Shown here one piece after another: positions 1-64,000 of a DNA stretch of 64,000 nt. Positions within the stretch are counted from its first letter, which is position 1, and each line of letters opens with the position of its first letter. The notes under the pieces were generated by a model that saw only the letters and a list, made by a program, of their open reading frames with translations, ran no database searches and was not told the origin of the DNA. A program made the position numbers and the translations under genes. This DNA comes from a bacterium (GTDB lineage Bacteria > Patescibacteriota > Saccharimonadia > Saccharimonadales > UBA4665), in the NCBI GenBank assembly GCA_021833065.1, contig JAKBGO010000002.1:11493-75492 (forward strand), given 5' to 3'.

Positions 1-219
1 CCATAATTGATAGATTTATCGTCTCTTAGCACAGTCTTAAGACCTGTCACCTGATCTGATACTTCTAGATCTCCAACATCAGCATCGGACAACTTCGATA
101 CGAATTCTATAATTGATGACAGCTCTTTTTGCATCTCATCAATTTCTTTTTCAGATAAAATCAGTTTGGATAATTTTGCCAATTTCAATATCTCGTCGCG
201 TGATAGAGTATTTGCCATT
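1..219 (-). CDS. gatC: Asp/Glu-tRNA amidotransferase subunit C; the 3' end runs off the left edge
   Basis: Absent from the ORF track because it is truncated. A reverse-strand ATG at 217-219 gives MANTLSRDEILKLAKLSKLILSEKEIDEMQKELSSIIEFVSKLSDADVGDLEVSDQVTGLKTVLRDD..., a typical GatC pattern, and the frame stays open to position 1. Confidence 0.75.
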
Positions 220-239
220 TGGAAGTATTGTAACAAAAT

Positions 240-2222
240 TTATCTTGAATGTTTAGTTTTTTTCTCTGATTCAAGTGATTTAATAATATCTCGTAGCTCG
301 GCGGCTAACTCAAATTCCAAGTTAGCTGATGCCAGCTCCATTTGAGAAGTTAGATCTTCAATAATAGTGCTATACTCTTCTTTTGGAATTTTTTTCAGAT
401 TTAATTTAGTCTGCTTAGCTTCCTCAGACATCACGCCATGCATAGTTTCCTCAACTTGTCTTGATATGGTTTTAGGAATTATATGATGTTCTTCGTTATA
501 TTTAATCTGAACCTGACGATTCTGATTAGTCAGATCAATACAGCGTTGCATGCTTTCAGTAATTTTATCGGCATACATAATTACCCTTCCTTCAACATGT
601 CTAGCGGCTCGACCGGCAGTCTGGATAAGAGCAGTATCGCTTCTTAAAAATCCTTCTTTATCGGCATCTAAAATAATTACCAAGCTAACTTCCGGTAAGT
701 CTATCCCCTCTCTTAGCAGGTTTATACCAACTAACACATCATAGACACCTAGACGTATATCCCGAAGAATATCAGTTCTTTCCAGTGTATCGACATCACT
801 ATGAATGTATGCTACTTTGATGCCAGTTTCATTTAAATACTCGGTCAAGTCTTCGGCCATCCGTTTGGTAAGGGTTGTGATTAATACCCTCTGATGTTTA
901 GCGATGTTATCTCTGATTTCTGCTATTACATCATCAATTTGATTATTGGTTGGACGTATCTGAATTTCTGGATCAAGTAATCCGGTTGGTCTAATTAGCT
1001 GAGAAATAATGAGGTCTTTCGAGTCCTTTATCTCGTAATCTGCCGGCGTTGCAGAAACGTACAAAACATCATTCATATGTTTTTCAAATTCCAAAAATGT
1101 AAGCGGTCGGTTATCCAAAGCGCTTGGTAGTCGAAAACCATATTCCACCAACGTTTCTTTGCGTGCTCTATCGCCATTATACATTCCCTTTATTTGAGGG
1201 ACTGTCATATGCGATTCGTCGATAATCATCAAATAATCATCCGGAAAATAATCAAGTAGAGTAGCTGGCTGCTCTCCTTCTTCTCGACTAGTTAAATATC
1301 TAGAATAATTTTCAATCCCTTTTACGAATCCTGTCTCTTCCAGCATTTCAAGATCAAAATTTGTTCTCTGGGCAATCCTTTGGGCTTCAAGTAATTTGTT
1401 TTGGCCTTTGAAAAATTTAATTCGACTATCAAGTTCTTCTCTTATCTTGCCGATAGACATTTTAACTTTATCCTGGGTTGTAACGTAATGAGAGTTGGGA
1501 TAAACCTTATAGCTCTGAAGTTTTCTTAAAACTTCACCGGTCAAAGGATTAAACTGTAAAATCCTGTCAATCTCATCATTATACATATCTATTCTATAAG
1601 CAACTTCTTCACCAGCTGGGTATATGTCCAAGACATCACCCTTAACCCTAAATGTTCCTCTGTGAAAATCGATATCATTACGCTGGTATTGAATGTCGGT
1701 TAACTGACGAATCAATTTATCTCTGACTCTTTTTTCTCCGATAGTAAGCTTAATTGATAAATCAGAATAGTCATCAACGGAGCCAATACCATATATACAA
1801 CTGACACTAGCCACTATAATGACATCTCTCCTAGACAATAGTGCGTCTGTTGCGGCATGTCGCAAGCGATCAATTTCCTCGTTAATTTTTGAGTCCTTTT
1901 CTATATATACGTCAGAACGAGCTATATAAGCCTCTGGCTGATAATAATCAAAATAAGATACAAAATAATGTACTGCGGCGTCCGGGAAAAAGTGCTTGAA
2001 CTCGTTATAAAGTTGGGCTGCTAATGTTTTATTATGAGAAACTACTAAAGTAGGACGATTCAATTTTTCAATGACATTAGCCATTGTAAAAGTTTTACCT
2101 GATCCGGTGACTCCTCTTAAAACTTGTCTCGATTTACCATTTGCAAAGTTTGAAACAATAGAATCAATCGCCCGAGGCTGATCTCCGGTTGGATGAAAAG
2201 GGCTTCTTATCTTTAATGCCAT
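240..2222 (-). CDS. uvrB: excinuclease ABC subunit B
   Basis: 660 aa. Walker A GVTGSGKTFT, helicase motifs, and a C-terminal UVR coiled coil (ELAAELRD). Confidence 0.97.
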   Translation of the reverse strand: MALKIRSPFHPTGDQPRAIDSIVSNFANGKSRQVLRGVTGSGKTFTMANVIEKLNRPTLVVSHNKTLAAQLYNEFKHFFPDAAVHYFVSYFDYYQPEAYIARSDVYIEKDSKINEEIDRLRHAATDALLSRRDVIIVASVSCIYGIGSVDDYSDLSIKLTIGEKRVRDKLIRQLTDIQYQRNDIDFHRGTFRVKGDVLDIYPAGEEVAYRIDMYNDEIDRILQFNPLTGEVLRKLQSYKVYPNSHYVTTQDKVKMSIGKIREELDSRIKFFKGQNKLLEAQRIAQRTNFDLEMLEETGFVKGIENYSRYLTSREEGEQPATLLDYFPDDYLMIIDESHMTVPQIKGMYNGDRARKETLVEYGFRLPSALDNRPLTFLEFEKHMNDVLYVSATPADYEIKDSKDLIISQLIRPTGLLDPEIQIRPTNNQIDDVIAEIRDNIAKHQRVLITTLTKRMAEDLTEYLNETGIKVAYIHSDVDTLERTDILRDIRLGVYDVLVGINLLREGIDLPEVSLVIILDADKEGFLRSDTALIQTAGRAARHVEGRVIMYADKITESMQRCIDLTNQNRQVQIKYNEEHHIIPKTISRQVEETMHGVMSEEAKQTKLNLKKIPKEEYSTIIEDLTSQMELASANLEFELAAELRDIIKSLESEKKTKHSR

Positions 2223-2255
2223 TAAGATAATTTTAACAGATTAAGCCCGAGGTGC

Positions 2256-2846
2256 TTAGTAAAGGTTCTTGTATTGACTGTGTTCAATGTCTAAATGTCT
2301 GGTTAATTCCTTGATTAAATCATCTGCGGAATCGTTAAATGTCACCACGGAACCCTTTTTAATTGGGTGAGCCAGATTAATTAATGTATGAATTTCTTCA
2401 CTTATGCCTCCGGCACCTTGTAGGAAGCCAATCGGAGTAGATGATTCCATGGCTATCGTAAATTCATGCAGAGTTCCCAACCTACCGCCAATGCTTATTA
2501 CAGCATCGGAAGAAGTTATCAGGAGTGTGTCTCGGCCGACATAGTGTAGCCCACTATATAGAATAGTGTCATAGTACTCTACCGGTAATCGGTACTTCAT
2601 GACATGCTCTACTTTTGAAGCAGCCGGAGAAATTCCAAGACTCATCTTTCCGCCGGCTTTTTTATAAGCCTCGGCTGCATAATTTGGCAAACCGATTGTA
2701 GCACCAGTAAGCAGGCTGTGGCCGGCATTAGCAATTGCCACGCCAATCGACTCTGCAAGTCTTTTACCTTCTTCTACGCTTTCTCCTTTCGCTGCCCCTG
2801 AAACACAGATTTGATACATATTCCCCCTTTTTTTACTGGCCAACAA
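2256..2846 (-). CDS. TIGR00725/LOG-like Rossmann-fold nucleotide-binding protein
   Basis: Has ICVSGAA...GxxLLTGA...GGxGTLxEF motifs of the LOG/DprA-like (SLOG) fold. The internal ATG at 2817-2819, preceded by AAGGGGG, is a more likely start because it removes the overlap with the upstream gene. Confidence 0.7.
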   Translation of the reverse strand: MLASKKRGNMYQICVSGAAKGESVEEGKRLAESIGVAIANAGHSLLTGATIGLPNYAAEAYKKAGGKMSLGISPAASKVEHVMKYRLPVEYYDTILYSGLHYVGRDTLLITSSDAVISIGGRLGTLHEFTIAMESSTPIGFLQGAGGISEEIHTLINLAHPIKKGSVVTFNDSADDLIKELTRHLDIEHSQYKNLY

Positions 2847-4029
2847 ATACTTCTTTTAATAAATTATCAGTTCTAACTCGAGATACACCCGAAAGATATT
2901 CTACGACACTACTAATATTAAAATACTGATTGATTAATTCTTTCTTTAAAGATAGCTGGGCATTGGCTAAACTACGATAAGCAAAATCAACTCCCTCAAC
3001 AATGTCACTGACGATATCTTTGACATTAAACGAAACAGATTGATGATGATTTACATTTAGAAGATAGTTAGTATCCGACCAGAAATCCAAATTGTTGAGG
3101 TGTAGTATTTTATTATCCAGTCGACTTAGAGAAGTTTTCTTTTCTACTATATTTAAATCCTCCAGTATATCGCTAAACATCGTAAAATCACTGAACTTAT
3201 CGATGAATTTCTCTAAAAACTCATTAGGTAAAACGCTCTTATCATTTAGCATGAAGTTATAGAAAACAGAAAAATCATCACGAAACTTAACGAAATCGAG
3301 AATTCTGTCCTTAAGGACCCAGGTGTTGATTATTTCGCCAATCTCGATTAAGAATTTAATCAGACTAGCGCTGCCAGATATTGTTTTATCACTCAAATAA
3401 ATAGTGGCTGATTTAAAATCTGCAAAACTGGAATCAGCTATTCTAGTTCTATTTTCTTTTTTAAAAATTATCGGCGTATAAGACAGGTTATTTATTCCAA
3501 TATGTCTTAGGCTATTCCCAATCAATTCAGCGGTACTAGCGGACTCTTGGGACTGAGCCATCGAAAATATTAACGACATAGGTTCTCTTTTAAACATTGA
3601 GGCTTTAGTTCTGTAGCCCATAAATTTTACTGTTTTTTTCAAAGGTAGATTACTTAATTGAGTTTTCAGAAAACCAGACCTCAAGGCCAGCATACTTAGT
3701 CCCTGACAAGATTGATTCAGTCTCAATATCAATCCGTCTAATAAATTTGCTTCAGCCGATATCTTATCGGCCGCCAGATACCGAAGACGACGAGTTAGGC
3801 TGTTTTCATCTTGTTTAATCTTTTCTCGCAATGCAAAGTATAGTTCTTCGGAGGTAGTGTCGTGGGGATCAAGACCCAACATTTTAAGTTTGTCTCTTAT
3901 TAAACGTCTCATCGTCTCGGTGAAATAAATATCATTGTTGGTTTTTCCACTAATCTTATTAATCTTCAGAATGCTCTGATGAAAGTTGGGATGGTGTTGG
4001 TCTAATGCTACTTTTAAGAATTTAGTCAT
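2833..4029 (-). CDS. hypothetical protein
   Basis: 398-aa uninterrupted ORF packed tightly between neighbours on the same strand. I recognise no motif. Confidence 0.6.
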   Translation of the reverse strand: MTKFLKVALDQHHPNFHQSILKINKISGKTNNDIYFTETMRRLIRDKLKMLGLDPHDTTSEELYFALREKIKQDENSLTRRLRYLAADKISAEANLLDGLILRLNQSCQGLSMLALRSGFLKTQLSNLPLKKTVKFMGYRTKASMFKREPMSLIFSMAQSQESASTAELIGNSLRHIGINNLSYTPIIFKKENRTRIADSSFADFKSATIYLSDKTISGSASLIKFLIEIGEIINTWVLKDRILDFVKFRDDFSVFYNFMLNDKSVLPNEFLEKFIDKFSDFTMFSDILEDLNIVEKKTSLSRLDNKILHLNNLDFWSDTNYLLNVNHHQSVSFNVKDIVSDIVEGVDFAYRSLANAQLSLKKELINQYFNISSVVEYLSGVSRVRTDNLLKEVFVGQ

Positions 4030-4094
4030 TTTTATTTTAATTTACTTAGCTATATTTTAGCATAAGCGCTCAAGCCACTAAAGATATAATCAAA

Positions 4095-5099
4095 CTACGC
4101 CATTCGAGTCGGACGATACCAATCGGGCGATTCTCTAAGATATTTAGTAATTTCATCTTCGCTAAGAAGGCCTTCTTGAGCACCGGTGTATTGTAAGACA
4201 TTCATTGAATTAATTGGCGCCCACTGTAGCGCACCCTCTATTGAGTTACCTTTGATGAGAGCGGCGACGAAGGTTGACGCAAAGGCATCACCAGCACCAG
4301 TTCTATCTTTCGGAGCTGCCCGATCAGGATATAACGGCATTTGAAAACGATCATTGCCGTTAGAAGCATATGCACCATGAGGACCGTCAGTAATCACGAC
4401 TATCTTTGGTCCTAGTTGATGTAAGCGGTTAAACAAATCATTGATGTCTTCATGATTTCCACCGGACACAAGTGTAGCCTCTTCTCTGTTCAATATTAAA
4501 ACTTCAGTTCTTTGGTAAATTCGGCTGAGTCTTTCAACCCCAAATTCCATCTGAAAGGTACCGGGCTGGAAAGCCATCTTGACTGATGGATTTTTATCAA
4601 GCCAGTCGGATACCAAATCATGAAATTCAAGAGCCTTTTTACTAATTGAACTAAAGTAAATCCATTTTGGAGTTTCGTTTTCGGTAATCATCGGCCAATG
4701 ATATGGATAATCTTCATGTTTAACAAGAATAGTTCTTTCTTCCTTGTACCATAGTACATAATGATAATTACTGGCCATACCCGAATTTATCTTCACAAAC
4801 CTCGTATCGACTTTATTTTTTTCTAACGAAGCAATCATGTCGCGGCCATGAGAATCATCACCGACATTCGCAACGAAAGAAGATTTCAGACCAAGTCTTG
4901 CGAAAGACACGGCTGCATTGGCCGAATTTCCGACGGCTTCTATGATTTCAGCATGATCATAAGGTAATTTAGTACCAAATTCCATACTAATAAATTGCTT
5001 GTCATCACCCTGACTAATTGTAGCCTCGCTATCGATTAATTTAATAAAAGCATCTGTGACTATGTCTCCGATACTAATAACATCTATTTGATTGTTCAA
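4095..5099 (-). CDS. PfkB-family carbohydrate kinase (ribokinase-like)
   Basis: C-terminal DRTGAGDAFASTF signature and an N-terminal GG-type motif of the PfkB family. Confidence 0.85.
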   Translation of the reverse strand: MNNQIDVISIGDIVTDAFIKLIDSEATISQGDDKQFISMEFGTKLPYDHAEIIEAVGNSANAAVSFARLGLKSSFVANVGDDSHGRDMIASLEKNKVDTRFVKINSGMASNYHYVLWYKEERTILVKHEDYPYHWPMITENETPKWIYFSSISKKALEFHDLVSDWLDKNPSVKMAFQPGTFQMEFGVERLSRIYQRTEVLILNREEATLVSGGNHEDINDLFNRLHQLGPKIVVITDGPHGAYASNGNDRFQMPLYPDRAAPKDRTGAGDAFASTFVAALIKGNSIEGALQWAPINSMNVLQYTGAQEGLLSEDEITKYLRESPDWYRPTRMA

Positions 5100-5137
5100 T
5101 TTGCCCCCCTGTTTTTATTTATAGTGCTTCTTATCTA

Positions 5138-6052
5138 TTAATATAACGCTTTTCCCGAAGAATTAAAATCATCAATTTTACTCTCGACTACGGCCTGAAC
5201 AGCTGGAATTACGGCCTTATTAATCAATTTTGCTACAGAATACTCGTCTTTATTTTCTGACAATATCTTCTCTAAAGTAGTCCGATAGGCATATCTCATG
5301 TCGGAATTAATATTCACTTTTGAAACCCCAATAGCAACCGCATCTCTAAAATAATGCCCCGGTGTATCTGATCCACCATGGAGAGATATGTTGCAATCAA
5401 TAGCATTCCTAATTTCTTTGAGCAAATCAAGATCCAGAATTTTAGGTACTGGATATTTACCGTGTAAGTTACCGATGGCGGCTGCAAAAGTATCAATACC
5501 AGTGTTTTCAACGAAATGCTTGGCGCCTTCAGGAGTCGAGAATGTCTTTTTTATTTCATCGTAATCAATTGTTTCTGAGTGTAGATTGGAGCTTCCTCCG
5601 AAATAATGAGGTTCACTTTCAACAAGTGCGCCTGTTAATTTTGCATAATCAACTATTTCCTTGGTAGCGGCAATAATTTCCTCATCGCTTGCATCATGGT
5701 TGGCCTGCGATACATCGATGTGTATAAATTCAAAACCAGCCTCAATACCTAGTTTAGCGGACTCGATGGAGGGACTGTGGTCCAAATTAATATAAACCTC
5801 TGCCTGATACTCTGCCTTTAAATTATCAACCATATCTCTGACAGTGTCCAAACCGATATCATCAACCTCTCCTTGGCTAACTTCAACTAGCACCGGTGCT
5901 TTTTTATTTGAGGCAGCGGCTAAAACAGCTCGGAGGGTAGCCTCATCATCCAAATTGAACGCTCCAAAAGCCCAGTGTTCATAACGAGCCTGATTCATTC
6001 TTTCTCGGGCTTTACTGCAGTTTATTTTTATTTGTCTAAGACTTATTGCCAT
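5138..6052 (-). CDS. fba: class II fructose/ketose-bisphosphate aldolase
   Basis: WAFGAFN start, NLDH Zn-ligand region, IDxS and SLHGGS motifs. Confidence 0.9.
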   Translation of the reverse strand: MAISLRQIKINCSKARERMNQARYEHWAFGAFNLDDEATLRAVLAAASNKKAPVLVEVSQGEVDDIGLDTVRDMVDNLKAEYQAEVYINLDHSPSIESAKLGIEAGFEFIHIDVSQANHDASDEEIIAATKEIVDYAKLTGALVESEPHYFGGSSNLHSETIDYDEIKKTFSTPEGAKHFVENTGIDTFAAAIGNLHGKYPVPKILDLDLLKEIRNAIDCNISLHGGSDTPGHYFRDAVAIGVSKVNINSDMRYAYRTTLEKILSENKDEYSVAKLINKAVIPAVQAVVESKIDDFNSSGKALY

Positions 6053-7025
6053 GATTTTTCCTTTCCATTATGTGGTGAACAGATAAGCGAATATGTTCTG
6101 CGTCTAAACCAAAATGTTCCAACAATTGATTAGGTTCACCCGATTCTCCAAAACGATCTTTAACGCCAACACGAAATAGTGGTACGGGCAGATTTTCTCC
6201 AATCAGCTCAGCAACAGCACCACCAAGACCGCCGTTAATCTGTCCTTCTTCAACTGTCACAACAGCTCCGGTTTTAGCCAAGCTTTTTAAAATAGTTTGT
6301 CCATCAAGAGGTTTAATAGTTGGAACGTGAATAACTTCTACGTCAATACCATCCTTATACAACAAGTCAACTGCCAATAAAGCCTGAAAGGTCATTGATC
6401 CTGTCGACACAACCGTAACGTCATTCCCCTTCTCGTAAACATAAGCTTTACCGATTTCAAAGGGTGTCTTAGTAGTCGTGAAAATACCGGTAGCTTCCCT
6501 GGCTAGTCTCATATAATTCGGTCTATTGTCGCTTGCCATAGCGATAGTACATTTTTCGGCTTCGATACTATCTCCAGGCGCTAAAACAACCATGTTTGGC
6601 AAAACTCTCATTAGTGTTATATCCTCAAGCATCTGGTGAGTAGCACCGTCCGGACCAACACTTATACCTGAATGAGAACCAACAATTTTAACCGGACGAT
6701 TATTAAGACTTATGGTGGTTCTGATTTGCTCATAATTTCTTCCCGGTGAAAAAGCAGCATAAGATGAAACAAAAGGTATTTTACCACCAGCAGCTAAACC
6801 AGAACCGACAGTCACCAGATTTTGCTCGGCAACACCTATTTCAAAGAAGCGATCAGGAAAGTTGTCGGCAAACAGCGACATTTGAGTGGAGTCGGTTAAA
6901 TCGGCACAGCAAGCGACGACTGACGAATTTATCTGACCCGCCTTTAAAAGCCCTCTTCCAAAACCTTTTCTTATTGGTTCTTCGAGATAATCTTTTTTGA
7001 AATCGTGTAGGTATAAATCTTCCAT
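6036..7025 (-). CDS. transketolase, C-terminal (pyrimidine-binding) subunit
   Basis: FEIGVAEQN and GPDGATHQ motifs, at the length of a split-transketolase B subunit. Confidence 0.9.
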   Translation of the reverse strand: MEDLYLHDFKKDYLEEPIRKGFGRGLLKAGQINSSVVACCADLTDSTQMSLFADNFPDRFFEIGVAEQNLVTVGSGLAAGGKIPFVSSYAAFSPGRNYEQIRTTISLNNRPVKIVGSHSGISVGPDGATHQMLEDITLMRVLPNMVVLAPGDSIEAEKCTIAMASDNRPNYMRLAREATGIFTTTKTPFEIGKAYVYEKGNDVTVVSTGSMTFQALLAVDLLYKDGIDVEVIHVPTIKPLDGQTILKSLAKTGAVVTVEEGQINGGLGGAVAELIGENLPVPLFRVGVKDRFGESGEPNQLLEHFGLDAEHIRLSVHHIMERKNHGNKS

Positions 7026-7027
7026 TT

Positions 7028-7318
7028 CTACTTTCTCTTATTGAAAATAAAACGATAACTATAAAATAAAAACGAAAAGGCCATAGTAACAGTGGCAATA
7101 AAAATAACGATAGCTACCATATCGCCGGGAGTTAATGAAGATTTACCGCAGCTAACAACTGATAATCCTGTATCATTTACCGAACACGGTCTAAAGCCGG
7201 CTAAATCCTGATAAACGAAATCGCCGGATATGAAAACTAAAAAGATACCGATTAACGCAAGGATAATCGATGTGATGCCTAATATTTTTTTGGGTCTTTT
7301 GTTTTTAATTGTGCTCAC
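7028..7318 (-). CDS. small membrane protein (two predicted TM helices)
   Basis: 96-aa ORF wedged exactly between the two transketolase halves. It overlaps the N-terminal subunit gene by 14 nt and has hydrophobic segments ILGITSIILALIGIFLVFI and VAIVIFIATVTMAFSFLFY. Confidence 0.5.
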   Translation of the reverse strand: MSTIKNKRPKKILGITSIILALIGIFLVFISGDFVYQDLAGFRPCSVNDTGLSVVSCGKSSLTPGDMVAIVIFIATVTMAFSFLFYSYRFIFNKRK

Positions 7319-8159
7319 CGGTAATTTTTCCTTTCAAACTTCTCAGTTCTTTTAATGCTAGTTTTGCCTGTTCGTGATTTGGCGGTACGCCATGCCAATG
7401 ATAATCATTTTCCATGAAATCAACGCCTTTTCCGGGTATGGTATAGGCAATTATCGCGACCGGTTTATCGGTTATTGCTTTAGCCATTGTCAGTGTATCA
7501 ACTACAGATTCTAAATTATTCCCGTCGACCTCTATTACATGCCATCCGAAAGATTGCCATTTTAGCTTTAAATCTTCAAGAGGCATGACATTTTCAGTCA
7601 ATCCGTCAATCTGAATGTTATTACGATCGATGATAGCCACAACGTTGTGCAGATTATATTTGGGTATCAACATGGCTGCTTCCCAAACATTCCCTTCATC
7701 TAATTCTCCATCACCCATGACGACATAGATATATCTATGGGTTTGATTATCTAATCTTAGAGCCAAACCAAGCCCAGCAGCCTGACTAAGCCCGGAACCT
7801 AGCGGGCCCGATGTAGATTCCAGAGCCGGCAGTCGTAGCCTTTCCGGATGACCTTGTAGCCGAGATCCGAATTTTCTTAAAGTCATTAACTCTGAACGAT
7901 CGAAATAACCGGCATGTGCCATGGTTGCATATCTGACGGGCACACAGTGTCCATTGCTTTGAATCAAAATATCTCGCTCCGGCCAATCTATTTTCTCCGG
8001 ATCATGCTTCATGATTACGAAATAGAGCGCAACGTAGATCTCTACTTCACCAAGCGGACCGGCACTGTGGCCACTTCCGGCATGCTCAAGCATCTTAATA
8101 ATATCTTGCCTGATATCATCTGCGATAACTTCTAGTCTGGAGTATGACAAAGGCTTCAT
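7305..8159 (-). CDS. transketolase, N-terminal (TPP-binding) subunit
   Basis: SGHxG, GDGELDEGNVWEA (TPP motif) and HPE motifs. Confidence 0.9.
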   Translation of the reverse strand: MKPLSYSRLEVIADDIRQDIIKMLEHAGSGHSAGPLGEVEIYVALYFVIMKHDPEKIDWPERDILIQSNGHCVPVRYATMAHAGYFDRSELMTLRKFGSRLQGHPERLRLPALESTSGPLGSGLSQAAGLGLALRLDNQTHRYIYVVMGDGELDEGNVWEAAMLIPKYNLHNVVAIIDRNNIQIDGLTENVMPLEDLKLKWQSFGWHVIEVDGNNLESVVDTLTMAKAITDKPVAIIAYTIPGKGVDFMENDYHWHGVPPNHEQAKLALKELRSLKGKITGEHN

Positions 8160-8785
8160 AGTAATAACCCTTCTAGTTTATCATAAGCATTTTTAGGGTT
8201 ATCCGATTCGCTAATAAATGAACCAACATTGACAACGTCAACGCCACCTTCAACAACCTGCCTAATGTTATTGGAATTAACACCACCGTCCCAACCAATC
8301 TCCACTCCCGGATGATAATCTGCCACTTCTTTTACTTTATCCAGAAGAGAGAGATCTAAGGAACCGCCGTAATGACCAAGATCACCTGAAAATATTAGAA
8401 CATGATCGAAACTATGCATAATTTGCTTGGCATATTCGACAGGTGTTCCTTGAAGCAGGGCTAAACCGCTTAATATATCAGACTCGTGCAGTTTTGCAGA
8501 AAACAGCATATGGTGAACATTGGCCTCGTTATGGATGATTACCATGTGTGGGTGCAAATCAATTAATTTATCAATGTAATTCATCGGTTCAGCCACCATC
8601 AAATGAATATCAATCTGATAATGATTGGGCCATTTTACGTCTATTAAATCAACCGATCTACTATCGGTAAAACTGCCATCCATAATATCCAGATGAATTC
8701 GTTTAGAGAAAGTTGAGACGACTGAAAAATACGACTGAAAAATTTCTTTGTTCTCGCTCAAAACTGCCGGACAAATAATAGCCAT
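8156..8785 (-). CDS. rpe: ribulose-phosphate 3-epimerase-like protein (divergent)
   Basis: HLDIMDGSF, DIHLMV, DGGV and VGSFI motifs match the Rpe barrel, but the NPGFGGQ segment is divergent (SGDLGHYGG). Confidence 0.7.
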   Translation of the reverse strand: MAIICPAVLSENKEIFQSYFSVVSTFSKRIHLDIMDGSFTDSRSVDLIDVKWPNHYQIDIHLMVAEPMNYIDKLIDLHPHMVIIHNEANVHHMLFSAKLHESDILSGLALLQGTPVEYAKQIMHSFDHVLIFSGDLGHYGGSLDLSLLDKVKEVADYHPGVEIGWDGGVNSNNIRQVVEGGVDVVNVGSFISESDNPKNAYDKLEGLLL

Positions 8786-9228
8786 TAGTTTAACTCATCC
8801 AATTCTTTGAGACGACGGATAAACCTCGGGGCTTTAGCAAAGGGCGTCAAAAGGAAGACATTTATAATTTGTTTTGCTTCTTCTGTTTCCGTAAAATTAG
8901 CGGCCAGACAAAGAACATTGCTATTATCGTCATTTCTGGCAGCTCTGGCTTGTTCAGCCGTAAAGCATAAACTGGCTCTAATGCCCTTGAACCGATTAGC
9001 GGCCATGACCATTCCCTGGCCGCTTCCGCAAATCAATAGTCCACGGCTATTTTCAGGATCATCTTGTAATAAGGCATTACAGGCTCTAGCAGCAAACTGG
9101 GGAAAATCATCGTTCGGATCAAGCACATCATTAACGTCAATAATTTGATGTTCGGTAGTAGACAAGTATTTGACTAAATCTTGCTTGTAATCATAACCGT
9201 TGTGGTCAGTCCCAAGGAATATTTTCAT
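8785..9228 (-). CDS. rpiB: ribose-5-phosphate isomerase B
   Basis: 147 aa with GTDHxG start, ICGSGQG and NxxxL motifs of RpiB/LacAB. Confidence 0.9.
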   Translation of the reverse strand: MKIFLGTDHNGYDYKQDLVKYLSTTEHQIIDVNDVLDPNDDFPQFAARACNALLQDDPENSRGLLICGSGQGMVMAANRFKGIRASLCFTAEQARAARNDDNSNVLCLAANFTETEEAKQIINVFLLTPFAKAPRFIRRLKELDELN

Positions 9229-9243
9229 GACTTAAAATCAATC

Positions 9244-10278
9244 CTACTGATGATTGTGCTCTTCGTTCTGATGCAAAATTCGACCGATATCGGCCACTTC
9301 TTCTACTAGTCTGTTTGAATAACCCCATTCATTGTCATACCAAGCAACCACTTTAAGCATATTACCACCGGTTACCGCTGTAAGCTTCAAATCGACAATT
9401 GCCGAGTGAGAATTACCAATAAAATCACTACTGACAAGTTCCTCATCCGACACGGCTAGAATTCCTTGATAATAAGGCTCATTGGCTGCTTTTCTAAAAA
9501 CGTCGTTAACTTCATCCACGGTGACGTCCCTTTTAGTTAAAATAACAAAGTCACTCAACGAAACTACTGGGGTTGGTACGCGTACACTCATTCCGCCGAA
9601 AATTCCTTCAAGAGCCGGTAATGCCTTAGCGGCAGCAATCGAAGCACCGGTCGTAGTTGGAACAATGTTTTCAGCAGCGTTTCTGGCCTCTCGTAAGTCT
9701 TTGGCAGGTGCATCCTGTAATTTCTGTGAAGCGGTGTAACTATGTACTGTAGTCATCATCGCTTTCTCAATACCGAAATTCGATTCAATCACTGCAGCTA
9801 CCGGAGTAATACAGTTAGTGGTGCAAGATGCGTTAGAAATAATCTCGCCTGCGGAGTTTAATTCATCATCATTGACGCCAAGGACTACCGTGTTTGCTCC
9901 TTCACCTTTAGCAGGAGCCGATATGACCACTTTTTTGGCTCCGGCCTCTATGTGAGCTTTTGCTTTCGCTGGGTCTACAAAAAATCCGGTTGATTCAATA
10001 ACAACATCAACCGTCAAATCTTTCCACGGCAGAGCAGCCGGATCTTTTTCTGCCAAAACCTTAATAGGCTGCTTGTTGACGATGATATTTTCATCATCAA
10101 AAGAAACCTCTTTTTGATAAGTCCCGTAATTACTATCGTATTTTAATAGATGAGCCAGAGTTTTGGTATCTGTTAAATCATTGATCGCAACAATCTCGAC
10201 ATCGCTTCTTTCAAATGCAATCTTGAAAGCATTTCGACCGATTCGACCGAAACCATTAATAGCTATTCTCGTTTTCAT
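9244..10278 (-). CDS. gap: type I glyceraldehyde-3-phosphate dehydrogenase
   Basis: INGFGRIGR, SNASCTTNC catalytic Cys, WYDNEWGYS. Confidence 0.96.
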   Translation of the reverse strand: MKTRIAINGFGRIGRNAFKIAFERSDVEIVAINDLTDTKTLAHLLKYDSNYGTYQKEVSFDDENIIVNKQPIKVLAEKDPAALPWKDLTVDVVIESTGFFVDPAKAKAHIEAGAKKVVISAPAKGEGANTVVLGVNDDELNSAGEIISNASCTTNCITPVAAVIESNFGIEKAMMTTVHSYTASQKLQDAPAKDLREARNAAENIVPTTTGASIAAAKALPALEGIFGGMSVRVPTPVVSLSDFVILTKRDVTVDEVNDVFRKAANEPYYQGILAVSDEELVSSDFIGNSHSAIVDLKLTAVTGGNMLKVVAWYDNEWGYSNRLVEEVADIGRILHQNEEHNHQ

Positions 10279-10360
10279 TTATTTTTATTGCCCCCCGATT
10301 ATTTATTTCTCTTATGTTTATTTTAAACTTTTATTTTAGAAGTTTCAAATAACCAACCCG

Positions 10361-10888
10361 TTATTTTTTAAATCTTTCTGTGCACTCTCCGACAATATTA
10401 ATCGCATCGTCAATTGAACCCCAACCCAATACTTTGGTTGTGCCAGGTTTTTTCAAATCCTTATAGTGAGTAAAATGCTCTGCTATTTGAGATTTAAAGC
10501 GATCCGATAAATCGTCCAATGAATTAATGCTATCGCCCGTGTCGCGATCATCAGCCGGCACAACAACAACTTTATAGTCCATCTCTCCGTCATCTTCAAA
10601 ATTCAAAATTCCTATAATCTTACTACTTAACCAAACACCGGTTGGAATTGGTTCATTACATATAACCAAGGTATCCAGTTCGTCGCCATCTTCGTCGATG
10701 GTCCCCGGTATAAAGCCGTAATTAACAGGTTTTGCAAAAATTTTTGGTTCAACTCGATCTAACATAAATGCGGCCCGCTGACGGTCCCACTCGATTTTTA
10801 AGTTACTACCTTTTGGTATCTCTACTACAGTATTTACATAACCTTTTTTATAATCACCAACTTCTAATACCTTATTAAAATCTGCCAT
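10361..10888 (-). CDS. ppa: inorganic pyrophosphatase (family I)
   Basis: VVEIPKGSxxKxE, DGDELD and VVVP motifs. Confidence 0.9.
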   Translation of the reverse strand: MADFNKVLEVGDYKKGYVNTVVEIPKGSNLKIEWDRQRAAFMLDRVEPKIFAKPVNYGFIPGTIDEDGDELDTLVICNEPIPTGVWLSSKIIGILNFEDDGEMDYKVVVVPADDRDTGDSINSLDDLSDRFKSQIAEHFTHYKDLKKPGTTKVLGWGSIDDAINIVGECTERFKK

Positions 10889-10937
10889 TTATAATCCTTG
10901 TTTAAAAAAATCAATATTCACCTAAATTATACAACAA

Positions 10938-12143
10938 CTACTTCTCAAGATATTCTCTAATCTTTAGTGCGGCGGTAGCTCCTTCACCAACCGCAGAAGC
11001 TATTTGCATTGTTGAACCGGAACGAACATCCCCGGCTGCAAAAACTCCTTCAATTGCCGTCTCAAGATTGCTGTCAACTTCAACAAACCCCCGATTGTCC
11101 AATTTAACATTGGTGCCTTGTAGAAATTTTGTGTTTGGGTTCAATCCGACGAAGACAAAAATTCCATCGATAGGCATAGTTTTTTTCTCATGAGAAACAG
11201 TGTTTTCCAGACTAATCGAATTAATCATCTTACCATCTCCATTGAAGGACAATGGAACAGTAGTCAGGTGAATGGTAATTTTACCTTGTGCAACAAATTC
11301 ATTAATTTTCTCTACCAAAACGTCACTAGCCTTGACGCTAGATCTTACGATCAAATCAATATGAGAAGCAAACCTAGTTAGAAATATAGTCTCTTGAATC
11401 GCCGAGTTTCCACCACCTATAACAGCAATATTTTTGTCGCGATAAAACGCACCGTCACAGGTTGCGCAGTAGTGTACGCCTTTCGATACATACTCTGCCT
11501 CACCGGGAACACCTACTTTTTTATAATCCGAACCGGTAGCTATTAAAACTGAACGAGCCACCAGTTTACTCCCATCAACCAGTGATATTTCTTTTGTTTT
11601 GTTAGGATTTAATTTCAAACCTGTAACTTCGTTAAACTCTACTTTAGCACCAAATCTTTCAGCTTGTTTTTCCAATTTATCCGACAAATCAAGTCCGGAA
11701 ATTCCTTCTTCAAAACCAGGATAATTGTCAATCAAATCAGTAACTGCCGCCATACCCCCAATCACACCCTTTTCCAGAATCACGGTATCGATTCTTTCTC
11801 TGGTAGTATAGACCGCAGCCGATAGAGCTGCAGGACCAGCTCCAACAATCACCAAATCTCGAATTTCCTTTTCGGCTTTATCTTGTTTATATTCTTCCGG
11901 ATTAAGATTTAAGGCCTTCAAGAGTTCAGGATTTGAGGGTTCCTGTAAGATTTGTCCATCGGTAAGAACAATAGTTGGAATGACGTTTTTCCCGCCAGAT
12001 ATCTGAAGCATTTTGTTTTTTAATTCATCTGACGAATCGATATCGAAATAGTTATATTCAATGCTTAGGCTATCAAGCAATTCTCGGCTTCTATGACAGT
12101 CGGGACACCAATCAGCACCATACAAATCAATCTTATCTGACAT
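10938..12143 (-). CDS. trxB: glutaredoxin-like domain fused to low-Mr thioredoxin-disulfide reductase
   Basis: The N-terminal ~85 aa form a Grx/NrdH-like fold with CPDC. The remainder is TrxR, with GAGPAA FAD site, redox CATC and GGGNSA NADPH site. I placed the start at the ATG at 12141-12143, preceded by GAAGGAG. The track ORF extends to 12206 but would then overlap the upstream gene. Confidence 0.85.
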   Translation of the reverse strand: MSDKIDLYGADWCPDCHRSRELLDSLSIEYNYFDIDSSDELKNKMLQISGGKNVIPTIVLTDGQILQEPSNPELLKALNLNPEEYKQDKAEKEIRDLVIVGAGPAALSAAVYTTRERIDTVILEKGVIGGMAAVTDLIDNYPGFEEGISGLDLSDKLEKQAERFGAKVEFNEVTGLKLNPNKTKEISLVDGSKLVARSVLIATGSDYKKVGVPGEAEYVSKGVHYCATCDGAFYRDKNIAVIGGGNSAIQETIFLTRFASHIDLIVRSSVKASDVLVEKINEFVAQGKITIHLTTVPLSFNGDGKMINSISLENTVSHEKKTMPIDGIFVFVGLNPNTKFLQGTNVKLDNRGFVEVDSNLETAIEGVFAAGDVRSGSTMQIASAVGEGATAALKIREYLEK

Positions 12144-12165
12144 ATTTACTCCTTCTTTAGGCAAA

Positions 12166-12414
12166 TTAAACCAAGGCAGGCGCCAACTTTGACAAATTGT
12201 AACCAACGATTATCTCTCTAGTATCGTCTTTTTTAGTTACTACTGTTACGGGCACGGTTAAAGCTCCGGAAATTTCCATTGCTTCAGAGCGACGATGAGG
12301 ATTTTCATCCAGATTGACTTCCTCATAAGAAACACCTTTGATATTTAAGTATTTTTTAACCATCTGGCAATATGCACAGGTATTGGTCGTAAAAATGGTA
12401 ACGCCTTTTAACAT
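12166..12414 (-). CDS. glutaredoxin-like protein (NrdH/YruB-like)
   Basis: 82 aa, CAYC redox motif at the N-terminus, thioredoxin-fold length. Confidence 0.75.
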   Translation of the reverse strand: MLKGVTIFTTNTCAYCQMVKKYLNIKGVSYEEVNLDENPHRRSEAMEISGALTVPVTVVTKKDDTREIIVGYNLSKLAPALV

Positions 12415-12508
12415 ATTTTTGTCCTTTTAATTTTAAAGATGACTGATTTTTATTATATATAGCGCCCGGTTTTATATCAAGACGCTATATATTGTGTTTT
12501 TTAATACA

Positions 12509-13060
12509 TTACTGGACTTTTAGTAAGGTGACATCAAAGACCAAGGCAGCATTGGCTGGTATGCCTGATCCAGCTGGCGGATTGGCTCCATATGCGAGAT
12601 TGGCCGGAATATACAGACGTCTTGTACCGCCTACTTTCATACCCGGAATACCTTGTTGCCAACCCGGAATAACTTGATTTAAAGAGAACGTAACAGGGTT
12701 ACCACCACTGTCAGAAGTTGACTGAAAGATTGTACCGGTCGATGCCACTGCGCCGGTATAAACTACCGTCACCTTACTATTGGCTGTAGCGGCTGCTCCG
12801 GTTCCTGGGGTAGTGTCTACATAGCTAAGCTTAGTAATATTATTTTCCGGAGTAAAATTAGATAACTTTGTTCCCTGTAATTTTGAAGTGGAGCTAGTTT
12901 TACTATTATTAGTAGAAGTATTTGAACTAGTCAGCGATGCATTCTGATGGTTCTGTTGATAAATTGAAACTAATACGGCAATTGTTAAAGCCGATCCTGT
13001 CACCAAAAATAATATTGCACCGGTCAGAGCGAAAGCCCGAGATCTCATATTAGTTGCCAT
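12509..13060 (-). CDS. membrane-anchored FKBP-type peptidyl-prolyl isomerase
   Basis: N-terminal TM helix, an S/T/N-rich linker, and a C-terminal FKBP domain (VIPGWQQGIPGMKVGGTRRLYIPANLAYG). Confidence 0.85.
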   Translation of the reverse strand: MATNMRSRAFALTGAILFLVTGSALTIAVLVSIYQQNHQNASLTSSNTSTNNSKTSSTSKLQGTKLSNFTPENNITKLSYVDTTPGTGAAATANSKVTVVYTGAVASTGTIFQSTSDSGGNPVTFSLNQVIPGWQQGIPGMKVGGTRRLYIPANLAYGANPPAGSGIPANAALVFDVTLLKVQ

Positions 13061-13106
13061 AATAAAATAAAAACTCCTATATATTTATTTAGTAAAATCG
13101 AAAATA

Positions 13107-13556
13107 CTATTCTCCGGTAGTAATTTCTACTACCGAATCAGGAAAACCATTACCTATATATTTTATAATATTTTCCTTTAAAACCGATGGCAGTAAATTT
13201 ATTTTTTGAAGATCCGATATAGCCATCCAGAGCGGTTGGTAGAGATTTTCGCCTTTGGCAGATATTTTAGCTTCGGTAGAATCCGGTCTAAGCACTGGGA
13301 TGCCGGAAACATATTCGCACAAATAGATATATTGCAAGCCGAACATTTTGCCAGCATTCTCAATCATTACCAAGCGAGGCGAATCAACAATCAGTGATGA
13401 CTCTTCAGATACCTCTCTAATAACGGTTTCATGCGGCTGCTCGTTTATTTCTATTTCTCCGCCAATTAGCGAATAATATTCATAACCGAATTTATTTCTT
13501 TTCATCAAGAGAAGGTTGTCTTCTTTAATTACAATGGCTCTAGCAGTTTTTCTCAT
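13107..13556 (-). CDS. NUDIX hydrolase
   Basis: Nudix box GGEIEINEQPHETVIREVSEESSL. Confidence 0.8.
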   Translation of the reverse strand: MRKTARAIVIKEDNLLLMKRNKFGYEYYSLIGGEIEINEQPHETVIREVSEESSLIVDSPRLVMIENAGKMFGLQYIYLCEYVSGIPVLRPDSTEAKISAKGENLYQPLWMAISDLQKINLLPSVLKENIIKYIGNGFPDSVVEITTGE

Positions 13557-13560
13557 TTTC

Positions 13561-16080
13561 TTAAATTAATTTAGCCCCCAAACTAGCATGCATCTTTGAC
13601 TCAATTTTAGAACTTATTTCATTGATTATTTTATCAGACAATGTCTTATCAAAATCTGTATAAACCACTCTGAATGTAAGGTTCTTTGTCTCACTGGAAT
13701 CTTTTAGGAAAATATCAACCAGGGATATTTCAGATGCTAAAGATGAATCGAGGACTTCTGATAATGCAGCGGCCAGCCCCTTAACAACTTGTTCATAGTT
13801 TTTATCCTTCGAAACCGCGAAACAATAATCGCGGTCTATGGTCGGAAAACGTGACAATTTGGAATATTGACTTTCATTGCTAAGTCCAAGCAATGACTGA
13901 AGATCGACTTCGAAGCCCGAGACAAATTTCGGTAGCTTAAACGAATAAGCCGTCTTTGCCGTGAATTCACCGATTAAGCCAATCATTTTTTCATCCAGAT
14001 AAACCGAAGCGGAATGATTGTTCAAAAATCCATTAGCAGTATCGGCCCACAAATCATCCTTAATGCTCGTCAGCGGTCTGTAACTTATTCTGGTTTTGAC
14101 ATTAAAATAATCAAACAGCGAATCAAGATATTTTTTAGACCAATAATATGATGAACCCTTAATTTTCTTAGAATTTTTATCGCTTTTAGCATAAACAAAG
14201 GCTAAACGTCGTCTAAAATCTGGTACTTCAAAATAGTCATTGATACCTAAGATCGTAGAATGCACCCTCCCTATTTCAAACATGGCAAAGTTATCATGAG
14301 AAGCCCTGATGTTTTGATTAATTTTGTCGAGCAATGAACTAATGATGTTCGATCGGTAGTATTTGAGATCAGGGCTAAGAGCATTCTTGACAATGTAATG
14401 ATGATTGGGGTCCGAGGAGAAGGAATCTAGAATCCGCTGCGGTACAAAGCTATAGCTTAACACCTCACTTGCACCTCTGGATGACAAAAATTTCCTGATC
14501 TCACTGTTCAAATTTAGTTCAGGGTGTGGGAAAACCGGCGTTGCCTCTCTCCTAAGATTAATTTTTTCAATTAGGTCAAAGCCCCGAATTCTTCCAATCT
14601 CCTCTGCAACGTCTTGCCAAATATGAATATCCGTTCGCCAATAAGGTGCCTTAATGCTCATCTCATCGCCCCTAACAGACACTTCAAACTCAACATTAGT
14701 TAAAAGTTTTTGCATTGTTTCGGGAGTTAAATCCGTGCCCAATAATTTGTTTACAGAATTCGCGGACACAACTAGAACAGAATTGGCAGATTGCTGATCA
14801 ATCTCATTTGAGCTATAAATAGCTGGGCTGTTTGATATATCGGTGGTTTTCGATATGAGATTGACGGCTTTTGAAAGTACAAAATCTACTTGATAAGGAC
14901 TCTGTCCCTTAGTAAATCTAGTAACAGCATCGGAAAACAACCCATACACCATTGAAGTCCGTTTTATCTTATACATATCAAAGGTGGCAGCTTCCAGCAC
15001 AATTGAGGTCGTGTTTTCATCTATCATAGAATTTAGTCCCCCCATGACACCGGCTAGTCCCACCGACTTATCGTCAGTGGAAATCACTATCATATCTTCT
15101 TCAAGTGTTATCTCTTTACCATTTAGCAAAACCAGTTTTTCATCTTTTTCAGATCTTCTGGCAATCAAACTAACCCCACCGGACTTAGAAAGTGCCTTTA
15201 GCTTATCATAGTCATAAGCGTGAAGTGGCTGGGCTGTCAACATCATCATATAGTTCGTAACGTCTACAACATTGTTGATAGATTTTATTCCCAAACGTGC
15301 CAACTTAACTTTTAGCCATAACGGACTAGGACCAACTTTAATACCCTTGAGAAGGCTTAGATTGAAAATCGGCACCAAATCTTTTGCCTGGTTGATAGAT
15401 TTAAGGTCAGCATCTGAAGACCTTGGTAAAACGGTCTCGTCTTTAAAATACCAATCAGGCGAGACGAATGGACTGTTATACATTCCGCTTACTTCTCGGG
15501 CTAAACCTACCTGACCGAAACAGTCCGGTCGATGAGTGAACATCTTATTCTCAATATCTATAATTACATCGTTGAGCTGATAAGCTTCAGAGAACGAACT
15601 TCCTGGCTTAAAATCACCATCAATCTCCAAAATGCCATCGTGATTATCGGATAAGTCTAATTCTTTTTCCGATGCCAACATGCCGTTACTGTTATGACCC
15701 AATATCGGTTTAACCTTTAAAACGAATGGCTCCTTATCTTTAATTGTTGAAGGGACAATACTGTTAGGAGGCAAGTAGACACTCAACATTCCAGATCGAA
15801 CATTGGGGGCGCCACAAACTACAGGGATGTAACCGTCGCTATTTCTCTCGATTTGCTTAACGTAACCACCGTCATCAACGAGACATGCCGATAAATGGTT
15901 TGATTCCTTAATTGGTACTGCTTTAATTACTTTGACAATCAAGACGTCCTTATACTTCGCATTTAAGTCTATAACCTCTTCGACTTGACCGAGCTTAGAA
16001 CCAATTGTGCTCACTAACTCATCAGGAGACGGTAACTCGAAATTGACTAAATCTTTAATTTCATTAAGGCTTAACTTCAT
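13561..16080 (-). CDS. pheT: phenylalanine--tRNA ligase beta subunit
   Basis: 839 aa; tRNA-binding, B3/4, B5 and anticodon-binding regions in the usual order; overlaps pheS by 4 nt. Confidence 0.95.
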   Translation of the reverse strand: MKLSLNEIKDLVNFELPSPDELVSTIGSKLGQVEEVIDLNAKYKDVLIVKVIKAVPIKESNHLSACLVDDGGYVKQIERNSDGYIPVVCGAPNVRSGMLSVYLPPNSIVPSTIKDKEPFVLKVKPILGHNSNGMLASEKELDLSDNHDGILEIDGDFKPGSSFSEAYQLNDVIIDIENKMFTHRPDCFGQVGLAREVSGMYNSPFVSPDWYFKDETVLPRSSDADLKSINQAKDLVPIFNLSLLKGIKVGPSPLWLKVKLARLGIKSINNVVDVTNYMMMLTAQPLHAYDYDKLKALSKSGGVSLIARRSEKDEKLVLLNGKEITLEEDMIVISTDDKSVGLAGVMGGLNSMIDENTTSIVLEAATFDMYKIKRTSMVYGLFSDAVTRFTKGQSPYQVDFVLSKAVNLISKTTDISNSPAIYSSNEIDQQSANSVLVVSANSVNKLLGTDLTPETMQKLLTNVEFEVSVRGDEMSIKAPYWRTDIHIWQDVAEEIGRIRGFDLIEKINLRREATPVFPHPELNLNSEIRKFLSSRGASEVLSYSFVPQRILDSFSSDPNHHYIVKNALSPDLKYYRSNIISSLLDKINQNIRASHDNFAMFEIGRVHSTILGINDYFEVPDFRRRLAFVYAKSDKNSKKIKGSSYYWSKKYLDSLFDYFNVKTRISYRPLTSIKDDLWADTANGFLNNHSASVYLDEKMIGLIGEFTAKTAYSFKLPKFVSGFEVDLQSLLGLSNESQYSKLSRFPTIDRDYCFAVSKDKNYEQVVKGLAAALSEVLDSSLASEISLVDIFLKDSSETKNLTFRVVYTDFDKTLSDKIINEISSKIESKMHASLGAKLI

Positions 16081-17135
16081 TTGAATTGCTCCAAAAAATT
16101 AAGTCTGCCGGATTCAAAATACCTAACATCTTCTATGCCATATTTCATCATCACTAACCGATCTATCCCAACACCAAACGCAAAACCACTATACTTATCT
16201 GAATCAACTCCGGCTAGTCTTAAAACTTCTGGGTGAATCATACCGCATCCCAGAATTTCTATAAATCCACTATAGGAGCAGATATGACAGCCTCTTTTGT
16301 CGCAAAAGGGGCAAGACATCGAGAATTCAAAACTCGGTTCTGTGAATGGAAAATAGAAGGGCTGAGTCTTGAAATCGAGATCTTTTTGATAATAGGCCTC
16401 TAGAAAAGTCTTCAGAGTAGCCATTAAATTACCGACTGTGACATTCTCTCCGACATAAACCCCTTCTAGCTGATAAAATGTATGTTCGTGCCTGGCGTCA
16501 AGATCTTCATTTCTAAAAACTCTCCCAGGTATGACAGCAGCAATTGGTTTACTCGATTTCTCTAATGCATCCTTGCCGGCCCGAATCACTCGGTTTTGCA
16601 TACTTGAAGTGTGGGCCGGAGCAATAAAGGGTTTAGTATCTTTTGAAACTTGTTCTGTCATGAAAGTGTCAAAATCATCACGGGCAGGATGTCCTTCGGG
16701 AAAATTCAGAGAACCGAACATATGGAAATCGTCATCAAGTTCCAAGCTTTCGACCGACTGAAAGCCCATCTTAGAAAAAATGTCTGTAACTTTTCTTATT
16801 TCAGTGGTTAATGGATGAAGACTACCGAGCTCAACAGGGATAAACTGCGGCAAATCATTCTGGGATAAGTTATCATCGAATGGCGCTGTAACATCAATAG
16901 GCAGAGCTACTTCGCCACTATCATTAGATTCAATAACCAATCTTTCGAATTCCTGCTTCAAGGCATTGATATTTTTTCCAAATGACGGTCTGTCAGCATT
17001 ATCCAATGATTTAAGCTGAGCATAAAGTTCGATAAAGACATTGGACTTTAATATATCTTTTTTGATTTCCAGTGTCTCAAATTGTTCCAGTAAGGCTTGA
17101 TACGCCCTCTCTATCCTATCGTCTTCAAATTTCAT
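16077..17135 (-). CDS. pheS: phenylalanine--tRNA ligase alpha subunit
   Basis: Class II aaRS motifs (HPxRD, FRNE, GFAFGVGIDR). Confidence 0.95.
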   Translation of the reverse strand: MKFEDDRIERAYQALLEQFETLEIKKDILKSNVFIELYAQLKSLDNADRPSFGKNINALKQEFERLVIESNDSGEVALPIDVTAPFDDNLSQNDLPQFIPVELGSLHPLTTEIRKVTDIFSKMGFQSVESLELDDDFHMFGSLNFPEGHPARDDFDTFMTEQVSKDTKPFIAPAHTSSMQNRVIRAGKDALEKSSKPIAAVIPGRVFRNEDLDARHEHTFYQLEGVYVGENVTVGNLMATLKTFLEAYYQKDLDFKTQPFYFPFTEPSFEFSMSCPFCDKRGCHICSYSGFIEILGCGMIHPEVLRLAGVDSDKYSGFAFGVGIDRLVMMKYGIEDVRYFESGRLNFLEQFK

Positions 17136-17188
17136 AATTTAACTAAATTATATCAGATGAATTTTGAATTTACGCTATAATAACAGGC

Positions 17189-17683
17189 ATGGCACTAAAT
17201 TCCTTCGACATAACTTCCGGTTTCAATAAAGCGGAGGTTAATAATGTTTTCGAGCAGACCAAAAGAGAGCTACAAACCAGATACGATTTAAAAAATTCTA
17301 ACGCTGATATAAGCTGGTTAGATAATCAAGCGGGGTTTAAGATTATCGCCGATAATGAATGGCAAATAGAAACAATCATAGAAATTATTAGAAAGAAACT
17401 AGCTGCCAGAAACTTATCCCAGCAACTGGTAGACGTCAGCAAGGATAATATCACTTCTAATCTAAAAACCACCAAAGAAATACCAATTAAACAAGTTCTA
17501 TCTAAAGAAGATGTTGCTCAGTTATCAAAAATAATCCGACCGGAATTTTCAAAAGTTAAGCTCATACCCTCCGGAGACTACCTACGTGTTGAGTCTTCCT
17601 CCAGAGATGAACTTCAAAAAGTAATCAGTTTCATAAAAAACAAAGATCTGGGATTTGCAGTTAATTTCACTAACTACAAATGA
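17189..17683 (+). CDS. yajQ: YajQ-family (UPF0234) nucleotide-binding protein
   Basis: 164 aa, collinear with the E. coli YajQ pattern (SFDI..., RYDLK, DELQKVISFIK, ...FTNYK). Confidence 0.85.
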   Translation: MALNSFDITSGFNKAEVNNVFEQTKRELQTRYDLKNSNADISWLDNQAGFKIIADNEWQIETIIEIIRKKLAARNLSQQLVDVSKDNITSNLKTTKEIPIKQVLSKEDVAQLSKIIRPEFSKVKLIPSGDYLRVESSSRDELQKVISFIKNKDLGFAVNFTNYK

Positions 17684-17684
17684 T

Positions 17685-18290
17685 TTAGTCTCTTACTGTC
17701 ACTGTAGTACCGATTGTTGCCCAGTTGTATAGCCAAGCTGCCGCCGCATCCGGTAATTCTACGCAACCATGTGAGGCATTTAGTGAATTGGGTGAGATAT
17801 TACCAAATTGATCAGGCGTCCGCCATGGTGCATCATGAAGACCGTAAGCTCCATATTGATTAGTCAGAAAAGGCATCCAGTACTTAACCGGATCCGTCCA
17901 GCTGCCTGAAGCATCAGAACCTGTAAGCGTTACATTGGCTTCTTTTGCGTAGATTTTATACGTTCCAACCGGTGTAACGTCGGAAGCATAATTTTCATCA
18001 CCAGTCACAACCGGCGTATCGTAAACTTGATTCGATCCGGAACAAGCCCATAAATGCTGAGCCGATATAGAAACAAGTATCAAGTTACTAATGGTATTCC
18101 CTAAGCAGACCGGTGTTGTAGGATGAGAATTTGTCGAAATTTGAGTAGATTTGGTATCAGTTATTTTTGGAACAACATAGCCTCTAGTCGGCTTAGAGGC
18201 AGTTACTTTTATTCCTCCTATTACCATGAAAGCCATAATAACCGCTGACATAAAGAAATTAAATCGTCGAACTTTTTTAGTTAAAATCAT
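17685..18290 (-). CDS. L,D-transpeptidase (YkuD domain), membrane-anchored
   Basis: N-terminal TM helix; catalytic region GLHDAPW...SHGCVELP. Confidence 0.8.
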   Translation of the reverse strand: MILTKKVRRFNFFMSAVIMAFMVIGGIKVTASKPTRGYVVPKITDTKSTQISTNSHPTTPVCLGNTISNLILVSISAQHLWACSGSNQVYDTPVVTGDENYASDVTPVGTYKIYAKEANVTLTGSDASGSWTDPVKYWMPFLTNQYGAYGLHDAPWRTPDQFGNISPNSLNASHGCVELPDAAAAWLYNWATIGTTVTVRD

Positions 18291-18339
18291 TTTCGTTTTT
18301 ATTATCTAGTCTAATTATACCCTAGAAAATAAAATCAAA

Positions 18340-20169
18340 TCATATCTTACTTCGTTTTCGTTTAATAGGATCTAGTTCTCTTTTCCTGAGTCTAAGGGAG
18401 CTAGGCGTTACTTCTAAAAGCTCGTCGTTTTCAATGAAATCAAGACTTTGTTCCAGACTTAGAATTGTCGGTGGAGTCAGCTGAACCACTCCGTCGCTCG
18501 ATGATGATCTCATGTTAGTCAAATGCTTTGCCTTGCAAACATTTATTTCTAGATCATCTCCCCTGCTATTCAAGCCTATTATCTGACCAGCATAGACGTT
18601 CTCAGCCGGACCTATAAAAATCGTTCCTCTGCTTTCGGCATTCTGTAAAGAATAAGGAGTAGAAACACCCGTTTCAAAAGATATCAGTACACCGTTCCTT
18701 AGTCGAGGCAAAGCACTTCCGAGTGGCTCATAGCCATTAACAATGGAGTTCATAATAATCGTCCCTCTAGTAGCTGTCATCAGAATATTTCTTATCCCTA
18801 GAAAAGTTCTGGTTGGCATCTGATAAACCAATTTCGTAACCTCGCTTGAAGCACTAAATTGATCTATCAGATTTGCTCGTCTTTTGCCAAATTCCATCTG
18901 CACCGGACCGACATATTCAGTCGGAACCTCTACAATTACTTCCTCAACCGGTTCAAGGGTTTGTCCATCGACTTGCCTGTTAACTACTTGTGGACGTCCA
19001 ACCTCAAACTCGTAACCCTCACGTCTTAAAGTCTCGATTAAAACGCCTAGATGCAATTCACCGCGACCAGAGACTTTAAAGCCGATACCCTCTTCTTCCA
19101 CTCTCAGCCCAACATTTGTCTCAAGCTCTTTAGATAACCTCTCTCCTATTTGTCTTGAGGTATTGAATTTCCCTTCCTGACCCTTAAAAGGAGAGGTATT
19201 TGGTCCTAAATAAATTTGAAGAGTTGGCATTTCAACTTCTATTACAGGTAGTGCTTCAGGCTTTGAGCTATCGGCGATTGTTTCTCCTATTTTAGCATCG
19301 GAAATTCCAGTTAATTGGACTATGTCACCAGCAATTCCTTTTTCGATTTCAAACTTTTCGAGTCCCCAAGATGAATAAATGTTTTCTACTCTGGCCGGCT
19401 TAAAACTACCATCAGTTTTACAAAGAGTAACGCTATCTCCAGGCTTAATTTCACCCCGAGATATTTTTCCAATGGCATATTTACCCTTAAACGTATCGAA
19501 ATTCAAGGCCGTGACCAGCATTTGAAATGATCCGTTTATGTCAACTTCGGGAGCAGGAACATGTTCTTTGATGGCTTCAAAGATAACCGATAAATCTGAG
19601 TTGTCTTCAATATTTGTAGGAAATTCTTTCCAGGCTTTTCCATCACGACCAATTGAATAATAAATCGGATAATGAAGTTGGTCTTCGTGGACTGCCAGTT
19701 CGAGAAATAAATTATCCAGGTCATCTTTGACTTTATCGATAGACGCTCCGGGCTTATCAATTTTATTAATTACTACAATTACTTTAAGCTCGTTGGCCAA
19801 TGCTTTGGATAACACAAACTTGGTTTGAGGCATCGGACCTTCTTTGGCGTCAACTATCAATAAACATCCGTCAGCCATATTGAGAGTTCTTTCCACCTCG
19901 CCAGAGAAATCCGCGTGACCAGGGGTATCTATGATATTTATTCTAAAATCTTCATAATTTATAGCCGTAATTTTGGCCGTAATGGTGATGCCTCTTTCTC
20001 TTTCTTGGTCACCACTGTCCATAATAAGGGACTGGTTCATCTCAGACTGATTATCCCTAAAAGTATGGGACTGTTTTAATAATCCATCGACCAATGTGGT
20101 TTTACCATGGTCAACATGGGCAATAATGGCAATATTTCTAATACGACTACTATCAATTATTTCACTCAT
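18340..20169 (-). CDS. typA: translational GTPase TypA/BipA
   Basis: AHVDHGKTT, DTPGHADF and NKID G-motifs; 609 aa with a BipA-type C-terminus. Confidence 0.95.
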   Translation of the reverse strand: MSEIIDSSRIRNIAIIAHVDHGKTTLVDGLLKQSHTFRDNQSEMNQSLIMDSGDQERERGITITAKITAINYEDFRINIIDTPGHADFSGEVERTLNMADGCLLIVDAKEGPMPQTKFVLSKALANELKVIVVINKIDKPGASIDKVKDDLDNLFLELAVHEDQLHYPIYYSIGRDGKAWKEFPTNIEDNSDLSVIFEAIKEHVPAPEVDINGSFQMLVTALNFDTFKGKYAIGKISRGEIKPGDSVTLCKTDGSFKPARVENIYSSWGLEKFEIEKGIAGDIVQLTGISDAKIGETIADSSKPEALPVIEVEMPTLQIYLGPNTSPFKGQEGKFNTSRQIGERLSKELETNVGLRVEEEGIGFKVSGRGELHLGVLIETLRREGYEFEVGRPQVVNRQVDGQTLEPVEEVIVEVPTEYVGPVQMEFGKRRANLIDQFSASSEVTKLVYQMPTRTFLGIRNILMTATRGTIIMNSIVNGYEPLGSALPRLRNGVLISFETGVSTPYSLQNAESRGTIFIGPAENVYAGQIIGLNSRGDDLEINVCKAKHLTNMRSSSSDGVVQLTPPTILSLEQSLDFIENDELLEVTPSSLRLRKRELDPIKRKRSKI

Positions 20170-20263
20170 AATAAACTCAAGGCGTTTAGCTTTTATTTTA
20201 TTAATATAACTTAAGATTTATATTAACATATTTTTTTATTTTTTTCAAACGTATTTAGCATTT

Positions 20264-20644
20264 CTAGTAGTCGTTAACAACCGGTTTATGACGGCTTAAA
20301 ACAGTACTCATTGGTGTGTTGGTTTCGATTGCAACATATAATGAACTAAGCATCCTCTCGTCACCCCTTATTTCAGGAACCTCCGGCTCGCAGCAACGAT
20401 TTGTGGCATTTCTACAACTACCAATCAAACCGTCTCTATAATCAGTTAAGGCAACCTTGCCAGCACGGAGCGAAATATAAAATCGGTCTTGGTCAGTTAA
20501 ATTTTCCGGATCAAACTCGCCTTGATGTCCCAAGGCTTTTAACTCTTCGTCTATCGATGCAATAAACCGGCTAGCCGCTTTGCAAAGCATGGCACGATGA
20601 CAACTTCTATCACTGCAAATTAAACTATCTGTTAATTTTTCCAT
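20264..20644 (-). CDS. hypothetical Cys-rich protein
   Basis: 126-aa ORF with clustered cysteines (CSDRSC, C-x6-CC). I recognise no family. Confidence 0.45.
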   Translation of the reverse strand: MEKLTDSLICSDRSCHRAMLCKAASRFIASIDEELKALGHQGEFDPENLTDQDRFYISLRAGKVALTDYRDGLIGSCRNATNRCCEPEVPEIRGDERMLSSLYVAIETNTPMSTVLSRHKPVVNDY

Positions 20645-20698
20645 TTAAACTATAATACTCTTTAAATAATTTTTGTAAATATTGAAAAGCAAAGAAGA

Positions 20699-21421
20699 TT
20701 ATTTTGTCAAAAAAGCAGATGCTTTAGTAAAGGCATCTTTTGCGGCAGATTCATTATAGGAATACGGATTAGAATCATTAAAAAATGCGTGTCCGCAGTC
20801 GGGGTAGACAAGAGCTTCAAAATGAACTCCGGCTTGATTCATTCTTGATTTTAAATCATCTAGGTTCGATACCAGACTTTCATCTTTTTCACCATAAAAT
20901 GCCATGATTTTGGCTTTTATATTTTTTAGTTCGTCAACAGAATAATCGTTATGCCCATAAAACGGTATCGCTTTTTTTAGTCTCGGTTCACGAACAGCCA
21001 AATTATAGCTATAGGTCCCTCCAAAACAAAAACCGGTTACTGAAATATTTCGTTTTAACTCGGGCATAGAGTATAGCTCATTGAAAACTTTCAATAGTTT
21101 ATCGTTAGTTTGAGTACCAAATTCCGGCATATGAAGCGGTGTCATCAACTCTCTAAGTAATGGCTGAACTTCGTTTCTTTTTTCAGGATTAAATAAACCG
21201 TGCTGCAAATTAGTGGTATCCAGCTTGGCAATTTCCGTTTCAGAGAGAAGATCTGGAGCCAAAACAAAATAGCCTAAATCGGCAAATCTATCGGCCACAT
21301 TTTTTATATGTTCAGTCAGCCCCCAGACTTCGTGAATAACAATCAAACCGCCTTTTAAGTTGTCTGATAAATCAACTGGGCGATAACAGTTAACTCCTCC
21401 GACATTAATCATTTTGTCCAT
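20699..21421 (-). CDS. dienelactone hydrolase family protein
   Basis: Nucleophile motif GFCFGG, C-terminal His in CGHAF, alpha/beta-hydrolase length. Confidence 0.85.
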   Translation of the reverse strand: MDKMINVGGVNCYRPVDLSDNLKGGLIVIHEVWGLTEHIKNVADRFADLGYFVLAPDLLSETEIAKLDTTNLQHGLFNPEKRNEVQPLLRELMTPLHMPEFGTQTNDKLLKVFNELYSMPELKRNISVTGFCFGGTYSYNLAVREPRLKKAIPFYGHNDYSVDELKNIKAKIMAFYGEKDESLVSNLDDLKSRMNQAGVHFEALVYPDCGHAFFNDSNPYSYNESAAKDAFTKASAFLTK

Positions 21422-21448
21422 ATATCAATTATATAACTTTCAAGGAAA

Positions 21449-22555
21449 CTAACTAATCTTTTCCCAAGGTAAACCATCTTTTCCGAAGTGCCCATAATTA
21501 GTAGTTTTTGAAAAAATAGCCTTTTTCAAATTCAACTTTTTAATAATCCCTGAGACTGAAGTATCTATTAGGTTTTCGGCAAATTTACTAATCTCATTAT
21601 CGGCAACTTTAGAAGTACCAAAAGTCTCAATAGTCTGCATCAAGGGCTGTGGCTGTCCTATAACATAGGCCAAGGCAACCTCACATTTATCGGCTAATCC
21701 TCGACTAACTACATTTTTAGCAATATAACGAGCAGCATAAGCACCGGAACGATCAACCTTTGAAGCATCTTTACCACTAAAAGCCCCGCCGCCAACCCTG
21801 GCATAACCGCCGTACCCATCAACCACTATTTTTCGTCCCGTCAAACCGGCATCACTGGCTGGACCAGGAATAAACCAAAGTCCTGTTCCATTGACGATAA
21901 TGCTATTAATCTTTGGCAACTGATAGCCATATTCATTTAAAACCGGTTCTATGACGTATTTAACTATTTCATTTTTGACTTCCTCAGCACTTTTATCTTC
22001 AGAGTGAGCCACGGCAATCACGACTTTTTCGACATACACAGGCTTATCACCCTGATAAGCTACCGTTACTTGTGCCTTCCCGTCCGGTCTCAGCCAATCA
22101 ACTACACGGTCGGTCCTGACCTGGTCAATTTTCCGAGTAAGTGCATGAGCCAAAGTTATCGGCATTGGCATTAAATTTTTGGTTTCATTAACTGCAAAAC
22201 CGAACATCATTCCCTGATCACCAGCTCCTTGATTATCTACTCCTATCGATATTTCTGGAGACTGCTGGTGAACGAAGTTTAAGAAATTAGAACTTGCAGA
22301 AAAACCCCATTCCGGTTTTGTGTATCCCAAAGAAGATACATAATCTCTAGCAATGCTTTCGAAATCAATTTTTGCCGATGTTTTAACTTCGCCAAGTAAA
22401 ATAATCTGATTATCGCCAACAACCGTTTCAATACCGGCTCGCGTATCTGGGTCTTGAGACAATAATGCGTCAAGTAAGGTATCCGATATGCCATCAGCAA
22501 TTTTATCCGGATGACCTGAACAAACAGATTCAGAAGTAAAAAATTTTATAGCCAT
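21449..22555 (-). CDS. metK: S-adenosylmethionine synthetase
   Basis: SESVCSGHPDKIAD, GAGDQGMMFG, GGGAFSGKD. Confidence 0.96.
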   Translation of the reverse strand: MAIKFFTSESVCSGHPDKIADGISDTLLDALLSQDPDTRAGIETVVGDNQIILLGEVKTSAKIDFESIARDYVSSLGYTKPEWGFSASSNFLNFVHQQSPEISIGVDNQGAGDQGMMFGFAVNETKNLMPMPITLAHALTRKIDQVRTDRVVDWLRPDGKAQVTVAYQGDKPVYVEKVVIAVAHSEDKSAEEVKNEIVKYVIEPVLNEYGYQLPKINSIIVNGTGLWFIPGPASDAGLTGRKIVVDGYGGYARVGGGAFSGKDASKVDRSGAYAARYIAKNVVSRGLADKCEVALAYVIGQPQPLMQTIETFGTSKVADNEISKFAENLIDTSVSGIIKKLNLKKAIFSKTTNYGHFGKDGLPWEKIS

Positions 22556-22629
22556 TTTTAAAAATCCTTTCTTAAAAGTAAGTCCACCAAAAAAGAGAAA
22601 AAAATAAATATATTCCCCATTTTTTAGTA

Positions 22630-22726
22630 GTTTGCTTGGGCTAGATGGAGCACCTTCGTCTGAAAATTAAGACGGGTTGCTGGCAGGTCAACGAGCTAGA
22701 TCTCTCACTGCACTCTTGATATTTAA
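22630..22726 (-). promoter_or_regulatory. candidate SAM-I-clan riboswitch in the metK leader
   Basis: The minus strand reads AUAUCAAGAG-UGCAG-UGAGAGAUCUAGCUCGUUGA-CCUGCC-AGCAACC-CGUC-UUAAUUUUCA-GACG-AAGGUGCUCC. This contains the AUCAAGAG, GCAACC and GGUGC signatures plus P2 (GCAG/CUGC) and P3 (CGUC/GACG) pairings. The P1 3' strand and P4 are not canonical. Confidence 0.5.
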
Positions 22727-22861
22727 ATTGTTAATGTAGAGTTATTTTAACAAATATAATTTAAAGCACAAAAACTATCTTGAATCTATCGCTATTATTG
22801 CACTATAATAGCTAGCCTAAGGTAATTATTTTGGTAAGTCTTAAAAAAATAAAAGCATAAA

Positions 22862-23866
22862 ATGTTTATTGTCGTAATTTTAGAAGTTATCCTTCTTATA
22901 ATCGTCTCCGCTATCTGCTCAGGCCTCAACATCGCAATAATGTCACTTAGTATCAGTGACTTAAAACGAAAAGCGGCCGATAACAACAAAGCGGCCAAAA
23001 AGGTTCTTCCTCTTCGAACCAACACACATTTAACATTAGTTAGCATACTACTAGCCAATGTTGCAGCTGTCTCAGCCAACTCGATTTTACTGTCTCACTA
23101 TATTAATGGTTGGCTAGCAGCCGCTATCTCGACACTTTTAATAGTTTTATTCGGAGAAATTCTACCTCAGGCACTATTCATTAAAAATCCTTTGGGATGG
23201 TCGGCTTTTCTGGCTCCAATTATCCAGGCAGTCATTGCAATCACTTTTGTTATCTCTAAACCGCTTCAAGTGCTGCTGGACAAAACACTTCCAGCTACTC
23301 TGAATGTCTCACCTCTACAATCAAGACATGAGCTGTCGATGTTAATGAGCGAGCATCTAAATGACGACTCTAGTGAACTTGATGATGACGAGGTCGAAAT
23401 AATGAAAGGAGCTCTGCTACTTAGTGAAAAAAAAGTTAAAGATATTATGACTTCGATTAAAGATACTTTTTTCTTAGATCCCTCCACTAAACTGAATGAT
23501 GAAATAATCCAACAAATAAAGATTATGGGATACAGCCGTATACCGATAATAAACAAACAGAAAAACCATTGTCATGGAATTCTTATCATGAAAACCCTCA
23601 TAGATATTGATTTTGATGAGAATGAACTCTCGATTATGGAACTACCACTATACCCTGTTAAAACAGTCGGAAGCCAAACAGCTCTTGATACTTTATTCAG
23701 AAAATTTATATCTCAAGGAACACACTTAATGCCAGTTGAAAAGGAAGACAGACTAATCGGTATAGTTACTATCGAGGATTTAATTGAAGAGATAATCGGC
23801 CATGAAATCGAGGACGAATCGGACATCGATGACAAAACTAAACAAGAACAATTAAATCTTGTATAA
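22862..23866 (+). CDS. CNNM/DUF21 + CBS-pair transporter-associated protein (HlyC/CorC family)
   Basis: N-terminal four-TM DUF21 (LPQALF motif) followed by tandem CBS domains. Confidence 0.85.
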   Translation: MFIVVILEVILLIIVSAICSGLNIAIMSLSISDLKRKAADNNKAAKKVLPLRTNTHLTLVSILLANVAAVSANSILLSHYINGWLAAAISTLLIVLFGEILPQALFIKNPLGWSAFLAPIIQAVIAITFVISKPLQVLLDKTLPATLNVSPLQSRHELSMLMSEHLNDDSSELDDDEVEIMKGALLLSEKKVKDIMTSIKDTFFLDPSTKLNDEIIQQIKIMGYSRIPIINKQKNHCHGILIMKTLIDIDFDENELSIMELPLYPVKTVGSQTALDTLFRKFISQGTHLMPVEKEDRLIGIVTIEDLIEEIIGHEIEDESDIDDKTKQEQLNLV

Positions 23867-23879
23867 TATCAGGGACTAT

Positions 23880-23953
23880 TGGGAATTGGCCAAGCGGTAA
23901 GGCACTGGGTTCTGGTCCCAGGATCGGGGGTTCGAATCCCTCATTCCCAGCCA
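23880..23953 (+). tRNA. tRNA-Gln (anticodon CUG), CCA encoded
   Basis: Manual cloverleaf: acceptor TGGGAAT/ATTCCCA (U1:A72), D arm GCCAAGCGGTAAGGC, anticodon stem CTGGG/CCCAG with loop TTCTGGT, T arm GGGGG-TTCGAAT-CCCTC, G73, CCA. Confidence 0.93.
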
Positions 23954-23976
23954 AGCATAAGCACTTTGGTCATTTT

Positions 23977-24408
23977 TTGAGACCTTTTTGTATAATAATG
24001 ACTGCTATGAAAGTTAGTATAGACCGACTTATAAATGCATTAGGTGCATCATGGACTAAAGATGTTTGCTTTGATGCTAGTAAATGGAGTCCAGATAATC
24101 CAGCACGAGGTCAATGCGTAGCATCATCACTAGTAGTACAAGATTATTTAGGTGGTGATTTACGACGATATGATGTCACTCTTCCAGGCGGCTCGCACGA
24201 AAAACACTATTGCAACGTACTCGAGGATGGCACAGAAGTTGATACGACACGCAAGCAATATACTTTCCCGGTTACATTAAGTATTGATCCTGTAAACCTT
24301 AAGAGCTATAGAACAGTCCGCGAAAAAAGACTAGCAGAGGAAGAGACGCGAAAAAAATATGAGCGACTTAGGGATAGGGTATCTGCCTATCTAAGCATGA
24401 AGGTCTAG
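23977..24408 (+). CDS. hypothetical protein (YunG-like pattern)
   Basis: W-x-PDNPARGQC-x-SSLVVQDYLGG resembles the YunG family as I remember it. The true start is probably an internal ATG (23998 or 24007), just after a TATAAT at 23991-23996. Confidence 0.5.
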   Translation: MRPFCIIMTAMKVSIDRLINALGASWTKDVCFDASKWSPDNPARGQCVASSLVVQDYLGGDLRRYDVTLPGGSHEKHYCNVLEDGTEVDTTRKQYTFPVTLSIDPVNLKSYRTVREKRLAEEETRKKYERLRDRVSAYLSMKV

Positions 24409-24494
24409 CAAAGTCGTAACACGGAACTTAATGGTCTGCATGCATAAGTTCAGGAACATATACTTGCTAATATTCATTATGCTAAACTGTCACT

Positions 24495-25883
24495 ATGCCT
24501 CCAAATGAAGACCAAAACCAAAATCAGAACCAGGAAATAAATATTGCTGAAGTTGCAAATAGTCCTTTCGACATTAAAAGCCAATTACCTCCTGAAGCCT
24601 ATAACCCTGTTATGCCAAGCACGTTGCCTAACAAGCCTGGCCATAAGAAGATGATAATTAGTATCCTTGTTATCTTCTTGATCGTTGTGGGTGTTAGTGT
24701 GGTGTTTTACCTTAAGTTATTTCAAAAGTCTTCTAGCTTGTACTTTTATAGCAACATGTCTGGCTCGAGCTTGATTGTGGAAGATTCAGCCCAGAAAACA
24801 ATAACTAAATTTACTCCTCAAAATCAGTTAAATCTGGTCGGCGTCTTGGATCGCAACAGTCAGGCAACCCTGGTCGGAGAACAGTCTCCAAATTTATTTT
24901 TTAATAATGAATACATCGTAAATAACACTGGGTTAGTTAACAAACTCCCTTCTTCGGTTGTTTCACCTCAGTTCCTTGGTTCAAATAAAAGTATTCAAGA
25001 ACCTGCTATCCAACAATTTTTAGGCTATAGTGGTGATTTAATAGAAAACCACTGCCAGTATAATGCCGCGAATTATATCGAAGCCTGCAATATATATGAT
25101 GTTAATCTAAAGAGTGGCTCTTTTAAAACCATTGGCTCGTTTCCTGTCCCTAACCTAGGATCATCCCAGCAAAATGCCCTACCGCCATATGATTTATATA
25201 TACTTGGCGTTTCGCCTAAAAACATAGTCTACGTCATATACGTAACTTCTTTGAATAATACTGCGGCCACGGTTGACTTAGAAGAAATTAATGTGAGTGA
25301 CGACAGAGTAGTAAAGATTGTAAAGATTAATAACATTGACAGTAGCATGGTAGGCTTGGATCATGCCGATACATATGCAATTCCGTTTTCTCTGTCTAGT
25401 AATTTTGGTTGGTTTGCCTATACAAGCCAGAATGGTGAAAATGGCATCTATATTACTAATCTCACTAGTGGTAAAACTAAAAAGTTGAGTGTCCCTCAAA
25501 GTAGTAGTTCATTCCCATCCATTTCCGGAGTTCAGGATGTAGCGTTATCACCAGACGGAAGCAAGGTAGCTTTCGTTAATATAAAAGGTAACCTAGCCCC
25601 AGGCGCTGCCGATACTGAGTATATTGCCTACATTAATGTTGCGGATGGGAATGTCACTAAAATCTATACCAGTAGTGATGACGCTTACAAACTTATGGGC
25701 TGGTTAAGAAACAACACCATTGCATTTCTCAGTTATGCTGGCAAGCCGAACTTCTTTAATTATTTCAGCTTAAAGACGTCAAAAATATCTCAAATTCCAG
25801 CACCTAAAGGATACTTTCTTGTAGTCCACGACTTATCTTACGGCAGTATGAACTACCTCGCCCAAGTTCAGCGGTTATACTAA
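24495..25883 (+). CDS. membrane-anchored protein with TolB/PD40-like beta-propeller features
   Basis: N-terminal NQ-rich tail, one TM helix (MIISILVIFLIVVGVSVVFYL), and an ALSPDGSKVAFV-type PD40 motif near the C-terminus. Confidence 0.6.
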   Translation: MPPNEDQNQNQNQEINIAEVANSPFDIKSQLPPEAYNPVMPSTLPNKPGHKKMIISILVIFLIVVGVSVVFYLKLFQKSSSLYFYSNMSGSSLIVEDSAQKTITKFTPQNQLNLVGVLDRNSQATLVGEQSPNLFFNNEYIVNNTGLVNKLPSSVVSPQFLGSNKSIQEPAIQQFLGYSGDLIENHCQYNAANYIEACNIYDVNLKSGSFKTIGSFPVPNLGSSQQNALPPYDLYILGVSPKNIVYVIYVTSLNNTAATVDLEEINVSDDRVVKIVKINNIDSSMVGLDHADTYAIPFSLSSNFGWFAYTSQNGENGIYITNLTSGKTKKLSVPQSSSSFPSISGVQDVALSPDGSKVAFVNIKGNLAPGAADTEYIAYINVADGNVTKIYTSSDDAYKLMGWLRNNTIAFLSYAGKPNFFNYFSLKTSKISQIPAPKGYFLVVHDLSYGSMNYLAQVQRLY

Positions 25884-26460
25884 AAAATCTATAGGACGAC
25901 CTGGAAGCATAATTACATTAAAGTTGCTCTGCCCACCAATACTATTAAGCCGAAGAAACCATTAAAAATTGATTCTAGAGAATATCCTGCATTAACTGGG
26001 GCCCTTACTTTATTACTAGTCAAAATAATGCATCGATCAAATACAGTCTATAAATCTAGATTAACTATAGTAATTCAGGTAGCATTGAGAATTGAGTCAC
26101 AAAAGCTAACCTCCTACGCTATAGTTACTCGCGTATAGAACTCAGCAGCTATGCGACATTTGATTTAAATTTACATGGTTGTCAGCTTTATGATGTAAGC
26201 GTTGGCGTAGATATATTAATAACTTATTGTAACTAGAACAGTTCAGGTAATAGTTTGCATTAGAGTATCCTTATGTAGCACTCGGTTTTTTATATAAGAG
26301 TTTAATTTGATAATGAAATTAGCATAAGTCCAGAAGCATATTGGACTCTGAATAGAAATTGGGATACAAGTTTTAAGTCATAAGTATTGTTCTAAATTCG
26401 TGAACTAAAGGCAGCCAAGACTAACTACAGAACTTAAATACATAAAGTCGAGGCTTCTAA

Positions 26461-26505
26461 GATTCGAACGGAAATCTAAAAGACTACACTTCTTATTACA
26501 AGGCA
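26461..26505 (+). repeat. degenerate copy of the R2 repeat (5' part)
   Basis: GATTCGAACGGAA (26461-26473) is identical to 27198-27210 and is followed by weaker similarity (AAAAG..CTAC). The two copies bracket the RelE/Phd module. Confidence 0.5.
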
Positions 26506-26508
26506 ATA

Positions 26509-26766
26509 TTATCTATAAACATCTTTACGATGTTGAACCCTCAAGATTTTTATTAATTCTTCTTCTGTATCAAAAACTATTCGAAAATTTCCAATTCTCC
26601 ACCTAAAGTCTCCATCTTTAGTATTGACGAGTCTTTTGGCAAATTGCAGTGGATCATCATGCTCGATAAAAAATTTCAGTTTTTTGGCAATACGCTTTCG
26701 GAGCATTGGGTCTAAGGACTGAAGGTCTTTTTTTGCCCTACTTTCAATTACAAGCCGATACGCCAT
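26509..26766 (-). CDS. type II toxin, RelE/ParE family
   Basis: MAYRLVIESRAKKDLQSL... and the C-terminal RVQHRKDVYR are typical of the family. The ATG at 26764-26766 lies 5 nt after the antitoxin stop. The track ORF extends to 26787. Confidence 0.85.
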   Translation of the reverse strand: MAYRLVIESRAKKDLQSLDPMLRKRIAKKLKFFIEHDDPLQFAKRLVNTKDGDFRWRIGNFRIVFDTEEELIKILRVQHRKDVYR

Positions 26767-26771
26767 TGCAT

Positions 26772-27029
26772 TTAAAGTTCTGCCCAAATATCACCAAAGA
26801 CCTCTTCAGGTGTGTAGAATTCTTTGCTTTTCCTAGCATCAGCAATACTTTTAACATATTCTGGATCTTGCACGGTAAGTAAGTCTTCTAGAGTATCTAT
26901 ATCTATAAGTGCCGATTCAACTTTCCCATGTCTTTTAACAAGAATAAGGTTTTTGTTCTCTCGAACTGCATCTAATACATCTGATAAGTTCTTGCGCATA
27001 GACGATGCGTCTATTGTGCTTGTGCTCAT
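26772..27029 (-). CDS. type II antitoxin, Phd/YefM family
   Basis: 85 aa; the N-terminal pattern (MRKNLSDVLDAV...LILVKRHGKVESALIDIDTLEDL) is typical of Phd/YefM, and the gene sits directly upstream of the toxin. Confidence 0.85.
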   Translation of the reverse strand: MSTSTIDASSMRKNLSDVLDAVRENKNLILVKRHGKVESALIDIDTLEDLLTVQDPEYVKSIADARKSKEFYTPEEVFGDIWAEL

Positions 27030-27213
27030 AAATTATTCTATCCTCGTACGTTGTTTTATTACTGTTTTATTGTACTTTTTATTTGTACTTTTTGTCAATA
27101 GATTTTTATTTTGTTTGACTAATCGAGCTATAGAATGATCCTGCAAACTGAGTGTTCTGCGTATTTAGTAGATTACTCGTAAATTTTAGACGCATTGGAT
27201 TCGAACGGAATAC

Positions 27214-27243
27214 GAAAAGGTTCTACGCCGCACTGCTCAGCCA
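27214..27243 (+). repeat. R2 repeat copy A (tRNA-Gln 3'-end mimic)
   Basis: GAAAAGGTTCTACGCCGCACTGCTCAGCCA. Shares GGTTC, CC and GCYCAGCCA with copies B-D. GGTTC to CCA spans 25 nt, the same as in the true tRNA. Confidence 0.7.
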
Positions 27244-27279
27244 TCACATATTCGAACTTAAGGCAAATATGTATTTGGG

Positions 27280-27861
27280 CTAAGCATTATTTTCGCTACG
27301 GTACCATTCAGCAAATTCATGCCAGGCATCACGACGAGTTAAGTAACGTGCCATTACTGCTTTCTCGCCTTGCTCAAAAACTTCAGCAATTGTTTTTCCG
27401 TTATCATGGTCCAGCTCGGTTACTGTCATGTTTGGTGAACGGTCGTTTTTTCCGCGTGGTTTATCGATAATTTTTCCAAATATATCGTTTTTAAAAGTCT
27501 TTAATAATTTTCCATCGTAATAAGCTAAATATTGATGTAATATTATTTGCCGATCTTTTTTACCATCCATTAGTTTTATAAAGTCTTCTGGTTGGAACCA
27601 CTTATTTATTGACTTCATGTAAGGTCCAGGGAAGCTGCTGAGAGCCGGAATGTCCCACGAGTCATCACTGACAACTACTGGTTTTGAAAGGCCTTCATAT
27701 GCCCGACGTACTTTATCTTGCACAATAATAATTGGATCTTCGCCTTGAATTTCGTCAACCTCAATTATCGCTTGTTCAACTTTTATATCAAATTTGGAAC
27801 ATACAGTTTGAGCTATTAACATTTTTTCTTTGTTACTGGTCGCAAAATATACAGTATCCAT
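27280..27861 (-). CDS. non-canonical purine NTP pyrophosphatase (HAM1/RdgB/ITPase family)
   Basis: FATSNKEK, VDEIQ and DDSWDIPALSSFPGPYMKS motifs of the Ham1 fold. Confidence 0.8.
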   Translation of the reverse strand: MDTVYFATSNKEKMLIAQTVCSKFDIKVEQAIIEVDEIQGEDPIIIVQDKVRRAYEGLSKPVVVSDDSWDIPALSSFPGPYMKSINKWFQPEDFIKLMDGKKDRQIILHQYLAYYDGKLLKTFKNDIFGKIIDKPRGKNDRSPNMTVTELDHDNGKTIAEVFEQGEKAVMARYLTRRDAWHEFAEWYRSENNA

Positions 27862-27909
27862 TTCAATAAATTATATCGTAAGTAAAGCGAATTACAGTGA
27901 GCAAAGACC

Positions 27910-27939
27910 GAAAAGGTTCCTGACCGGCACGCCCAGCCA
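27910..27939 (+). repeat. R2 repeat copy B
   Basis: GAAAAGGTTCCTGACCGGCACGCCCAGCCA, 27/30 identical to copy D. Confidence 0.7.
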
Positions 27940-27990
27940 ATTATCTATGGTAGCTTGACATATTTATAATAATACTATTATAATGTTTAT

Positions 27991-28212
27991 ATGATTCAAA
28001 GTATTCAAAAGGTTATTAAAATTGGCACAAGCGGTGGCGTAACAATACCAGCTAAAGCACTAAAGCAACAGAATATCTCTTTCGGTGACGAGGTTGAAGT
28101 AATTGTAAGACCACTTCACAGCCATAGTGAAGAAGACCAAAAGGTCATTAATTCTGCAAAAAAAATATTATCCGACTACAAAAGTGATTTTGTTAGTCTA
28201 TCTAAAAGATGA
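27991..28212 (+). CDS. AbrB/MazE/SpoVT-family antitoxin
   Basis: VIKIGTSGGVTIPAKALKQQNISFGDEVEV is a SpoVT-AbrB swapped-hairpin motif. The gene overlaps the Doc gene by 4 nt (ATGA). Confidence 0.8.
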   Translation: MIQSIQKVIKIGTSGGVTIPAKALKQQNISFGDEVEVIVRPLHSHSEEDQKVINSAKKILSDYKSDFVSLSKR

Positions 28213-28586
28213 TAATTTTAACTCTCGAACAACTTTTAGAGATACATACTATAGCTATTGACGCTACAGGTGGAAGCGCTGGAATCAGAGATCTGGGTAG
28301 ACTAGAGGCGGCTATTGCCACACAAACTCAAAATGTTTTTGGAGAAGAGCTATACTCTAGTATTGCTGATAAAGCAGCTGCATTAATTAGAGCTGTAATC
28401 GCAGATCATCCCTTTATTGATGGAAACAAGAGAACAGCTATGCTTATCGGAATAACTTTCCTTGAAATAAACGGTTTAAGATTTATCGCAAAACCCGGAG
28501 AAATAGAAGACTTCGCAGTTAGTATAGCAACAAGCCGTCTTGATATTCCGATAATCTCAGCCTGGCTTAATAAACATTTGAGCTAA
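28209..28586 (+). CDS. doc: type II toxin, death-on-curing (Doc/Fic) family
   Basis: Fic motif HPFIDGNKRTA. Confidence 0.9.
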   Translation: MIILTLEQLLEIHTIAIDATGGSAGIRDLGRLEAAIATQTQNVFGEELYSSIADKAAALIRAVIADHPFIDGNKRTAMLIGITFLEINGLRFIAKPGEIEDFAVSIATSRLDIPIISAWLNKHLS

Positions 28587-28600
28587 ATTAAAGAAACGAG

Positions 28601-28623
28601 TTCGAATTCCTCATTCCCCGCCA
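28601..28623 (+). repeat. R1 repeat copy 1 (copy of the tRNA-Gln 3' end)
   Basis: TTCGAATTCCTCATTCCCCGCCA, 21/23 identical to 23931-23953, same orientation. Confidence 0.8.
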
Positions 28624-28736
28624 GTACAAATTCGAATTTTAGTAGAAGTAGTAGCCAAGTTAATGTCTACATTCACTATTGAAATTTCTTAAATTTATGA
28701 GTCATAATTATTTTCGTATATTATAAATATTAAACT

Positions 28737-29033
28737 ATGTGGCAACTATACGTATTTAGTTTTTTATCGGGCGCTTTTGCGGCAAATGGAACGCCGCACT
28801 TCATTAAAGGCATGATGGGCCTCAAGAACCAAACTCCATTTGGCAAAGGGTCATCAGCATTGGTAAACGTTTGTTGGGGCTGGGCTAATCTAGTGGCCGC
28901 CGTCATTTTTCTCCACTTTGCTCATCCACACACTCATATATATAGGGCGTTTGCACTGTTCGCCGTTGCAGCCCTACTAAAAGGATTGGGTTCAGCCAAC
29001 CAATGGTCTAAGCACCCAGAATACAATAAGTAA
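28737..29033 (+). CDS. small membrane protein
   Basis: 98-aa ORF with three hydrophobic segments; no family recognised. Confidence 0.45.
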   Translation: MWQLYVFSFLSGAFAANGTPHFIKGMMGLKNQTPFGKGSSALVNVCWGWANLVAAVIFLHFAHPHTHIYRAFALFAVAALLKGLGSANQWSKHPEYNK

Positions 29034-29064
29034 TTTCTATTCACGGATGCGCCGAACAAAAGCC

Positions 29065-29094
29065 CAAAAGGTTCTATACCTTCATGCTCAGCCA
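29065..29094 (+). repeat. R2 repeat copy C
   Basis: CAAAAGGTTCTATACCTTCATGCTCAGCCA. Confidence 0.65.
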
Positions 29095-29154
29095 TATAGT
29101 TTACGTACAATGATATATATCAGTAGTTTTCGCTCATTTCAAATAGACGAAAAA

Positions 29155-29430
29155 CTAAAGGTTTTCTAGTGGAATCCCTGTTTTGTCTGAGACTTTCCGA
29201 GCCCAAGATAGCAACCTTTCGAACTGACTATCACGTGCGGCCATTTCAGTCTCATATTTATCTATTCTCCCAATAAATCCATCTATAGTATTAATTAAAC
29301 GATCATATTTTACGTCTAAAGTATCAAATCTTTTTTCTACTTCACTAAATTTATCCGATACTTGATCCATTAATATTTTAATAGTATCGAGGACTTCATT
29401 TACATCATCTTTTGTAGCTTGGTTGCTCAT
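29155..29430 (-). CDS. hypothetical coiled-coil protein
   Basis: 91-aa ORF. Its C-terminal motif ARDSQFERLLSWARKVSDKTGIPLENL is shared with the frameshifted paralog at 29651-29901. Confidence 0.55.
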   Translation of the reverse strand: MSNQATKDDVNEVLDTIKILMDQVSDKFSEVEKRFDTLDVKYDRLINTIDGFIGRIDKYETEMAARDSQFERLLSWARKVSDKTGIPLENL

Positions 29431-29477
29431 GTTTATATTTTATCACTTTCTAAATTCTTTGTTGATATTTGCAAGAG

Positions 29478-29496
29478 TTCGAATCCCTCATTCCCA
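29478..29496 (+). repeat. R1 repeat copy 2
   Basis: TTCGAATCCCTCATTCCCA, 19/19 identical to 23931-23949, then diverges. Confidence 0.8.
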
Positions 29497-29509
29497 TATG
29501 TCACGAACT

Positions 29510-29592
29510 TGAGCATTAGTCCAGGTTGGTATGGGTACCACGGATTAGGCTGTACAAAGTACGAAATGGTTCCTGACCGGCATGCTCAGCCA
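29510..29592 (+). other. tRNA-like remnant that contains R2 copy D (29563-29592)
   Basis: Perfect 7-bp acceptor pairing TGAGCAT/ATGCTCA, T8 A9, D-loop-like AGGTTGGTA, G73 and CCA. The anticodon and T stems do not pair, so I do not call it a functional tRNA. Confidence 0.4.
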
Positions 29593-29650
29593 GGTATTTA
29601 AAGTGTATAAATCCTCAAAACAAATCATTTCAAAGTGTTATAATATTGCC

Positions 29651-29901
29651 ATGAACGACGATCAGTTTACGAAGCTTTTTAAATATATAGAAGAATTTAG
29701 AAGTGAAGTTAATGATAAACTCGACCAGAAAGCATCTCAAGGTAGTATGGAACGTCTTTTGAATACTCTTTTGATGGATTTTTGAAACGACTTGATAATT
29801 TAGATACTGAACAATCCGCTCGTGACGCACAGTTCGAACGACTACTTGAATGGGCTCGAGAAGTGTCCCAAAAAACCGGTATCCCTCTGAAAAATCTTTA
29901 A
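29651..29901 (+). pseudogene. frameshifted paralog of the 29155-29430 coiled-coil gene
   Basis: Frame 0 gives MNDDQFTKLFKYIEEFRSEVNDKLDQKASQGSMERLLNTL and stops at 29783. Frame +2 continues DGFLKRLDNLDTEQSARDAQFERLLEWAREVSQKTGIPLKNL* to 29901. The shift falls in the T-run at 29768-29772. Confidence 0.6.
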
Positions 29902-29914
29902 AAATTTCGTATAA

Positions 29915-29937
29915 TTCGAATCCCTCTTTCCTAGCCC
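29915..29937 (+). repeat. R1 repeat copy 3 (degenerate)
   Basis: TTCGAATCCCTCTTTCCTAGCCC, 20/23 identical to 23931-23953. Confidence 0.65.
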
Positions 29938-29960
29938 CAAACCTAAGCAGTACATAATGA

Positions 29961-30254
29961 ATGATTAGAGTGAAAATCCTAGGTAAGAGTAAATTTTCAT
30001 TAGTCAAATTTTCGGCAATTATTCTAACTCTGATTATCTATTTAACTATTTATTTTTACCAGTTAAGACTAATTTATATCTACATAGATACAAACAACTA
30101 CTGCGGATGGTCAAATGACAAGATTACAACTGAGACGCTTGCTATTCAAAAAATAGAGAAAATAAAGATCCACAGATACCAACTTAAGTCTAGACTTAAG
30201 GAGGCAGAATCCAATAAAGAATGTCTTAGTACCACATTCAAAGGTAATTATTAG
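29961..30254 (+). CDS. possible small membrane-anchored protein
   Basis: 97-aa ORF with one hydrophobic segment (FSAIILTLIIYLTIYFY), very AT-rich, no clear RBS. It may be spurious. Confidence 0.3.
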   Translation: MIRVKILGKSKFSLVKFSAIILTLIIYLTIYFYQLRLIYIYIDTNNYCGWSNDKITTETLAIQKIEKIKIHRYQLKSRLKEAESNKECLSTTFKGNY

Positions 30255-30366
30255 TTCAGTGTTATGAATCGACTAAAACGGTTTAAACACCGAAAATAAT
30301 GGTCAGCGAAGACACAGATCAACGATGTTATTTAGCCAACTGCCCTAAACCGACGTGTTATTATAA

Positions 30367-31209
30367 TTGTTAATGGTTTTTCTCCTAAAAGTAATTATTT
30401 CTTTCGTTATAGGAGGCCTATTCATAAGCTCCGTCACGGCGATCACCGAAAAAATGGGAACAAAAATCGGTGCGGCAATTTTCGGACTACCCTCGGTATC
30501 TTTTTTGGGTTTGGGGTTTATTTATTTCACTACTAACGTCGACACAACACAGAAGGCGGCGTCAGTGATGCCGATTTTTCTAATCTCTGCTCTATTTTAT
30601 GCATTTGTATACCAAAAAACTATCGTTCGATTAAATAACAAGTTCAAAGATATTCAAGCCAGTTTTATTGCTTTCATGTTTTGGGCTGTTTTAGGACTGA
30701 CAACAATCAAGCTATTCGTTCCGCTGCTAAATTTTAAAATAGCCGCTTTAGGAAGTTTAATAGGATTGGTGGTTTTTTATCTTCTCTTTCATAATTATCC
30801 TCACATCAGACTGCATAAAAGCCGAAGTTCAAAAAATATCAATATAATCAGGTTCTTAGTAGCCGGAGTTGTCGTCAGTTTAACAGTCATACTCGCCAAA
30901 ATACTCGGACCAGAATGGGGAGCTTTATTAGCTACTTTTCCGGCAACAATTTCGATGAGCCTTTACTTTCTGGAAAGATCTCAAAGTGATGAATTTATTA
31001 AAAGCTTTATTAAAGAACTGCCACTTTCTCTGCTCAGTACCCTGATTTTCATTATTGTGATATATTTAACAATCCTCAAGATAAACGTCTTCCTAAGCTT
31101 TTTAGTTTCGATGCTTGCTTCATTTGTCTACACTTACACTTATTCACATCTTAAAATACGTAAAATTGAAAAATTATCCAACGAACTATACCGAAATTTA
31201 ATAAAATAA
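30367..31209 (+). CDS. multi-pass membrane protein
   Basis: 280 aa with about 8 hydrophobic helices. The ATG at 30373 is the likely start. Followed by hairpin CCAAGA-agcc-TCTTGG. Confidence 0.6.
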   Translation: MLMVFLLKVIISFVIGGLFISSVTAITEKMGTKIGAAIFGLPSVSFLGLGFIYFTTNVDTTQKAASVMPIFLISALFYAFVYQKTIVRLNNKFKDIQASFIAFMFWAVLGLTTIKLFVPLLNFKIAALGSLIGLVVFYLLFHNYPHIRLHKSRSSKNINIIRFLVAGVVVSLTVILAKILGPEWGALLATFPATISMSLYFLERSQSDEFIKSFIKELPLSLLSTLIFIIVIYLTILKINVFLSFLVSMLASFVYTYTYSHLKIRKIEKLSNELYRNLIK

Positions 31210-31210
31210 C

Positions 31211-31226
31211 CCAAGAAGCCTCTTGG
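31211..31226. terminator. short hairpin between convergent genes
   Basis: CCAAGA agcc TCTTGG, a 6-bp stem between the stop at 31209 (+) and the stop at 31238 (-). The T-tract is weak. Confidence 0.35.
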
Positions 31227-31237
31227 TATTTACTGTT

Positions 31238-31690
31238 TTATTCTTCCAGATAGTTGTTGTTTATTAAAAATACATCCTGATCAGCGTGCATATTTTCCGG
31301 AATTTCATCAAACCAACCGCTGTCCTTGGATTCTTTATTCAATTTAATTTGACCGTTGTATGATACTACTTCAAAAACTATACCGACAGGACAATCCATA
31401 CCATTTAAAAAATGGCTGGGATATTCAATATAGCCGACATTTTTCGAGTCCTCTACCTCAATCGATAACTCCCTTTTCGCAACCCTGAAAACCGCATCCT
31501 TGAGAGTTTCTCCGAAAGCCACAGTTCCACCGGGTAGGTGCCATTGACCGATACACGGTTCGATATCTCTTTTAGTCAGTAAAATTTTGCCTGACCTATT
31601 TTTTATGATTATCTCGACTGTCAGTCTGGGTACTTTGGAATAAATATAGTCAAATTCTTCTTTAGATAAAAAATAATCTTTGTTCGACAT
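31238..31690 (-). CDS. NUDIX hydrolase
   Basis: Nudix-box-like GGTVAFGETLKDAVFRVAKRELSIEV. Confidence 0.75.
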   Translation of the reverse strand: MSNKDYFLSKEEFDYIYSKVPRLTVEIIIKNRSGKILLTKRDIEPCIGQWHLPGGTVAFGETLKDAVFRVAKRELSIEVEDSKNVGYIEYPSHFLNGMDCPVGIVFEVVSYNGQIKLNKESKDSGWFDEIPENMHADQDVFLINNNYLEE

Positions 31691-31709
31691 TTAAATAGGC
31701 TGATTAATT

Positions 31710-31958
31710 TCAAACGATTTTTTTAATTATTAGAAGAAACTTGATGGTCAGGGCGACCCAAGCTATCAGATAGCCTGAAAAAAGTATCGTTAAAGTTCGA
31801 CGAGATGGGATATTTTTATGATTGATTCTCGGTATAAAAACTAACAGTAAAATCCAGATAATAAAAACCGCTAGACTATAGGTAAACCAGTTTTGGAGTG
31901 CTTTATCCAGACTCATACCACTATTATAAACCCTTATTCCAATATAAATACTACTCAA
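31710..31958 (-). CDS. small membrane protein
   Basis: 82-aa ORF with two hydrophobic helices. Confidence 0.4.
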   Translation of the reverse strand: MSSIYIGIRVYNSGMSLDKALQNWFTYSLAVFIIWILLLVFIPRINHKNIPSRRTLTILFSGYLIAWVALTIKFLLIIKKIV

Positions 31959-32016
31959 GAACCACTTCTAGACTTTGTCAATATAATATGTTATTATTAT
32001 GAAAATTTAGAAAGGT

Positions 32017-32772
32017 GTGGCGATGCCTAAACCACTGATCGGTAGTGAATATTTTAAGGTAAACACTGAAGCCAACCTTTTACATGAACAAGGTTTGTCT
32101 CATGGAATAAGTGGAAACCATGATGTAGCGGATTATTCTTTTACTTCCGCCTTAAATGTAATTTTATCTTCCGATGTCGAACAGCTATCCCCTCTAGACA
32201 AACAGGTCCAAATTTCCAGAATTATTAGGGACAAGGGCTTCAATCTTGTTCGTCGAAGCCTGAGAGATGTAAATGTCAATTTGTATAGCGATGGTTTTAA
32301 ATACTTGGATGAATCAGACATAGGTTTTTATCAAGGCGAAGCCAGATTAACGGAAATTTCCGACCAATTATCCGTAGAGACTAAAAAGATTCTGTATCAA
32401 GCAGTCTCAGCCGAAAGAGGCGCTACCCTAAGCCTCCTGGGACGAGCTGTTACATCCCGAGAGGTAGTCCTCGACATAAAAAACGGCCAAAACGAAGCCA
32501 ACAGATATTACAATCGAGCTCATGGCAATTTGGTTTACGGCAATAACGGATACTACCGAGTTAGTAATGCCATCAATGCCGCCAGGCACGAAAAAATTAA
32601 TGGCAAAAATGTTGCCATGTTGGGCTGGATGGGTAAAGCCATTGTCGGACTTGGTTTTTCTGTTGTAAAAGACAGAAAAAATTTTAAAAAAGCTTTGCTC
32701 ACTTTCGGATCAAGAACATTAGACCTTACCAGCAAAGACAAAGCTAAAAAGTCGGTTAAAGTAAAACCTTAA
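32017..32772 (+). CDS. hypothetical protein
   Basis: 251-aa ORF. The ATG at 32023, preceded by AAAGG, is the likely start. No recognisable motif. Confidence 0.5.
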   Translation: MAMPKPLIGSEYFKVNTEANLLHEQGLSHGISGNHDVADYSFTSALNVILSSDVEQLSPLDKQVQISRIIRDKGFNLVRRSLRDVNVNLYSDGFKYLDESDIGFYQGEARLTEISDQLSVETKKILYQAVSAERGATLSLLGRAVTSREVVLDIKNGQNEANRYYNRAHGNLVYGNNGYYRVSNAINAARHEKINGKNVAMLGWMGKAIVGLGFSVVKDRKNFKKALLTFGSRTLDLTSKDKAKKSVKVKP

Positions 32773-32795
32773 TTACTTCTAATCCGTCTATGATT

Positions 32796-33035
32796 TTAGC
32801 TCTTTTTAGAAGCAATGTAGCTCATAATTACACCTGCAGCTACAAAATTGGGAACGATATATAGTACAGCCATAGACAATGAATTGGTATATTTATATCC
32901 CGCCCAAAGACTAAACAATAAGTAGGCGAGATACGGCACATAAGTCAACCATCCCAAATAGTTATTGGGTAAATAGCTACCGCGAACTCTAATAAACCAG
33001 TTATTCTTATTAGTTTTTTTTCTTTTTTTTGCCAT
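32796..33035 (-). CDS. small membrane protein
   Basis: 79-aa ORF with a basic N-terminus (KKRKKTNK) and two hydrophobic helices. Confidence 0.45.
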   Translation of the reverse strand: MAKKRKKTNKNNWFIRVRGSYLPNNYLGWLTYVPYLAYLLFSLWAGYKYTNSLSMAVLYIVPNFVAAGVIMSYIASKKS

Positions 33036-33114
33036 GCATTTTTCCTATCTACAGATTAGAAAGATAATTGAAAATTGTCAAATATCCTAAAAATACAACC
33101 TCTTTAATTTTGAC

Positions 33115-33615
33115 TTGGGCGTAAGTTTATGGTATTATAGGCTTATGGATTACGAAGTTTACCCCTTCGATAATAGTAGCCACGAACTGGAGCCTAAAAT
33201 TGACGATCAGTACTCTGCTATGGCCCAATATTGGACTGATAAATTACTCTTTGAAAAAATGAAACAAGAAAATCAGGATTTAACAAAAATTATATTTTCA
33301 GCTTTTAACCCTCTAGTAGTTAAAAACTACGACTTAAAAACAATAGCTAAATTCGATAATTTTAATCTTTTACTGGGGAATGAACTGAGGAAAAATCGAT
33401 TCGAATCATTAGATTCCAGCCAACCGAATTTTATCAAATTACTGATTGAGACAGCAAAAAGATCCGACATGGAAATAAATTTTATTCAAGGTTGGTTTAA
33501 TCGAGACCTACTAAAATGTAAAACATGGGTAGAGAACAATGTTGTGATGGCAATAGCCAATCGAAACAGTCAACCGGAACAAATTTGGCCTCTTATTGTA
33601 CCGATAAATATATAA
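33115..33615 (+). CDS. hypothetical protein
   Basis: 166-aa ORF. The ATG at 33145 (MDYEVYPF...) is the likely start. Followed by a terminator. Confidence 0.5.
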   Translation: MGVSLWYYRLMDYEVYPFDNSSHELEPKIDDQYSAMAQYWTDKLLFEKMKQENQDLTKIIFSAFNPLVVKNYDLKTIAKFDNFNLLLGNELRKNRFESLDSSQPNFIKLLIETAKRSDMEINFIQGWFNRDLLKCKTWVENNVVMAIANRNSQPEQIWPLIVPINI

Positions 33616-33620
33616 AAAGA

Positions 33621-33647
33621 GCTCAAGAGCAAACTCTTAAGCTTTTT
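33621..33647 (+). terminator. rho-independent terminator
   Basis: GCTCAAGAG-caaa-CTCTTAAGC (9-bp stem, one mismatch) followed by TTTTT. Confidence 0.55.
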
Positions 33648-33677
33648 CTCAATTATGCACTATAATATTTCTGGTAA

Positions 33678-34364
33678 ATGAAAAATCCCGATCAACCTAT
33701 TCTAAAGACCGCTAAACTTCATAAGTCATACGGCAAAAAAACAAATCGTTTTGAAGCTCTTAAGGGAATTGATTTAGCCATATCCAGAGGAGAAAGTATT
33801 GCAATTATAGGCAAATCCGGATCTGGCAAGTCAACTTTAATGCATTTATTAGCTGGACTGGATAAACCAACAAACGGTAACGTATATTGGTCAGATCAAT
33901 CAATCTCCAGAATGAATGAAAAACAAATCACTAACCTGAGAAACACCAAGGTCGGATTTATTTTTCAACAGTTTTTTCTCCAGCCAACTCTAACCGTCCT
34001 AGAAAACACTTATCTGCCGCTTAAAATAGCGGGCATTAGTTCTCATAATCGCAAAAAATTAGCTAAGGAAGCTTTGAAATCCGTTGATTTACTTGATAAA
34101 TCGGATAATTTGGCTAACGATCTTTCCGGTGGACAAAGACAGAGAGTGGCAATTGCGCGGGCATTGATAAACAATCCCGAGGTAATTTTTGCCGATGAGC
34201 CAACCGGCAACTTGGATAGTGAAACCGGGAAGCAAATTATTGAGCTGCTATTCAGTCTGCAAAAGAAAAATAATATTACTCTTATTATAGTTACTCACGA
34301 TGAAGATTTGGCAAAAAAGTGTGATCGAATAATAAAAATCTCTGACGGAAAGATAATTAAATAA
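33678..34364 (+). CDS. ABC transporter ATP-binding protein (MacB/LolD-like)
   Basis: [35 protein letters not shown]. Confidence 0.93.
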
Positions 34365-35654
34365 ATGCGTACCTTAGATTATATATCAACTGCTCAAACC
34401 AACTTGCTAAGAACAAAAGTTAGAACATTTTTGACAATTTTGGCTTTTGTAATCGGTACTTTCACACTTGCCATGGTCACCGCATTCAGTCAAGGTCTCA
34501 GATCATATGTTAATACTCAGTTAAGTGCTTACGGTCAACCGAATGCCATCATTGTCAGCCTCGGATCAGCCTCAAATCAAACAGGACCAAACGGTATACC
34601 CTATTACCAGCCCAACCGCCAGTCAACAATTACTGCATCTGGACCTCGTGGTGACAAAAAAACTGCCTCTTACACTCTAAATCAATCTGATCTGACTAAG
34701 ATAAAAGCGGTTCCTGGAATTATTGCCGCTTATCCGGATTACGTCACCCTGGCAATTGATTACGCTCAGTATGGTAATCTTCCGAAATATATTATGGACG
34801 TCCAGGGTGCATACCCCACTGAATCAATTGCTTTAGCAGCCGGTTCATTCCCAACTATCTCCCAATCAACCGGAATCGTCATTCCCTACACATATATTCA
34901 AGCATTCGGCGCAAACTCAGCAAGCCAAGCCTTGGGACGTACAATCAATATACAGGTAACTTCATCAGCAAACCAGCCCAAGATATATAAAGCAGTCATT
35001 ACAGGCGTATTACCCAATACAGCACATCAACCCGGAGCTTACTTGGCAAACCAATTGATGAGCTCGATGGTGCAATATCAAACTGGAACCACCTCTCAGT
35101 TTACTAATATTATTGCACTCGCTAACACTAACGTAACCAAGGCGCAGAGACTGTCTCTTAAGACCGCTATACAGGCCAAAGGTTACAGAGCTACGACATA
35201 CGATGATATTATTGCCAATTTCAATCAACCTCTGTCAGTAGTCAGCGCTGGACTAACTGGTTTCGCAGCCATCGCTCTGTTGGCCGCCACAATTGGAATT
35301 ATCAATACCCTTCTTATGGCAGTACTTGAAAGAACACAAGAAATCGGTTTACTGAAAGCTCTGGGCATGAGACGTAAAGGAATTACCTTTATCTACTTGG
35401 TAGAAGCTGCCAGTATCGGGTTCTGGGGTGGAATAATAGGCGTATTGTTAGCGGCATTGGTCGGTTATGTGGCTAATCCGATATTAAACCGGACAATTTT
35501 TACCGGTATAGGCTCCGCCCATTTGCTTACTTACCCACTTGTCTACATGGCAGGTATAATCGTTGGTGCCATGATAATCGGTCTTCTGGCTGGGACATTG
35601 CCGGCAATTCGAGCCGGAAAATTGGACCCAATTGAAGCATTGCGACACGAATAA
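34365..35654 (+). CDS. ABC transporter permease, FtsX/MacB type
   Basis: N-terminal TM, a large periplasmic domain, and a C-terminal FtsX module (ERTQEIGLLKALGMRR). It starts the base after the ATPase stop. Confidence 0.9.
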   Translation: MRTLDYISTAQTNLLRTKVRTFLTILAFVIGTFTLAMVTAFSQGLRSYVNTQLSAYGQPNAIIVSLGSASNQTGPNGIPYYQPNRQSTITASGPRGDKKTASYTLNQSDLTKIKAVPGIIAAYPDYVTLAIDYAQYGNLPKYIMDVQGAYPTESIALAAGSFPTISQSTGIVIPYTYIQAFGANSASQALGRTINIQVTSSANQPKIYKAVITGVLPNTAHQPGAYLANQLMSSMVQYQTGTTSQFTNIIALANTNVTKAQRLSLKTAIQAKGYRATTYDDIIANFNQPLSVVSAGLTGFAAIALLAATIGIINTLLMAVLERTQEIGLLKALGMRRKGITFIYLVEAASIGFWGGIIGVLLAALVGYVANPILNRTIFTGIGSAHLLTYPLVYMAGIIVGAMIIGLLAGTLPAIRAGKLDPIEALRHE

Positions 35655-35661
35655 ATCAACT

Positions 35662-36921
35662 TCAGTAAACTTCGCTATATTTTAAAAAGTATTGTTGAAT
35701 TAATTGCCCAGCTCCCTGACCAAATTGATTATTGCAATCATAATCAGAGCTGAAAACACTTGGCTTTGCGAGTAATGCCGGATTGGTGGTGTCAGAGACA
35801 GAATTAGTATTATTGGGAACAACAGAGTTATTGCCGAACACCAACGATCCCGGCTGAAGCGACCAAGCAATCAATCCGATACCATGAAACTCCAAATAAT
35901 TTAAATAATCTGGAGTCTCTTGAGGAGCTTTAATAAAACACTCTTGCCAAGGTGATTGGTACTGAGCCCATTCTCCGTCTACGACAGCATGATTTGAGGC
36001 AAACTTTCCAATAAACGACCAACTGCTAGGTCGATTTAAGTTAATGTGATGATAGGAATAAACAATGTTATTACCCGATATTACGAACCTAGCTCCAGGT
36101 AAACGTTGTGCCCAATAAGGACTTTCTATCCAAATTATATTATTAACATGCCATCCTCTTATTTCGTTCACAAGATCCTGCATCCCTATATATTCGGTTT
36201 TATCAATTTTCCCGCCATATTTCCAAATTTGCCAAACTGTCTTCTTAATTGTTTTTTTAGGATGGACGAATGAACGATACAATGTTCTATTTATTGGTAG
36301 ATTACCTATCATCAAACCGTGGACTGATTTTGAATTTATAGATCTTAGATTATCTAATCTAGGTTCATTGAATAAATCGAAAATGACGTTTGATTGATTA
36401 GCGAATTCAGTGGAAACAATCCGCCAAAATCTGACAGTTTTTTGAGTCGGATTAGGAGTGTTCGAAGTAAACTCGGTTTGATCATTTATAACAACTACCT
36501 GGTTTAGATTACGGGCAAGATTAACTTCCCTAATTAACTCGTTCATAAAACCTTGGTTGTATCCGATTTTTTTATTTATATTAAGGAACAAATTGTCTTC
36601 CGATACTTGTAGGCGAATAGTGTTAGTGTGCCAATAATAAACTGCCGCTTTAATCTGTGCGTCAATGTTAGCTAAATTATCCCTGTAATCAATATCTTCC
36701 AGACCACCGTAGATAGATATTCCATAAGGTATAAATTGAGAACTATCATTTTTGACAATTTTATTACCCGATACCGTTAAACTGTTAGCGTAAAGAGCCG
36801 AAATAGAAGATGGGTAAAATACTATTGCAACTAAAGTAATAAGTAATAGCGATTTGAAAGGTTTCAAAAATTTTTCCGAAATACGTTTGTTGATTTCCAT
36901 GACACAAAGATTATAATCCAC
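35662..36921 (-). CDS. secreted/membrane-anchored glycoside hydrolase, family 5-like
   Basis: N-terminal hydrophobic anchor; IFDLFNEP acid/base motif typical of GH5 cellulase-type enzymes. Confidence 0.7.
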   Translation of the reverse strand: MDYNLCVMEINKRISEKFLKPFKSLLLITLVAIVFYPSSISALYANSLTVSGNKIVKNDSSQFIPYGISIYGGLEDIDYRDNLANIDAQIKAAVYYWHTNTIRLQVSEDNLFLNINKKIGYNQGFMNELIREVNLARNLNQVVVINDQTEFTSNTPNPTQKTVRFWRIVSTEFANQSNVIFDLFNEPRLDNLRSINSKSVHGLMIGNLPINRTLYRSFVHPKKTIKKTVWQIWKYGGKIDKTEYIGMQDLVNEIRGWHVNNIIWIESPYWAQRLPGARFVISGNNIVYSYHHINLNRPSSWSFIGKFASNHAVVDGEWAQYQSPWQECFIKAPQETPDYLNYLEFHGIGLIAWSLQPGSLVFGNNSVVPNNTNSVSDTTNPALLAKPSVFSSDYDCNNQFGQGAGQLIQQYFLKYSEVY

Positions 36922-36996
36922 TGTTTAAAAAACTTCCATTAAGCTCTGATTGATAGATTGAAATATTATTAGTACGATGTTAAATTAAGTATACAT

Positions 36997-37422
36997 ATGA
37001 GTGAGATTTTATTTCCTAAAATTAACAATTTATCAGAATATAATATTAAAAAGTCTAATCGCATAATGCCGGCTGATCTTAAGCTTTTAGGTGCCTACGT
37101 TCTAAGCTCTGCGAGTGCCATAAACACAAAAAATACATATATCGACCAAACCATAGCTTGCATTACGGGAATGTCCGAACCAGATTCCAGGGGTTATACT
37201 TATATAACTTATGCTTTTGAGAGCAATCATGAAATCGAAAAAAGTGAGTCAGTGTTTAATGTATCTGGTTTCAGAGTGCTTAGATACAAAGATCCGTTCT
37301 CGGGACATCGTTCAGATTTAGAGGTAGCTTATTTCTCTGACAAAATCGAAGATTGTTTAGACAAAAGAATTGATTGGTTAGTAGAAAATAGTCGCCAATT
37401 TGTGTTGCAAAAAGCATCCTAA
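36997..37422 (+). CDS. hypothetical protein
   Basis: 141-aa ORF; no motif recognised. Confidence 0.5.
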   Translation: MSEILFPKINNLSEYNIKKSNRIMPADLKLLGAYVLSSASAINTKNTYIDQTIACITGMSEPDSRGYTYITYAFESNHEIEKSESVFNVSGFRVLRYKDPFSGHRSDLEVAYFSDKIEDCLDKRIDWLVENSRQFVLQKAS

Positions 37423-38057
37423 GCAGTAACAAGACCAACGATGGTTTGACTTATCATTTTAGGGGCTAGTTCATAAATCATTTTTTGTTGATCTTCAAAA
37501 ACTTCTGCAACTCTTGGTATTAAATCTTCGGAAAAACTCAATCTGGGACGATCTCTAAGTCTTCTCTGTAAACTGACGGCCGCAAACTCTGCCAGACGAT
37601 AAACATAAGGCGCACCATAATCAGACATTTTACTGTTAAGTTCAATTAAAGCTTGTGGATTAACTGCGAATCTGCCAACCCATGCAGAAGATTTGTTAAC
37701 AGTCTCAATAACTCTCTCAAACATTTCGCCGGCTCCACCGATTTCAAGTACGTAACCGTCGAGCAATATTTCACTTCCCGGATCGGCACAAGCTCTGGCT
37801 GCTCCTCTGGGCAGAAATTCGACATGTCTGCTAAAAAATTCCGATTTAATCCTTCTGAAGTGTTTATTTTGATCAAAGATTCTATCGGTTGCATAATGCA
37901 ATGCGACACCTCTTGCAATATCTGTATCATCAATCGGTTTATTCAGCTTTGTTCTGGCCATGCCAACAAAATCTGGCAACATCGAACCATAGATATAAAA
38001 ATCATTGGCAGTAGGATTAATCTTACTGGCCACCAAGGCATGACCGACATAATTCAT
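37419..38057 (-). CDS. hypothetical protein, AcpH (ACP phosphodiesterase)-like N-terminus
   Basis: MNYVGHALVAS...GSMLPDFVG...GVALHYATDRIFD resembles the AcpH/DUF479 pattern (MNFLAHLHLA...ADFVRG...H..D). I preferred this ORF to the antisense 37653-38087 ORF. Confidence 0.45.
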   Translation of the reverse strand: MNYVGHALVASKINPTANDFYIYGSMLPDFVGMARTKLNKPIDDTDIARGVALHYATDRIFDQNKHFRRIKSEFFSRHVEFLPRGAARACADPGSEILLDGYVLEIGGAGEMFERVIETVNKSSAWVGRFAVNPQALIELNSKMSDYGAPYVYRLAEFAAVSLQRRLRDRPRLSFSEDLIPRVAEVFEDQQKMIYELAPKMISQTIVGLVTA

Positions 38058-38222
38058 TTATATAATTTTAGCATTACTACGCTGTAGTTTTATTTTTTTT
38101 AGACACTTTTTGTTAATTTAATTTAATTTATATTTTCGTTTATGTTTTAATAAAAATAAGTAGCAAAAAGGTGGGGCTATCGATTTTTAAGTAAACAATA
38201 CAAAAAAGAAGGGAAAACAAAT

Positions 38223-38627
38223 ATGCCGGAAGTTAGAGAAAAAGCTCATAGACATCACGTATTATTCTGTAAAAGTACTCATAACATATTTGAACCGGCT
38301 AAAAAACTTAGATCAAACCCCTCGTTAATTATTCCAATGAGACTAGAAGATCATAACGCCCTTCACCATGAGGTCTCTCAGGTGCCGATATTATCGATGC
38401 ATGCGGCTCAAAAGGTCCTGGAGCTTTATCAGGCAAATCCCGAGTGCCATATTGAGAGTGTCACAAATCTAATTGATTCGTATTCCACTGTGGCTAAAAT
38501 GGATGGCCTCGATATTATAGAAAAACAGATAGCAACCGTTGCTGTAAACGCCCTGTTCGCTCAGCTACCCTTCATCAAGCGTGGTCTGTTATTGCCATCA
38601 AATGAAATTAATCTCCTTGTAGCTTAA
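38223..38627 (+). CDS. hypothetical protein (His-rich N-terminus)
   Basis: 134-aa ORF preceded by GAAGGGAAAA; no confident family. Confidence 0.45.
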   Translation: MPEVREKAHRHHVLFCKSTHNIFEPAKKLRSNPSLIIPMRLEDHNALHHEVSQVPILSMHAAQKVLELYQANPECHIESVTNLIDSYSTVAKMDGLDIIEKQIATVAVNALFAQLPFIKRGLLLPSNEINLLVA

Positions 38628-38858
38628 GCTTGCTCAACAAATAAAATTTCATAATTTATCCGAGGCTGATATTTTACTGCCGTAATCCTCTTCGAAGTCT
38701 CAAATTAGTTCGGATATTATAGTAGAGCCAGCAATCTCTTATTTAAAGAATTGGCATCAAACTCTAGTTCTAAAGAACTTAATCATACTGACAGTCCAAG
38801 TCATATTTTTTCCGAAAAATCCTTTAAAAATATCACTTTATTTAATCTGACAAAATAA

Positions 38859-39509
38859 CTAAAGGTTAGTACCCAATTCGTCTTCTATTTTACAAAAATC
38901 TTTGATTATTATATCTTTTCTACCAATTTCGACTAACCCATTTTTTTTCAGTTTATTTAGTTCATGACTAACGGTCTCCCTAGAAAGACCGGATCTTTTA
39001 GCTAGTTCGTTTTCAGACATTGCAAGAATCAAGCTGCCGTCTTTTTGTTTCTTGCAGAATCTTTTGCATTCGACAGTCAGTTCAAACAAGACCCTGATAT
39101 AACCGGAACTTGCCATAAGATGAGCCATTCGGCGCTGGATCCCGTTTGATCCGGACAATAATCTTGAAACTATGTTAAAAGAAACCTCGTTATTTGATTT
39201 TATAAAATCCACTACCTCACCTACCGGTGCCAACCGCGCTTCGACCGGTCCCATGCAGTCGAAAAAATAAATATTCGGGGTTTGATTTATTATCCAAGTT
39301 AAAGGTAAAAAAGATCCTTCTTTAAAAACATTGACTACCACCTCATTTCCGCTGTTTGATATGTCATATTGTCTGACATTACCGCTTACAAGGTAAAAAG
39401 CATAGGCCGGATTATCACCTGCTTGAATAATGATTTGATGATCCTCATATTTTCTGAGAGGATACCTACAAAAAAAATCATCAATCTTCTTAAAAGCCAA
39501 ATCCTTCAC
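38859..39509 (-). CDS. Crp/Fnr-family transcriptional regulator
   Basis: N-terminal cNMP-binding-like beta-roll and a C-terminal HTH (ELAKRSGLSRETVSHELNKLKKNGLV). Confidence 0.85.
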   Translation of the reverse strand: MKDLAFKKIDDFFCRYPLRKYEDHQIIIQAGDNPAYAFYLVSGNVRQYDISNSGNEVVVNVFKEGSFLPLTWIINQTPNIYFFDCMGPVEARLAPVGEVVDFIKSNNEVSFNIVSRLLSGSNGIQRRMAHLMASSGYIRVLFELTVECKRFCKKQKDGSLILAMSENELAKRSGLSRETVSHELNKLKKNGLVEIGRKDIIIKDFCKIEDELGTNL

Positions 39510-39632
39510 CTATAGAGTCCTTTCCCTATAAGTATACACCCGAAAGTCAATGTCCTGCTTCATTGTTAATTGCTTCATAGACTAATCTTTTCATCCGGAT
39601 AATAATGAAAATATCTAAATGGAGGGAAAAAC

Positions 39633-39665
39633 ATGAACGAGGAGGTGAAACAAAAGTCGACTTAA
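39633..39665 (+). promoter_or_regulatory. 10-codon upstream mini-ORF in the leader of the stress operon
   Basis: ATGAACGAGGAGGTGAAACAAAAGTCGACTTAA (MNEEVKQKST*), preceded by GGAGGG with 7-nt spacing. The direct repeat TGCTTCAT at 39556-39563 and 39571-39578 lies upstream. Confidence 0.3.
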
Positions 39666-39697
39666 AAAATATTTGTTTATTTTAAGGAGGATTTTAC

Positions 39698-39901
39698 ATG
39701 GTCAGTCCAAAAAACCGAACAATGTGGGATAAATTTGATGATGGTGACTCGGACGCCAGCTATGCCTACCGACAAATGATTTCCAGAGTCAGAAGGAGAG
39801 CCGATGCCCTCCAGGCTAGGCGATGGAAAAAATTAAGTCATCACATGAGTATTAATCCCTTTATAGACAGTAAGGTTAGACATGGAGGAGGTTTATTATG
39901 A
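39698..39901 (+). CDS. hypothetical small basic protein
   Basis: 67-aa ORF with a strong SD (AAGGAGGA); its stop overlaps the next start (ATGA). Confidence 0.55.
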   Translation: MVSPKNRTMWDKFDDGDSDASYAYRQMISRVRRRADALQARRWKKLSHHMSINPFIDSKVRHGGGLL

Positions 39902-40293
39902 AACTTTCATGGAGAGATATAGTCACAACACTTTTAGTAGTTGGTGGAGGAACCCTAGTTTGGGCTAAATATTACAGTTATTCTTGGGCAATGATTGGAA
40001 GCTGGAGATCAGCCACCGCAGTTATTGCATTGGGTGGACTACTTCTATTTGCATTTACTAATTTTGATTTCAATAATTTTAGTATTGCTAATGTTTTGGA
40101 AATGATACTTGGTGGCGCAGCTTTAGTTTTGGCAGTTTGGGGAATGACAGTAGTCAATCATGCCGTATTCTATTCATTGGCAGCCACCCTTGGATTAACG
40201 TGGTTAGTAGATATAGCCAGACACATTCGTCACAGTGCTATAGAAAGCGGAACCCAAGGAAGCAGTACTTCTCACGCCGCACCGGTACACTAG
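39898..40293 (+). CDS. membrane protein (four predicted TM helices)
   Basis: 131-aa ORF with SD GGAGGAGG and hydrophobic helices. Confidence 0.55.
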   Translation: MKLSWRDIVTTLLVVGGGTLVWAKYYSYSWAMIGSWRSATAVIALGGLLLFAFTNFDFNNFSIANVLEMILGGAALVLAVWGMTVVNHAVFYSLAATLGLTWLVDIARHIRHSAIESGTQGSSTSHAAPVH

Positions 40294-40338
40294 AATTATA
40301 TCAACTACTTTAGAGGATTAAGTAAAGGAGGGTTAGCT

Positions 40339-40770
40339 ATGCAGTTAGTTAAAACCAATCCACTCGCCGATTTGGAGAGAATGGAAAAAGAAATGGATAA
40401 ATTATGGCAAAATGGCTGGGGAATTATGCCTTCATCATTCGTGAATCAAACCACCACGGACATGTATGAAGAAAACGGTAAACTGGTCACTGAAGTTACC
40501 TTGCCTAATTTTAGTAAAAATGAAATTAGTGTAAAAGTTAACGAAGGTGTTTTGGAGGTCTCGGCAAAACACCAGGACAAGAAGGAGAAAGAGACAAAGA
40601 GACAATATTACTTTAGAGAAACCAGTGATAGCTATCTTAGAAAAGTTACTCTGCCGGAAGCAGCAAATTCCGAGAAAGTCGATGCTAAGTTTGACAACGG
40701 TGTGCTTAGGATTAGTATGCCGCTAACAAACGTTCCGGAATTAAATTCTAAAGAAGTGGAAGTAAAGTAG
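40339..40770 (+). CDS. Hsp20/alpha-crystallin family small heat-shock protein
   Basis: An alpha-crystallin domain ending in DAKFDNGVLRISMP; SD AAAGGAGGG. Confidence 0.9.
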   Translation: MQLVKTNPLADLERMEKEMDKLWQNGWGIMPSSFVNQTTTDMYEENGKLVTEVTLPNFSKNEISVKVNEGVLEVSAKHQDKKEKETKRQYYFRETSDSYLRKVTLPEAANSEKVDAKFDNGVLRISMPLTNVPELNSKEVEVK

Positions 40771-40783
40771 GAGGTAACACTTT

Positions 40784-41470
40784 ATGATCTACCTAAACCG
40801 TCAACAGGCAGGCATACTACTAGCCGAAAGATTAAGTCACTATAAGGAGGATGGTGACGTAGTGGTTTATGCCCTGCCCAGAGGCGGCGTAGTTGTCGGA
40901 GCTGAAATAGCCGAGGAACTCGGTTGCCCTTTGGGCGTTATCCTGGTTAGAAAAATAAGCCACCCTTTCTGGGCGGAATACGCCATTGGAGCAGTCGCTG
41001 AACATGATCGGCCGGTCTATAATCTGGACGAGGTATCGACTATCAATAAAGACTGGCTCAAAAAATCCGAAAACACTGCCCGACTGATAATTCAAAACCG
41101 AAGAAAAATTTATTTTCCGAAAGGCTATAAAGCTCCACCCATTAAAGATAAAATTGTCGTCCTTGTCGATGATGGAATAGCCACTGGCTATACCATGAGA
41201 GCAGCTCTTCACTACATAAACAAACATCATCCAAAATATGTAGTCGTCGCGACCGCAGTCGCCTCATTGGACAGTATTGGACCGATAAAAGACTATTCAG
41301 ATAGATTAGTTATACTCGATAAACCAAAAAATTTCCTCGGAACAGTAGGACTACATTTCAAAGAATTTGAACAAGTAAGCGATGAAGAAGTTGAAGAACT
41401 TCTAAGGGAGGTAAGTAATGATGCAAAGCAAAATCAGATTGCCGCGCCTAGACAACATAGTTTGGCTTGA
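40784..41470 (+). CDS. phosphoribosyltransferase-family protein
   Basis: PRPP-binding loop VVLVDDGIATGYTMRAAL; SD GTAGGAGG. Confidence 0.85.
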   Translation: MIYLNRQQAGILLAERLSHYKEDGDVVVYALPRGGVVVGAEIAEELGCPLGVILVRKISHPFWAEYAIGAVAEHDRPVYNLDEVSTINKDWLKKSENTARLIIQNRRKIYFPKGYKAPPIKDKIVVLVDDGIATGYTMRAALHYINKHHPKYVVVATAVASLDSIGPIKDYSDRLVILDKPKNFLGTVGLHFKEFEQVSDEEVEELLREVSNDAKQNQIAAPRQHSLA

Positions 41471-41690
41471 ACAATTGGCTCAACCATTCCCGGTGTCAGC
41501 AGCCAAAATTAAGGAAATTGCACTGGACTGGGAATTTGGTAAGGTAACACTGGAATTCTTAGATCAATTCGAAGATAATGAAATTTTTGAAAGTGGCGAG
41601 GATTTTTTCAATCGTTGCAGCGAAATGGAATTGTTAATCAAAGAAGAAAGTAAAATGCCGGCTGAAAAGTTAAGAAATCCGCTTGATTAG
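41418..41690 (+). CDS. hypothetical protein, DUF2795-like
   Basis: 90-aa ORF with SD AAGGGAGG that overlaps the PRTase 3' end by 53 nt. The pattern FPVSAAKIKEIALDWEFGKVTLEFLDQFEDNEIFES resembles DUF2795 as I remember it. Confidence 0.45.
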   Translation: MMQSKIRLPRLDNIVWLEQLAQPFPVSAAKIKEIALDWEFGKVTLEFLDQFEDNEIFESGEDFFNRCSEMELLIKEESKMPAEKLRNPLD

Positions 41691-41710
41691 TATTTAAAAA
41701 GGAGGGGTCT

Positions 41711-42547
41711 ATGAAAGGTTATCCTACCAGACAACAACTTTTGAAATTGAAAAGTTTTAAGAGCCCCAATTGTCTGAGTATTTATTCGCCGTACCTAAGT
41801 CCAAACAGTCCGACTAATCCCAATAAGATAGAGTTTGGAAATCTATTTAAAGACGTCAAAGAAAAACTTATTGAATCCGGGCTTGAAAAAAAAGAGATTA
41901 AAAAAATGTTATTGCCGGTTCAGAAAATGATTAAAAATCATGAGTTTTGGCCAACCAAAAAACAAAGTTTGGTAGCATTCGTACACCCTGACTTTTTTGT
42001 TTTTTATCATATTGACGACACCAATTTTGAACCTTCAGTTTATCTATCGAAAGGGTTCGTTCTGAAGCCACTGGAGAAAACCATGAATAAAAACAGATCA
42101 TACATATTACTATCACTCAGCCACAACAAAGTGGAAATTTTTGAAGGAGATCTATATGATATCAGGAAAGTTCATCTTAAAAACTTTTCCACCAATATGA
42201 AATCGGCTCTGAATATTGGTGAATACAACAAGCTAAGGGGCATGCACGAGATTGCTCCATCCTATATGGGGAAGGGTTCAGAGGCATTTCATGGACACTA
42301 CAATGTCAAAGAAACTGATAAAATTATGTTACTTGAGTTCTTTAGACTGATTGATAAAAAACTTCATGGCATTTTAGTTAAGAAGAACAAACCGTTGATT
42401 CTCGCAGGGGTCAACCACTTAATTCCAATCTATCGAAAAGTAAACACCTATCCGAAAATTTTTTCCAAATACATCAGGGGTAATCTTAACTACTCTGACC
42501 TAAAAACCATTCACCAAAGAGCGATAAAGATTGTTCAGTCTACTTAA
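41711..42547 (+). CDS. hypothetical protein resembling bacterial aeRF1-like (baeRF) families
   Basis: The N-terminal pattern L..LKSFKSPNCLSIYSPY..PNSPTNPNKIEFGNLFKDVKEKL...EFWPTKKQSLVAFV matches the '...VSIYLPT....QN.IRLKNL...FW..Q..GLA.F' signature I recall for baeRF proteins. SD AAGGAGGGG. Confidence 0.45.
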   Translation: MKGYPTRQQLLKLKSFKSPNCLSIYSPYLSPNSPTNPNKIEFGNLFKDVKEKLIESGLEKKEIKKMLLPVQKMIKNHEFWPTKKQSLVAFVHPDFFVFYHIDDTNFEPSVYLSKGFVLKPLEKTMNKNRSYILLSLSHNKVEIFEGDLYDIRKVHLKNFSTNMKSALNIGEYNKLRGMHEIAPSYMGKGSEAFHGHYNVKETDKIMLLEFFRLIDKKLHGILVKKNKPLILAGVNHLIPIYRKVNTYPKIFSKYIRGNLNYSDLKTIHQRAIKIVQST

Positions 42548-44654
42548 ACTTTTTTTGGTTGGGCCACCAGACTTTTCTATCTAGGTCGTAAGCTATCGAA
42601 GTAACGAGAAGTGATCTGATAATTAGAGTATCCAATAAAACTCCAAAGGCTACTATAAAGGCAATCTCAGCCAAAAATAGTATTGGAATTACACCAAGAG
42701 CAGCGAATGTGGCAGCCAGAACGACTCCTGCAGAAGTTATAACACTACCGGTCATACTAAGTCCCTTAAGTACTCCAAATCTGGTAGAATGCTTGATTGA
42801 TTCTTCTCTGATTCTCGTCATTAAGAAGATATTGTAATCAACTCCTAAGGCTACTAGGAAAATAAAACCGAAAAGCGGTACCGATGGATCTGAACCAGGA
42901 AAATGGAATACATGATTAAAAAACAAAGCTGATATGGCTATGGTACTGGCGTAACTAAGCACCACCGATAAAATTAAGACTATTGGTGCCAGAATGGAAC
43001 GAAGTAACAGTATCAAAATTATAAAAATGACCACCAAAACAATCGGGATTATGACATGCAAGTCTCGACTGGCAGCAGTATTAACATCAAGCTGAATAGC
43101 TGTATTTCCACCAACCAAAACAGCTGGATCGTACTGCTTTAGTGAAATTCTAATATCCTTAATAAAATTCTGAGCTGACGATGACTGTGCCTGATAATTA
43201 ATGGTTGTTTGTATCAAGACTTTATTATCGTAGACAATTGGTACTTCTTTTTTAGTCAATGGATTGAAACTGGAAACAATTATCGATGAAGAGACAGCTG
43301 AATTTCGACTTAAATCGGATATTATTTTACTTGCGGATTTTTCCGAAGCAATAATTTCCACCGGATTACCCGATCCGGCCGGGAAGAAAGTTCCGAGTAA
43401 ATTTTGACCCTGAACAGCTGGAGGGTTACCCATAATTGTTTCAGTTTGGGTTACTCCCGAAGCCTTAAATGTCGGTAGCGCAAAAGCAATTAAAATTAAT
43501 AGTGAAACAGATATGACAATCCAAATTTTTCTATAATGCTTCTCAACAAAAGCAGCGACCTTACTCCAGAATTTTGAATAGACATTATAGCTGCTGGCAT
43601 CTTCTTTTTTGACCAGACTAGGCTCAAGCTTAACTTTGAGGGGCCAAAAAGCTTTTCGACCGAAAAGCAACAATAGAGACGGGAAAAAAGTCATCGCTAC
43701 CAAAAATGAAACAATAATACCTATCGCGGCAATCGGACCAAGGCTTCGATTGGAATTAAGCGAAGAAAACAAAAGACTAAACAATGCAGTGACAACTGTG
43801 GCGGCAGCAGCCAATATTGGTTCCCAGGAAGCTAACAAGGTTTGCTTGACAGCTTCTATCTTTGAATCAAACTCATGTAATTTTTCTTTAAAACGGGACA
43901 ATATAAGAATGGAATAATCAGTTGTTGCCCCAATCACCAATATTGATAAGATTCCTTGGCTTTCACCGTTCAAATCGACTACATTGTGGGATGCCAGTGC
44001 AAAAACCACCATAATTGATCCGGACAAAGCGAACACAGAGCTAAGTAGCACCAGAAAAGGTAGAAGTATCGATCTATAAACCAGTAGCAAGATTACGAGC
44101 ACCGAAATTATTGCCACATACGTCAAAATACCGTTTATACCGTTAAATGCCGTTGAGAACGCATTGACAATTCCGGCCGGTCCGGTGACATAGGATTTCA
44201 GATTTGATGGTTTATTGGTGTTGATTATTTTTTTAACAGCGTTTATTGAAGGAGTGTTATCGGTGACAGCTTTAATCGGTACAAATATCTCAGCAGCTAA
44301 CCCATCCCGAGAAAATATCGGACCAATTACGCCCGAAGTCTTACTTAAGGCAAGGTCTGGTACCTGGCTGGTTAACTGAGGTATTAATGATTTCAAATAG
44401 GAAATATTTGTAGTCGTCTTAATAGGCTGATTTGAAGTAAATAGCAATATTGCCGGTAAAGTATTTGACTGACTGAAATGACTTATCTGGTCCTCGACCA
44501 AAGTCGATTGAGCCGTTTTAGGTAAGAAAGATGACTCGGCATTATTTGAAAGTCCGTTAATTTTACCAAATGTTGGACCCCCCAAGCCGGCGATAACCAA
44601 CCAAAAACCTATAATTAGGATTGCCAACAGATAGAACTTTTTTCTATTTTTCAT
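42540..44654 (-). CDS. MMPL-family (RND superfamily) transporter
   Basis: 704 aa with two 6-TM bundles and two extracytoplasmic loops; the duplicated pattern RFKE.../RIREE... is typical of MMPL. Confidence 0.9.
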   Translation of the reverse strand: MKNRKKFYLLAILIIGFWLVIAGLGGPTFGKINGLSNNAESSFLPKTAQSTLVEDQISHFSQSNTLPAILLFTSNQPIKTTTNISYLKSLIPQLTSQVPDLALSKTSGVIGPIFSRDGLAAEIFVPIKAVTDNTPSINAVKKIINTNKPSNLKSYVTGPAGIVNAFSTAFNGINGILTYVAIISVLVILLLVYRSILLPFLVLLSSVFALSGSIMVVFALASHNVVDLNGESQGILSILVIGATTDYSILILSRFKEKLHEFDSKIEAVKQTLLASWEPILAAAATVVTALFSLLFSSLNSNRSLGPIAAIGIIVSFLVAMTFFPSLLLLFGRKAFWPLKVKLEPSLVKKEDASSYNVYSKFWSKVAAFVEKHYRKIWIVISVSLLILIAFALPTFKASGVTQTETIMGNPPAVQGQNLLGTFFPAGSGNPVEIIASEKSASKIISDLSRNSAVSSSIIVSSFNPLTKKEVPIVYDNKVLIQTTINYQAQSSSAQNFIKDIRISLKQYDPAVLVGGNTAIQLDVNTAASRDLHVIIPIVLVVIFIILILLLRSILAPIVLILSVVLSYASTIAISALFFNHVFHFPGSDPSVPLFGFIFLVALGVDYNIFLMTRIREESIKHSTRFGVLKGLSMTGSVITSAGVVLAATFAALGVIPILFLAEIAFIVAFGVLLDTLIIRSLLVTSIAYDLDRKVWWPNQKKFK

Positions 44655-44666
44655 CTCACAATTATT

Positions 44667-45296
44667 CTATTGTATTTTTGAAATTAAAGGAAGTCTTTTA
44701 AAGTATGAATCATTTTTCAGCATAATAATTATAGCCCGAGCGACTTCTTTTCTAGATACCAAGACTTTTGCCGGACCATTATCGGTTAATGAAAAATCGG
44801 ACTCATAAAGATCGTGTAATTTTAAAACTCTGAGTATTGTCCAATCCAACTCGGAATGTCGAATCAAATCTGCGTGAGAAATTCCATCTTTAATACGATT
44901 GGGGTCAATTAGCTTTATGGAGAAATTCAAAAATAAATCAATCAAAGTAATCTTATCACCAGTCATCCTAACGCCGTTTCCGGTTAAACTGATAAGTCTT
45001 GAGATCCCTTGCTTTTTCATGGCTTTAATGACGTTTGTTATTGCTAAAGTTTGAAGATTGGCGGGTGATTTTCTGCCATGACCGATCAAGCTGACTACAG
45101 CCTGACATCCGGAAATTAAGTTTTCAATTTCATCAAAATTCAAGGCGTTGCATTTAACTATTTCAAGATTAGGACTAGTCGATTTTATTTTATTTAATCG
45201 ATTGATTCCGGCTTTTATCTCGAATGAATCTTCCAATGCCAGCTGAACAAATTTCAGACCACTTTTACCGCTCGCACCAATTACCGCAAGCTTCAT
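44667..45296 (-). CDS. NAD(P)H-binding (NmrA/SDR-like) protein
   Basis: N-terminal Rossmann motif MKLAVIGASGKSG. Confidence 0.8.
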   Translation of the reverse strand: MKLAVIGASGKSGLKFVQLALEDSFEIKAGINRLNKIKSTSPNLEIVKCNALNFDEIENLISGCQAVVSLIGHGRKSPANLQTLAITNVIKAMKKQGISRLISLTGNGVRMTGDKITLIDLFLNFSIKLIDPNRIKDGISHADLIRHSELDWTILRVLKLHDLYESDFSLTDNGPAKVLVSRKEVARAIIIMLKNDSYFKRLPLISKIQ

Positions 45297-45299
45297 GAC

Positions 45300-45692
45300 T
45301 TAACGCAACAACCCCATAACAACCAGGCTAGTTAAAGAAGTAATCACAACACCCCAGGACATATCGATAACAGTTATCACACTTGACCATTTTTTCAATA
45401 TCGCCTGGGAAGTTAAGTCAAAAGTGGCATATGTCATCAAACCATACATCGAGCTGCTCACAAGATATTTTTGCCAACCATTATATTGGTTGGGATAGAT
45501 AACAAAAAACAGTAGCCCAACTATAAAAAGAAAGTAAAAAACAGCTGCTGCTACAAAATTAGGTTTTGAAGCTAATACCTCTTTCAAATAATGTTTATAC
45601 AATTTTGGCGAGACCTTCCCGAGCCATATGCTGTCAAGCAACAGGAACACTGCTAGGGTTAAAAAATAGATTACTATCGGATTGTATTTCAT
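45300..45692 (-). CDS. DUF2177-family membrane protein
   Basis: 130 aa; LLLDSIWLGKV...YKHYL...FYFLFIVGLLFFVIYP pattern. Confidence 0.6.
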   Translation of the reverse strand: MKYNPIVIYFLTLAVFLLLDSIWLGKVSPKLYKHYLKEVLASKPNFVAAAVFYFLFIVGLLFFVIYPNQYNGWQKYLVSSSMYGLMTYATFDLTSQAILKKWSSVITVIDMSWGVVITSLTSLVVMGLLR

Positions 45693-45695
45693 AAT

Positions 45696-46469
45696 TTAAA
45701 TTTTCTTTGGTGGCCAAGGGATGATCACAGAAGTAATTTTAACATATTGATTGTATTTTGAGTTACCTTTGAGTCTTTTTTCAGCCAATGGAATACCCGA
45801 TACGAACAAAATAAGAACTGACAAGAGGAGGGGAGAGAAGACCGTTAAAACCTCAACGTTAAGCCCGAAACAAATTAACCATATCGACCACCATTGGACT
45901 AATTCACCGAAATAGTTAGGGTGGCGAGAGTATCGCCAAAGACCGGAATTAAGTATTTCATCCTTCCCTGTCTTTTTCTTAATAAAACTGCTCATCTGAT
46001 AGTCGGCAACCGACTCTGTTAAGAATCCGATAAGCCAGATAAAAATTCCGGCATCGACAGCCCAATTAATCAAAACGATATTCTGGCCTCGAAGTACCAT
46101 AATGACCGGTATTGCAATCAAAAAAGCCAACAGTCCCTGGAAAAAAAAATTAAAAATCAGGCTTTTGAGATAGAAACTATTTCCCCATTTTTCCCTGAAT
46201 TCAACGTAACGCCTATCTTCCTTTTTAGATTTTAAAAGCCTCCCAAAAATATGAAAACTTAACCTAAACCCCCAAACATTAATCAAGAAAGCTAGGGTTA
46301 ATTTGGCTGTAGTGGTCTGATTTATACTAAATAACAAGTAATCAGTAATGGCCACAAAATATAAACCCCAAAAAACATCGGCAATTGAAGAATTTTTTAT
46401 CACCAATGAAATCAAATAACCTATTACAGAAATGCCTAAAATAATTAGTAGATAATTAAGATAAACCAT
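45696..46469 (-). CDS. DUF1295-family membrane protein (steroid-5-alpha-reductase/ICMT-like)
   Basis: Multi-TM protein with the C-terminal SRHPNYFGE motif. Confidence 0.75.
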   Translation of the reverse strand: MVYLNYLLIILGISVIGYLISLVIKNSSIADVFWGLYFVAITDYLLFSINQTTTAKLTLAFLINVWGFRLSFHIFGRLLKSKKEDRRYVEFREKWGNSFYLKSLIFNFFFQGLLAFLIAIPVIMVLRGQNIVLINWAVDAGIFIWLIGFLTESVADYQMSSFIKKKTGKDEILNSGLWRYSRHPNYFGELVQWWSIWLICFGLNVEVLTVFSPLLLSVLILFVSGIPLAEKRLKGNSKYNQYVKITSVIIPWPPKKI

Positions 46470-46511
46470 GCTACTTTATTGTATGCCGTAAATGGGTTGG
46501 ATAACAAATAT

Positions 46512-47477
46512 TTAAGATCTGAACCTAGCAAAGGTATCACCGGGTATCCAATTACCATGTTCATCCTGAGATACGCCAGTTAATTTGTCCTGATAATCAG
46601 TAATAGCTGTAAACGCCACATGCAACTCACCTTGGCCAACAATTGCATGAGGAAATAAAACTCTTCCCAGTTCACCACGATCAATCGCTAATCTTTTTTC
46701 TAGTGGCCGATCGGTTTGCGGATCCCACATTAACTGACTTCCGCCACCCAAGATTTCAACGGCAGCCGTAGTAATTACGCCCTCGGGTGATCCACCGGAA
46801 CCATATAATACATCGATGCCACTTTCATCAAAGCAGGTACTGATAGCCGGAAGAACATCTCCGCCCGATAGGCCGATTACCCTGGCTCCGATTCGTGAAG
46901 CGGCAGATATTATCTCGCTATTTCTATCTCTTAATAGCGAAGCGACCGTCAACTCTGAGGCTTTCTTTCCAAGAGCTTCGGCAATTAACCTTAAGTTCTT
47001 TTCAGGATCAGCATCAATTCTTACATCACCTCCAATGGATAACAAATCTTTTGCCTTGGGTCCAACAAACAGTTTTTTCATATATCTTATGCCAGACCAT
47101 GGTATCATCGAATCCTTTTTAGTTAGAGCGACAATCGATAATCCGCCCTCCTGGCCATTTGCTACAAACGTGGTTCCCTCAATCGGATCAACCGCTAAAT
47201 CATACATACTGTCAAAATTTTCTCCCAATATATCACCGTGAGCCAACATGGGAGCCTCATCTTTTACTCCTTCACCCATTACCACCTCGCAACTAAACAC
47301 ATCATTTTCTGCCAAAACCCTGGTAATGGCATCAACTGCCGCTTGGTCGGCCAATATTTTGTCACCCTTACCAATATATGGTGCAACTGCTACGGCTGCT
47401 TCTTTGGTTGCGGTTGTCAAAACTTCTTGAATCAATAGGTTATTTGCTGGGCTATTAATAGATCTGGTCTGTAACAC
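46512..47477 (-). CDS. glpX: class II fructose-1,6-bisphosphatase
   Basis: GKGDK, AVDPIEGTT and GGxPEGV motifs of GlpX. Confidence 0.9.
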   Translation of the reverse strand: MLQTRSINSPANNLLIQEVLTTATKEAAVAVAPYIGKGDKILADQAAVDAITRVLAENDVFSCEVVMGEGVKDEAPMLAHGDILGENFDSMYDLAVDPIEGTTFVANGQEGGLSIVALTKKDSMIPWSGIRYMKKLFVGPKAKDLLSIGGDVRIDADPEKNLRLIAEALGKKASELTVASLLRDRNSEIISAASRIGARVIGLSGGDVLPAISTCFDESGIDVLYGSGGSPEGVITTAAVEILGGGSQLMWDPQTDRPLEKRLAIDRGELGRVLFPHAIVGQGELHVAFTAITDYQDKLTGVSQDEHGNWIPGDTFARFRS

Positions 47478-47573
47478 TTTTAATCCTTTTTTAAAATGGT
47501 ATTTTAAATTTTAATGCAAATTAAATTTCTTTGCTTGATATATAAATGATATAATAATGACGAAATATAGATA

Positions 47574-48662
47574 ATGTTATACACATCTCATCATTTTTCT
47601 GACAATTTTTGCAAAGACTTTATTGATCAGTGCCGAGCCGATATTGATTCCGGCATATCAATAAATTTAGTAGCCATGCCGGGAGCTGGCGTGACTTTTT
47701 TTCTTCGCTCCCTCTCGCAAAAAGACTCTAAAAGTTATCTTTTCATAAATTCCTTTGAAATGGCTGAATTCAGCAGAAAAGAATTTTATGATCAAATCTC
47801 TCAAAAGTTAGGTATTTCCAAAGCCGGTTCCTCTCTCAACGAAATAAGCCAGGCAATGATCAAGAAATCGAATCAAATCGGTCGATTAGTAATTGTTTTT
47901 AACCGCTTGGATAGATTAGAAGAAATTCTTGATCAAAATTTTTTCGATAATTTACGCTTTCTTAGAGACTCCAACCGAAATAAGATCAATATGATTTTTG
48001 TTTCATCACATCCCTTGATAGAAACTCACGGTCATCAAATCAAAGATATTTTAAGCCTAATCGCCAAAACAGAATACTTTACCGGATACGAAGACCAAGA
48101 TTTGATTGAAGTATACAAATCAATCGATAAACAAAAAATCGATCAAAGAGCGCTAAGATTGGCTGGCGGGCATTTGCTACTGCTTCAAGTATTAATGAGA
48201 TGCCAAAATTTAAATCGACCATTGTCAGACCCAATGGTGAAGCTGGTAGTTAAAGACCTACATAATTCACTAACCCCAAAAGATAAGAAAACCCTGGTCT
48301 CGATACTAGCAAAAAACAATCCCTCTTCTATTCACAATTTAATTAACATGGGTTATTTAAAAAAAAGTAGCGACGGCTACATTCCATTCTCTCCCCTGCT
48401 GCAAGAATATGTGAATTCGCTTGGCAAGCAACATTTGCCAATAAAAGAAAAAAGATTACTAAAAATTCTGACGCAAAATAAAGGCAAAGTTGTTCCAAAA
48501 GAGACAATATGCGATTACGTTTGGAGCGAAAAAGACGGTATTATTAGCGATTGGGCGCTTAACGCTCTAATATATAGACTCAGAAAACACAGTGCTTTTG
48601 ATTCACAAAACCAGACAATTGAATCTCGTAAAGGTGAAGGATATATCCTGTTCGAGAACTAA
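47574..48662 (+). CDS. P-loop-NTPase-like domain (degenerate Walker A) fused to an OmpR/PhoB-type winged-helix DNA-binding domain
   Basis: The Walker-A-like motif MPGAGVT lacks the Lys, and the Walker-B-like motif is LVIVFNRLD. The C-terminal sequence RLLKIL...VVPKETICDYVW...ALNALIYRLRKH...IESRKGEGYILF matches Trans_reg_C. Confidence 0.7.
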   Translation: MLYTSHHFSDNFCKDFIDQCRADIDSGISINLVAMPGAGVTFFLRSLSQKDSKSYLFINSFEMAEFSRKEFYDQISQKLGISKAGSSLNEISQAMIKKSNQIGRLVIVFNRLDRLEEILDQNFFDNLRFLRDSNRNKINMIFVSSHPLIETHGHQIKDILSLIAKTEYFTGYEDQDLIEVYKSIDKQKIDQRALRLAGGHLLLLQVLMRCQNLNRPLSDPMVKLVVKDLHNSLTPKDKKTLVSILAKNNPSSIHNLINMGYLKKSSDGYIPFSPLLQEYVNSLGKQHLPIKEKRLLKILTQNKGKVVPKETICDYVWSEKDGIISDWALNALIYRLRKHSAFDSQNQTIESRKGEGYILFEN

Positions 48663-48708
48663 TAATACTTGCATTATTAGTTTAAATATATTATAATTTT
48701 ATTTCTGA

Positions 48709-49380
48709 ATGAGAAAATACAGAAATCAAGAAGGCGATAATAGACTATACTTCGAAGACTTGGGAAGACCTCTAGTTGACAAGGCTTTTATGGCAAAAAT
48801 TCAGAAGCACCTTGGAACACTGGCAACCTCCCATGATTTCGACGTTGAAATACGTCAAACGCCGGCAATTACTTATGTAATTGGCACTGAGATTAAACAC
48901 GCACTTAGACACGGCTCTAAAATTACAAGCAATGCGGCGTCTACCAACGATATAATCGAAAATATTAAAAATCATGGATTAATTTCGCCTGTTCAAACCG
49001 ACAAAGGTTTGATTGTTGAAGTACAGTCTTTAGGTTTTAAGAGTTTTGGGGACGGTCGCAGAGACATCCAGGTAAGAATAAAGGATATACCACGAATTGA
49101 CGGATTCGGTTCAGTCATCTATGATGAACGTCGACTAATTCAGGCAAGCATCGGATTACCTTATGCCAGAAACGAAATAAATAGAAAAAATAGGTTTGAA
49201 AAGCCGGAAACTAAAACTTCAGTTTCCCTAATACTAGGCACAATTGTAATGGCCAAAAACCGACCATTTGATATATCTATTAACACAAGTTTGAACAGTC
49301 AATTAAACGGTCAAAAACTGGTACTTGGAAAATTATCTTCTTTCAATGCTTTCGAAAAAATAGGTTTTAAAACGAGTTAG
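48709..49380 (+). CDS. hypothetical protein
   Basis: 223-aa ORF 46 nt downstream of the wHTH gene on the same strand. Confidence 0.5.
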   Translation: MRKYRNQEGDNRLYFEDLGRPLVDKAFMAKIQKHLGTLATSHDFDVEIRQTPAITYVIGTEIKHALRHGSKITSNAASTNDIIENIKNHGLISPVQTDKGLIVEVQSLGFKSFGDGRRDIQVRIKDIPRIDGFGSVIYDERRLIQASIGLPYARNEINRKNRFEKPETKTSVSLILGTIVMAKNRPFDISINTSLNSQLNGQKLVLGKLSSFNAFEKIGFKTS

Positions 49381-49383
49381 ACT

Positions 49384-50004
49384 CTACCTGCCTCTTCGCC
49401 AGCCCTTCCAAAGCTGAGTAGCATTGTACCAACCATAAGCTACGCCGCCGGTCTCAAAAGCATATTCAAATAAATGATCGGCCTTCATAAACGACAGACC
49501 TAAGACAGCACCAGGTATTACAAAATCACGGACAGAATCCCGAAATGCAAATTTATCACTATTTTTACCTGATGAAAGCCCTTTTCGATTTATTGCAAAC
49601 ACGGCCGCATTGATAACAACAGCCCCGACGGCCGCCCTAATGTCCGGACGGGAGAGATTTAAACCTTCCATCGTTTTAAAGAAACTAAACTTATCTGAAA
49701 CCATCTCAGAACCGGCGTCAAAAGTAGACAGAGCAGATCCGGCAACGGCAAAACCGATTGCAAAATTTCTTACCCGTTGAGTCAAACCTCTCTTGGTTGA
49801 TCTAGCTTCAATTGCGGCGGCCCCAAAAGTCAAAGAATCAACTGTTTCTTCTGTTGCTTCAACTATCAGTGCCGGTTGGTTTCCCAAAATACCGCCGGCC
49901 AGTTGAATTCCGGCTGATCCTAATCGAAGCAGGCTGGAAAAGGCAAACCTCTTAGATCTCGCCTCCGGACTCGATGAGTTTATTTCATGCGTGTGGTGAA
50001 CCAT
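49384..50004 (-). CDS. hypothetical membrane protein
   Basis: 206-aa ORF with Gly/Ala-rich hydrophobic segments and a visibly more GC-rich composition than its neighbours. Confidence 0.5.
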   Translation of the reverse strand: MVHHTHEINSSSPEARSKRFAFSSLLRLGSAGIQLAGGILGNQPALIVEATEETVDSLTFGAAAIEARSTKRGLTQRVRNFAIGFAVAGSALSTFDAGSEMVSDKFSFFKTMEGLNLSRPDIRAAVGAVVINAAVFAINRKGLSSGKNSDKFAFRDSVRDFVIPGAVLGLSFMKADHLFEYAFETGGVAYGWYNATQLWKGWRRGR

Positions 50005-50077
50005 TTAGTTTCCCTTAATGATTAAAATATATTATATAATATTTTAGCTCAATAACCAAGAACCGGGCTTATGTTAA

Positions 50078-50866
50078 TTAAGAGTTAAAGGAGAAGAGCC
50101 TGACGCTGCCCCATCTTCCCTCGCCTGAGTGTGATGGAATAACATTATCAATCCGAACACCTAAATCTTGATCAATAATTGCTACCAATCGATTTATAGA
50201 ATTTAGGCTCTGTTTCGTGTTATGGCTAACCGGCTTGAAGGCGTTTTTTAACTGCCCAGTCCTATCATAATCCATGCTGTCACCAACAATTAAACTGTTT
50301 GACCCGTCAGCTCTATTACTGACAAGATAAGCCAAGCTTCCATCAGTATGACCCGGCATAACAAATGAACGAACAGCCAAATCACCGGAAACTTTAATCA
50401 AATCATAATCACCTACAAAATTCGGTCTTACATCCGGTAATGCCGCATTATGCCTGTTGCTGATTTTATCTGCCAGAGCGGGAACAAAACCCTGACTATT
50501 CTTTCTACCTGATAAAACCGACATCTCTGCTTCACTGACATATATTTCGGCATTGCTGTCGGAGTTAATCTCATTTACACCGCCGACGTGATCACTGTGC
50601 GCATGAGTCAAATAAACTTCTTTAATCGCCCTCATGCCAAGTCCAAGATGACCGAGATATTGTCGAAGATTTTTTGCCTGTCTATCGATACCGCTATCAA
50701 ACAGAACAAATTCATTGGTTTTATCTATCGGAACGAGATACATGGAACTATGTAAGTCGATAATTCTGGTTATGCCACCGGGCATTATTCTGTAGTTAAC
50801 CATCGGTTTTGATCTGGTTAAGGTGGTCACTGCATCACTCAACCGATTTGTTTGCTCTTTTTCCAT
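50078..50866 (-). CDS. MBL-fold metallo-hydrolase
   Basis: THAHSDHVGG motif plus downstream His/Asp ligands (MPGHTDGS, GDSMD, PSHSG). Confidence 0.85.
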   Translation of the reverse strand: MEKEQTNRLSDAVTTLTRSKPMVNYRIMPGGITRIIDLHSSMYLVPIDKTNEFVLFDSGIDRQAKNLRQYLGHLGLGMRAIKEVYLTHAHSDHVGGVNEINSDSNAEIYVSEAEMSVLSGRKNSQGFVPALADKISNRHNAALPDVRPNFVGDYDLIKVSGDLAVRSFVMPGHTDGSLAYLVSNRADGSNSLIVGDSMDYDRTGQLKNAFKPVSHNTKQSLNSINRLVAIIDQDLGVRIDNVIPSHSGEGRWGSVRLFSFNS

Positions 50867-50964
50867 TGATTTTATATATTATCATATTTAACTGTTTTGT
50901 CAATAATTAGGGCTTGATTTTTAACATTATTTAAGGCATAATAACCAAAAAATATGGGGTTTTC

Positions 50965-51594
50965 ATGGAAGCAATAAATAACCAATCTTTAGATATATAT
51001 CAAGGCGCTAAATTACCAACAAGGATTAGTGCTTCCGGGGAACTGGAAATTGATTGGCCTAAGTTTCTCCCCCTCCCGGCATCTCAACCTAGAACTGAGG
51101 CATTTCTTGGATTTAGAATCAAAGAACTGCGTGCTTCCGGCGATGATTCCGACAAAAAAACTGCCAGAATTATCCGCGAAGGAGCCGGCGTTGTTTTGAA
51201 GCAATCCGGTGTTTCTCTAAAGTTAATGAGAGATGTCAATGAAATGGTGTCTTTTCTGGAGGAAAGCAACCCTAACGCTTACAAAGTAGACAATCTGTTA
51301 AACCAAGGCCATTCAATTTACGAAATTCAGCAGTTTTGGAGAATTGCCGATGAACTACGGATTGGCCCCCGTAGGATTGACGGCCTAATCAGGCTAATCG
51401 GTAGACTCGGCCTAGATCCATTCGATTGTGACGATGATCTGGATATGATTGATGGTGCAATCGATATTATAGCCGAGAGAAATCAGGAAGTCGGTTCAAT
51501 CAGCATCAGTACCATCAGACGTGGCATTGCCGTCGCAAGGCTCGATAACCACATTCAAAATGGCGGACTGTTGCAAGATATTTTAGATAGTTAA
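50965..51594 (+). CDS. hypothetical protein
   Basis: 209-aa ORF, first gene of a same-strand run up to 55035. Confidence 0.5.
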   Translation: MEAINNQSLDIYQGAKLPTRISASGELEIDWPKFLPLPASQPRTEAFLGFRIKELRASGDDSDKKTARIIREGAGVVLKQSGVSLKLMRDVNEMVSFLEESNPNAYKVDNLLNQGHSIYEIQQFWRIADELRIGPRRIDGLIRLIGRLGLDPFDCDDDLDMIDGAIDIIAERNQEVGSISISTIRRGIAVARLDNHIQNGGLLQDILDS

Positions 51595-51609
51595 GAGGAT
51601 TTAATTTTA

Positions 51610-52734
51610 ATGGAAAGAGCAAAAAGAAACGAAACCAGAGCTGCTCTTAGAAGACTTGATTCGCTAATACCCTCTAATCCTCTGGAATTACTGATGGTCG
51701 GCGAAGATTTAGCTAGAACCCTGGGACCTGAGGAGCTAAAAACTTTAGTTAAATCTATTGGAAATATTTTACTGAGAGAGATTCACCCCGATACATCGAC
51801 AAATCAAAGACTGATTGGCAAGTTTACCGTAGAGCAAGTACTTTCAGCCGTTGATGAATATAATCAAAATCCCGATCGCATTCGAACAGAATATTTAAGC
51901 AGTTTCAATAAAAAAAATCGGAAAGACTCACAGGTAAGCCTAAAAAATGCCGAAATTATTCCGATTAATCCGATTGAGTCATCAAACGAAATATTCGAAT
52001 CCTTATACTCCGAAGAGTCTGTTATAAAAATAAAGGATGCCACAATTTTACTAACCACTTTTTCGCTGAATAAACAAGAAAAAAATCAAAACCCATATCA
52101 TTCTTTGATTATAAAAAACAATAAAGCCGTAATTAAGCCGCTTAGATACTACGATGATGATTTTTCCGATTCCGAACGGTTGGAAATTATAAATGATATT
52201 TCCAAAAATTCTGCGATAGAGGATTCCACGGCAGTTTATGCAACAAAAGACATTTTAACTATCATTCCCGGTTTATCTCAGGAGGTATCTGAAATTCCAA
52301 ACATTTTTCCTGAACTTCTGAAAGATGGTTGGTGGTATAAAATAATCGGAACCAAGCGATATCAAGAAGAAAACAGATCAATACTTAGCTTTAAACCGCT
52401 TTCAACCAACCAAACGGTGAAGTTACTGGGCTCAATCCCGCTCAATATTGCAACTACTGTGGCTTTTTCAATATCGCAAAAAGCCGAAGCCAACATACAA
52501 TCTCAGCAAATTCTGGAATCCAATACAAATAAGAGGCAGGCAAACTTAAAACGGAAGAATTTTACTATCATTCCCGAAGATGTATGGAGAGACTTGCTTC
52601 AATCTACCTCAATAGATCACAATTTAATATTTAAACCCTTCCTTTTACCGAGCCATGTTTTAGTTGGTGAAACAAAGGATAAATCAAAACTCCTGCTCGG
52701 AGAAACAAGTTTTATTAGCGCCGAATATTTTTAA
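51610..52734 (+). CDS. hypothetical protein with an N-terminal J-domain-like segment
   Basis: Residues ~25-95 (LELLMVGEDL...PEELKTLVKSIGNILLREIHPDTSTNQRLIGKFTVEQVLSAVDEYNQNP) fit the helix II - HPD - helix III pattern of DnaJ J-domains. The C-terminal ~280 aa are unrecognised. Confidence 0.5.
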   Translation: MERAKRNETRAALRRLDSLIPSNPLELLMVGEDLARTLGPEELKTLVKSIGNILLREIHPDTSTNQRLIGKFTVEQVLSAVDEYNQNPDRIRTEYLSSFNKKNRKDSQVSLKNAEIIPINPIESSNEIFESLYSEESVIKIKDATILLTTFSLNKQEKNQNPYHSLIIKNNKAVIKPLRYYDDDFSDSERLEIINDISKNSAIEDSTAVYATKDILTIIPGLSQEVSEIPNIFPELLKDGWWYKIIGTKRYQEENRSILSFKPLSTNQTVKLLGSIPLNIATTVAFSISQKAEANIQSQQILESNTNKRQANLKRKNFTIIPEDVWRDLLQSTSIDHNLIFKPFLLPSHVLVGETKDKSKLLLGETSFISAEYF

Positions 52735-52759
52735 GAAAATTTACATAATTATCTGATTA

Positions 52760-53293
52760 TTGTATAATATATTTATTATGGCAGCCGGTAGATTTGAAAA
52801 ATTTAATCCGGAAATACCTCATACATCTGAGAGTAATTTTACTGATGTTTACTTCCAACCTATCTTGAACTTAACACAAAGGGCTCTAAAAAAAGTCGTG
52901 CCTGAAGAAATTGGATGGGTTGATAGTTTTCGTGATGTAATAACTTCCCGGAAGAAATTTTATGAGTTAAATAATGATAAATTTATGTTGACTGATTACA
53001 GAAAATCCGGCGATTCACCGGAGAGCAATCCACTGCAAATTCGACTTGTTGTCTGGGAACAAAACATAGACCAAGAAGGTAATTTAATAAGTTCCAACAT
53101 CGATATCAAATACTTCGAGACAATATCAAAAAAACTTCGGATTGTCCGATTAGACAATATATCCGACGAGATTATTAACGACAGTCGAAAACTCCATACT
53201 TTTTATAGTCTAGAAAAAGATTTCAATATGATTGAAGCCAGTCCGGAAGAATATTACGGTTTTTGTTTGGCACTGATGATTGGTGCCAGATAA
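52760..53293 (+). CDS. hypothetical protein
   Basis: 177-aa ORF; the ATG at 52778 (MAAGRFEKF) is an alternative start. Confidence 0.5.
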   Translation: MYNIFIMAAGRFEKFNPEIPHTSESNFTDVYFQPILNLTQRALKKVVPEEIGWVDSFRDVITSRKKFYELNNDKFMLTDYRKSGDSPESNPLQIRLVVWEQNIDQEGNLISSNIDIKYFETISKKLRIVRLDNISDEIINDSRKLHTFYSLEKDFNMIEASPEEYYGFCLALMIGAR

Positions 53294-53341
53294 GTTTTAC
53301 TATTTATAAAAACCAGTCCATAATTAGCTTGGTAGCTTATT

Positions 53342-54235
53342 ATGGATGCAATTAACACTAAATCACTGACAAAATTTTATCCCGGTCAATCAAAACCGGC
53401 AGTCAATAATTTATCTATCAGTATTAAACAAGGTGAAATCTACGGATTCTTGGGAGCAAACGGCGCCGGTAAAACAACCACAATAAGACTTCTCATGGAC
53501 TTCATTAAGCCAACAGATGGAACTATTGAGATATTCGGATTAGATCTAAAAACAAACTCCATTAGAATTAAGGAACAAATTGGATATTTAGCCGGAGAAG
53601 CGAAACTATATTCTGGCGTCAGCGGTAAACAAATACTTGATTTTCTATCATCAATAAGGCAAGTAGACAATTCGTACAGAAAGAAACTGGAGAAAGACTT
53701 CCAAGCGGACTTAAATCAACCGATTGAAGAATTATCAAAGGGCAATAAGCAGAAAATAGCCATCATCCAAGCCTTGATGAATCAACCGAAAGCACTGATT
53801 TTAGATGAGCCGACTTCTGGTCTTGACCCCCTAATGCAGGAAGTGTTCTATGATACAATCGAAGATTTGTCTAAAAATGGTACGGCAATTTTGATGAGTA
53901 GTCACAATTTAAGTGAAGCTCAGAAAATTTGCCATCGTATAGGCATTATCAAAAATGGCTCACTCGTGCACCAACAAGATGTAGGAGAAGATAGCCTATT
54001 ATCGGCCAATCTTTATAGGCTTAAATTGAAATTTGCCAAAGACATCAAGGCTCTGAAAAAATTCAATCAACTTACACTGGTCAAAACTCTAAATGATACT
54101 GAGATTATAGTAAAACCAAAAAAATCCTTAAATGATTTCCTCGGCGAAATATCTAAATTGCCACTAATAGAGTTTAATTCTCAGAAAATTGATCTAGAAG
54201 ATGAATTCCTAACATTTTACGGGGAAAATAAATGA
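53342..54235 (+). CDS. ABC transporter ATP-binding protein (ABC-2 type)
   Basis: GANGAGKTT, LSKGNKQKIAIIQAL, LILDEPTSGLD. Confidence 0.92.
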   Translation: MDAINTKSLTKFYPGQSKPAVNNLSISIKQGEIYGFLGANGAGKTTTIRLLMDFIKPTDGTIEIFGLDLKTNSIRIKEQIGYLAGEAKLYSGVSGKQILDFLSSIRQVDNSYRKKLEKDFQADLNQPIEELSKGNKQKIAIIQALMNQPKALILDEPTSGLDPLMQEVFYDTIEDLSKNGTAILMSSHNLSEAQKICHRIGIIKNGSLVHQQDVGEDSLLSANLYRLKLKFAKDIKALKKFNQLTLVKTLNDTEIIVKPKKSLNDFLGEISKLPLIEFNSQKIDLEDEFLTFYGENK

Positions 54236-55035
54236 AAGATGTTATAGTCTGGGAAATATCAAGAAGAAAGAAATATATGATTTGGTGGGCTATTGGAATC
54301 AGTCTAACCATTATTTTGATACTTTCGATTTATCCTTCAATTCGAGATCAATTCAAAACATTCGACAATTTAATAAAACAACTTCCATCAGCATTCATAA
54401 ATCTTCAAACCGGTGGCGCCAATGAAAGTATTGCCAGTCCGGTGGGTTGGCTTAATTCTCAACTATACTTCGTAACTCTTCCAATACTTTTTCTTATCAT
54501 GTCAATCGGTCTTGGCGGTTCAATTTTAGCTATGGACGAAAAAGAACATACTTTAGAACTGATTTTAGCAAGACCCATATCACGTGCCAAACTAATTGCA
54601 TCTAAACTGATTTCATACTTTTTAATCATAGCTGTTCCTTGGCTAATATCATCAATCGTTACCGGAATAACTTCAAGTATAATTCATCTACCAATAAGCC
54701 AATTTAATCTTTTTATAGCTGATATTTGGCTGCTAATTTTCATATTAGCTTATGGCCTAATCGCCTTTGCCGCTACAGCTGTATCAACAAAAATTAAGAG
54801 AATCGGCACCATTGCGGCTACATTAATAGCATTCCTGGGTTATCTACTCACGTCGTTGGCTAATCTAAATCATTTTGTAGCTGATTTCGCTAAATTATTA
54901 CCTTGGTATTACTTCACCCCAAGTAAATTATTATTAGGAAATCTTAATACAACTTTGAATATATATTTATTAACCCTGTCCCTTTTTATGATAATTATTT
55001 CTTTTGTAGGCTTTAATAAAAGGGATCTGGCGTAA
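54232..55035 (+). CDS. ABC-2 family transporter permease
   Basis: 267 aa, 6 TM helices, 4-nt overlap with the ATPase gene. Confidence 0.8.
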   Translation: MKDVIVWEISRRKKYMIWWAIGISLTIILILSIYPSIRDQFKTFDNLIKQLPSAFINLQTGGANESIASPVGWLNSQLYFVTLPILFLIMSIGLGGSILAMDEKEHTLELILARPISRAKLIASKLISYFLIIAVPWLISSIVTGITSSIIHLPISQFNLFIADIWLLIFILAYGLIAFAATAVSTKIKRIGTIAATLIAFLGYLLTSLANLNHFVADFAKLLPWYYFTPSKLLLGNLNTTLNIYLLTLSLFMIIISFVGFNKRDLA

Positions 55036-55038
55036 ACC

Positions 55039-56613
55039 CTAAGAGCCGCTCTTATTTGTAGTAGCTAGGATTTGATTTATTTGAGCTTGTGTCAGAGGCG
55101 CCCACGGTGAACTGTCGGGATTTGAGGAAGCAGCTGCGGGACTATCGCCCTGATTCCACCATTTAGCCTGATAAGGAACCCCGTTGAAGAGGACTCTGTC
55201 ATTGGTGTTATAAACGCTTGATCCGGACCAATCTGGGTATGTGCCGGCTGGAAGTGTTGGCTGCGAGATTGGTTTTTCACCGGGAAGCACTGGACCGATA
55301 AGTTGCCATGGGGTCTGCCAGGTTTGAAGCACAGGATTATCTGGTACATCCCCCTGAGTCCACCATTTAGCCTGATAGACATTGTGGTGCCAAACAACTT
55401 TAGTACCTTCCAAATAAGCATTAGAAGGTGACCAAATCTGGTAAGGGCTGGTTGCTGGGTTGTCTGGCTGAGAATAGAAGTTACTTGAGACATCAGAAGC
55501 TGTAATTAACCCTGAACTTCTGGTAAAGCTCCCCGAAAAAGATTTTTTCAGTAGGCTCGAAAACTCAAACGGTGATTGAGTGACCCCACTACATGAATTT
55601 GATACTATTCTCAAATTAAGGTAATTACCGCCGCAGGCCACATCCCTATTTTCAGACCAAATTGATAGGCGTCCAATGCCTTTAGACACGGCAAATTGGT
55701 TGAAGAGCTTAGCATCATTCAAACTGAAAACTTCATTGTAATTGTCGTTTTGTCCAATCATTGGAGTGGCACCAATTTTTAGCCAAGTCGAAAAATTACT
55801 TAAATATATCTTTTGCTTTTTATATAAAATCTGAACCTGCCTTTCAGTCTGAACGACAGCCTTTTCTGAAGCACTCAGCATGGTCTGACCATGTACTAAG
55901 CTATTGTTGCCATAGTCCATCACCAAAATATTGATACCGGATAAATCGACGCCGGCACCTAGCATATCATTAATCTGGTTAATAGCACTTTGATTTAAGC
56001 CGTCCGGGGTTACTGGAAGAGTCAACCAGACAGCCAAATTTTTATGAACTAACCGTCTTTCTCGCTGGATTGATGCAATTACCTGAGCTCTTCTTACGCT
56101 GCTTGTATTATCGTTCAGCGAAGGACCTTCGATATCAAAATCAACTGTATTTAATTTGTATCTGTTAATTACATCCTGGTAGGCCGACATCAGTTGGCTA
56201 TAATTCTTACACCCTAAGGCTAATTCATTGTTCTTAAGTCCGCCGAATGAAACTGCGACCGATCCGCCTTGTTGCTGAAGTCTTGCAATTCTTCTATCTA
56301 AATCTAAGGACCCTGCTGCCTGGGAAAGACTATAATAACCACCCCAACTCGGTGAACAGACATCGTTAGCCGATGAAACTACAAATCCTAAAATAACGTC
56401 CTTAGGAGAACCGTTAGATAATTGTTCAAAGTGAAAAATTGGAGTAGTAGTTACGTCTACGTAAGGCGCAAACCAAGGTTTCTTGGAATCATAGATGCGA
56501 GAATTTATCCAACTGTTGACAGAAAATACTGCAATTAGACAAATGGACAGCAAGACTATAACAGACAAAAATAGCCTGGGTAAAGATATTTTTCTTTTTG
56601 CATTAGAGGACAT
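55039..56613 (-). CDS. membrane-anchored GH18 (chitinase-like) protein with two C-terminal CBM5/12 chitin-binding modules
   Basis: N-terminal TM helix; GH18 catalytic motif VDFDIEG (DxDxE); two repeats of Y-x-AKWW(T/N)QGD. Confidence 0.85.
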   Translation of the reverse strand: MSSNAKRKISLPRLFLSVIVLLSICLIAVFSVNSWINSRIYDSKKPWFAPYVDVTTTPIFHFEQLSNGSPKDVILGFVVSSANDVCSPSWGGYYSLSQAAGSLDLDRRIARLQQQGGSVAVSFGGLKNNELALGCKNYSQLMSAYQDVINRYKLNTVDFDIEGPSLNDNTSSVRRAQVIASIQRERRLVHKNLAVWLTLPVTPDGLNQSAINQINDMLGAGVDLSGINILVMDYGNNSLVHGQTMLSASEKAVVQTERQVQILYKKQKIYLSNFSTWLKIGATPMIGQNDNYNEVFSLNDAKLFNQFAVSKGIGRLSIWSENRDVACGGNYLNLRIVSNSCSGVTQSPFEFSSLLKKSFSGSFTRSSGLITASDVSSNFYSQPDNPATSPYQIWSPSNAYLEGTKVVWHHNVYQAKWWTQGDVPDNPVLQTWQTPWQLIGPVLPGEKPISQPTLPAGTYPDWSGSSVYNTNDRVLFNGVPYQAKWWNQGDSPAAASSNPDSSPWAPLTQAQINQILATTNKSGS

Positions 56614-58949
56614 TATTTTAAGTCCTCACTCGACAAAATAGTGTTACTGTAATCCATTTCGATAATGTGGTGAGGTGATGTATTTTCAATGTCACCGTGA
56701 TATAAGACTGACCGCCAGTCGAATTCCTGTTCCTTTTCTTCGTTGGTTTTTTCAACTTTTTTAACGTCCACGTACAGCCAATTGATGAACCCCTTCCAAA
56801 CGTCGATAAAAATATTACTTATTCCGATATATGCAATTACCGCCCAGCCGGCCAGTAATGCATTGAAGCCAGCGAAAAATGCATTAATCCAGTTATGATA
56901 GAAATAATCTCTTACAAGAATCGCAAGTGAAAAACCGATAATAATTAAAGGTGTTAATATGTAAATACTAGGCGCGATAGTTCGATTTTTTACCTTTGGT
57001 GTTCTTGCAAAAGGAATCTTTTTAGCCGTTATTGATTGTTGAAGTGATTTTATAACTCCAGCTAGATTTACTGGTAATAATATAAGGTTAAAACCATAAA
57101 TCCTTAGAACGTCTGTCCTCTTGTAGCCACAGTATTTCAGATCGCTCGCCATAGCTAAGAAATATGGCAAAGCAGCCAGAATTACAAATGGACTCAAAAG
57201 CCGACCATCATATGGGTACGCTAAAAGAAATATCAGTCCAAAAGAAGCCCAAGTTATCGAAGCCATATAGTTAAGCCTCAATAAAAACCCTGTGTTTAGA
57301 ATATTTTCACGCTGCTTCTTTCTTTCCCTGGCATGTTTTAAGAGCTTAGGCAGGATAAGCAAACCTCCATTAGCCCACCTGCGCCTCTGGACAATCAATG
57401 ATCCAAAATCCGGCGGTGTAGCACTATAGCTAAGTCTCTCCGGATAATTATATAAAGACCACCCATTAATGCATAAATCTATGCTTGATTCAGTATCTTC
57501 TATGACGGTTCTGTCTTGGATATATCTCTTTATTTCGAATCCGCCAATCCACTCTTTTTCAACAATATCTTCCAAAGCTTTCTTTCTGATTACGGCGTTG
57601 GCGCCAACCCAAAAAGTAGCATCAAAATAGGTCATTCCCTGATGTAGGATATGTTGAATATCTGTAGTTGCAGCAGCCAGTCTTTCAATCCTGGTAGCCG
57701 CTCCTCTAAATGATGAATAAGGTGTCTGCGTTACAGCGATTTTCTCATTTCCCGGCTGTTCTAAGAAGTACACCAGCCTCAAACAATAGTCTCGAAGTAG
57801 TATCGAATCAGCGTCCAGAGTCAAAATAAACTCGCTATCTGGTATCACCAAATCTTTTCGAGACGGTTTTTTCACTGGTAACAATATTAAGCCATCAGGT
57901 GTTAGACGCTCTTCATACCGGCCACCCATTAGGCCTATATATGAATTTAAATTCATCGCCTTATTGGATTCATGGGATAGTGATGCGTATTTTTTTCGCT
58001 CAAAAACTTCAATATCAAAATTAAAAATTGACCTTAGTCGATTGTAGAGCTGCGCAACTCTAACTACTGGGAGAGAAATTCCTTCAACTAGAGAGTCTTC
58101 AAGTGCTCGGCTTACAAGTACCAATTCACGGCTTAAATCTTTTAAAACGTGATTAGCGAAAAATAAATCAACATGGTCTTTAACAGTTTCTTGGTTAGCA
58201 ATTTGATCTAACCACCCATATGCAAATTTATATTCATCAATTAATTTTCTTAAATCCTTGGTTGATACTTTAGTTTTTAAACCGTATTTTTTTCTAAATT
58301 CCGATTCAGCTTTATTGAATCTTACTGCGAGGGGTTTAAAGAGATTGGTTATCTGCGAGGGGATGTTTCTGGTAGCATCAAGCTTGTCTGCGACGGAAGA
58401 ATCGGTTGGGTTGGGATTATCGTCTATCAGAAGGACTACTCTAGTATTAGGGAATTCCTGGATGGCAGCCGACATCAAAGTTTTTCTGATTACATCCGGC
58501 TCTTCGTTATATGAGGGCACTAGAACAGTTATTGAGGGGCTATTATTCGAAAAAAAATGTTGATCTAATTCTGCTCTCGGGACTCTGACGTGCTTAGCGA
58601 ATCTTTGATATGCGCCAGCTCTTGATACTAAGTACATCAAAGCCGAGAATGTTAGAAATGTAACGACAATTAAATAACCAAAGGATTGAAGCATGAAGCT
58701 AAATGTCTGTGGTCCGTTAAAAAACTGTCTAATAACAGTAGAGACTAGGTAAGAAATCCAGAAAAGGACAGTAATAACTATGGCCAGCCTAGAAAAAGTT
58801 ATCTTTTTAGTAGTAGGCTTTGCATGCACAATCGATAGCGGTTCCGTTTTTTTCTCAGCGCCCCACTGTCTTTTAAAATTTAACAGCTTTAGATTTTTAT
58901 TGTCAGACTTCAAAATAATCCCTTTTATAATTAAAATATACTCTAACAC
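56613..58949 (-). CDS. processive family-2 glycosyltransferase (cellulose/chitin-synthase-like), polytopic membrane protein
   Basis: VLVPSYNEE, LLIDD, LTLDADS, VIEDTESS and QRRRWANGG (QxxRW) motifs flanked by TM helices. The stop overlaps the GH18 start (TAATG). Confidence 0.85.
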   Translation of the reverse strand: MLEYILIIKGIILKSDNKNLKLLNFKRQWGAEKKTEPLSIVHAKPTTKKITFSRLAIVITVLFWISYLVSTVIRQFFNGPQTFSFMLQSFGYLIVVTFLTFSALMYLVSRAGAYQRFAKHVRVPRAELDQHFFSNNSPSITVLVPSYNEEPDVIRKTLMSAAIQEFPNTRVVLLIDDNPNPTDSSVADKLDATRNIPSQITNLFKPLAVRFNKAESEFRKKYGLKTKVSTKDLRKLIDEYKFAYGWLDQIANQETVKDHVDLFFANHVLKDLSRELVLVSRALEDSLVEGISLPVVRVAQLYNRLRSIFNFDIEVFERKKYASLSHESNKAMNLNSYIGLMGGRYEERLTPDGLILLPVKKPSRKDLVIPDSEFILTLDADSILLRDYCLRLVYFLEQPGNEKIAVTQTPYSSFRGAATRIERLAAATTDIQHILHQGMTYFDATFWVGANAVIRKKALEDIVEKEWIGGFEIKRYIQDRTVIEDTESSIDLCINGWSLYNYPERLSYSATPPDFGSLIVQRRRWANGGLLILPKLLKHARERKKQRENILNTGFLLRLNYMASITWASFGLIFLLAYPYDGRLLSPFVILAALPYFLAMASDLKYCGYKRTDVLRIYGFNLILLPVNLAGVIKSLQQSITAKKIPFARTPKVKNRTIAPSIYILTPLIIIGFSLAILVRDYFYHNWINAFFAGFNALLAGWAVIAYIGISNIFIDVWKGFINWLYVDVKKVEKTNEEKEQEFDWRSVLYHGDIENTSPHHIIEMDYSNTILSSEDLK

Positions 58950-59120
58950 ATTATCCGGTTATATTCAAGTATTTATGTAATATTATTGTTAGACTGTCTT
59001 TTATATTGATGAAATATAAAAGATAAGTTAATTCACCGCTGAGATTTCTATATATAACTTCTGTATTTGTTGAATGATGTTAGCACTTTATTTTTTTATC
59101 AAATTACAGGGTTTTATTCT

Positions 59121-59930
59121 TTATCCATTAGTGATAAATGAACGCATCCCGACACTTCCTAGGTCTATCATTTCGTTGAAAAAAATTAATTCCTCATTTT
59201 GGTCTAATAAAGACATGACAGCTAGCATTGGTCTGTAATGATCATCCATTTCGATAGCATGAAAGGCCGCCCGAGTAACTTTCTGGGGGTTAATCAGACC
59301 TTTCATGTCATGTTTCAATATGTGATCAGTAATCTTTTGATCAAACTCTTCAGCCCAATCAAAAACCTTACCACTCCAGTTGAGCAGTCGAAGGTTGTGG
59401 ACGATATTACCGCTGCCGATAAATATTACGCCTTTAGATCGAAGATGGCGTAAGTCCTTGAAGGTTTGGACAACTTGTTCTCTGGTGTGATTTAAATCCA
59501 AACTGATTTGTAAGATAGGAATTTTTGGATTAGGCACCATATGTTTCATGACTGACCATGTTCCATGATCCAGTCCCCAACTACTATCTAACATGGCCTC
59601 ATACTTCAAGAAAGCATTTTTAAGGACACGTGCTAATTCCGGATCTCCGTCGGCATCATACTTAACCTTATAGAGTTCCTCGGGAAAACCATAAAAATCA
59701 TAAATTATCGGTTGTTTTGGTGCGTCCGTGATGTGCGTACCATCGGTATACCAATGCGCACTTATCACGACGAATGCTTGAGCTTCCGGTAAATTTTGAC
59801 CGACTCTAGACCACTCCTTCGAAACTTCATTGTCTAAAATTGCATTCATTGGATTTCCATGTCCAACAAATAATACGGGCATTTTTTGACTCGGTTTTAA
59901 TTTGTTTTCTAGATTTAATAGTTTATTCAT
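59121..59930 (-). CDS. ygiD: 4,5-DOPA-dioxygenase-extradiol-like (YgiD family, class III extradiol dioxygenase)
   Basis: Collinear with the E. coli YgiD pattern: MPVLFVGHGNPMN, ISAHW, YDFYGFP, WGLDHGTW, GSGNIVHNL. Confidence 0.85.
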   Translation of the reverse strand: MNKLLNLENKLKPSQKMPVLFVGHGNPMNAILDNEVSKEWSRVGQNLPEAQAFVVISAHWYTDGTHITDAPKQPIIYDFYGFPEELYKVKYDADGDPELARVLKNAFLKYEAMLDSSWGLDHGTWSVMKHMVPNPKIPILQISLDLNHTREQVVQTFKDLRHLRSKGVIFIGSGNIVHNLRLLNWSGKVFDWAEEFDQKITDHILKHDMKGLINPQKVTRAAFHAIEMDDHYRPMLAVMSLLDQNEELIFFNEMIDLGSVGMRSFITNG

Positions 59931-60080
59931 AAAAACCCTAGCAATAATTATAACTGAGTATTTTTAGCGGCAATTAAAACATAGTTCTCATGCCAAGTTA
60001 ATCGCGCAATAATCATAAGAGACTACTTGTATTTCTATTATTATATCGAAGACAATGTCGCTGATAATTACTTTATGATT

Positions 60081-60260
60081 TTATTTTCTTAGAGCAAAAT
60101 TTAAAATTCTTATCCTGTAGTTAGCGTCCTCTGCATCCCTCAATAAATCTTCCGCCAATAAAGTTAACTGTCCGACCCTTCTTTCTAGACTTGATACGGC
60201 CGAATCTATCAATTCCTCCAATAATTCAATATTTTTTTCGTTTTTATTCCAGTTTTCCAT
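60081..60260 (-). CDS. possible 59-aa coiled-coil protein (below the ORF-track cutoff)
   Basis: The ATG at 60258-60260 lies 1 nt after the upstream stop (60262-60264). It translates to MENWNKNEKNIELLEELIDSAVSSLERRVGQLTLLAEDLLRDAEDANYRIRILNFALRK*. Confidence 0.35.
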   Translation of the reverse strand: MENWNKNEKNIELLEELIDSAVSSLERRVGQLTLLAEDLLRDAEDANYRIRILNFALRK

Positions 60261-60261
60261 A

Positions 60262-61017
60262 TTATTCAGCCGGTTTTCCTAAATCATCAAAACCATCAGG
60301 CATTTTTGCTGAATACTGCATTGAACGTAATGCCGATAGCCCCTCCTTGACGATTGGTCTTGCTCCGTAATGGTCCATCGACTGCTGACAGACATCTGTC
60401 CAAAAGGAATTTCGTCTGATTTGACGATCAATAGCCAGATTAGCTAACCTTCTTGCCTTAGAAATTCTTGTGTGATGCATCGTCTGGTTGATTTTTTCTA
60501 AAACTAAATCATCTTCAGACGAAAAATAGTCAATTCCATTATAAATATGTATTTCATCATTTTCTGGAAATTGTTCTCGTTCTAATAAATTGTCTAGGTC
60601 GATTAGTTTGGCGGCGATTGGCCAGTAAGGTCTCGTTGCCTCGACTGAAGTCATCCTTCTACCGCCATCCATTGATGCGAGCTTAAGCGACATTTCCTGA
60701 TAGTATTCAATGCTTTTGTAACTGGTTATTAGGTATGATACATACTCCCTTGCGATACTTCTGACAGCTCTTAGTGGCTCCTCAACTCCGTGCTTAATTT
60801 GGTGGCGTAAAACATTATTTAAATGCTTGGCGGCTTTTCCGGGAATAGAATTATATCCTAATGGAATAGAATTATATCCTAATAATGTGAAAGTCTCACC
60901 AAGCTCTCGCTTTGATTCGGGAGTAAAACCGTGCTCATAACTTATAAATTGTAGACGGATGATTGGATTATCAAACATATTACTTGCTACTGGTTTATCT
61001 GGCATCTCCGGATTCAT
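60262..61017 (-). CDS. hypothetical protein (contains an in-frame 7-aa tandem duplication)
   Basis: 251-aa ORF; LGYNSIP-LGYNSIP is encoded by a perfect 21-bp tandem repeat. Confidence 0.55.
   Translation of the reverse strand: MNPEMPDKPVASNMFDNPIIRLQFISYEHGFTPESKRELGETFTLLGYNSIPLGYNSIPGKAAKHLNNVLRHQIKHGVEEPLRAVRSIAREYVSYLITSYKSIEYYQEMSLKLASMDGGRRMTSVEATRPYWPIAAKLIDLDNLLEREQFPENDEIHIYNGIDYFSSEDDLVLEKINQTMHHTRISKARRLANLAIDRQIRRNSFWTDVCQQSMDHYGARPIVKEGLSALRSMQYSAKMPDGFDDLGKPAE
60842..60883. repeat. perfect 21-bp tandem duplication inside a CDS
   Basis: GGAATAGAATTATATCCTAAT occurs twice (60842-60862 and 60863-60883). Confidence 0.9.
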
Positions 61018-61175
61018 TTATATATTTTACCACATTAGGAGATAAATATCAAGAATCGGGTGCGTTGTTCGAAGGATAAATATAACCCTGTAGAATAAAA
61101 GTTCCGGAAAGCCAAAAACACCAGACCAATCTATTAGTACTTAATGCTCATATGCACTACACCAGTATTAAACGA

Positions 61176-62249
61176 CTATTCATCTAATGACGGTTTTTCA
61201 AGCGCTAGATCTTCTACCACTGGGTTAGATCCCGCAATCTTAACGACGTCCTTATCGACCTTTTTTAGTTCGTGATGAGCTCGATTAAAGTGCCCGACAG
61301 TTGTAGACAAAGATGATCCTAATTTTTGCATAAATCCCTCAAAATTACCGATATGCTTTCCCAATTCGCCGACTCTAAGACTAATGTCTTTTGCCTGCTT
61401 TTCAATCGATAAAGCCCTAAGACCCTGCATAACGGTTTGCAAATAAGCCATGAAACTGGTTGGAGAGACTATGATGACATGTTTATCCCTAAATGCGTAT
61501 TCCAGTAAATCGCGATTAGATGCTCCGGTAGAACCAACCTGTGAAACCAATAATTCATAGTAAATTGCCTCACTTGGTATAAACATAAAAGCAAAATCCA
61601 TAGTGTCTTCATTTTGTCTGATGTATTTTGATGTCTCGTCAATCCTACCTTTAAGATCATTCTTAAAATTTTTCAACATATCAGCTTTTATTTTAGGGTC
61701 ATGTTCGCTAATTAATCTATTGTAATTCTCTAATGAAAACTTGGAATCGATTGGCAATAACTTACCTTTTTCCAAATATATTACGGCATCAACCATTTCA
61801 CCGTCTTTAAACTTGTATTGCATCTTATATCTATTTGGAGGCAAAACATTCTGTAACAAATTTTCCAGATAATATTCACCGAGGACACCCCTTTGTTTAG
61901 GATTCTGGAGAACATTCTGCAACGTCTTTAGCTCTGTCGTCACATCAACGACCTTTTTATTTGTTTCATCAAGTTTCGTAAGTTTTTCGGTAACCTGAGT
62001 AATTAGCTTTGTGCTTTCTGCAAACTGCTTAACCATTGAATCTCTCATTGATTCCTGGGTTTTATCTAGTCTATCGGTAATTTGTTCACTTAAGTTTTCT
62101 TTTAAAGAATTTACTGTCTTGTTAAGTTCATTTAGGTCTTCTTTTAGCATTAATGTGGATGATGATTTTTTTGAACCAAAAAAATAAATTATCGCAACGA
62201 TAACCACAAAAATTCCTATGATGATTAAATCCAAGGTGCTCATTACCAC
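61176..62249 (-). CDS. rmuC: DNA recombination protein RmuC
   Basis: N-terminal TM helix, a long coiled coil, and a C-terminal RmuC nuclease-like domain (DAVIYL...LPIDSKF...FMFIPSEA). Confidence 0.9.
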   Translation of the reverse strand: MVMSTLDLIIIGIFVVIVAIIYFFGSKKSSSTLMLKEDLNELNKTVNSLKENLSEQITDRLDKTQESMRDSMVKQFAESTKLITQVTEKLTKLDETNKKVVDVTTELKTLQNVLQNPKQRGVLGEYYLENLLQNVLPPNRYKMQYKFKDGEMVDAVIYLEKGKLLPIDSKFSLENYNRLISEHDPKIKADMLKNFKNDLKGRIDETSKYIRQNEDTMDFAFMFIPSEAIYYELLVSQVGSTGASNRDLLEYAFRDKHVIIVSPTSFMAYLQTVMQGLRALSIEKQAKDISLRVGELGKHIGNFEGFMQKLGSSLSTTVGHFNRAHHELKKVDKDVVKIAGSNPVVEDLALEKPSLDE

Positions 62250-62288
62250 TCCATTATACCAACCAAAATAAATATAAAATCCTAAAAA

Positions 62289-63725
62289 CTACCAACTTGA
62301 ACTGACAGCCTTTCCCTCTTCATAGCCGGCCGCCGACTGGATTCCGACCACAGCTTTATCGAAAAAATCCTCGAGAGAAACAGCACCGGCATAAGACATT
62401 GAACTTCTCAGACCAGAAGTTATTTGATCGATAATATCTTCAACCCCAGGGGTTTTATCATCTATATAAAGTTTTGAATTGGAAATTCCTTCTTCAAAAA
62501 ATTCTTTAAGAGATCTGTCATAAGGATTATTATCTTGACTCCGGTTTTGAACAGCTCTTTTAGATGCCATACCAAAATTTTCTTTGTAAAGACCTCTTTC
62601 GTCTCTGAGTATGTCTCCCGCACTCTCATAAGTTCCGGAAAACCAGGAACCAATCATCACGGCACTAGCGCCGGCCGCAATTGCCAAGGCAACATCTCTA
62701 GGATATTTGATTCCGCCATCAGCCCAAACTTTAGCGCCGCGTGAGCGTGCAGCCTCAGCGCATTCCAATACGGCACTAAACTGAGGTCTTCCAACTCCCG
62801 TCATCATTCTAGTAATACACATCGCTCCCGGTCCCACTCCAACCTTAATAATGTTCGCACCAGCATCAATCAAATCATTTGTAGCTTGAGCAGTTACAAC
62901 ATTACCGGCTACTATTTGAACATCTTGACTGAGAGATCTGGCAATCTTAATGGCCTCTATCATCTTCTGTTGATGGCCGTGAGCCGTATCCATGACCAGA
63001 ACATCTGCACCGAACGAAAGAACCTTTTCGACTTTCGACTTGACATCACCGTTGACACCTACGGCCACTCCAACCATGAGTTTTCCGTCTTTACTAAGAG
63101 CCGGCGAATACAAGCTGGCACGGAGAGCACTTCTTTGTGTTATTATGCCGACAAGCTTACCTTCATTGTCTACGACCGGAGCCGCATTAATATGATTTTC
63201 ATATAACTGTTCAAACATTTCTTTGGGACTTTTTCCTTGAGCCAAGGTAACCAGCGCAGGGTTCATGAAAGTATCAAGACTAGCAAATCTGTCCGCCTCG
63301 TAAGCTTCTTTTTCATTTATCAAGCCAACCGGTCGATTTTCATCATCAACAATCAGTACCACACCATGGGCCCTTTTATTGATTATATTTAACGCATCAG
63401 CTACCAAATTAGCGGTTTTTAGGACAAGCGGGGTTTCATATACTGGATTAGCAGACTTTATCTGCTTAATCATTGTGCTTAATCTGTCAAAAGGAATGTC
63501 TTGTGGTAGAATGGCGATTCCGCCACGTCTAGCAACAGTTTCCGCCATTCGGCGACCGGCTACTGCATTCATATTGGCAACAACAATTGGAATATGAGTT
63601 CCGGTATTGTCGGATGGCGTTAAATCAACACTAAATCTTGATCCGACATCACTATAACTCGGTATTAAAAACACGTCGTTATAAGTCAAATCATAATTAA
63701 TAGTCGAATCGTTTAAAAACTTCAT
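62289..63725 (-). CDS. guaB1: GuaB1-family IMP-dehydrogenase-related protein (GMP-reductase type)
   Basis: DLTYNDVFLIPSYSDVGSRFSVDL...VVANMNAVAGRRMAETVARRGGIAILPQD is the GuaB1-type N-terminus. Also has a CBS pair and the catalytic loop GVGPGAMCITR. I chose the ATG at 63723-63725 (preceded by GGGGGG) over the track's TTG at 63755. Confidence 0.9.
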   Translation of the reverse strand: MKFLNDSTINYDLTYNDVFLIPSYSDVGSRFSVDLTPSDNTGTHIPIVVANMNAVAGRRMAETVARRGGIAILPQDIPFDRLSTMIKQIKSANPVYETPLVLKTANLVADALNIINKRAHGVVLIVDDENRPVGLINEKEAYEADRFASLDTFMNPALVTLAQGKSPKEMFEQLYENHINAAPVVDNEGKLVGIITQRSALRASLYSPALSKDGKLMVGVAVGVNGDVKSKVEKVLSFGADVLVMDTAHGHQQKMIEAIKIARSLSQDVQIVAGNVVTAQATNDLIDAGANIIKVGVGPGAMCITRMMTGVGRPQFSAVLECAEAARSRGAKVWADGGIKYPRDVALAIAAGASAVMIGSWFSGTYESAGDILRDERGLYKENFGMASKRAVQNRSQDNNPYDRSLKEFFEEGISNSKLYIDDKTPGVEDIIDQITSGLRSSMSYAGAVSLEDFFDKAVVGIQSAAGYEEGKAVSSSW

Positions 63726-63787
63726 TGTAAATATAACCCCCCACTTAAAGACCAACTATAAGTTTACTACAATTTAATATTAGAAAT

Positions 63788-63813
63788 AAAAAAAACCGGC
63801 CTTAAAAAGCCGG
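63788..63813 (-). terminator. rho-independent terminator of the upstream (right-edge) gene
   Basis: The minus strand reads CCGGC-tttttaag-GCCGG followed by T8. Confidence 0.6.
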
Positions 63814-63836
63814 TCGGTCAAATTAACTTCTACAGA

Positions 63837-64000
63837 TTAAAAGCGTTTGATTAAATCTCGACTCAGTGATTTGTTAAGACCACTGAAATTAAGTTTGATA
63901 CTAGGTTCAGTCGCCTGCATTAAAAGTATAAAAACAGGCAACGTCCCCGGGCGCAAATCGGCCGGCAAAGCATATCCATTATCATATCTAATTTGCTTCC
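63837..64000 (-). CDS. 3' end of an unidentified gene running off the right edge
   Basis: The reverse strand is open from 64000 to the TAA at 63837-63839 (...KQIRYDNGYALPADLRPGTLPVFILLMQATEPSIKLNFSGLNKSLSRDLIKRF*) and is followed by a terminator. Confidence 0.5.
   Translation of the reverse strand, partial: KQIRYDNGYALPADLRPGTLPVFILLMQATEPSIKLNFSGLNKSLSRDLIKRF

Follow-up and report, generated by a model that had tools for sequence, protein, structure and literature searches.

The window, a 64-kb stretch of a Saccharibacteria genome, carries a series of one- and two-gene cassettes downstream of a tRNA-Gln(CTG) gene. This tRNA gene (23880-23953, + strand; ARAGORN; Rfam tRNA model, 61.3 bits) has its CCA encoded. 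First after it is a YunG-family gene (23998-24408, +; Pfam PF24585, 2.1e-28), followed by a gene for a 462-aa membrane-anchored protein with no Pfam match (24495-25883, +). When translations were compared by eye, without scoring, the latter resembled a 456-aa ORF in the tRNA-Gln array of another locus (L028). Further downstream, Pfam identified a ParE/RelE toxin (26509-26787) with a Phd antitoxin (26772-27029), together spanning 26509-27029 on the - strand; a Ham1-family NTPase (27280-27861, -), whose cassette covers 27238-27940; and a MazE/AbrB antitoxin with a Fic/Doc toxin (27991-28586, +). These assignments agree with those made in an earlier note from the sequence alone. They are followed by genes for a 98-aa membrane protein (28737-29033, +) and a 91-aa coiled-coil-like protein without a family match (29155-29430, -), a cargo-less 96-nt unit (29497-29592, +) and a frameshifted, inverted paralogue of the 91-aa gene (29651-29901, +). 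The paralogy, which had also been proposed, was borne out by 66% identity over 44 aa. Gene orientation is indeed mixed, with Ham1, ParE/Phd and the 91-aa gene on the - strand and MazE/Doc and the 98-aa gene on the + strand.

Two families of repeats accompany these cassettes, and both lie where the earlier note had placed them. R1 is a copy of the tRNA-Gln 3' end whose identity begins in the T-loop. R2 is a family of about 45 nt in which GGTTC, CC and CAGCCA are spaced exactly as in tRNA-Gln, consistent with the earlier description of R2 as spanning GGTTC to CCA like the tRNA; it matches tRNA-Gln at 17/25 positions (16/25 consensus against consensus). Every R1 and R2 copy in the window is on the + strand. 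Their occurrence is not random, since none of 100 shuffles contained any R1 match and shuffled sequence contained no R2 match.

The tRNA copies are R1b (28600-28623, +; two mismatches over 28601-28623), R1c (29477-29496, +) and the degenerate R1d (29914-29937, +; three mismatches over 29915-29937, ending in CCC). R1c had been reported as a 19/19 match at 29478-29496; we found it to be one position longer, identical to tRNA-Gln at 20/20 positions and stopping exactly at CA (...CCCA). Central dinucleotides are mutated at two sites, CA having become CC in R1b and TA in R1d. R2 was located over 30 nt at 27214-27243, 27910-27939, 29065-29094 and 29563-29592. A profile search extended these copies to about 45 nt: R2a (27198-27243, +; E = 7.6e-8), R2b (27894-27939, +; E = 1.1e-10) and R2c (29050-29094, +; E = 2.4e-9) are the right-end sites of the ParE/Phd module, the Ham1 cassette and the 98-aa cassette, respectively, and R2d (29548-29592, +) lies inside the cargo-less unit, together with a variant of the left-end motif. 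The same search found no further R2 copy elsewhere in the 64 kb. A decayed R2 copy (26461-26505, +), previously described as a half-copy, sits directly left of the ParE/Phd module; its first ~25 nt match the region upstream of R2a, but the remainder has decayed and AAGGCA replaces CAGCCA. Between 26.46 and 29.94 kb the claim of one repeat in every gap between genes is borne out, but between 23.95 and 26.46 kb it is not.

The last ~25 nt of tRNA-Gln (GGTTCGAATCCCTCATTCCCAGCCA) form an attB-type left half-site. On the other side of the junction, a left-end motif, L(a), was found as TCACATATTCGAACTTAAGGCAAATATGTATT at 27244-27275 (+) and as a variant, ATTCGAAT, at 28624-28655 (+). Around CA, the ATTCGAAC of this motif forms the mirror image of the GTTCNNNN in the site. 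Seven junctions have the geometry GTTCNNNN-10-CA-10-ATTCGAAC (8-10-CA-10-8), a symmetric unit of 38 bp, and three independent junctions (in the window, L075 and L039) are cut directly after CA. Because of this symmetry and these cuts, and of the CCCAGCCA that L092 and L093 have in common at their breakpoint, strand exchange most likely takes place at the CA that begins CAGCCA, which corresponds to C71-A72 of the tRNA (23948-23949, +), the last bases of the acceptor stem.

The repeat search in other genomes that the earlier note had proposed was productive. An exact-pattern scan found R2 in 62 metagenome contigs, where its near-invariance is partly a matter of ascertainment, as the pattern required those bases. 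tRNA-Gln was the sole type of tRNA gene on these contigs, and in 13 of the 14 loci having both it lay upstream of R2 in the same orientation. Among 25 non-redundant loci with at least two sites, median spacing was 1180 nt (~1.2 kb) and no R2 was on the opposite strand. A given right flank can follow a tRNA/R1-type as well as an R2-type left half. Most right flanks share no common motif (99/121 were singletons in a loose scan), a heterogeneity that fits decay as well as mobility.

The Ham1, 98-aa and MazE/Doc cassettes reappear in other genomes beside different neighbours. The Ham1 cassette is 75% identical to L036:3737-4439 over its whole length, and the homology begins at CAGCCA, which belongs to an R2 in the window but, in L036, to a site of the R1 type. 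The 98-aa cassette also occurs in L067, L041/L053 and L070. What precedes it is an R1 copy in the window and likewise in L041, whereas L067 has the genuine tRNA there and L070 a degenerate site. For both cassettes the homology ends at a CAGCCA junction, and both ends are common between genomes. The MazE/Doc pair is likewise bracketed by sites in L161, 10.7 kb from tRNA-Gln, with a right-end site of a different type from that in the window. Even the cargo-less 96-nt unit has been kept in three genomes, being 78-83% identical to its counterparts in L039 and L075. Finally, L092 and L093 contain an identical element encoding a large serine recombinase (LSR), with a common CCCAGCCA at the breakpoint; only one of the two has the genuine tRNA on the left, the DNA there being unrelated in the second.

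Modules have thus been gained or lost exactly at repeat junctions across relatives, at CCCAGCCA in L092/L093 and at CAGCCA for Ham1 and the 98-aa cassette. The earlier note had suggested looking for such polymorphism among strains, and there it was not seen in the sampled strains of the window's own species. From 26.8 kb rightwards, the array was identical in every same-species contig. The only strain breakpoint was at 24439/24440: as far as 24439, GCA_027340605.1 has 99.95% identity to the window, and beyond it the two are unrelated. No recognisable R1 or R2 site lies there. The window array appears largely fixed.

We detected no recombinase in the 64-kb window, as the earlier note had stated. 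Neither an intact nor a fragmentary LSR was found there by tblastn with two LSR queries, and no tyrosine recombinase was detected by phmmer, queried with XerC and lambda Int, among the ORFs of the window or of loci L001-L086. Pfam was negative for recombinases on the window's large ORFs other than those at 61176-62249 and 62289-63755, as were precomputed Pfam results for 12.8-39.4 kb.

In relatives the picture is different. Two families of LSRs from bacteria of the candidate phyla radiation (CPR) sit exactly at the junction there; Pfam confirmed Resolvase and Recombinase domains in both, and one also has a zinc ribbon. LSRs related to that of L073 converge on tRNA-Gln, either at 139-205 nt from its CCA or separated from it by additional genes. 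Those related to that of L072, in Saccharibacteria genomes, have reading frames that cross the CAGCCA junction: they overlap with the 3' end of tRNA-Gln, continue through the entire tRNA or run into R2. In L089, L093, L154, L159-L161 and L072, though not in the window, the LSR gene is adjacent to the attL junction and reads toward the target, and in L059 an R2 adjoins the left end that the LSR element of L089 also has. An LSR or LSR fragment was near R2 in only 3 of the 62 R2 loci. Only L161 revealed where such an element ends distally, and the site there is R2-like but exceeds R2 by 4-5 nt. This evidence is positional, and it points to LSRs as candidate enzymes for these sites. The earlier note foresaw neither an LSR in place of an integrase or IntI, nor a crossover in the last acceptor-stem bases, nor that close analogues were already described.

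We think it probable that small integrative cassettes have accreted at the extreme 3' end of tRNA-Gln by site-specific recombination, with an LSR as the likely enzyme. Each cassette would carry at its right end a left half-site, either R1 (the last ~24 nt of the tRNA) or its look-alike R2, and the LSR would most likely be supplied in trans. An incoming circle would recombine with the tRNA end or with a site already present, and its right-end site would be joined to whatever DNA was downstream, so cassettes would all stack the same way round, irrespective of which way their genes point. The scheme presumes an order of insertion, as well as LSRs that act on cassettes lacking an LSR gene. Canonical LSRs are not known to recombine attP with attL, and insertion in tandem would therefore call for relaxed behaviour like that of Ccr. 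The model does not account for how R1 copies matching the tRNA of the host itself arose. Of the three possibilities raised earlier, a cassette system with tRNA-mimicking sites and a recombinase encoded elsewhere is the best fit to the conserved sites, the exact recurrent boundaries and the LSRs at the junction.

Another of those possibilities was the decay of tandem islands. On this account the modules are remnants of multi-kb LSR islands at tRNA-Gln that lost the recombinase and most of their cargo, and the small units were never mobile alone. Complete LSR elements of at least 10 kb do exist at the tRNA-Gln site, a truncated LSR and degenerate sites occur, left ends differ from one another, and strains do not differ in the window array. 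However, small cassettes recur as units across genomes and array positions, and the same boundaries in different genomes argue against independent deletions. The shared ends of the Ham1 and 98-aa cassettes, the retention of a unit without cargo in three genomes and, despite its different right-end site type, the bracketed MazE/Doc pair of L161 all weigh in this direction. Decay is in part true of the locus, but as the whole explanation we judge it unlikely.

A tyrosine recombinase encoded elsewhere, whether a tRNA integrase crossing over in the T-loop or an integron-like IntI, would make R1 a displaced tRNA 3' fragment. R1 identity does start in the T-loop, reportedly named by Williams in 2002 as a sublocation used by tyrosine integrases, and R1c matches the host tRNA exactly. 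Breakpoints fall at CAGCCA and not in the T-loop, though, and we regard this explanation as very improbable. A classical tyrosine-integrase tRNA island was rejected because no such recombinase was found in the window or L001-L086 and because R2, at 17/25 positions, could not restore the tRNA after a T-loop crossover. An integron was rejected because the same ORFs contained no IntI-type recombinase, the genes face both ways and an attC-like hairpin is lacking in R2, 26 copies of which gave only a 3-bp stem in RNAalifold. Equally doubtful is natural transformation followed by homologous recombination, with the sites and tRNA as short homology arms and no dedicated recombinase. Sites are conserved between genomes, and competence has been reported in Saccharibacteria. 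Yet the common blocks are only 25-45 nt, different left halves (tRNA, R1, R2) are joined to a common right flank at a single position, and LSR genes are positioned on the junction. The last of the earlier possibilities, that R1 and R2 are tRNA-like RNA elements punctuating transcripts as RNase P/Z signals or 3' stabilisers, is scarcely credible. The repeats, which end in CCA, do look like the T-arm and the 3' strand of the acceptor stem, but the genuine tRNA was the sole Rfam match in the window. The 26 R2 copies had no conserved fold (three invariant pairs, -1.45 kcal/mol, no covariation), and site orientation is constant while the genes are not. On balance we favour a gene-capture hotspot with its recombinase in trans over an RNA feature.

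More tentatively, and with somewhat less conviction than for the window itself, we suggest that an integron-like platform for gene capture may operate in CPR bacteria and especially in Saccharibacteria. LSRs that target tRNA genes would insert sub-kb cassettes one after another at the final bases of tRNA-Gln. Most of these cassettes would hold a single gene, none would encode a recombinase, and each would have a dedicated 28-45-bp end site mimicking the tRNA 3' end. If so, toxin-antitoxin pairs, nucleotide-pool enzymes, kinases and a UvrD-like helicase would circulate between species via one site.

Close analogues are already described, namely Dehalococcoides ssrA islands, SCC arrays and tycheposons, with ssrA islands and SCC/psiSCC arrays the closest. 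ssrA islands target the 3' end of a small stable-RNA gene (tmRNA), whose direct repeats part tandem islands; the LSR DsiB (540 aa) is encoded on the reverse strand beside attL, and about half of the islands have no integration module and were interpreted as cis-mobilisable elements (McMurdie et al. 2011, PMC3146451). The tRNA-Gln arrays similarly target an RNA-gene 3' end and, in relatives, have the LSR beside attL. They differ in that the target is tRNA-Gln, a second, diverged but conserved site family (R2) exists besides exact tRNA-end copies, the reading frame of one LSR family crosses the junction, and the hosts are CPR bacteria. As in both ssrA and SCC arrays, direct repeats of the target 3' end bound the modules in one orientation (R1b, R1c, R1d and R2, all +). 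SCC/psiSCC elements are inserted by Ccr large serine recombinases at the 3' end of one conserved gene, rlmH. Some elements in their tandem arrays have no recombinase and lie between direct-repeat integration site sequences, and Ccr tolerates hybrid sites. Unlike the tRNA-Gln array, SCC has a protein gene as its target, elements of many kb and no tRNA mimicry. SCC arrays are also discussed in PMC3146451.

Prochlorococcus tycheposons lie at tRNA genes, where newer insertions displace older ones outward with partial tRNA copies between and degenerate remnants accumulate into islands; a minority (27/937) use an LSR (Hackl et al., 10.1101/2020.12.28.424599). Most of them use tyrosine recombinases and have replication genes, and their separators are true partial tRNAs (10.1101/2020.12.28.424599); they are not known to have a conserved mimic site or sub-kb single-gene cassettes. 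The tRNA-Gln array shares small cassettes, one-end sites and a fixed primary site with integrons and CALINs. In those systems, small and mostly single-gene cassettes, many of them toxin-antitoxin pairs, have a site at one end and stack beside a primary site, with the recombinase outside the cassettes. Integrons use the IntI tyrosine recombinase, folded single-stranded attC hairpins and co-oriented promoterless cassettes. The array departs from this in having a tRNA end as primary site and genes that are not co-oriented relative to the sites, and neither tyrosine recombinase nor hairpin was found. Recombinase-less modules with att- or dif-like flanks and an enzyme from elsewhere are also known as CIMEs, in the accretion-mobilisation of streptococcal ICEs, and as pdif modules of Acinetobacter plasmids. 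CIMEs use tyrosine integrases and pdif modules use XerCD, with pdif sites alternating in orientation; the tRNA-Gln array differs from both in its probable enzyme family and in its tRNA 3'-end mimic. Xer-dependent modules (pdif/IMEX) have 28-bp dif-like sites (11-6-11). The sites of the tRNA-Gln array are all direct repeats, with a symmetric unit of 38 bp.

The only tRNA gene in the window is tRNA-Gln(CTG), at 23880-23953. Its 3'-terminal 23-24 nt are repeated on the tRNA's strand as R1b (28600-28623, 2 mismatches) and R1d (29914-29937, 3-4 mismatches), and a third copy, R1c (29477-29496), matches it at 20/20 positions and is then cut. R2, a look-alike site ending in CAGCCA, is found at 27214-27243, 27910-27939, 29065-29094 and 29563-29592; under a profile built later it grows to about 45 nt, and the profile search yielded no extra copies in the 64-kb window. 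What the earlier note called a half-copy, at 26461-26505, does belong with R2, as a decayed site. The claim that the repeats are non-random stands, since neither pattern was matched in any of 100 dinucleotide-preserving shuffles of the window. By base composition, the array is not distinct from its surroundings.

Pfam upheld the gene calls that had been made from the sequence for YunG, ParE/Phd, Ham1 and MazE/Fic-Doc, and yielded no family for the ORFs of 462, 98 and 91 aa. The frameshift proposed in a paralogue of the 91-aa gene was borne out. That gene (29155-29430, minus strand) and its paralogue (29651-29901, plus strand) point apart across R1c and a cargo-less unit, and short homologues adjoin sites in two loci from elsewhere (L031 and L049). 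The ~580 nt at 25884-26460 contain no ORF of at least 40 aa and have no similarity to cassette proteins of other loci; they may be a decayed cassette. Directly upstream of the Phd/ParE operon, three tandem units of ~13 nt resembling GTACTTTTTATTT (27046-27104) may form an operator or promoter region. An ORF at 41711-42547 matches domains of the baeRF (bacterial archaeo-eukaryotic release factor) family and has no relation to the array.

R2 is a widespread DNA site linked to tRNA-Gln. Scanned for exact matches to AAWGGTTCYNNNCCNNCAYGCYCAGCCA, the metagenome collection yielded 62 contigs; the pattern carries ~44 bits, so by our own estimate essentially no chance matches are expected. ARAGORN found 14 tRNA genes in 60 R2 loci, every one a tRNA-Gln (CTG or TTG), and in 13 of the 14 cases the tRNA lay upstream of R2, co-oriented, at a distance of 0.2-6.7 kb. 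By profile search, many loci contain additional R2 copies, and the opposite strand had none. When R1-type copies are counted, 25 non-redundant loci have at least two sites, with a median spacing of 1180 nt (n = 40; interquartile range 693-2044, minimum 323). The genes between sites are highly varied and lie in both orientations; apparent cargo, judged by eye from translations with no Pfam run, includes a histidine kinase, an LD-carboxypeptidase, an APH-like kinase, Fic and a UvrD-like helicase. Much of the apparent invariance of R2 is imposed by the search pattern; positions outside that constraint are conserved too, giving the consensus GAACAAAGnnCGAAAAGGTTCyaGACCGgCATGCTCAGCCA; the tRNA-Gln consensus across the equivalent stretch is GGTTCGAATCCttCCgCCCCAGCCA.

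A second conserved motif, TACTGTCTCATTTGTCTCA, consists of a TATACT box followed by two TGTCTCA repeats and is absent from the window. With up to 3 mismatches allowed, 25 copies turned up (in L026, L029, L047, L050, L056, L061, L064, L074, L078, L081, L082, L084 and other loci), 23 of them oriented as R2; about 15 copies end 40-74 nt short of the R2 end. The motif may bind an accessory protein or act as an outward promoter for one subclass of cassettes.

The suggestion that the modules are bounded at the repeats held up in other genomes for the Ham1 and 98-aa cassettes. The Ham1 cassette (27238-27940) aligns with L036:3737-4439 at 75% identity over 709 nt. The homologous stretch opens with the CAGCCA of the site before it (R2a in the window, an R1-type copy, AGTTCGAGTCCCTTCACCCCAGCCA, in L036) and closes with the CCA of the R2 that belongs to the cassette. 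In the 98-aa cassette, the left-end motif and R2 are constant behind four different left neighbours, which include the genuine tRNA-Gln (L067), an R1-type copy (L041 and the window) and a degenerate site (L070), and the sequence beyond R2 is different each time. By alignment, the MazE/Doc genes are ~77% identical to a pair in L161 that is likewise flanked by two sites and lies past an element encoding a recombinase, at 10.7 kb from tRNA-Gln. L039 and L075 contain counterparts, at 78-83% identity, of the cargo-less 96-nt unit at 29497-29592. Right flanks form small families, each found behind tRNA/R1-type and R2-type left halves alike, which is the outcome that site-to-site recombination would give. 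A universal right half-site was rejected, the right-flank families being small only, and most cassette left ends have no common motif.

Three sets of junctions, in agreement with one another, narrow down where strands would be exchanged. Loci L092 and L093 carry one and the same recombinase element, identical as far as ...AACCATGCAACAG; they have CCCAGCCA in common and then split leftward into genuine tRNA-Gln (L093) and unrelated DNA (L092). Directly after the CA of CAGCCA, the left half ends in R1c of the window, in an R2-like site (L075) and in a degenerate site (L039), and to the right of all three cut halves stands one common YRTGTCACGAAC... unit. Seven distinct junctions have the layout GTTCNNNN-10 nt-CA-10 nt-ATTCGAAC, and one more has 11-CA-11; this amounts to a 38-bp inverted repeat centred on CA. 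The sites of large serine recombinases (LSRs) have a 2-nt central crossover within a quasi-palindrome of ~38-40 bp, and from this likeness we infer strand exchange at C71-A72 of tRNA-Gln (window 23948-23949). CA is kept in R1c and in all four R2 copies; the central dinucleotide is CC in R1b and TA in R1d, which would make these two dead sites if exchange is at CA. Such a crossover leaves R1 copies identical to the host's own tRNA unaccounted for. For tandem insertion, the LSR would have to tolerate hybrid sites, a property reported for Ccr enzymes.

Searches of the window's ORFs and precomputed Pfam results for 12.8-39.4 kb detected no recombinase there, as the earlier note had said, and among L001-L086 ORFs of 100 aa or longer no tyrosine recombinase was detected. 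LSRs, their domains upheld by Pfam, were found beside R2 in relatives. In L072, a 536-aa LSR lies on the opposite strand and its frame runs through CAGCCA into R2, which encodes its last residues, WLSMTV and the stop (L072 3415-3435); in L059, a truncated LSR is joined to R2. Relatives of the L072 type (529-598 aa) include members named by NCBI as Saccharibacteria or Saccharimonadales recombinases, and all three that we inspected are located on the junction. The frame overlaps the final 15 nt of tRNA-Gln(CTG) in L159 and L160. In L161 it runs antisense across the entire tRNA-Gln, which accounts for 25 extra residues, and in L162 it terminates within a degenerate site, 6.5 kb short of the tRNA. 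Because the frame crosses the attachment junction, the C-terminal tail is set by the left neighbour, whether R2, the tRNA end or the whole tRNA. The L161 element, traced outward from the tRNA, reaches an R2-like site after 10.7 kb and is the only LSR element seen with such a distal site. In the Nomurabacteria-type elements, the L096/L097 breakpoint showed no R-type site that could mark a distal end, and no R2 profile match fell within 8-10 kb of cargo in nine LSR loci.

The second LSR family, very large in candidate phyla radiation (CPR) bacteria, is represented by an intact 428-aa protein 1.2 kb from R2 in L073. In 4/5 of the L073-type relatives inspected, tRNA-Gln is convergent with the LSR. 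The distance from the tRNA-Gln CCA to the LSR stop codon is 139-205 nt in L089, L093 and L154, and 1.7-2.6 kb in L096 and L097, where additional genes intervene. What follows R2 in L059 is almost the same sequence as the L089 element's left end. Within the ~300 nt between tRNA-Gln and cargo, L096 and L097 also contain T-arm-like motifs (GGTTCGAATCC, GGTTCGAACC, GGTTCTAACCC, GACCGCGTTCCATGACC), which may be additional binding sites or stacked site remnants. On L104-L139, predicted viral contigs from IMG/VR bearing distant relatives of this type, we found 17 tRNA genes (Gln x4, Ser x7, plus Glu, Asp, Asn and Trp), some merely 116-155 nt from the LSR stop codon. All 17 are downstream of the LSR and 16 are convergent with it; this placement suggests that targeting of tRNA gene 3' ends is general to the family.

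Other readings of the repeats fared less well. The earlier note had offered tRNA-like RNA punctuation as one option, in keeping with the resemblance of the sites to a tRNA end. At a permissive threshold, Rfam recognised the genuine tRNA alone in the 23-31 kb region, and among 76-nt folds ending at each site only the tRNA formed a cloverleaf. RNAalifold on 26 R2 copies gave a common 3-bp stem with no covariation, and site orientation is constant while gene orientation varies. R2 as a tRNA-like RNA was rejected. The array of small cassettes recalls an integron, and this reading was dropped as well: no IntI and no hairpin site were found, and the genes are in mixed orientation. IMG/VR scans for R1, two R2 forms and the junction of R2 or tRNA with the LSR left end gave 0 matches, and no sign of sites carried by predicted phages.

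Strain comparison bears on whether modules come and go at the repeats. To the right of 26.8 kb, every same-species contig available for comparison matches the window exactly. Assemblies break or differ at 24.0-27.1 kb; one strain departs at 24439/24440, directly past YunG, where there is no recognisable site. Assemblies GCA_027427415.1 and GCA_027340605.1 belong to the window's species, and the organism occurs in samples ERZ27233564, SRR13170410 and SRR13178631. Within populations, then, the stretch nearest the tRNA varies and the distal cassettes stay fixed, a pattern compatible with insertion beside the tRNA and no proof of it. Logan contig ends at 29563/29592 and 28605 were dropped as module polymorphism, being better explained by an R2 30-mer common to other genomes of the sample. 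Synteny among GTDB species representatives was anchored on the CNNM/CBS gene upstream of the tRNA; tRNA-Gln followed it in 2/12 loci (L001 and L011), and both contigs stop within ~130 nt. An 18/22 direct repeat of 22 nt joins 24418-24439, which ends exactly at the strain breakpoint, to 30286-30307, just past the array and ahead of a 280-aa membrane protein gene. The match may be coincidental, or the two copies may bound a larger segment that can be replaced.

Genomes of CPR bacteria are tiny, and descriptions of their mobile elements are few. A single sequence-defined hotspot for accessory genes would explain part of their strain-level gene flux, and R2 beside tRNA-Gln would follow as a simple metagenome marker of it. 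LSR families that target tRNA 3' ends would widen the range of targets known for serine integrases. They would also supply genome engineering with candidate enzyme-site pairs, and one use would be as a natural landing pad in Saccharibacteria genetics. Conceptually, the system would be a serine-recombinase counterpart to the integron.

Full-text searches pairing serine recombinases with Saccharibacteria, CPR or tRNA-Gln turned up no account of this system. Its architecture matches the Dehalococcoides ssrA islands, where a reverse-strand LSR stands beside attL, 20-bp repeats of the ssrA 3' end stand between tandem islands, and about half of the islands have no integration module (PMC3146451). 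The arrays also resemble those of SCC/psiSCC and the tycheposon islands, which are bounded by partial tRNAs (10.1101/2020.12.28.424599). New here are the CPR hosts, a tRNA as the LSR target instead of a tmRNA or protein gene, single-gene units under 1 kb, the conserved mimic site R2, and an LSR frame running across its own attachment junction.

Follow-up and report, generated by a model that had tools for sequence, protein, structure and literature searches.

Gene organization of the locus

The window, i.e., the whole 64,000-nucleotide stretch of DNA that was analyzed, is part of a contig that originates from a mine-drainage metagenome. The host is a Saccharimonadales bacterium; for the housekeeping protein TypA encoded in the window, every named relative (75-76% identity) belongs to Saccharimonadales or Patescibacteria. 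Two neighboring genes on its minus strand encode a GT2 synthase and a membrane-anchored protein that combines a GH18 domain with two CBM5/12 modules. The features of this locus are as follows.

56613..58949, minus strand: ORF of the GT2 synthase (ORF list), 778 aa as listed, probably 766 aa from a TTG start
58593..58811, minus strand: N-terminal pair of predicted TM helices, residues 47-119 (AlphaFold helices, hydropathy)
58410..58544, minus strand: GT-A domain part 1, with PSYNEE and DD (D176, D177) (translation, invariance in orthologues, BcsA/NodC alignment)
58419-58424, minus strand: DD motif, residues 176-177 (translation)
58005..58409, minus strand: predicted four-helix insertion, residues 181-315, 135 aa (AlphaFold, hhalign to BcsA)
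57360..58004, minus strand: GT-A domain part 2, with NKAMNLN, DAD (379-381), FWVGAN, IED (483-485), and QRRRW (521-525) (translation, alignments, invariance in orthologues)
57807-57815, minus strand: DAD motif, residues 379-381 (translation)
57495-57500, minus strand: ED motif, residues 484-485 (translation)
57375-57389, minus strand: QRRRW motif, residues 521-525 (translation)
56784..57296, minus strand: predicted C-terminal membrane module, consisting of 2 TM, interface helices, FARTPK, and 2 TM (AlphaFold, hydropathy)
56994..57011, minus strand: gating loop FARTPK, residues 647-652 (invariant in orthologues)
56616..56783, minus strand: predicted cytosolic C-terminal tail with DWRxVLYHGD (low-confidence model; subfamily-specific motif)
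56611..56615, minus strand: TAATG stop/start overlap of both genes (junction sequence)
55039..56613, minus strand: ORF of the membrane-anchored GH18 protein, 524 aa, with two CBM5/12 modules (ORF list, Pfam, phmmer, AlphaFold)
56497..56583, minus strand: predicted N-terminal signal anchor, helix 11-39, hydrophobic core 14-32 (model, hydropathy)
55555..56478, minus strand: GH18 (beta/alpha)8 domain, compact, without the chitinase insertion domain (9BUF match, Foldseek)
56128-56142, minus strand: DFDIE, residues 158-162 (translation)
55291..55437, minus strand: CBM5/12 module 1, AKWWTQGD (Pfam CBM_5_12; PDB match 4txg, a chitinase)
55093..55251, minus strand: CBM5/12 module 2, AKWWNQGD, Pfam residues 462-504 (CBM_5_12; PDB matches 2d49, 6z40, and 4hmc)

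The overlap noted in the initial annotation is present in the junction TTA AAA TAATG TCC, in which the GT2 TAA occupies positions 56615-56613 and the GH18 ATG positions 56613-56611. The 778-aa GT2 ORF was also found in its annotated place, but the GTG listed as its start probably lies 12 codons too far upstream. The TTG at 58913-58911 is the likelier start, since it is preceded by AAAGGG and the resulting 766 aa match the lengths of the orthologues.

A homology search with the GT2 retrieved more than 4900 homologues, and the Pfam search gave a match to Glyco_trans_2_3 (1e-35) and no PilZ domain. The full processive motif set was borne out by the translation, and all four motifs are invariant in 37 orthologues; F-x-R-T-P-K is kept throughout the wider family. 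The AlphaFold model, of moderate confidence (pLDDT 70, pTM 0.69), places N-terminal helices at residues 47-77 and 83-119, with hydropathy peaks at 55-73 and 83-101 and a K/R-rich N-terminus. The predicted topology is N-in, 6 TM, C-in.

An insertion of about 170 aa had been proposed between the DD and DAD motifs. This figure is approximately right, as the GT2 has ~155 residues more than E. coli BcsA between DD and DxD. In the AlphaFold model, the extra residues form the 135-aa four-helix insertion (pLDDT >90) and a hairpin of ~30 aa (residues 341-370). The hhalign alignment to BcsA locates the former between DD and NKAMNLN, the equivalent of KAGN in BcsA. A D-H-x-D-x-F-F motif within the insertion was kept in 121 family representatives, and no Pfam family matched it.

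The partner protein is an anchored GH18 enzyme

Inspection of the GH18 protein confirmed an N-terminal hydrophobic segment (residues 14-32), preceded by 4 K/R, which probably places the remainder of the protein outside the membrane. The Pfam GH18 model gave no score on this protein. Its identity is nonetheless secure, because phmmer aligned it with the Streptomyces venezuelae chitinase 9BUF (E = 7e-54) and its AlphaFold model superposed with TM scores of 0.89 on 9BUF and 0.84 on the Pyrococcus furiosus chitinase. 9BUF belongs to GH18 "Clade I," and both endo- and exo-chitinase activity have been measured for one clade member. The DxDxE motif is intact (VDFDIEG, residues 157-163), and D158, D160, and E162 were kept in 73/73 true orthologues, suggesting a hydrolase under selection to remain active. 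In 24 of these 73 proteins, the tyrosine of the M-D-Y motif is replaced by phenylalanine, which might lower activity. Pfam CBM_5_12 detected both repeats (51.4 bits; cut-off, 26.2). Among the PDB sequences nearest to the CBM region, several are chitinases or carbohydrate-binding proteins, including the three matches of module 2.

The synthase is of the BcsA type

The GT2 missed all NCBIfam equivalog and curated family cut-offs, with 86.7 bits for CelA (cut-off, 699), 55.5 bits for PgaC_IcaA (cut-off, 422), and 26.5 bits for NodC. Eukaryote-type chitin synthase, NodC, PgaC, and canonical BcsA were rejected as its identity. Profile comparison by hhalign gave 70.9 to BcsA and 69.9 to PgaC, and the PDB sequence matches were to BcsA only. 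Foldseek retrieved BcsA, poplar CesA8, and Chlorella-virus HAS (E = 3e-7 to 4e-5), and a eukaryote-type chitin synthase (PsChs1; 7wjm) was a weak, marginal structural match (E = 0.08). Chitin_synth_2 scored 19 bits, at the N-terminus only, compared with 88.7 in the NodC control.

The EDR and (S/T)WGTR motifs are common to NodC, HAS, and chitin synthases, and QRRRW is a spelling typical of fungal chitin synthases. EDR is present in the NodC control and absent from the GT2. The gating loop reads FARTPK in the GT2 and FNVTAK at the equivalent place in BcsA, whereas E. coli PgaC has no FxxTxK, and IEDTE resembles the TEDAHT of BcsA. Sequence and model thus indicate a BcsA-type enzyme with a minimal BcsA/CesA core (6 TM, IED, QRRRW, and FxxTxK loop) and not a chitin-synthase-, NodC-, or HAS-type one. 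The predicted topology agrees with that of the "minimal synthase core" in PMC8892547. The FxVTxK loop of BcsA, equivalent to FARTPK, binds UDP.

The best sequence and structure matches (BcsA and CesA), the BcsA-type gating loop, and IEDTE all favor an alternative in which the GT2 makes cellulose or another beta-glucan and the GH18-CBM protein is a BcsB-like guide or co-polymerase, its hydrolase site acting elsewhere or being idle. CBM5 modules also occur in cellulases and are able to bind cellulose, and the cellulose-binding Pfam family CBM_5_12_2 matches weakly. However, a guide without enzymatic function would hardly be expected to keep its triad invariant, and PgaC is as near as BcsA by hhalign. 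Moreover, GH18 enzymes cannot cleave glucans because their catalysis is substrate assisted and requires the 2-acetamido group of the substrate itself. We consider this alternative unlikely.

Some distant family members have deacetylase partners

A GlcNAc-based product, as initially proposed, gained independent support from more remote proteins of this GT2 family (35-45% identity, with the insertion and gating loop in common). In the 18 long members scanned, C-terminal fusions comprised CE4 deacetylase (4), LCP ligase (2), EAL (4), and CBM5/12 (1) domains, whereas among nine unfused members sampled, a separate CE4 gene adjoins three and a GH18-CBM gene one. The recurrence of CE4 partners points to an N-acetylated product; O-acetyl groups and peptidoglycan are further substrates of CE4 enzymes. 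No cellulase family, including GH5, GH6, GH8, and GH9, occurred in the fusions or neighborhoods sampled, which argues further against a glucan.

The CE4 domain of P0274 scored best with the PgaB and IcaB models. This, together with the equal hhalign proximity to PgaC and the precedent of Streptomyces MatB, a bifunctional GT2-CE4 PNAG synthase (PMC5972031), is consistent with a GT2 that, like PgaC, IcaA, and MatB, makes beta-1,6 PNAG, or that makes a GlcNAc polymer with another linkage and partial deacetylation; the GH18 protein would process this product or have a different function in the envelope. The nearest solved relatives of the GH18 domain are nevertheless chitinases, the FxxTxK loop has no counterpart in E. 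coli PgaC, and the PgaC_IcaA score lies far below its cut-off. Chitinases of this kind cleave beta-1,4 linkages, whereas the enzymes that degrade PNAG belong to GH20 (dispersin B) or GH153, and CBM5/12 modules bind crystalline beta-1,4 polymers. A PNAG-like product is accordingly given a low probability, and a chitin-like product is preferred.

Synthase and hydrolase form a conserved pair

Adjacent GT2 and GH18-CBM orthologues were present at 77 of 80 loci, spanning at least four phyla and three gene orders. Including L079, which retains a CBM-only remnant, 78 loci had a GH18-CBM match; at 45 of them the genes were co-directional and tightly packed, and at 33 divergent. Among the co-directional loci, the two genes often overlap (-1 or -4 nt) or are separated by a short gap, and a 44%-identical relative showed the reversed gene order with a 4-nt overlap. 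In two natural GT2-GH18 fusions (P0022 and P0101), the anchor helix is retained between both parts. The pairwise identities of GT2 and GH18 correlate (r = 0.84; 3081 pairs), and no further gene family was common to the compared loci. The retention of the neighbor, the fusions, and the correlated divergence indicate that both genes are a functional unit and that their pairing, highlighted in the initial annotation, is not due to chance. The GT2 itself did not group firmly with either cellulose or PNAG synthases.

Carriers of the module include Saccharibacteria, six other CPR lineages, Ktedonobacteria/Chloroflexia, and many Actinomycetota. It was found nearly unchanged in soil Actinobacteria, Ktedonobacteria, and many ultra-small bacteria. 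A relevance to epibiotic attachment had been suggested, but Arthrobacter, Paenarthrobacter, Microbacteriaceae, and Ktedonobacteria carriers are free-living. The module is therefore not epibiont specific, and attachment would be one among several possible roles.

The tight coupling, anchoring, and fusion of the hydrolase to the synthase put a cutter at the predicted pore exit. If cleavage directly followed synthesis, the products would be short, and the module might form chito-oligosaccharides as signals, primers, or cross-linkers instead of a polymer layer; in another variant, the GH18 protein would act as a transglycosylase and join the chain to the wall. The LCP-ligase fusions of the wider family suggest that the product becomes wall attached. 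NodC is a precedent for an oligomer-forming GT2. Yet two CBM5/12 modules suit an insoluble polymer better, and a 6-TM channel with this gating loop is characteristic of long-chain synthases, so that we attach little weight to this alternative.

Proposed function

On balance, the evidence tips slightly toward a horizontally mobile exopolysaccharide module that is complete in itself and gives single-membrane bacteria a synthase-dependent route to a beta-1,4-GlcNAc (chitin-like) polymer. With the minimal BcsA/CesA core as its framework, the GT2 would act processively and form a channel: it would polymerize a UDP-sugar, most likely UDP-GlcNAc, at the cytosolic side into a beta-1,4 chain and export this chain through the pore formed by its six helices. 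The partner, tethered by one N-terminal helix at the external face of the membrane, would contact the synthase, catch the emerging chain with its two CBM5/12 modules, and cleave it in the open cleft of its GH18 domain. Cleavage may serve polymer release, sizing, or untangling, or yield chito-oligosaccharides, and the polymer could function in a surface layer, aggregation, or attachment. The partner would thereby merge two roles known from cellulose synthesis, that of BcsB as an anchored guide that binds carbohydrate and that of BcsZ/CcsZ as the cognate hydrolase.

Speaking against a chitin-like product, the GT2 is by sequence nearest to cellulose synthases and has a cellulose-type gating loop. 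Our literature search found no paper describing a GT2-GH18 module. If the proposal is correct, a bacterial BcsA-like enzyme makes a chitin-like surface polymer that its partner trims, a product not known from bacterial enzymes of this kind.

Comparison with known systems

The module shares with BcsA/BcsB/BcsZ and clostridial CcsA/CcsZ a GT-A domain with D, DxD, (T)ED, and QxxRW, and with BcsA the minimal six-helix channel core and an FxVTxK-type gating loop. As in BcsA-BcsB, the partner has a single membrane anchor and carbohydrate-binding domains; as with BcsZ/CcsZ, membrane tethered in clostridia, a cognate hydrolase gene lies beside the synthase. In contrast to BcsA, the GT2 has no PilZ domain, and 135 helical residues are inserted between DD and its KAGN-like motif. 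BcsZ-type hydrolases are GH8 or GH5 enzymes, whereas the partner is a GH18 protein, a type specific for GlcNAc substrates, and the guide and hydrolase functions would reside on one polypeptide instead of two. The insertion presumably occupies the same loop as the PCR of CesA, which has a trimerizing role, judging from the CesA motif order. Both are helical, lie in the GT domain away from the membrane, and occur in enzymes without PilZ; no sequence likeness between them was detected. Bacterial homologues with such an insertion and without PilZ are mentioned in PMC8892547.

In its compact barrel with DxDxE, the partner resembles GH18 "Clade I" chitinases (S. venezuelae Chitinase 1, 9BUF) and the P. 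furiosus ChiA catalytic domain. Unlike them, it has an anchor that looks uncleaved, carries two CBM5/12 modules at its C-terminus, and is tied to a synthase as its obligate genomic partner. The catalytic core of the GT2 is equally distant from PgaC/IcaA and Streptomyces MatB by profile comparison; CE4 fusions of its relatives recall MatB, and all are systems of monoderm or biofilm-forming bacteria. Their partners are a deacetylase or GH153, unlike the chitinase-type GH18 with CBM5/12 found here. NodC and eukaryote-type chitin synthases have the sugar and linkage proposed for the GT2. Both Chitin_synth_2 and NodC match its N-terminus weakly, and Chitin_synth_2 does not match its catalytic region. 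The horizontally acquired "bacterial CHS" of a dozen Proteobacteria lie in operons with an epimerase and DUF1501 (2016; PMC5122149), an operon type different from that of the GT2-GH18 module.

Results

A two-gene module on the minus strand

The module consists of two genes that are transcribed in the same direction:

56613-58949, minus strand: GT2 gene, 778 aa from a GTG start, polytopic family-2 glycosyltransferase (upstream gene of the pair)
55039-56613, minus strand: GH18-CBM gene, 524 aa (downstream gene of the pair)

The GT2 stop codon overlaps the GH18 start codon in the TAATG at 56615-56611, and the GT2 matched the Pfam family Glyco_trans_2_3 (1e-35). All motifs reported in the initial annotation were present, and translation confirmed their positions. 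Translation of the GT2 probably begins 12 codons downstream of the listed GTG (58911-58949, minus strand), since the TTG at 58913-58911 is preceded by a ribosome-binding-like AAAGGG and the resulting length of 766 aa agrees with that of the orthologues (~760-767 aa).

Only 3 bp separate the GH18 stop codon from the end of a convergent ABC-2 permease gene (54232-55035, plus strand; junction at 55035-55039), so that an intergenic terminator is absent for both genes. The flanking genes, which encode a LigB-type dioxygenase on the upstream side and an ABC transporter on the downstream side, are unrelated to the module. An Rfam scan of the window returned tRNA alone and no other RNA elements, and promoter-like and terminator-like matches in the window were at chance level. 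The host, a member of the Saccharimonadales, is of mine-drainage origin. Unlinked to the module, the window of this small-genome bacterium encodes an MMPL-family transporter (42540-44654, minus strand; Pfam, 7e-107). Sizeable uncharacterised ORFs in the neighbourhood of the module lie at 2833-4029, 24495-25883, 50965-53293 (one of them at 50965-51594), and 60262-61017. A Pfam scan of those at 2833-4029, 24495-25883, 51610-52734, and 60262-61017 gave no match, and the ORF at 52760-53293 has no Pfam entry in the precomputed gene table.

The GT2-GH18 pairing is conserved across phyla

To assess the conservation of the pair, we scanned one genome per species and retrieved 129 GT2 relatives, the best 80 loci of which (53-68% identity) were examined. 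These loci belong to CPR bacteria (Saccharibacteria, Dojkabacteria, Woesebacteria, WWE3, Moraniibacteriota, and Parcubacteria), Actinomycetota (Aeromicrobium, Arthrobacter, Cryobacterium, Curtobacterium, Herbiconiux, Humibacillus, Mycetocola, Nocardioides, Paenarthrobacter, Pseudarthrobacter, and Salinibacterium), Ktedonobacteria, Chloroflexia, and one Alicyclobacillus. In 77 of 80 loci, an orthologue with a GH18 catalytic domain and CBMs is next to the GT2. The three exceptions are two contigs that end within the GT2 and a decayed copy in Alicyclobacillus sp. ALC3 (L079, 5959-9538), in which a C-terminal deletion leaves a GT2 of 603 aa and the GH18 barrel is lost, with a CBM remnant of 121 aa persisting; a CE4 polysaccharide deacetylase gene directly adjoins this copy on the opposite strand. 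Among the 78 loci with a GH18-CBM match (77 intact plus the L079 remnant), the genes are co-directional, with overlaps or short gaps, in 45 and divergent in 33, the latter all being Actinomycetota and mostly Micrococcaceae. A third gene order, with the GH18 gene first and a 4-nt overlap, was seen in a 44%-identical relative. Furthermore, two homologous proteins of ~1290 aa (P0022 and P0101) are natural fusions composed of the GT2, a linker, the anchor helix, the GH18 domain, and two CBMs, and the pairwise identities of GT2 and partner are correlated across loci (r = 0.84). The pairing is thus more than chance, and the coupling of the two genes proposed in the initial annotation is borne out by the loci, the fusions, and this correlation. 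In synthase-dependent exopolysaccharide systems, the synthase is encoded together with a conserved cognate enzyme that cleaves or modifies the polymer, and the present pair shows this arrangement.

A wider operon was ruled out by clustering all flanking ORFs of the 80 loci: apart from the two genes, no family was shared, and the remaining large clusters are shadow ORFs of high-GC genomes; the module therefore comprises two genes. Since free-living soil bacteria commonly carry it, the module is not a speciality of epibionts, for which the initial annotation had considered a possible role in attachment. In the RNA-labelled runs X4 to X7 of a Paenarthrobacter relative, the locus L036 was wholly covered, with a flat contig depth of ~500-700 and a longest contig of 88 kb. 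These reads may be of DNA origin, and the coverage says nothing about transcription.

The ktedonobacterial copies are 84% identical to one another. Between them (L002-L005, L012, and L014) and saccharibacterial copies (L001, L006, L008-L010, and L068), identities were 66% and 62% for the two genes, and the saccharibacterial copies among themselves showed mean identities of 63% and 58%, thus being no closer to each other than to the ktedonobacterial ones. Because the ktedonobacterial copies are as close to the saccharibacterial copies as these are mutually, or closer, the sequences indicate that the module has been transferred from phylum to phylum. For a few metagenome-assembled genomes (MAGs), the taxonomic label is doubtful. 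The GT2s of two MAGs labelled Bdellovibrionales (L016 and L023) cluster with Moraniibacteriota/Parcubacteria, and that of L013, labelled Gammaproteobacteria, clusters with Saccharibacteria, each at 69-79% identity. These three could be mis-binned or mislabelled contigs, or else further transfers into double-membrane bacteria.

The synthase is of the cellulose synthase type

The processive GT2 motif set (DD176-177, DAD379-381, ED484-485, and QRRRW521-525) is invariant among the orthologues. The AlphaFold model of the GT2 is of moderate confidence (pLDDT 70, pTM 0.69) and shows, in this order, two N-terminal TM helices, the GT-A domain, an interface helix right after QRRRW, two TM helices, more interface helices, a low-confidence loop, the last two TM helices, and a low-confidence tail of 56 residues. 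The combination of AlphaFold helices, hydropathy, and positive-inside charges predicts six TM helices, two before and four after the GT domain, with both termini inside; this layout matches the minimal synthase core described for BcsA and CesA (PMC8892547). The low-confidence loop, located between helices 625-641 and 659-683, contains FARTPK (residues 647-652), which is invariant in orthologues and conserved as F-x-R-T-P-K across 121 representatives of the wider family. By sequence, this motif corresponds to the FxVTxK gating loop of BcsA (FNVTAK in the E. coli protein), which binds UDP (PMC8892547).

In Foldseek searches, BcsA, poplar CesA8, and the Chlorella virus HAS were on top (probability 1.0, E = 3e-7 to 4e-5), and the match to the Phytophthora chitin synthase PsChs1 was marginal (E = 0.08). 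BcsA was the sole match in PDB sequence searches, both with the GT2 and with the orthologue profile. The cut-offs of all these curated NCBIfam equivalog models were missed: the GT2 scored 86.7 bits against a cut-off of 699.1 for CelA (TIGR03030), 45.4 against 992 for BcsA (NF008558), 55.5 against 422.3 for PgaC_IcaA (TIGR03937), and 26.5 against 550 for NodC (TIGR04242), in the last case over the N-terminal region only. The Sinorhizobium meliloti NodC used as control reached 750.8 bits on TIGR04242, as expected. Similarly, Pfam Chitin_synth_2 stayed below its cut-off of 27 bits with a score of 19.1, and its match was restricted to residues 120-175, leaving the catalytic region unmatched, as compared to 88.7 bits over the catalytic region of the NodC control. 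EDR and (S/T)WGTR motifs are common to NodC, HAS, and chitin synthases; the catalytic motif of the GT2 is IEDTE, not GEDR, and the EDR of the NodC control is absent. In profile comparisons, hhalign scores for E. coli BcsA (70.9) and PgaC (69.9) place the two at equal, inseparable distances, and the match to NodC was confined to the N-terminal SYNEE/DD segment. At identities of 15-25%, a deep tree would be unreliable. Because all cut-offs were missed, BcsA and PgaC are equidistant, and the NodC match is only N-terminal, we assign the GT2 to a distinct family inside the BcsA/PgaC-like part of the GT2s; the usual meaning of chitin synthase does not apply to this enzyme. The pair had initially been annotated as a possible module for a chitin-like polymer; the gating loop, the IEDTE motif, and the missing EDR mark the synthase as cellulose synthase-like.

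A helical insertion and subfamily motifs

Between DD and NKAMNLN, the counterpart of the BcsA KAGN motif, residues 181-315 form four long helices modelled with pLDDT >90, followed by a smaller hairpin at residues 341-370. The insertion previously noted between DD and DAD is thus real, and the structure model resolves it into a four-helix insertion plus hairpin. No Pfam family matched the insertion. It contains a conserved D-H-x-D-x-F-F (residues 258-265, window 58155-58178), with H259 present in 105 of 121 family representatives, which hints at a metal- or ligand-binding site. No Pfam match to a PilZ (c-di-GMP-binding) domain was found in the GT2, and the present family may be the bacterial homologues, with insertion and without PilZ, that are meant in PMC8892547.

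Two further motifs, RQWGAE..PLxIVH (residues 27-52, window 58794-58871) and DWRxVLYHGD (residues 744-753, window 56691-56720), are invariant in orthologues and fall into low-confidence regions of the model. Both are confined to the GH18-paired subfamily and absent from the wider family; one may speculate that they are candidates for partner contact or regulation.

The partner resembles chitinases

Following a hydrophobic helix at the N-terminus, the partner contains a GH18 barrel and two CBMs, along with a Ser/Thr-rich linker. In a sequence search of the PDB, it matched Streptomyces venezuelae Chitinase 1 (9BUF, E = 7e-54) and the Pyrococcus furiosus chitinase (2DSK, E = 3e-19), and Foldseek superposition of its AlphaFold model gave TM scores of 0.89 and 0.84, respectively. 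The Pfam GH18 family (PF00704), recorded for most orthologues, was not triggered by the window protein. The catalytic motif is D158-F-D160-I-E162, and none of the 73 true orthologues has lost DxDxE. In 24 of these 73, the M-D-Y tyrosine (Y234, window 55912-55914) is replaced by Phe while DxDxE is invariant; some lineages may have a lowered activity. The GH18 domain is devoid of the chitinase insertion domain, an arrangement associated with open clefts and endo-type cleavage. Its nearest solved relative, 9BUF, is part of GH18 Clade I, and endo- and exo-chitinase activity has been measured for the Clade I member F2R3N3. Judging from these relatives only, the window enzyme would hydrolyse beta-1,4-GlcNAc linkages. 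An EndoH-type endo-beta-N-acetylglucosaminidase was also considered and rejected, as TM scores to EndoH (0.25-0.44) were far below those to chitinases. The CBM region matched Pfam CBM_5_12 in two stretches (51.4 bits; gathering threshold, 26.2), with the W-W motifs AKWWTQGD and AKWWNQGD, and several of its closest PDB sequence matches are chitinases or carbohydrate-binding proteins.

Partners in the wider GT2 family

When 1.8 billion cluster representatives were searched exhaustively, 531 family clusters (50% identity) were retrieved at E <= 1e-30, down to ~35% identity; a word-index search of a 90%-identity database retrieved more than 4900 proteins at E <= 1e-5, of which the 120 best listed were all at least 64% identical. 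The wider family shares the insertion and the gating loop with the GH18-paired subfamily. Its partners were sampled in 18 long members and nine unfused neighbourhoods. The C-terminal fusions in the 18 long members comprised CE4 (4), EAL (4; P0244, P0251, P0253, and P0254), LytR-CpsA-Psr (LCP) glycopolymer-peptidoglycan ligase (2; P0303 and P0311), CBM5/12 (1), and amidase-like DMFA2_C (1; P0310) domains. For the CE4 domain of P0274, the highest-scoring models were those of the de-N-acetylases PgaB and IcaB. Among the nine unfused distant members, whose contigs were read, a CE4 gene is beside three and a GH18-CBM gene beside one. GH5, GH6, GH8, or GH9 cellulases were found in none of the fusions and neighbourhoods sampled. 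A c-di-GMP receptor domain is absent from the GH18-paired subfamily, and the EAL domains of the four more distant members suggest c-di-GMP control, just as the LCP fusions suggest attachment of the polymer to the wall.

Discussion

Considering the nature of the partners, we infer that the product is probably a GlcNAc polymer. The GH18 mechanism employs the N-acetyl group of the substrate itself, and an obligate, co-evolving partner with an intact GH18 site that requires this group points to GlcNAc. The same sugar is suggested by the chitin-related PDB matches of the CBM region, the partnership of the wider family with CE4 deacetylases, and the lack of cellulases in the neighbourhoods sampled. 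The chitinase-type GH18 and the CBM5/12 modules suggest a beta-1,4 linkage. Against GlcNAc stand the core motifs of the synthase, since IEDTE and the gating loop resemble those of glucan synthases and the EDR motif of the NodC control is lacking. Should the polymer be a glucan, the invariance of the GH18 active site would itself call for an explanation. Of the earlier proposal, the GlcNAc-based sugar is plausible, with a synthase of the cellulose synthase type.

A more far-reaching reading, which we advance tentatively and hold to be somewhat less probable than its opposite, is that this large, hitherto unrecognised BcsA-like family, unrelated to eukaryotic chitin synthases (CHS) and NodC, makes true chitin, or chitosan in the CE4-linked branches, on the surfaces of monoderm bacteria (CPR epibionts, Actinomycetota, and Ktedonobacteria). 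The insertion would then be an oligomerisation or regulatory module similar to the plant CesA region PCR, and the anchored GH18-CBM protein an obligatory co-subunit. Bacteria would supply environmental chitin directly, and Saccharibacteria would have a chitin-based structure at their surface, perhaps for use on their actinobacterial hosts.

Chitin is commonly viewed as a polymer of eukaryotes and, for bacteria, a substrate to be degraded. Exceptions described in bacteria are the oligomers made by NodC and a dozen putative CHS genes gained by horizontal transfer; the latter are of the eukaryote type and are found in a dozen Proteobacteria in different operons (PMC5122149), and they form a family distinct from the present GT2. 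Modules of synthase and hydrolase are already known, and the new part is the BcsA-like synthase with a GH18/CBM5-12 partner, for which a full-text literature search found no paper. The data reveal a native bacterial synthase family that is unusually strongly tied to a chitinase and chitin-binding modules in at least four phyla. If its product is chitin-like, it would represent a fifth type of synthase-dependent exopolysaccharide beside cellulose, PNAG, alginate, and Pel. In that case, Arthrobacter, Paenarthrobacter, and Curtobacterium would offer culturable models for a pair also present in uncultured CPR bacteria, and the interpretation of chitin stains and of GH18/CBM5 gene numbers in surveys of soils and metagenomes would change.

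In the mechanism that we propose, the GT domain, the gating loop, and both GT2 termini are predicted to be cytosolic. The short K/R-rich N-terminus of the partner would also be cytosolic, with its helix crossing the membrane once, so that the GH18 barrel, the Ser/Thr-rich linker, and the two CBMs would be outside the membrane. The CBMs would hold the nascent chain as it emerges from the pore, and the GH18 domain would cleave it. This topology requires the anchor helix, which would explain its retention in the fusions. Among known systems, the closest analogues of the partner are BcsB, a carbohydrate-binding co-subunit with a membrane anchor that BcsA requires for activity, and, for its GH18 domain, the hydrolases BcsZ and CcsZ, the latter a membrane-tethered GH5 enzyme of clostridia (PMC8892547).
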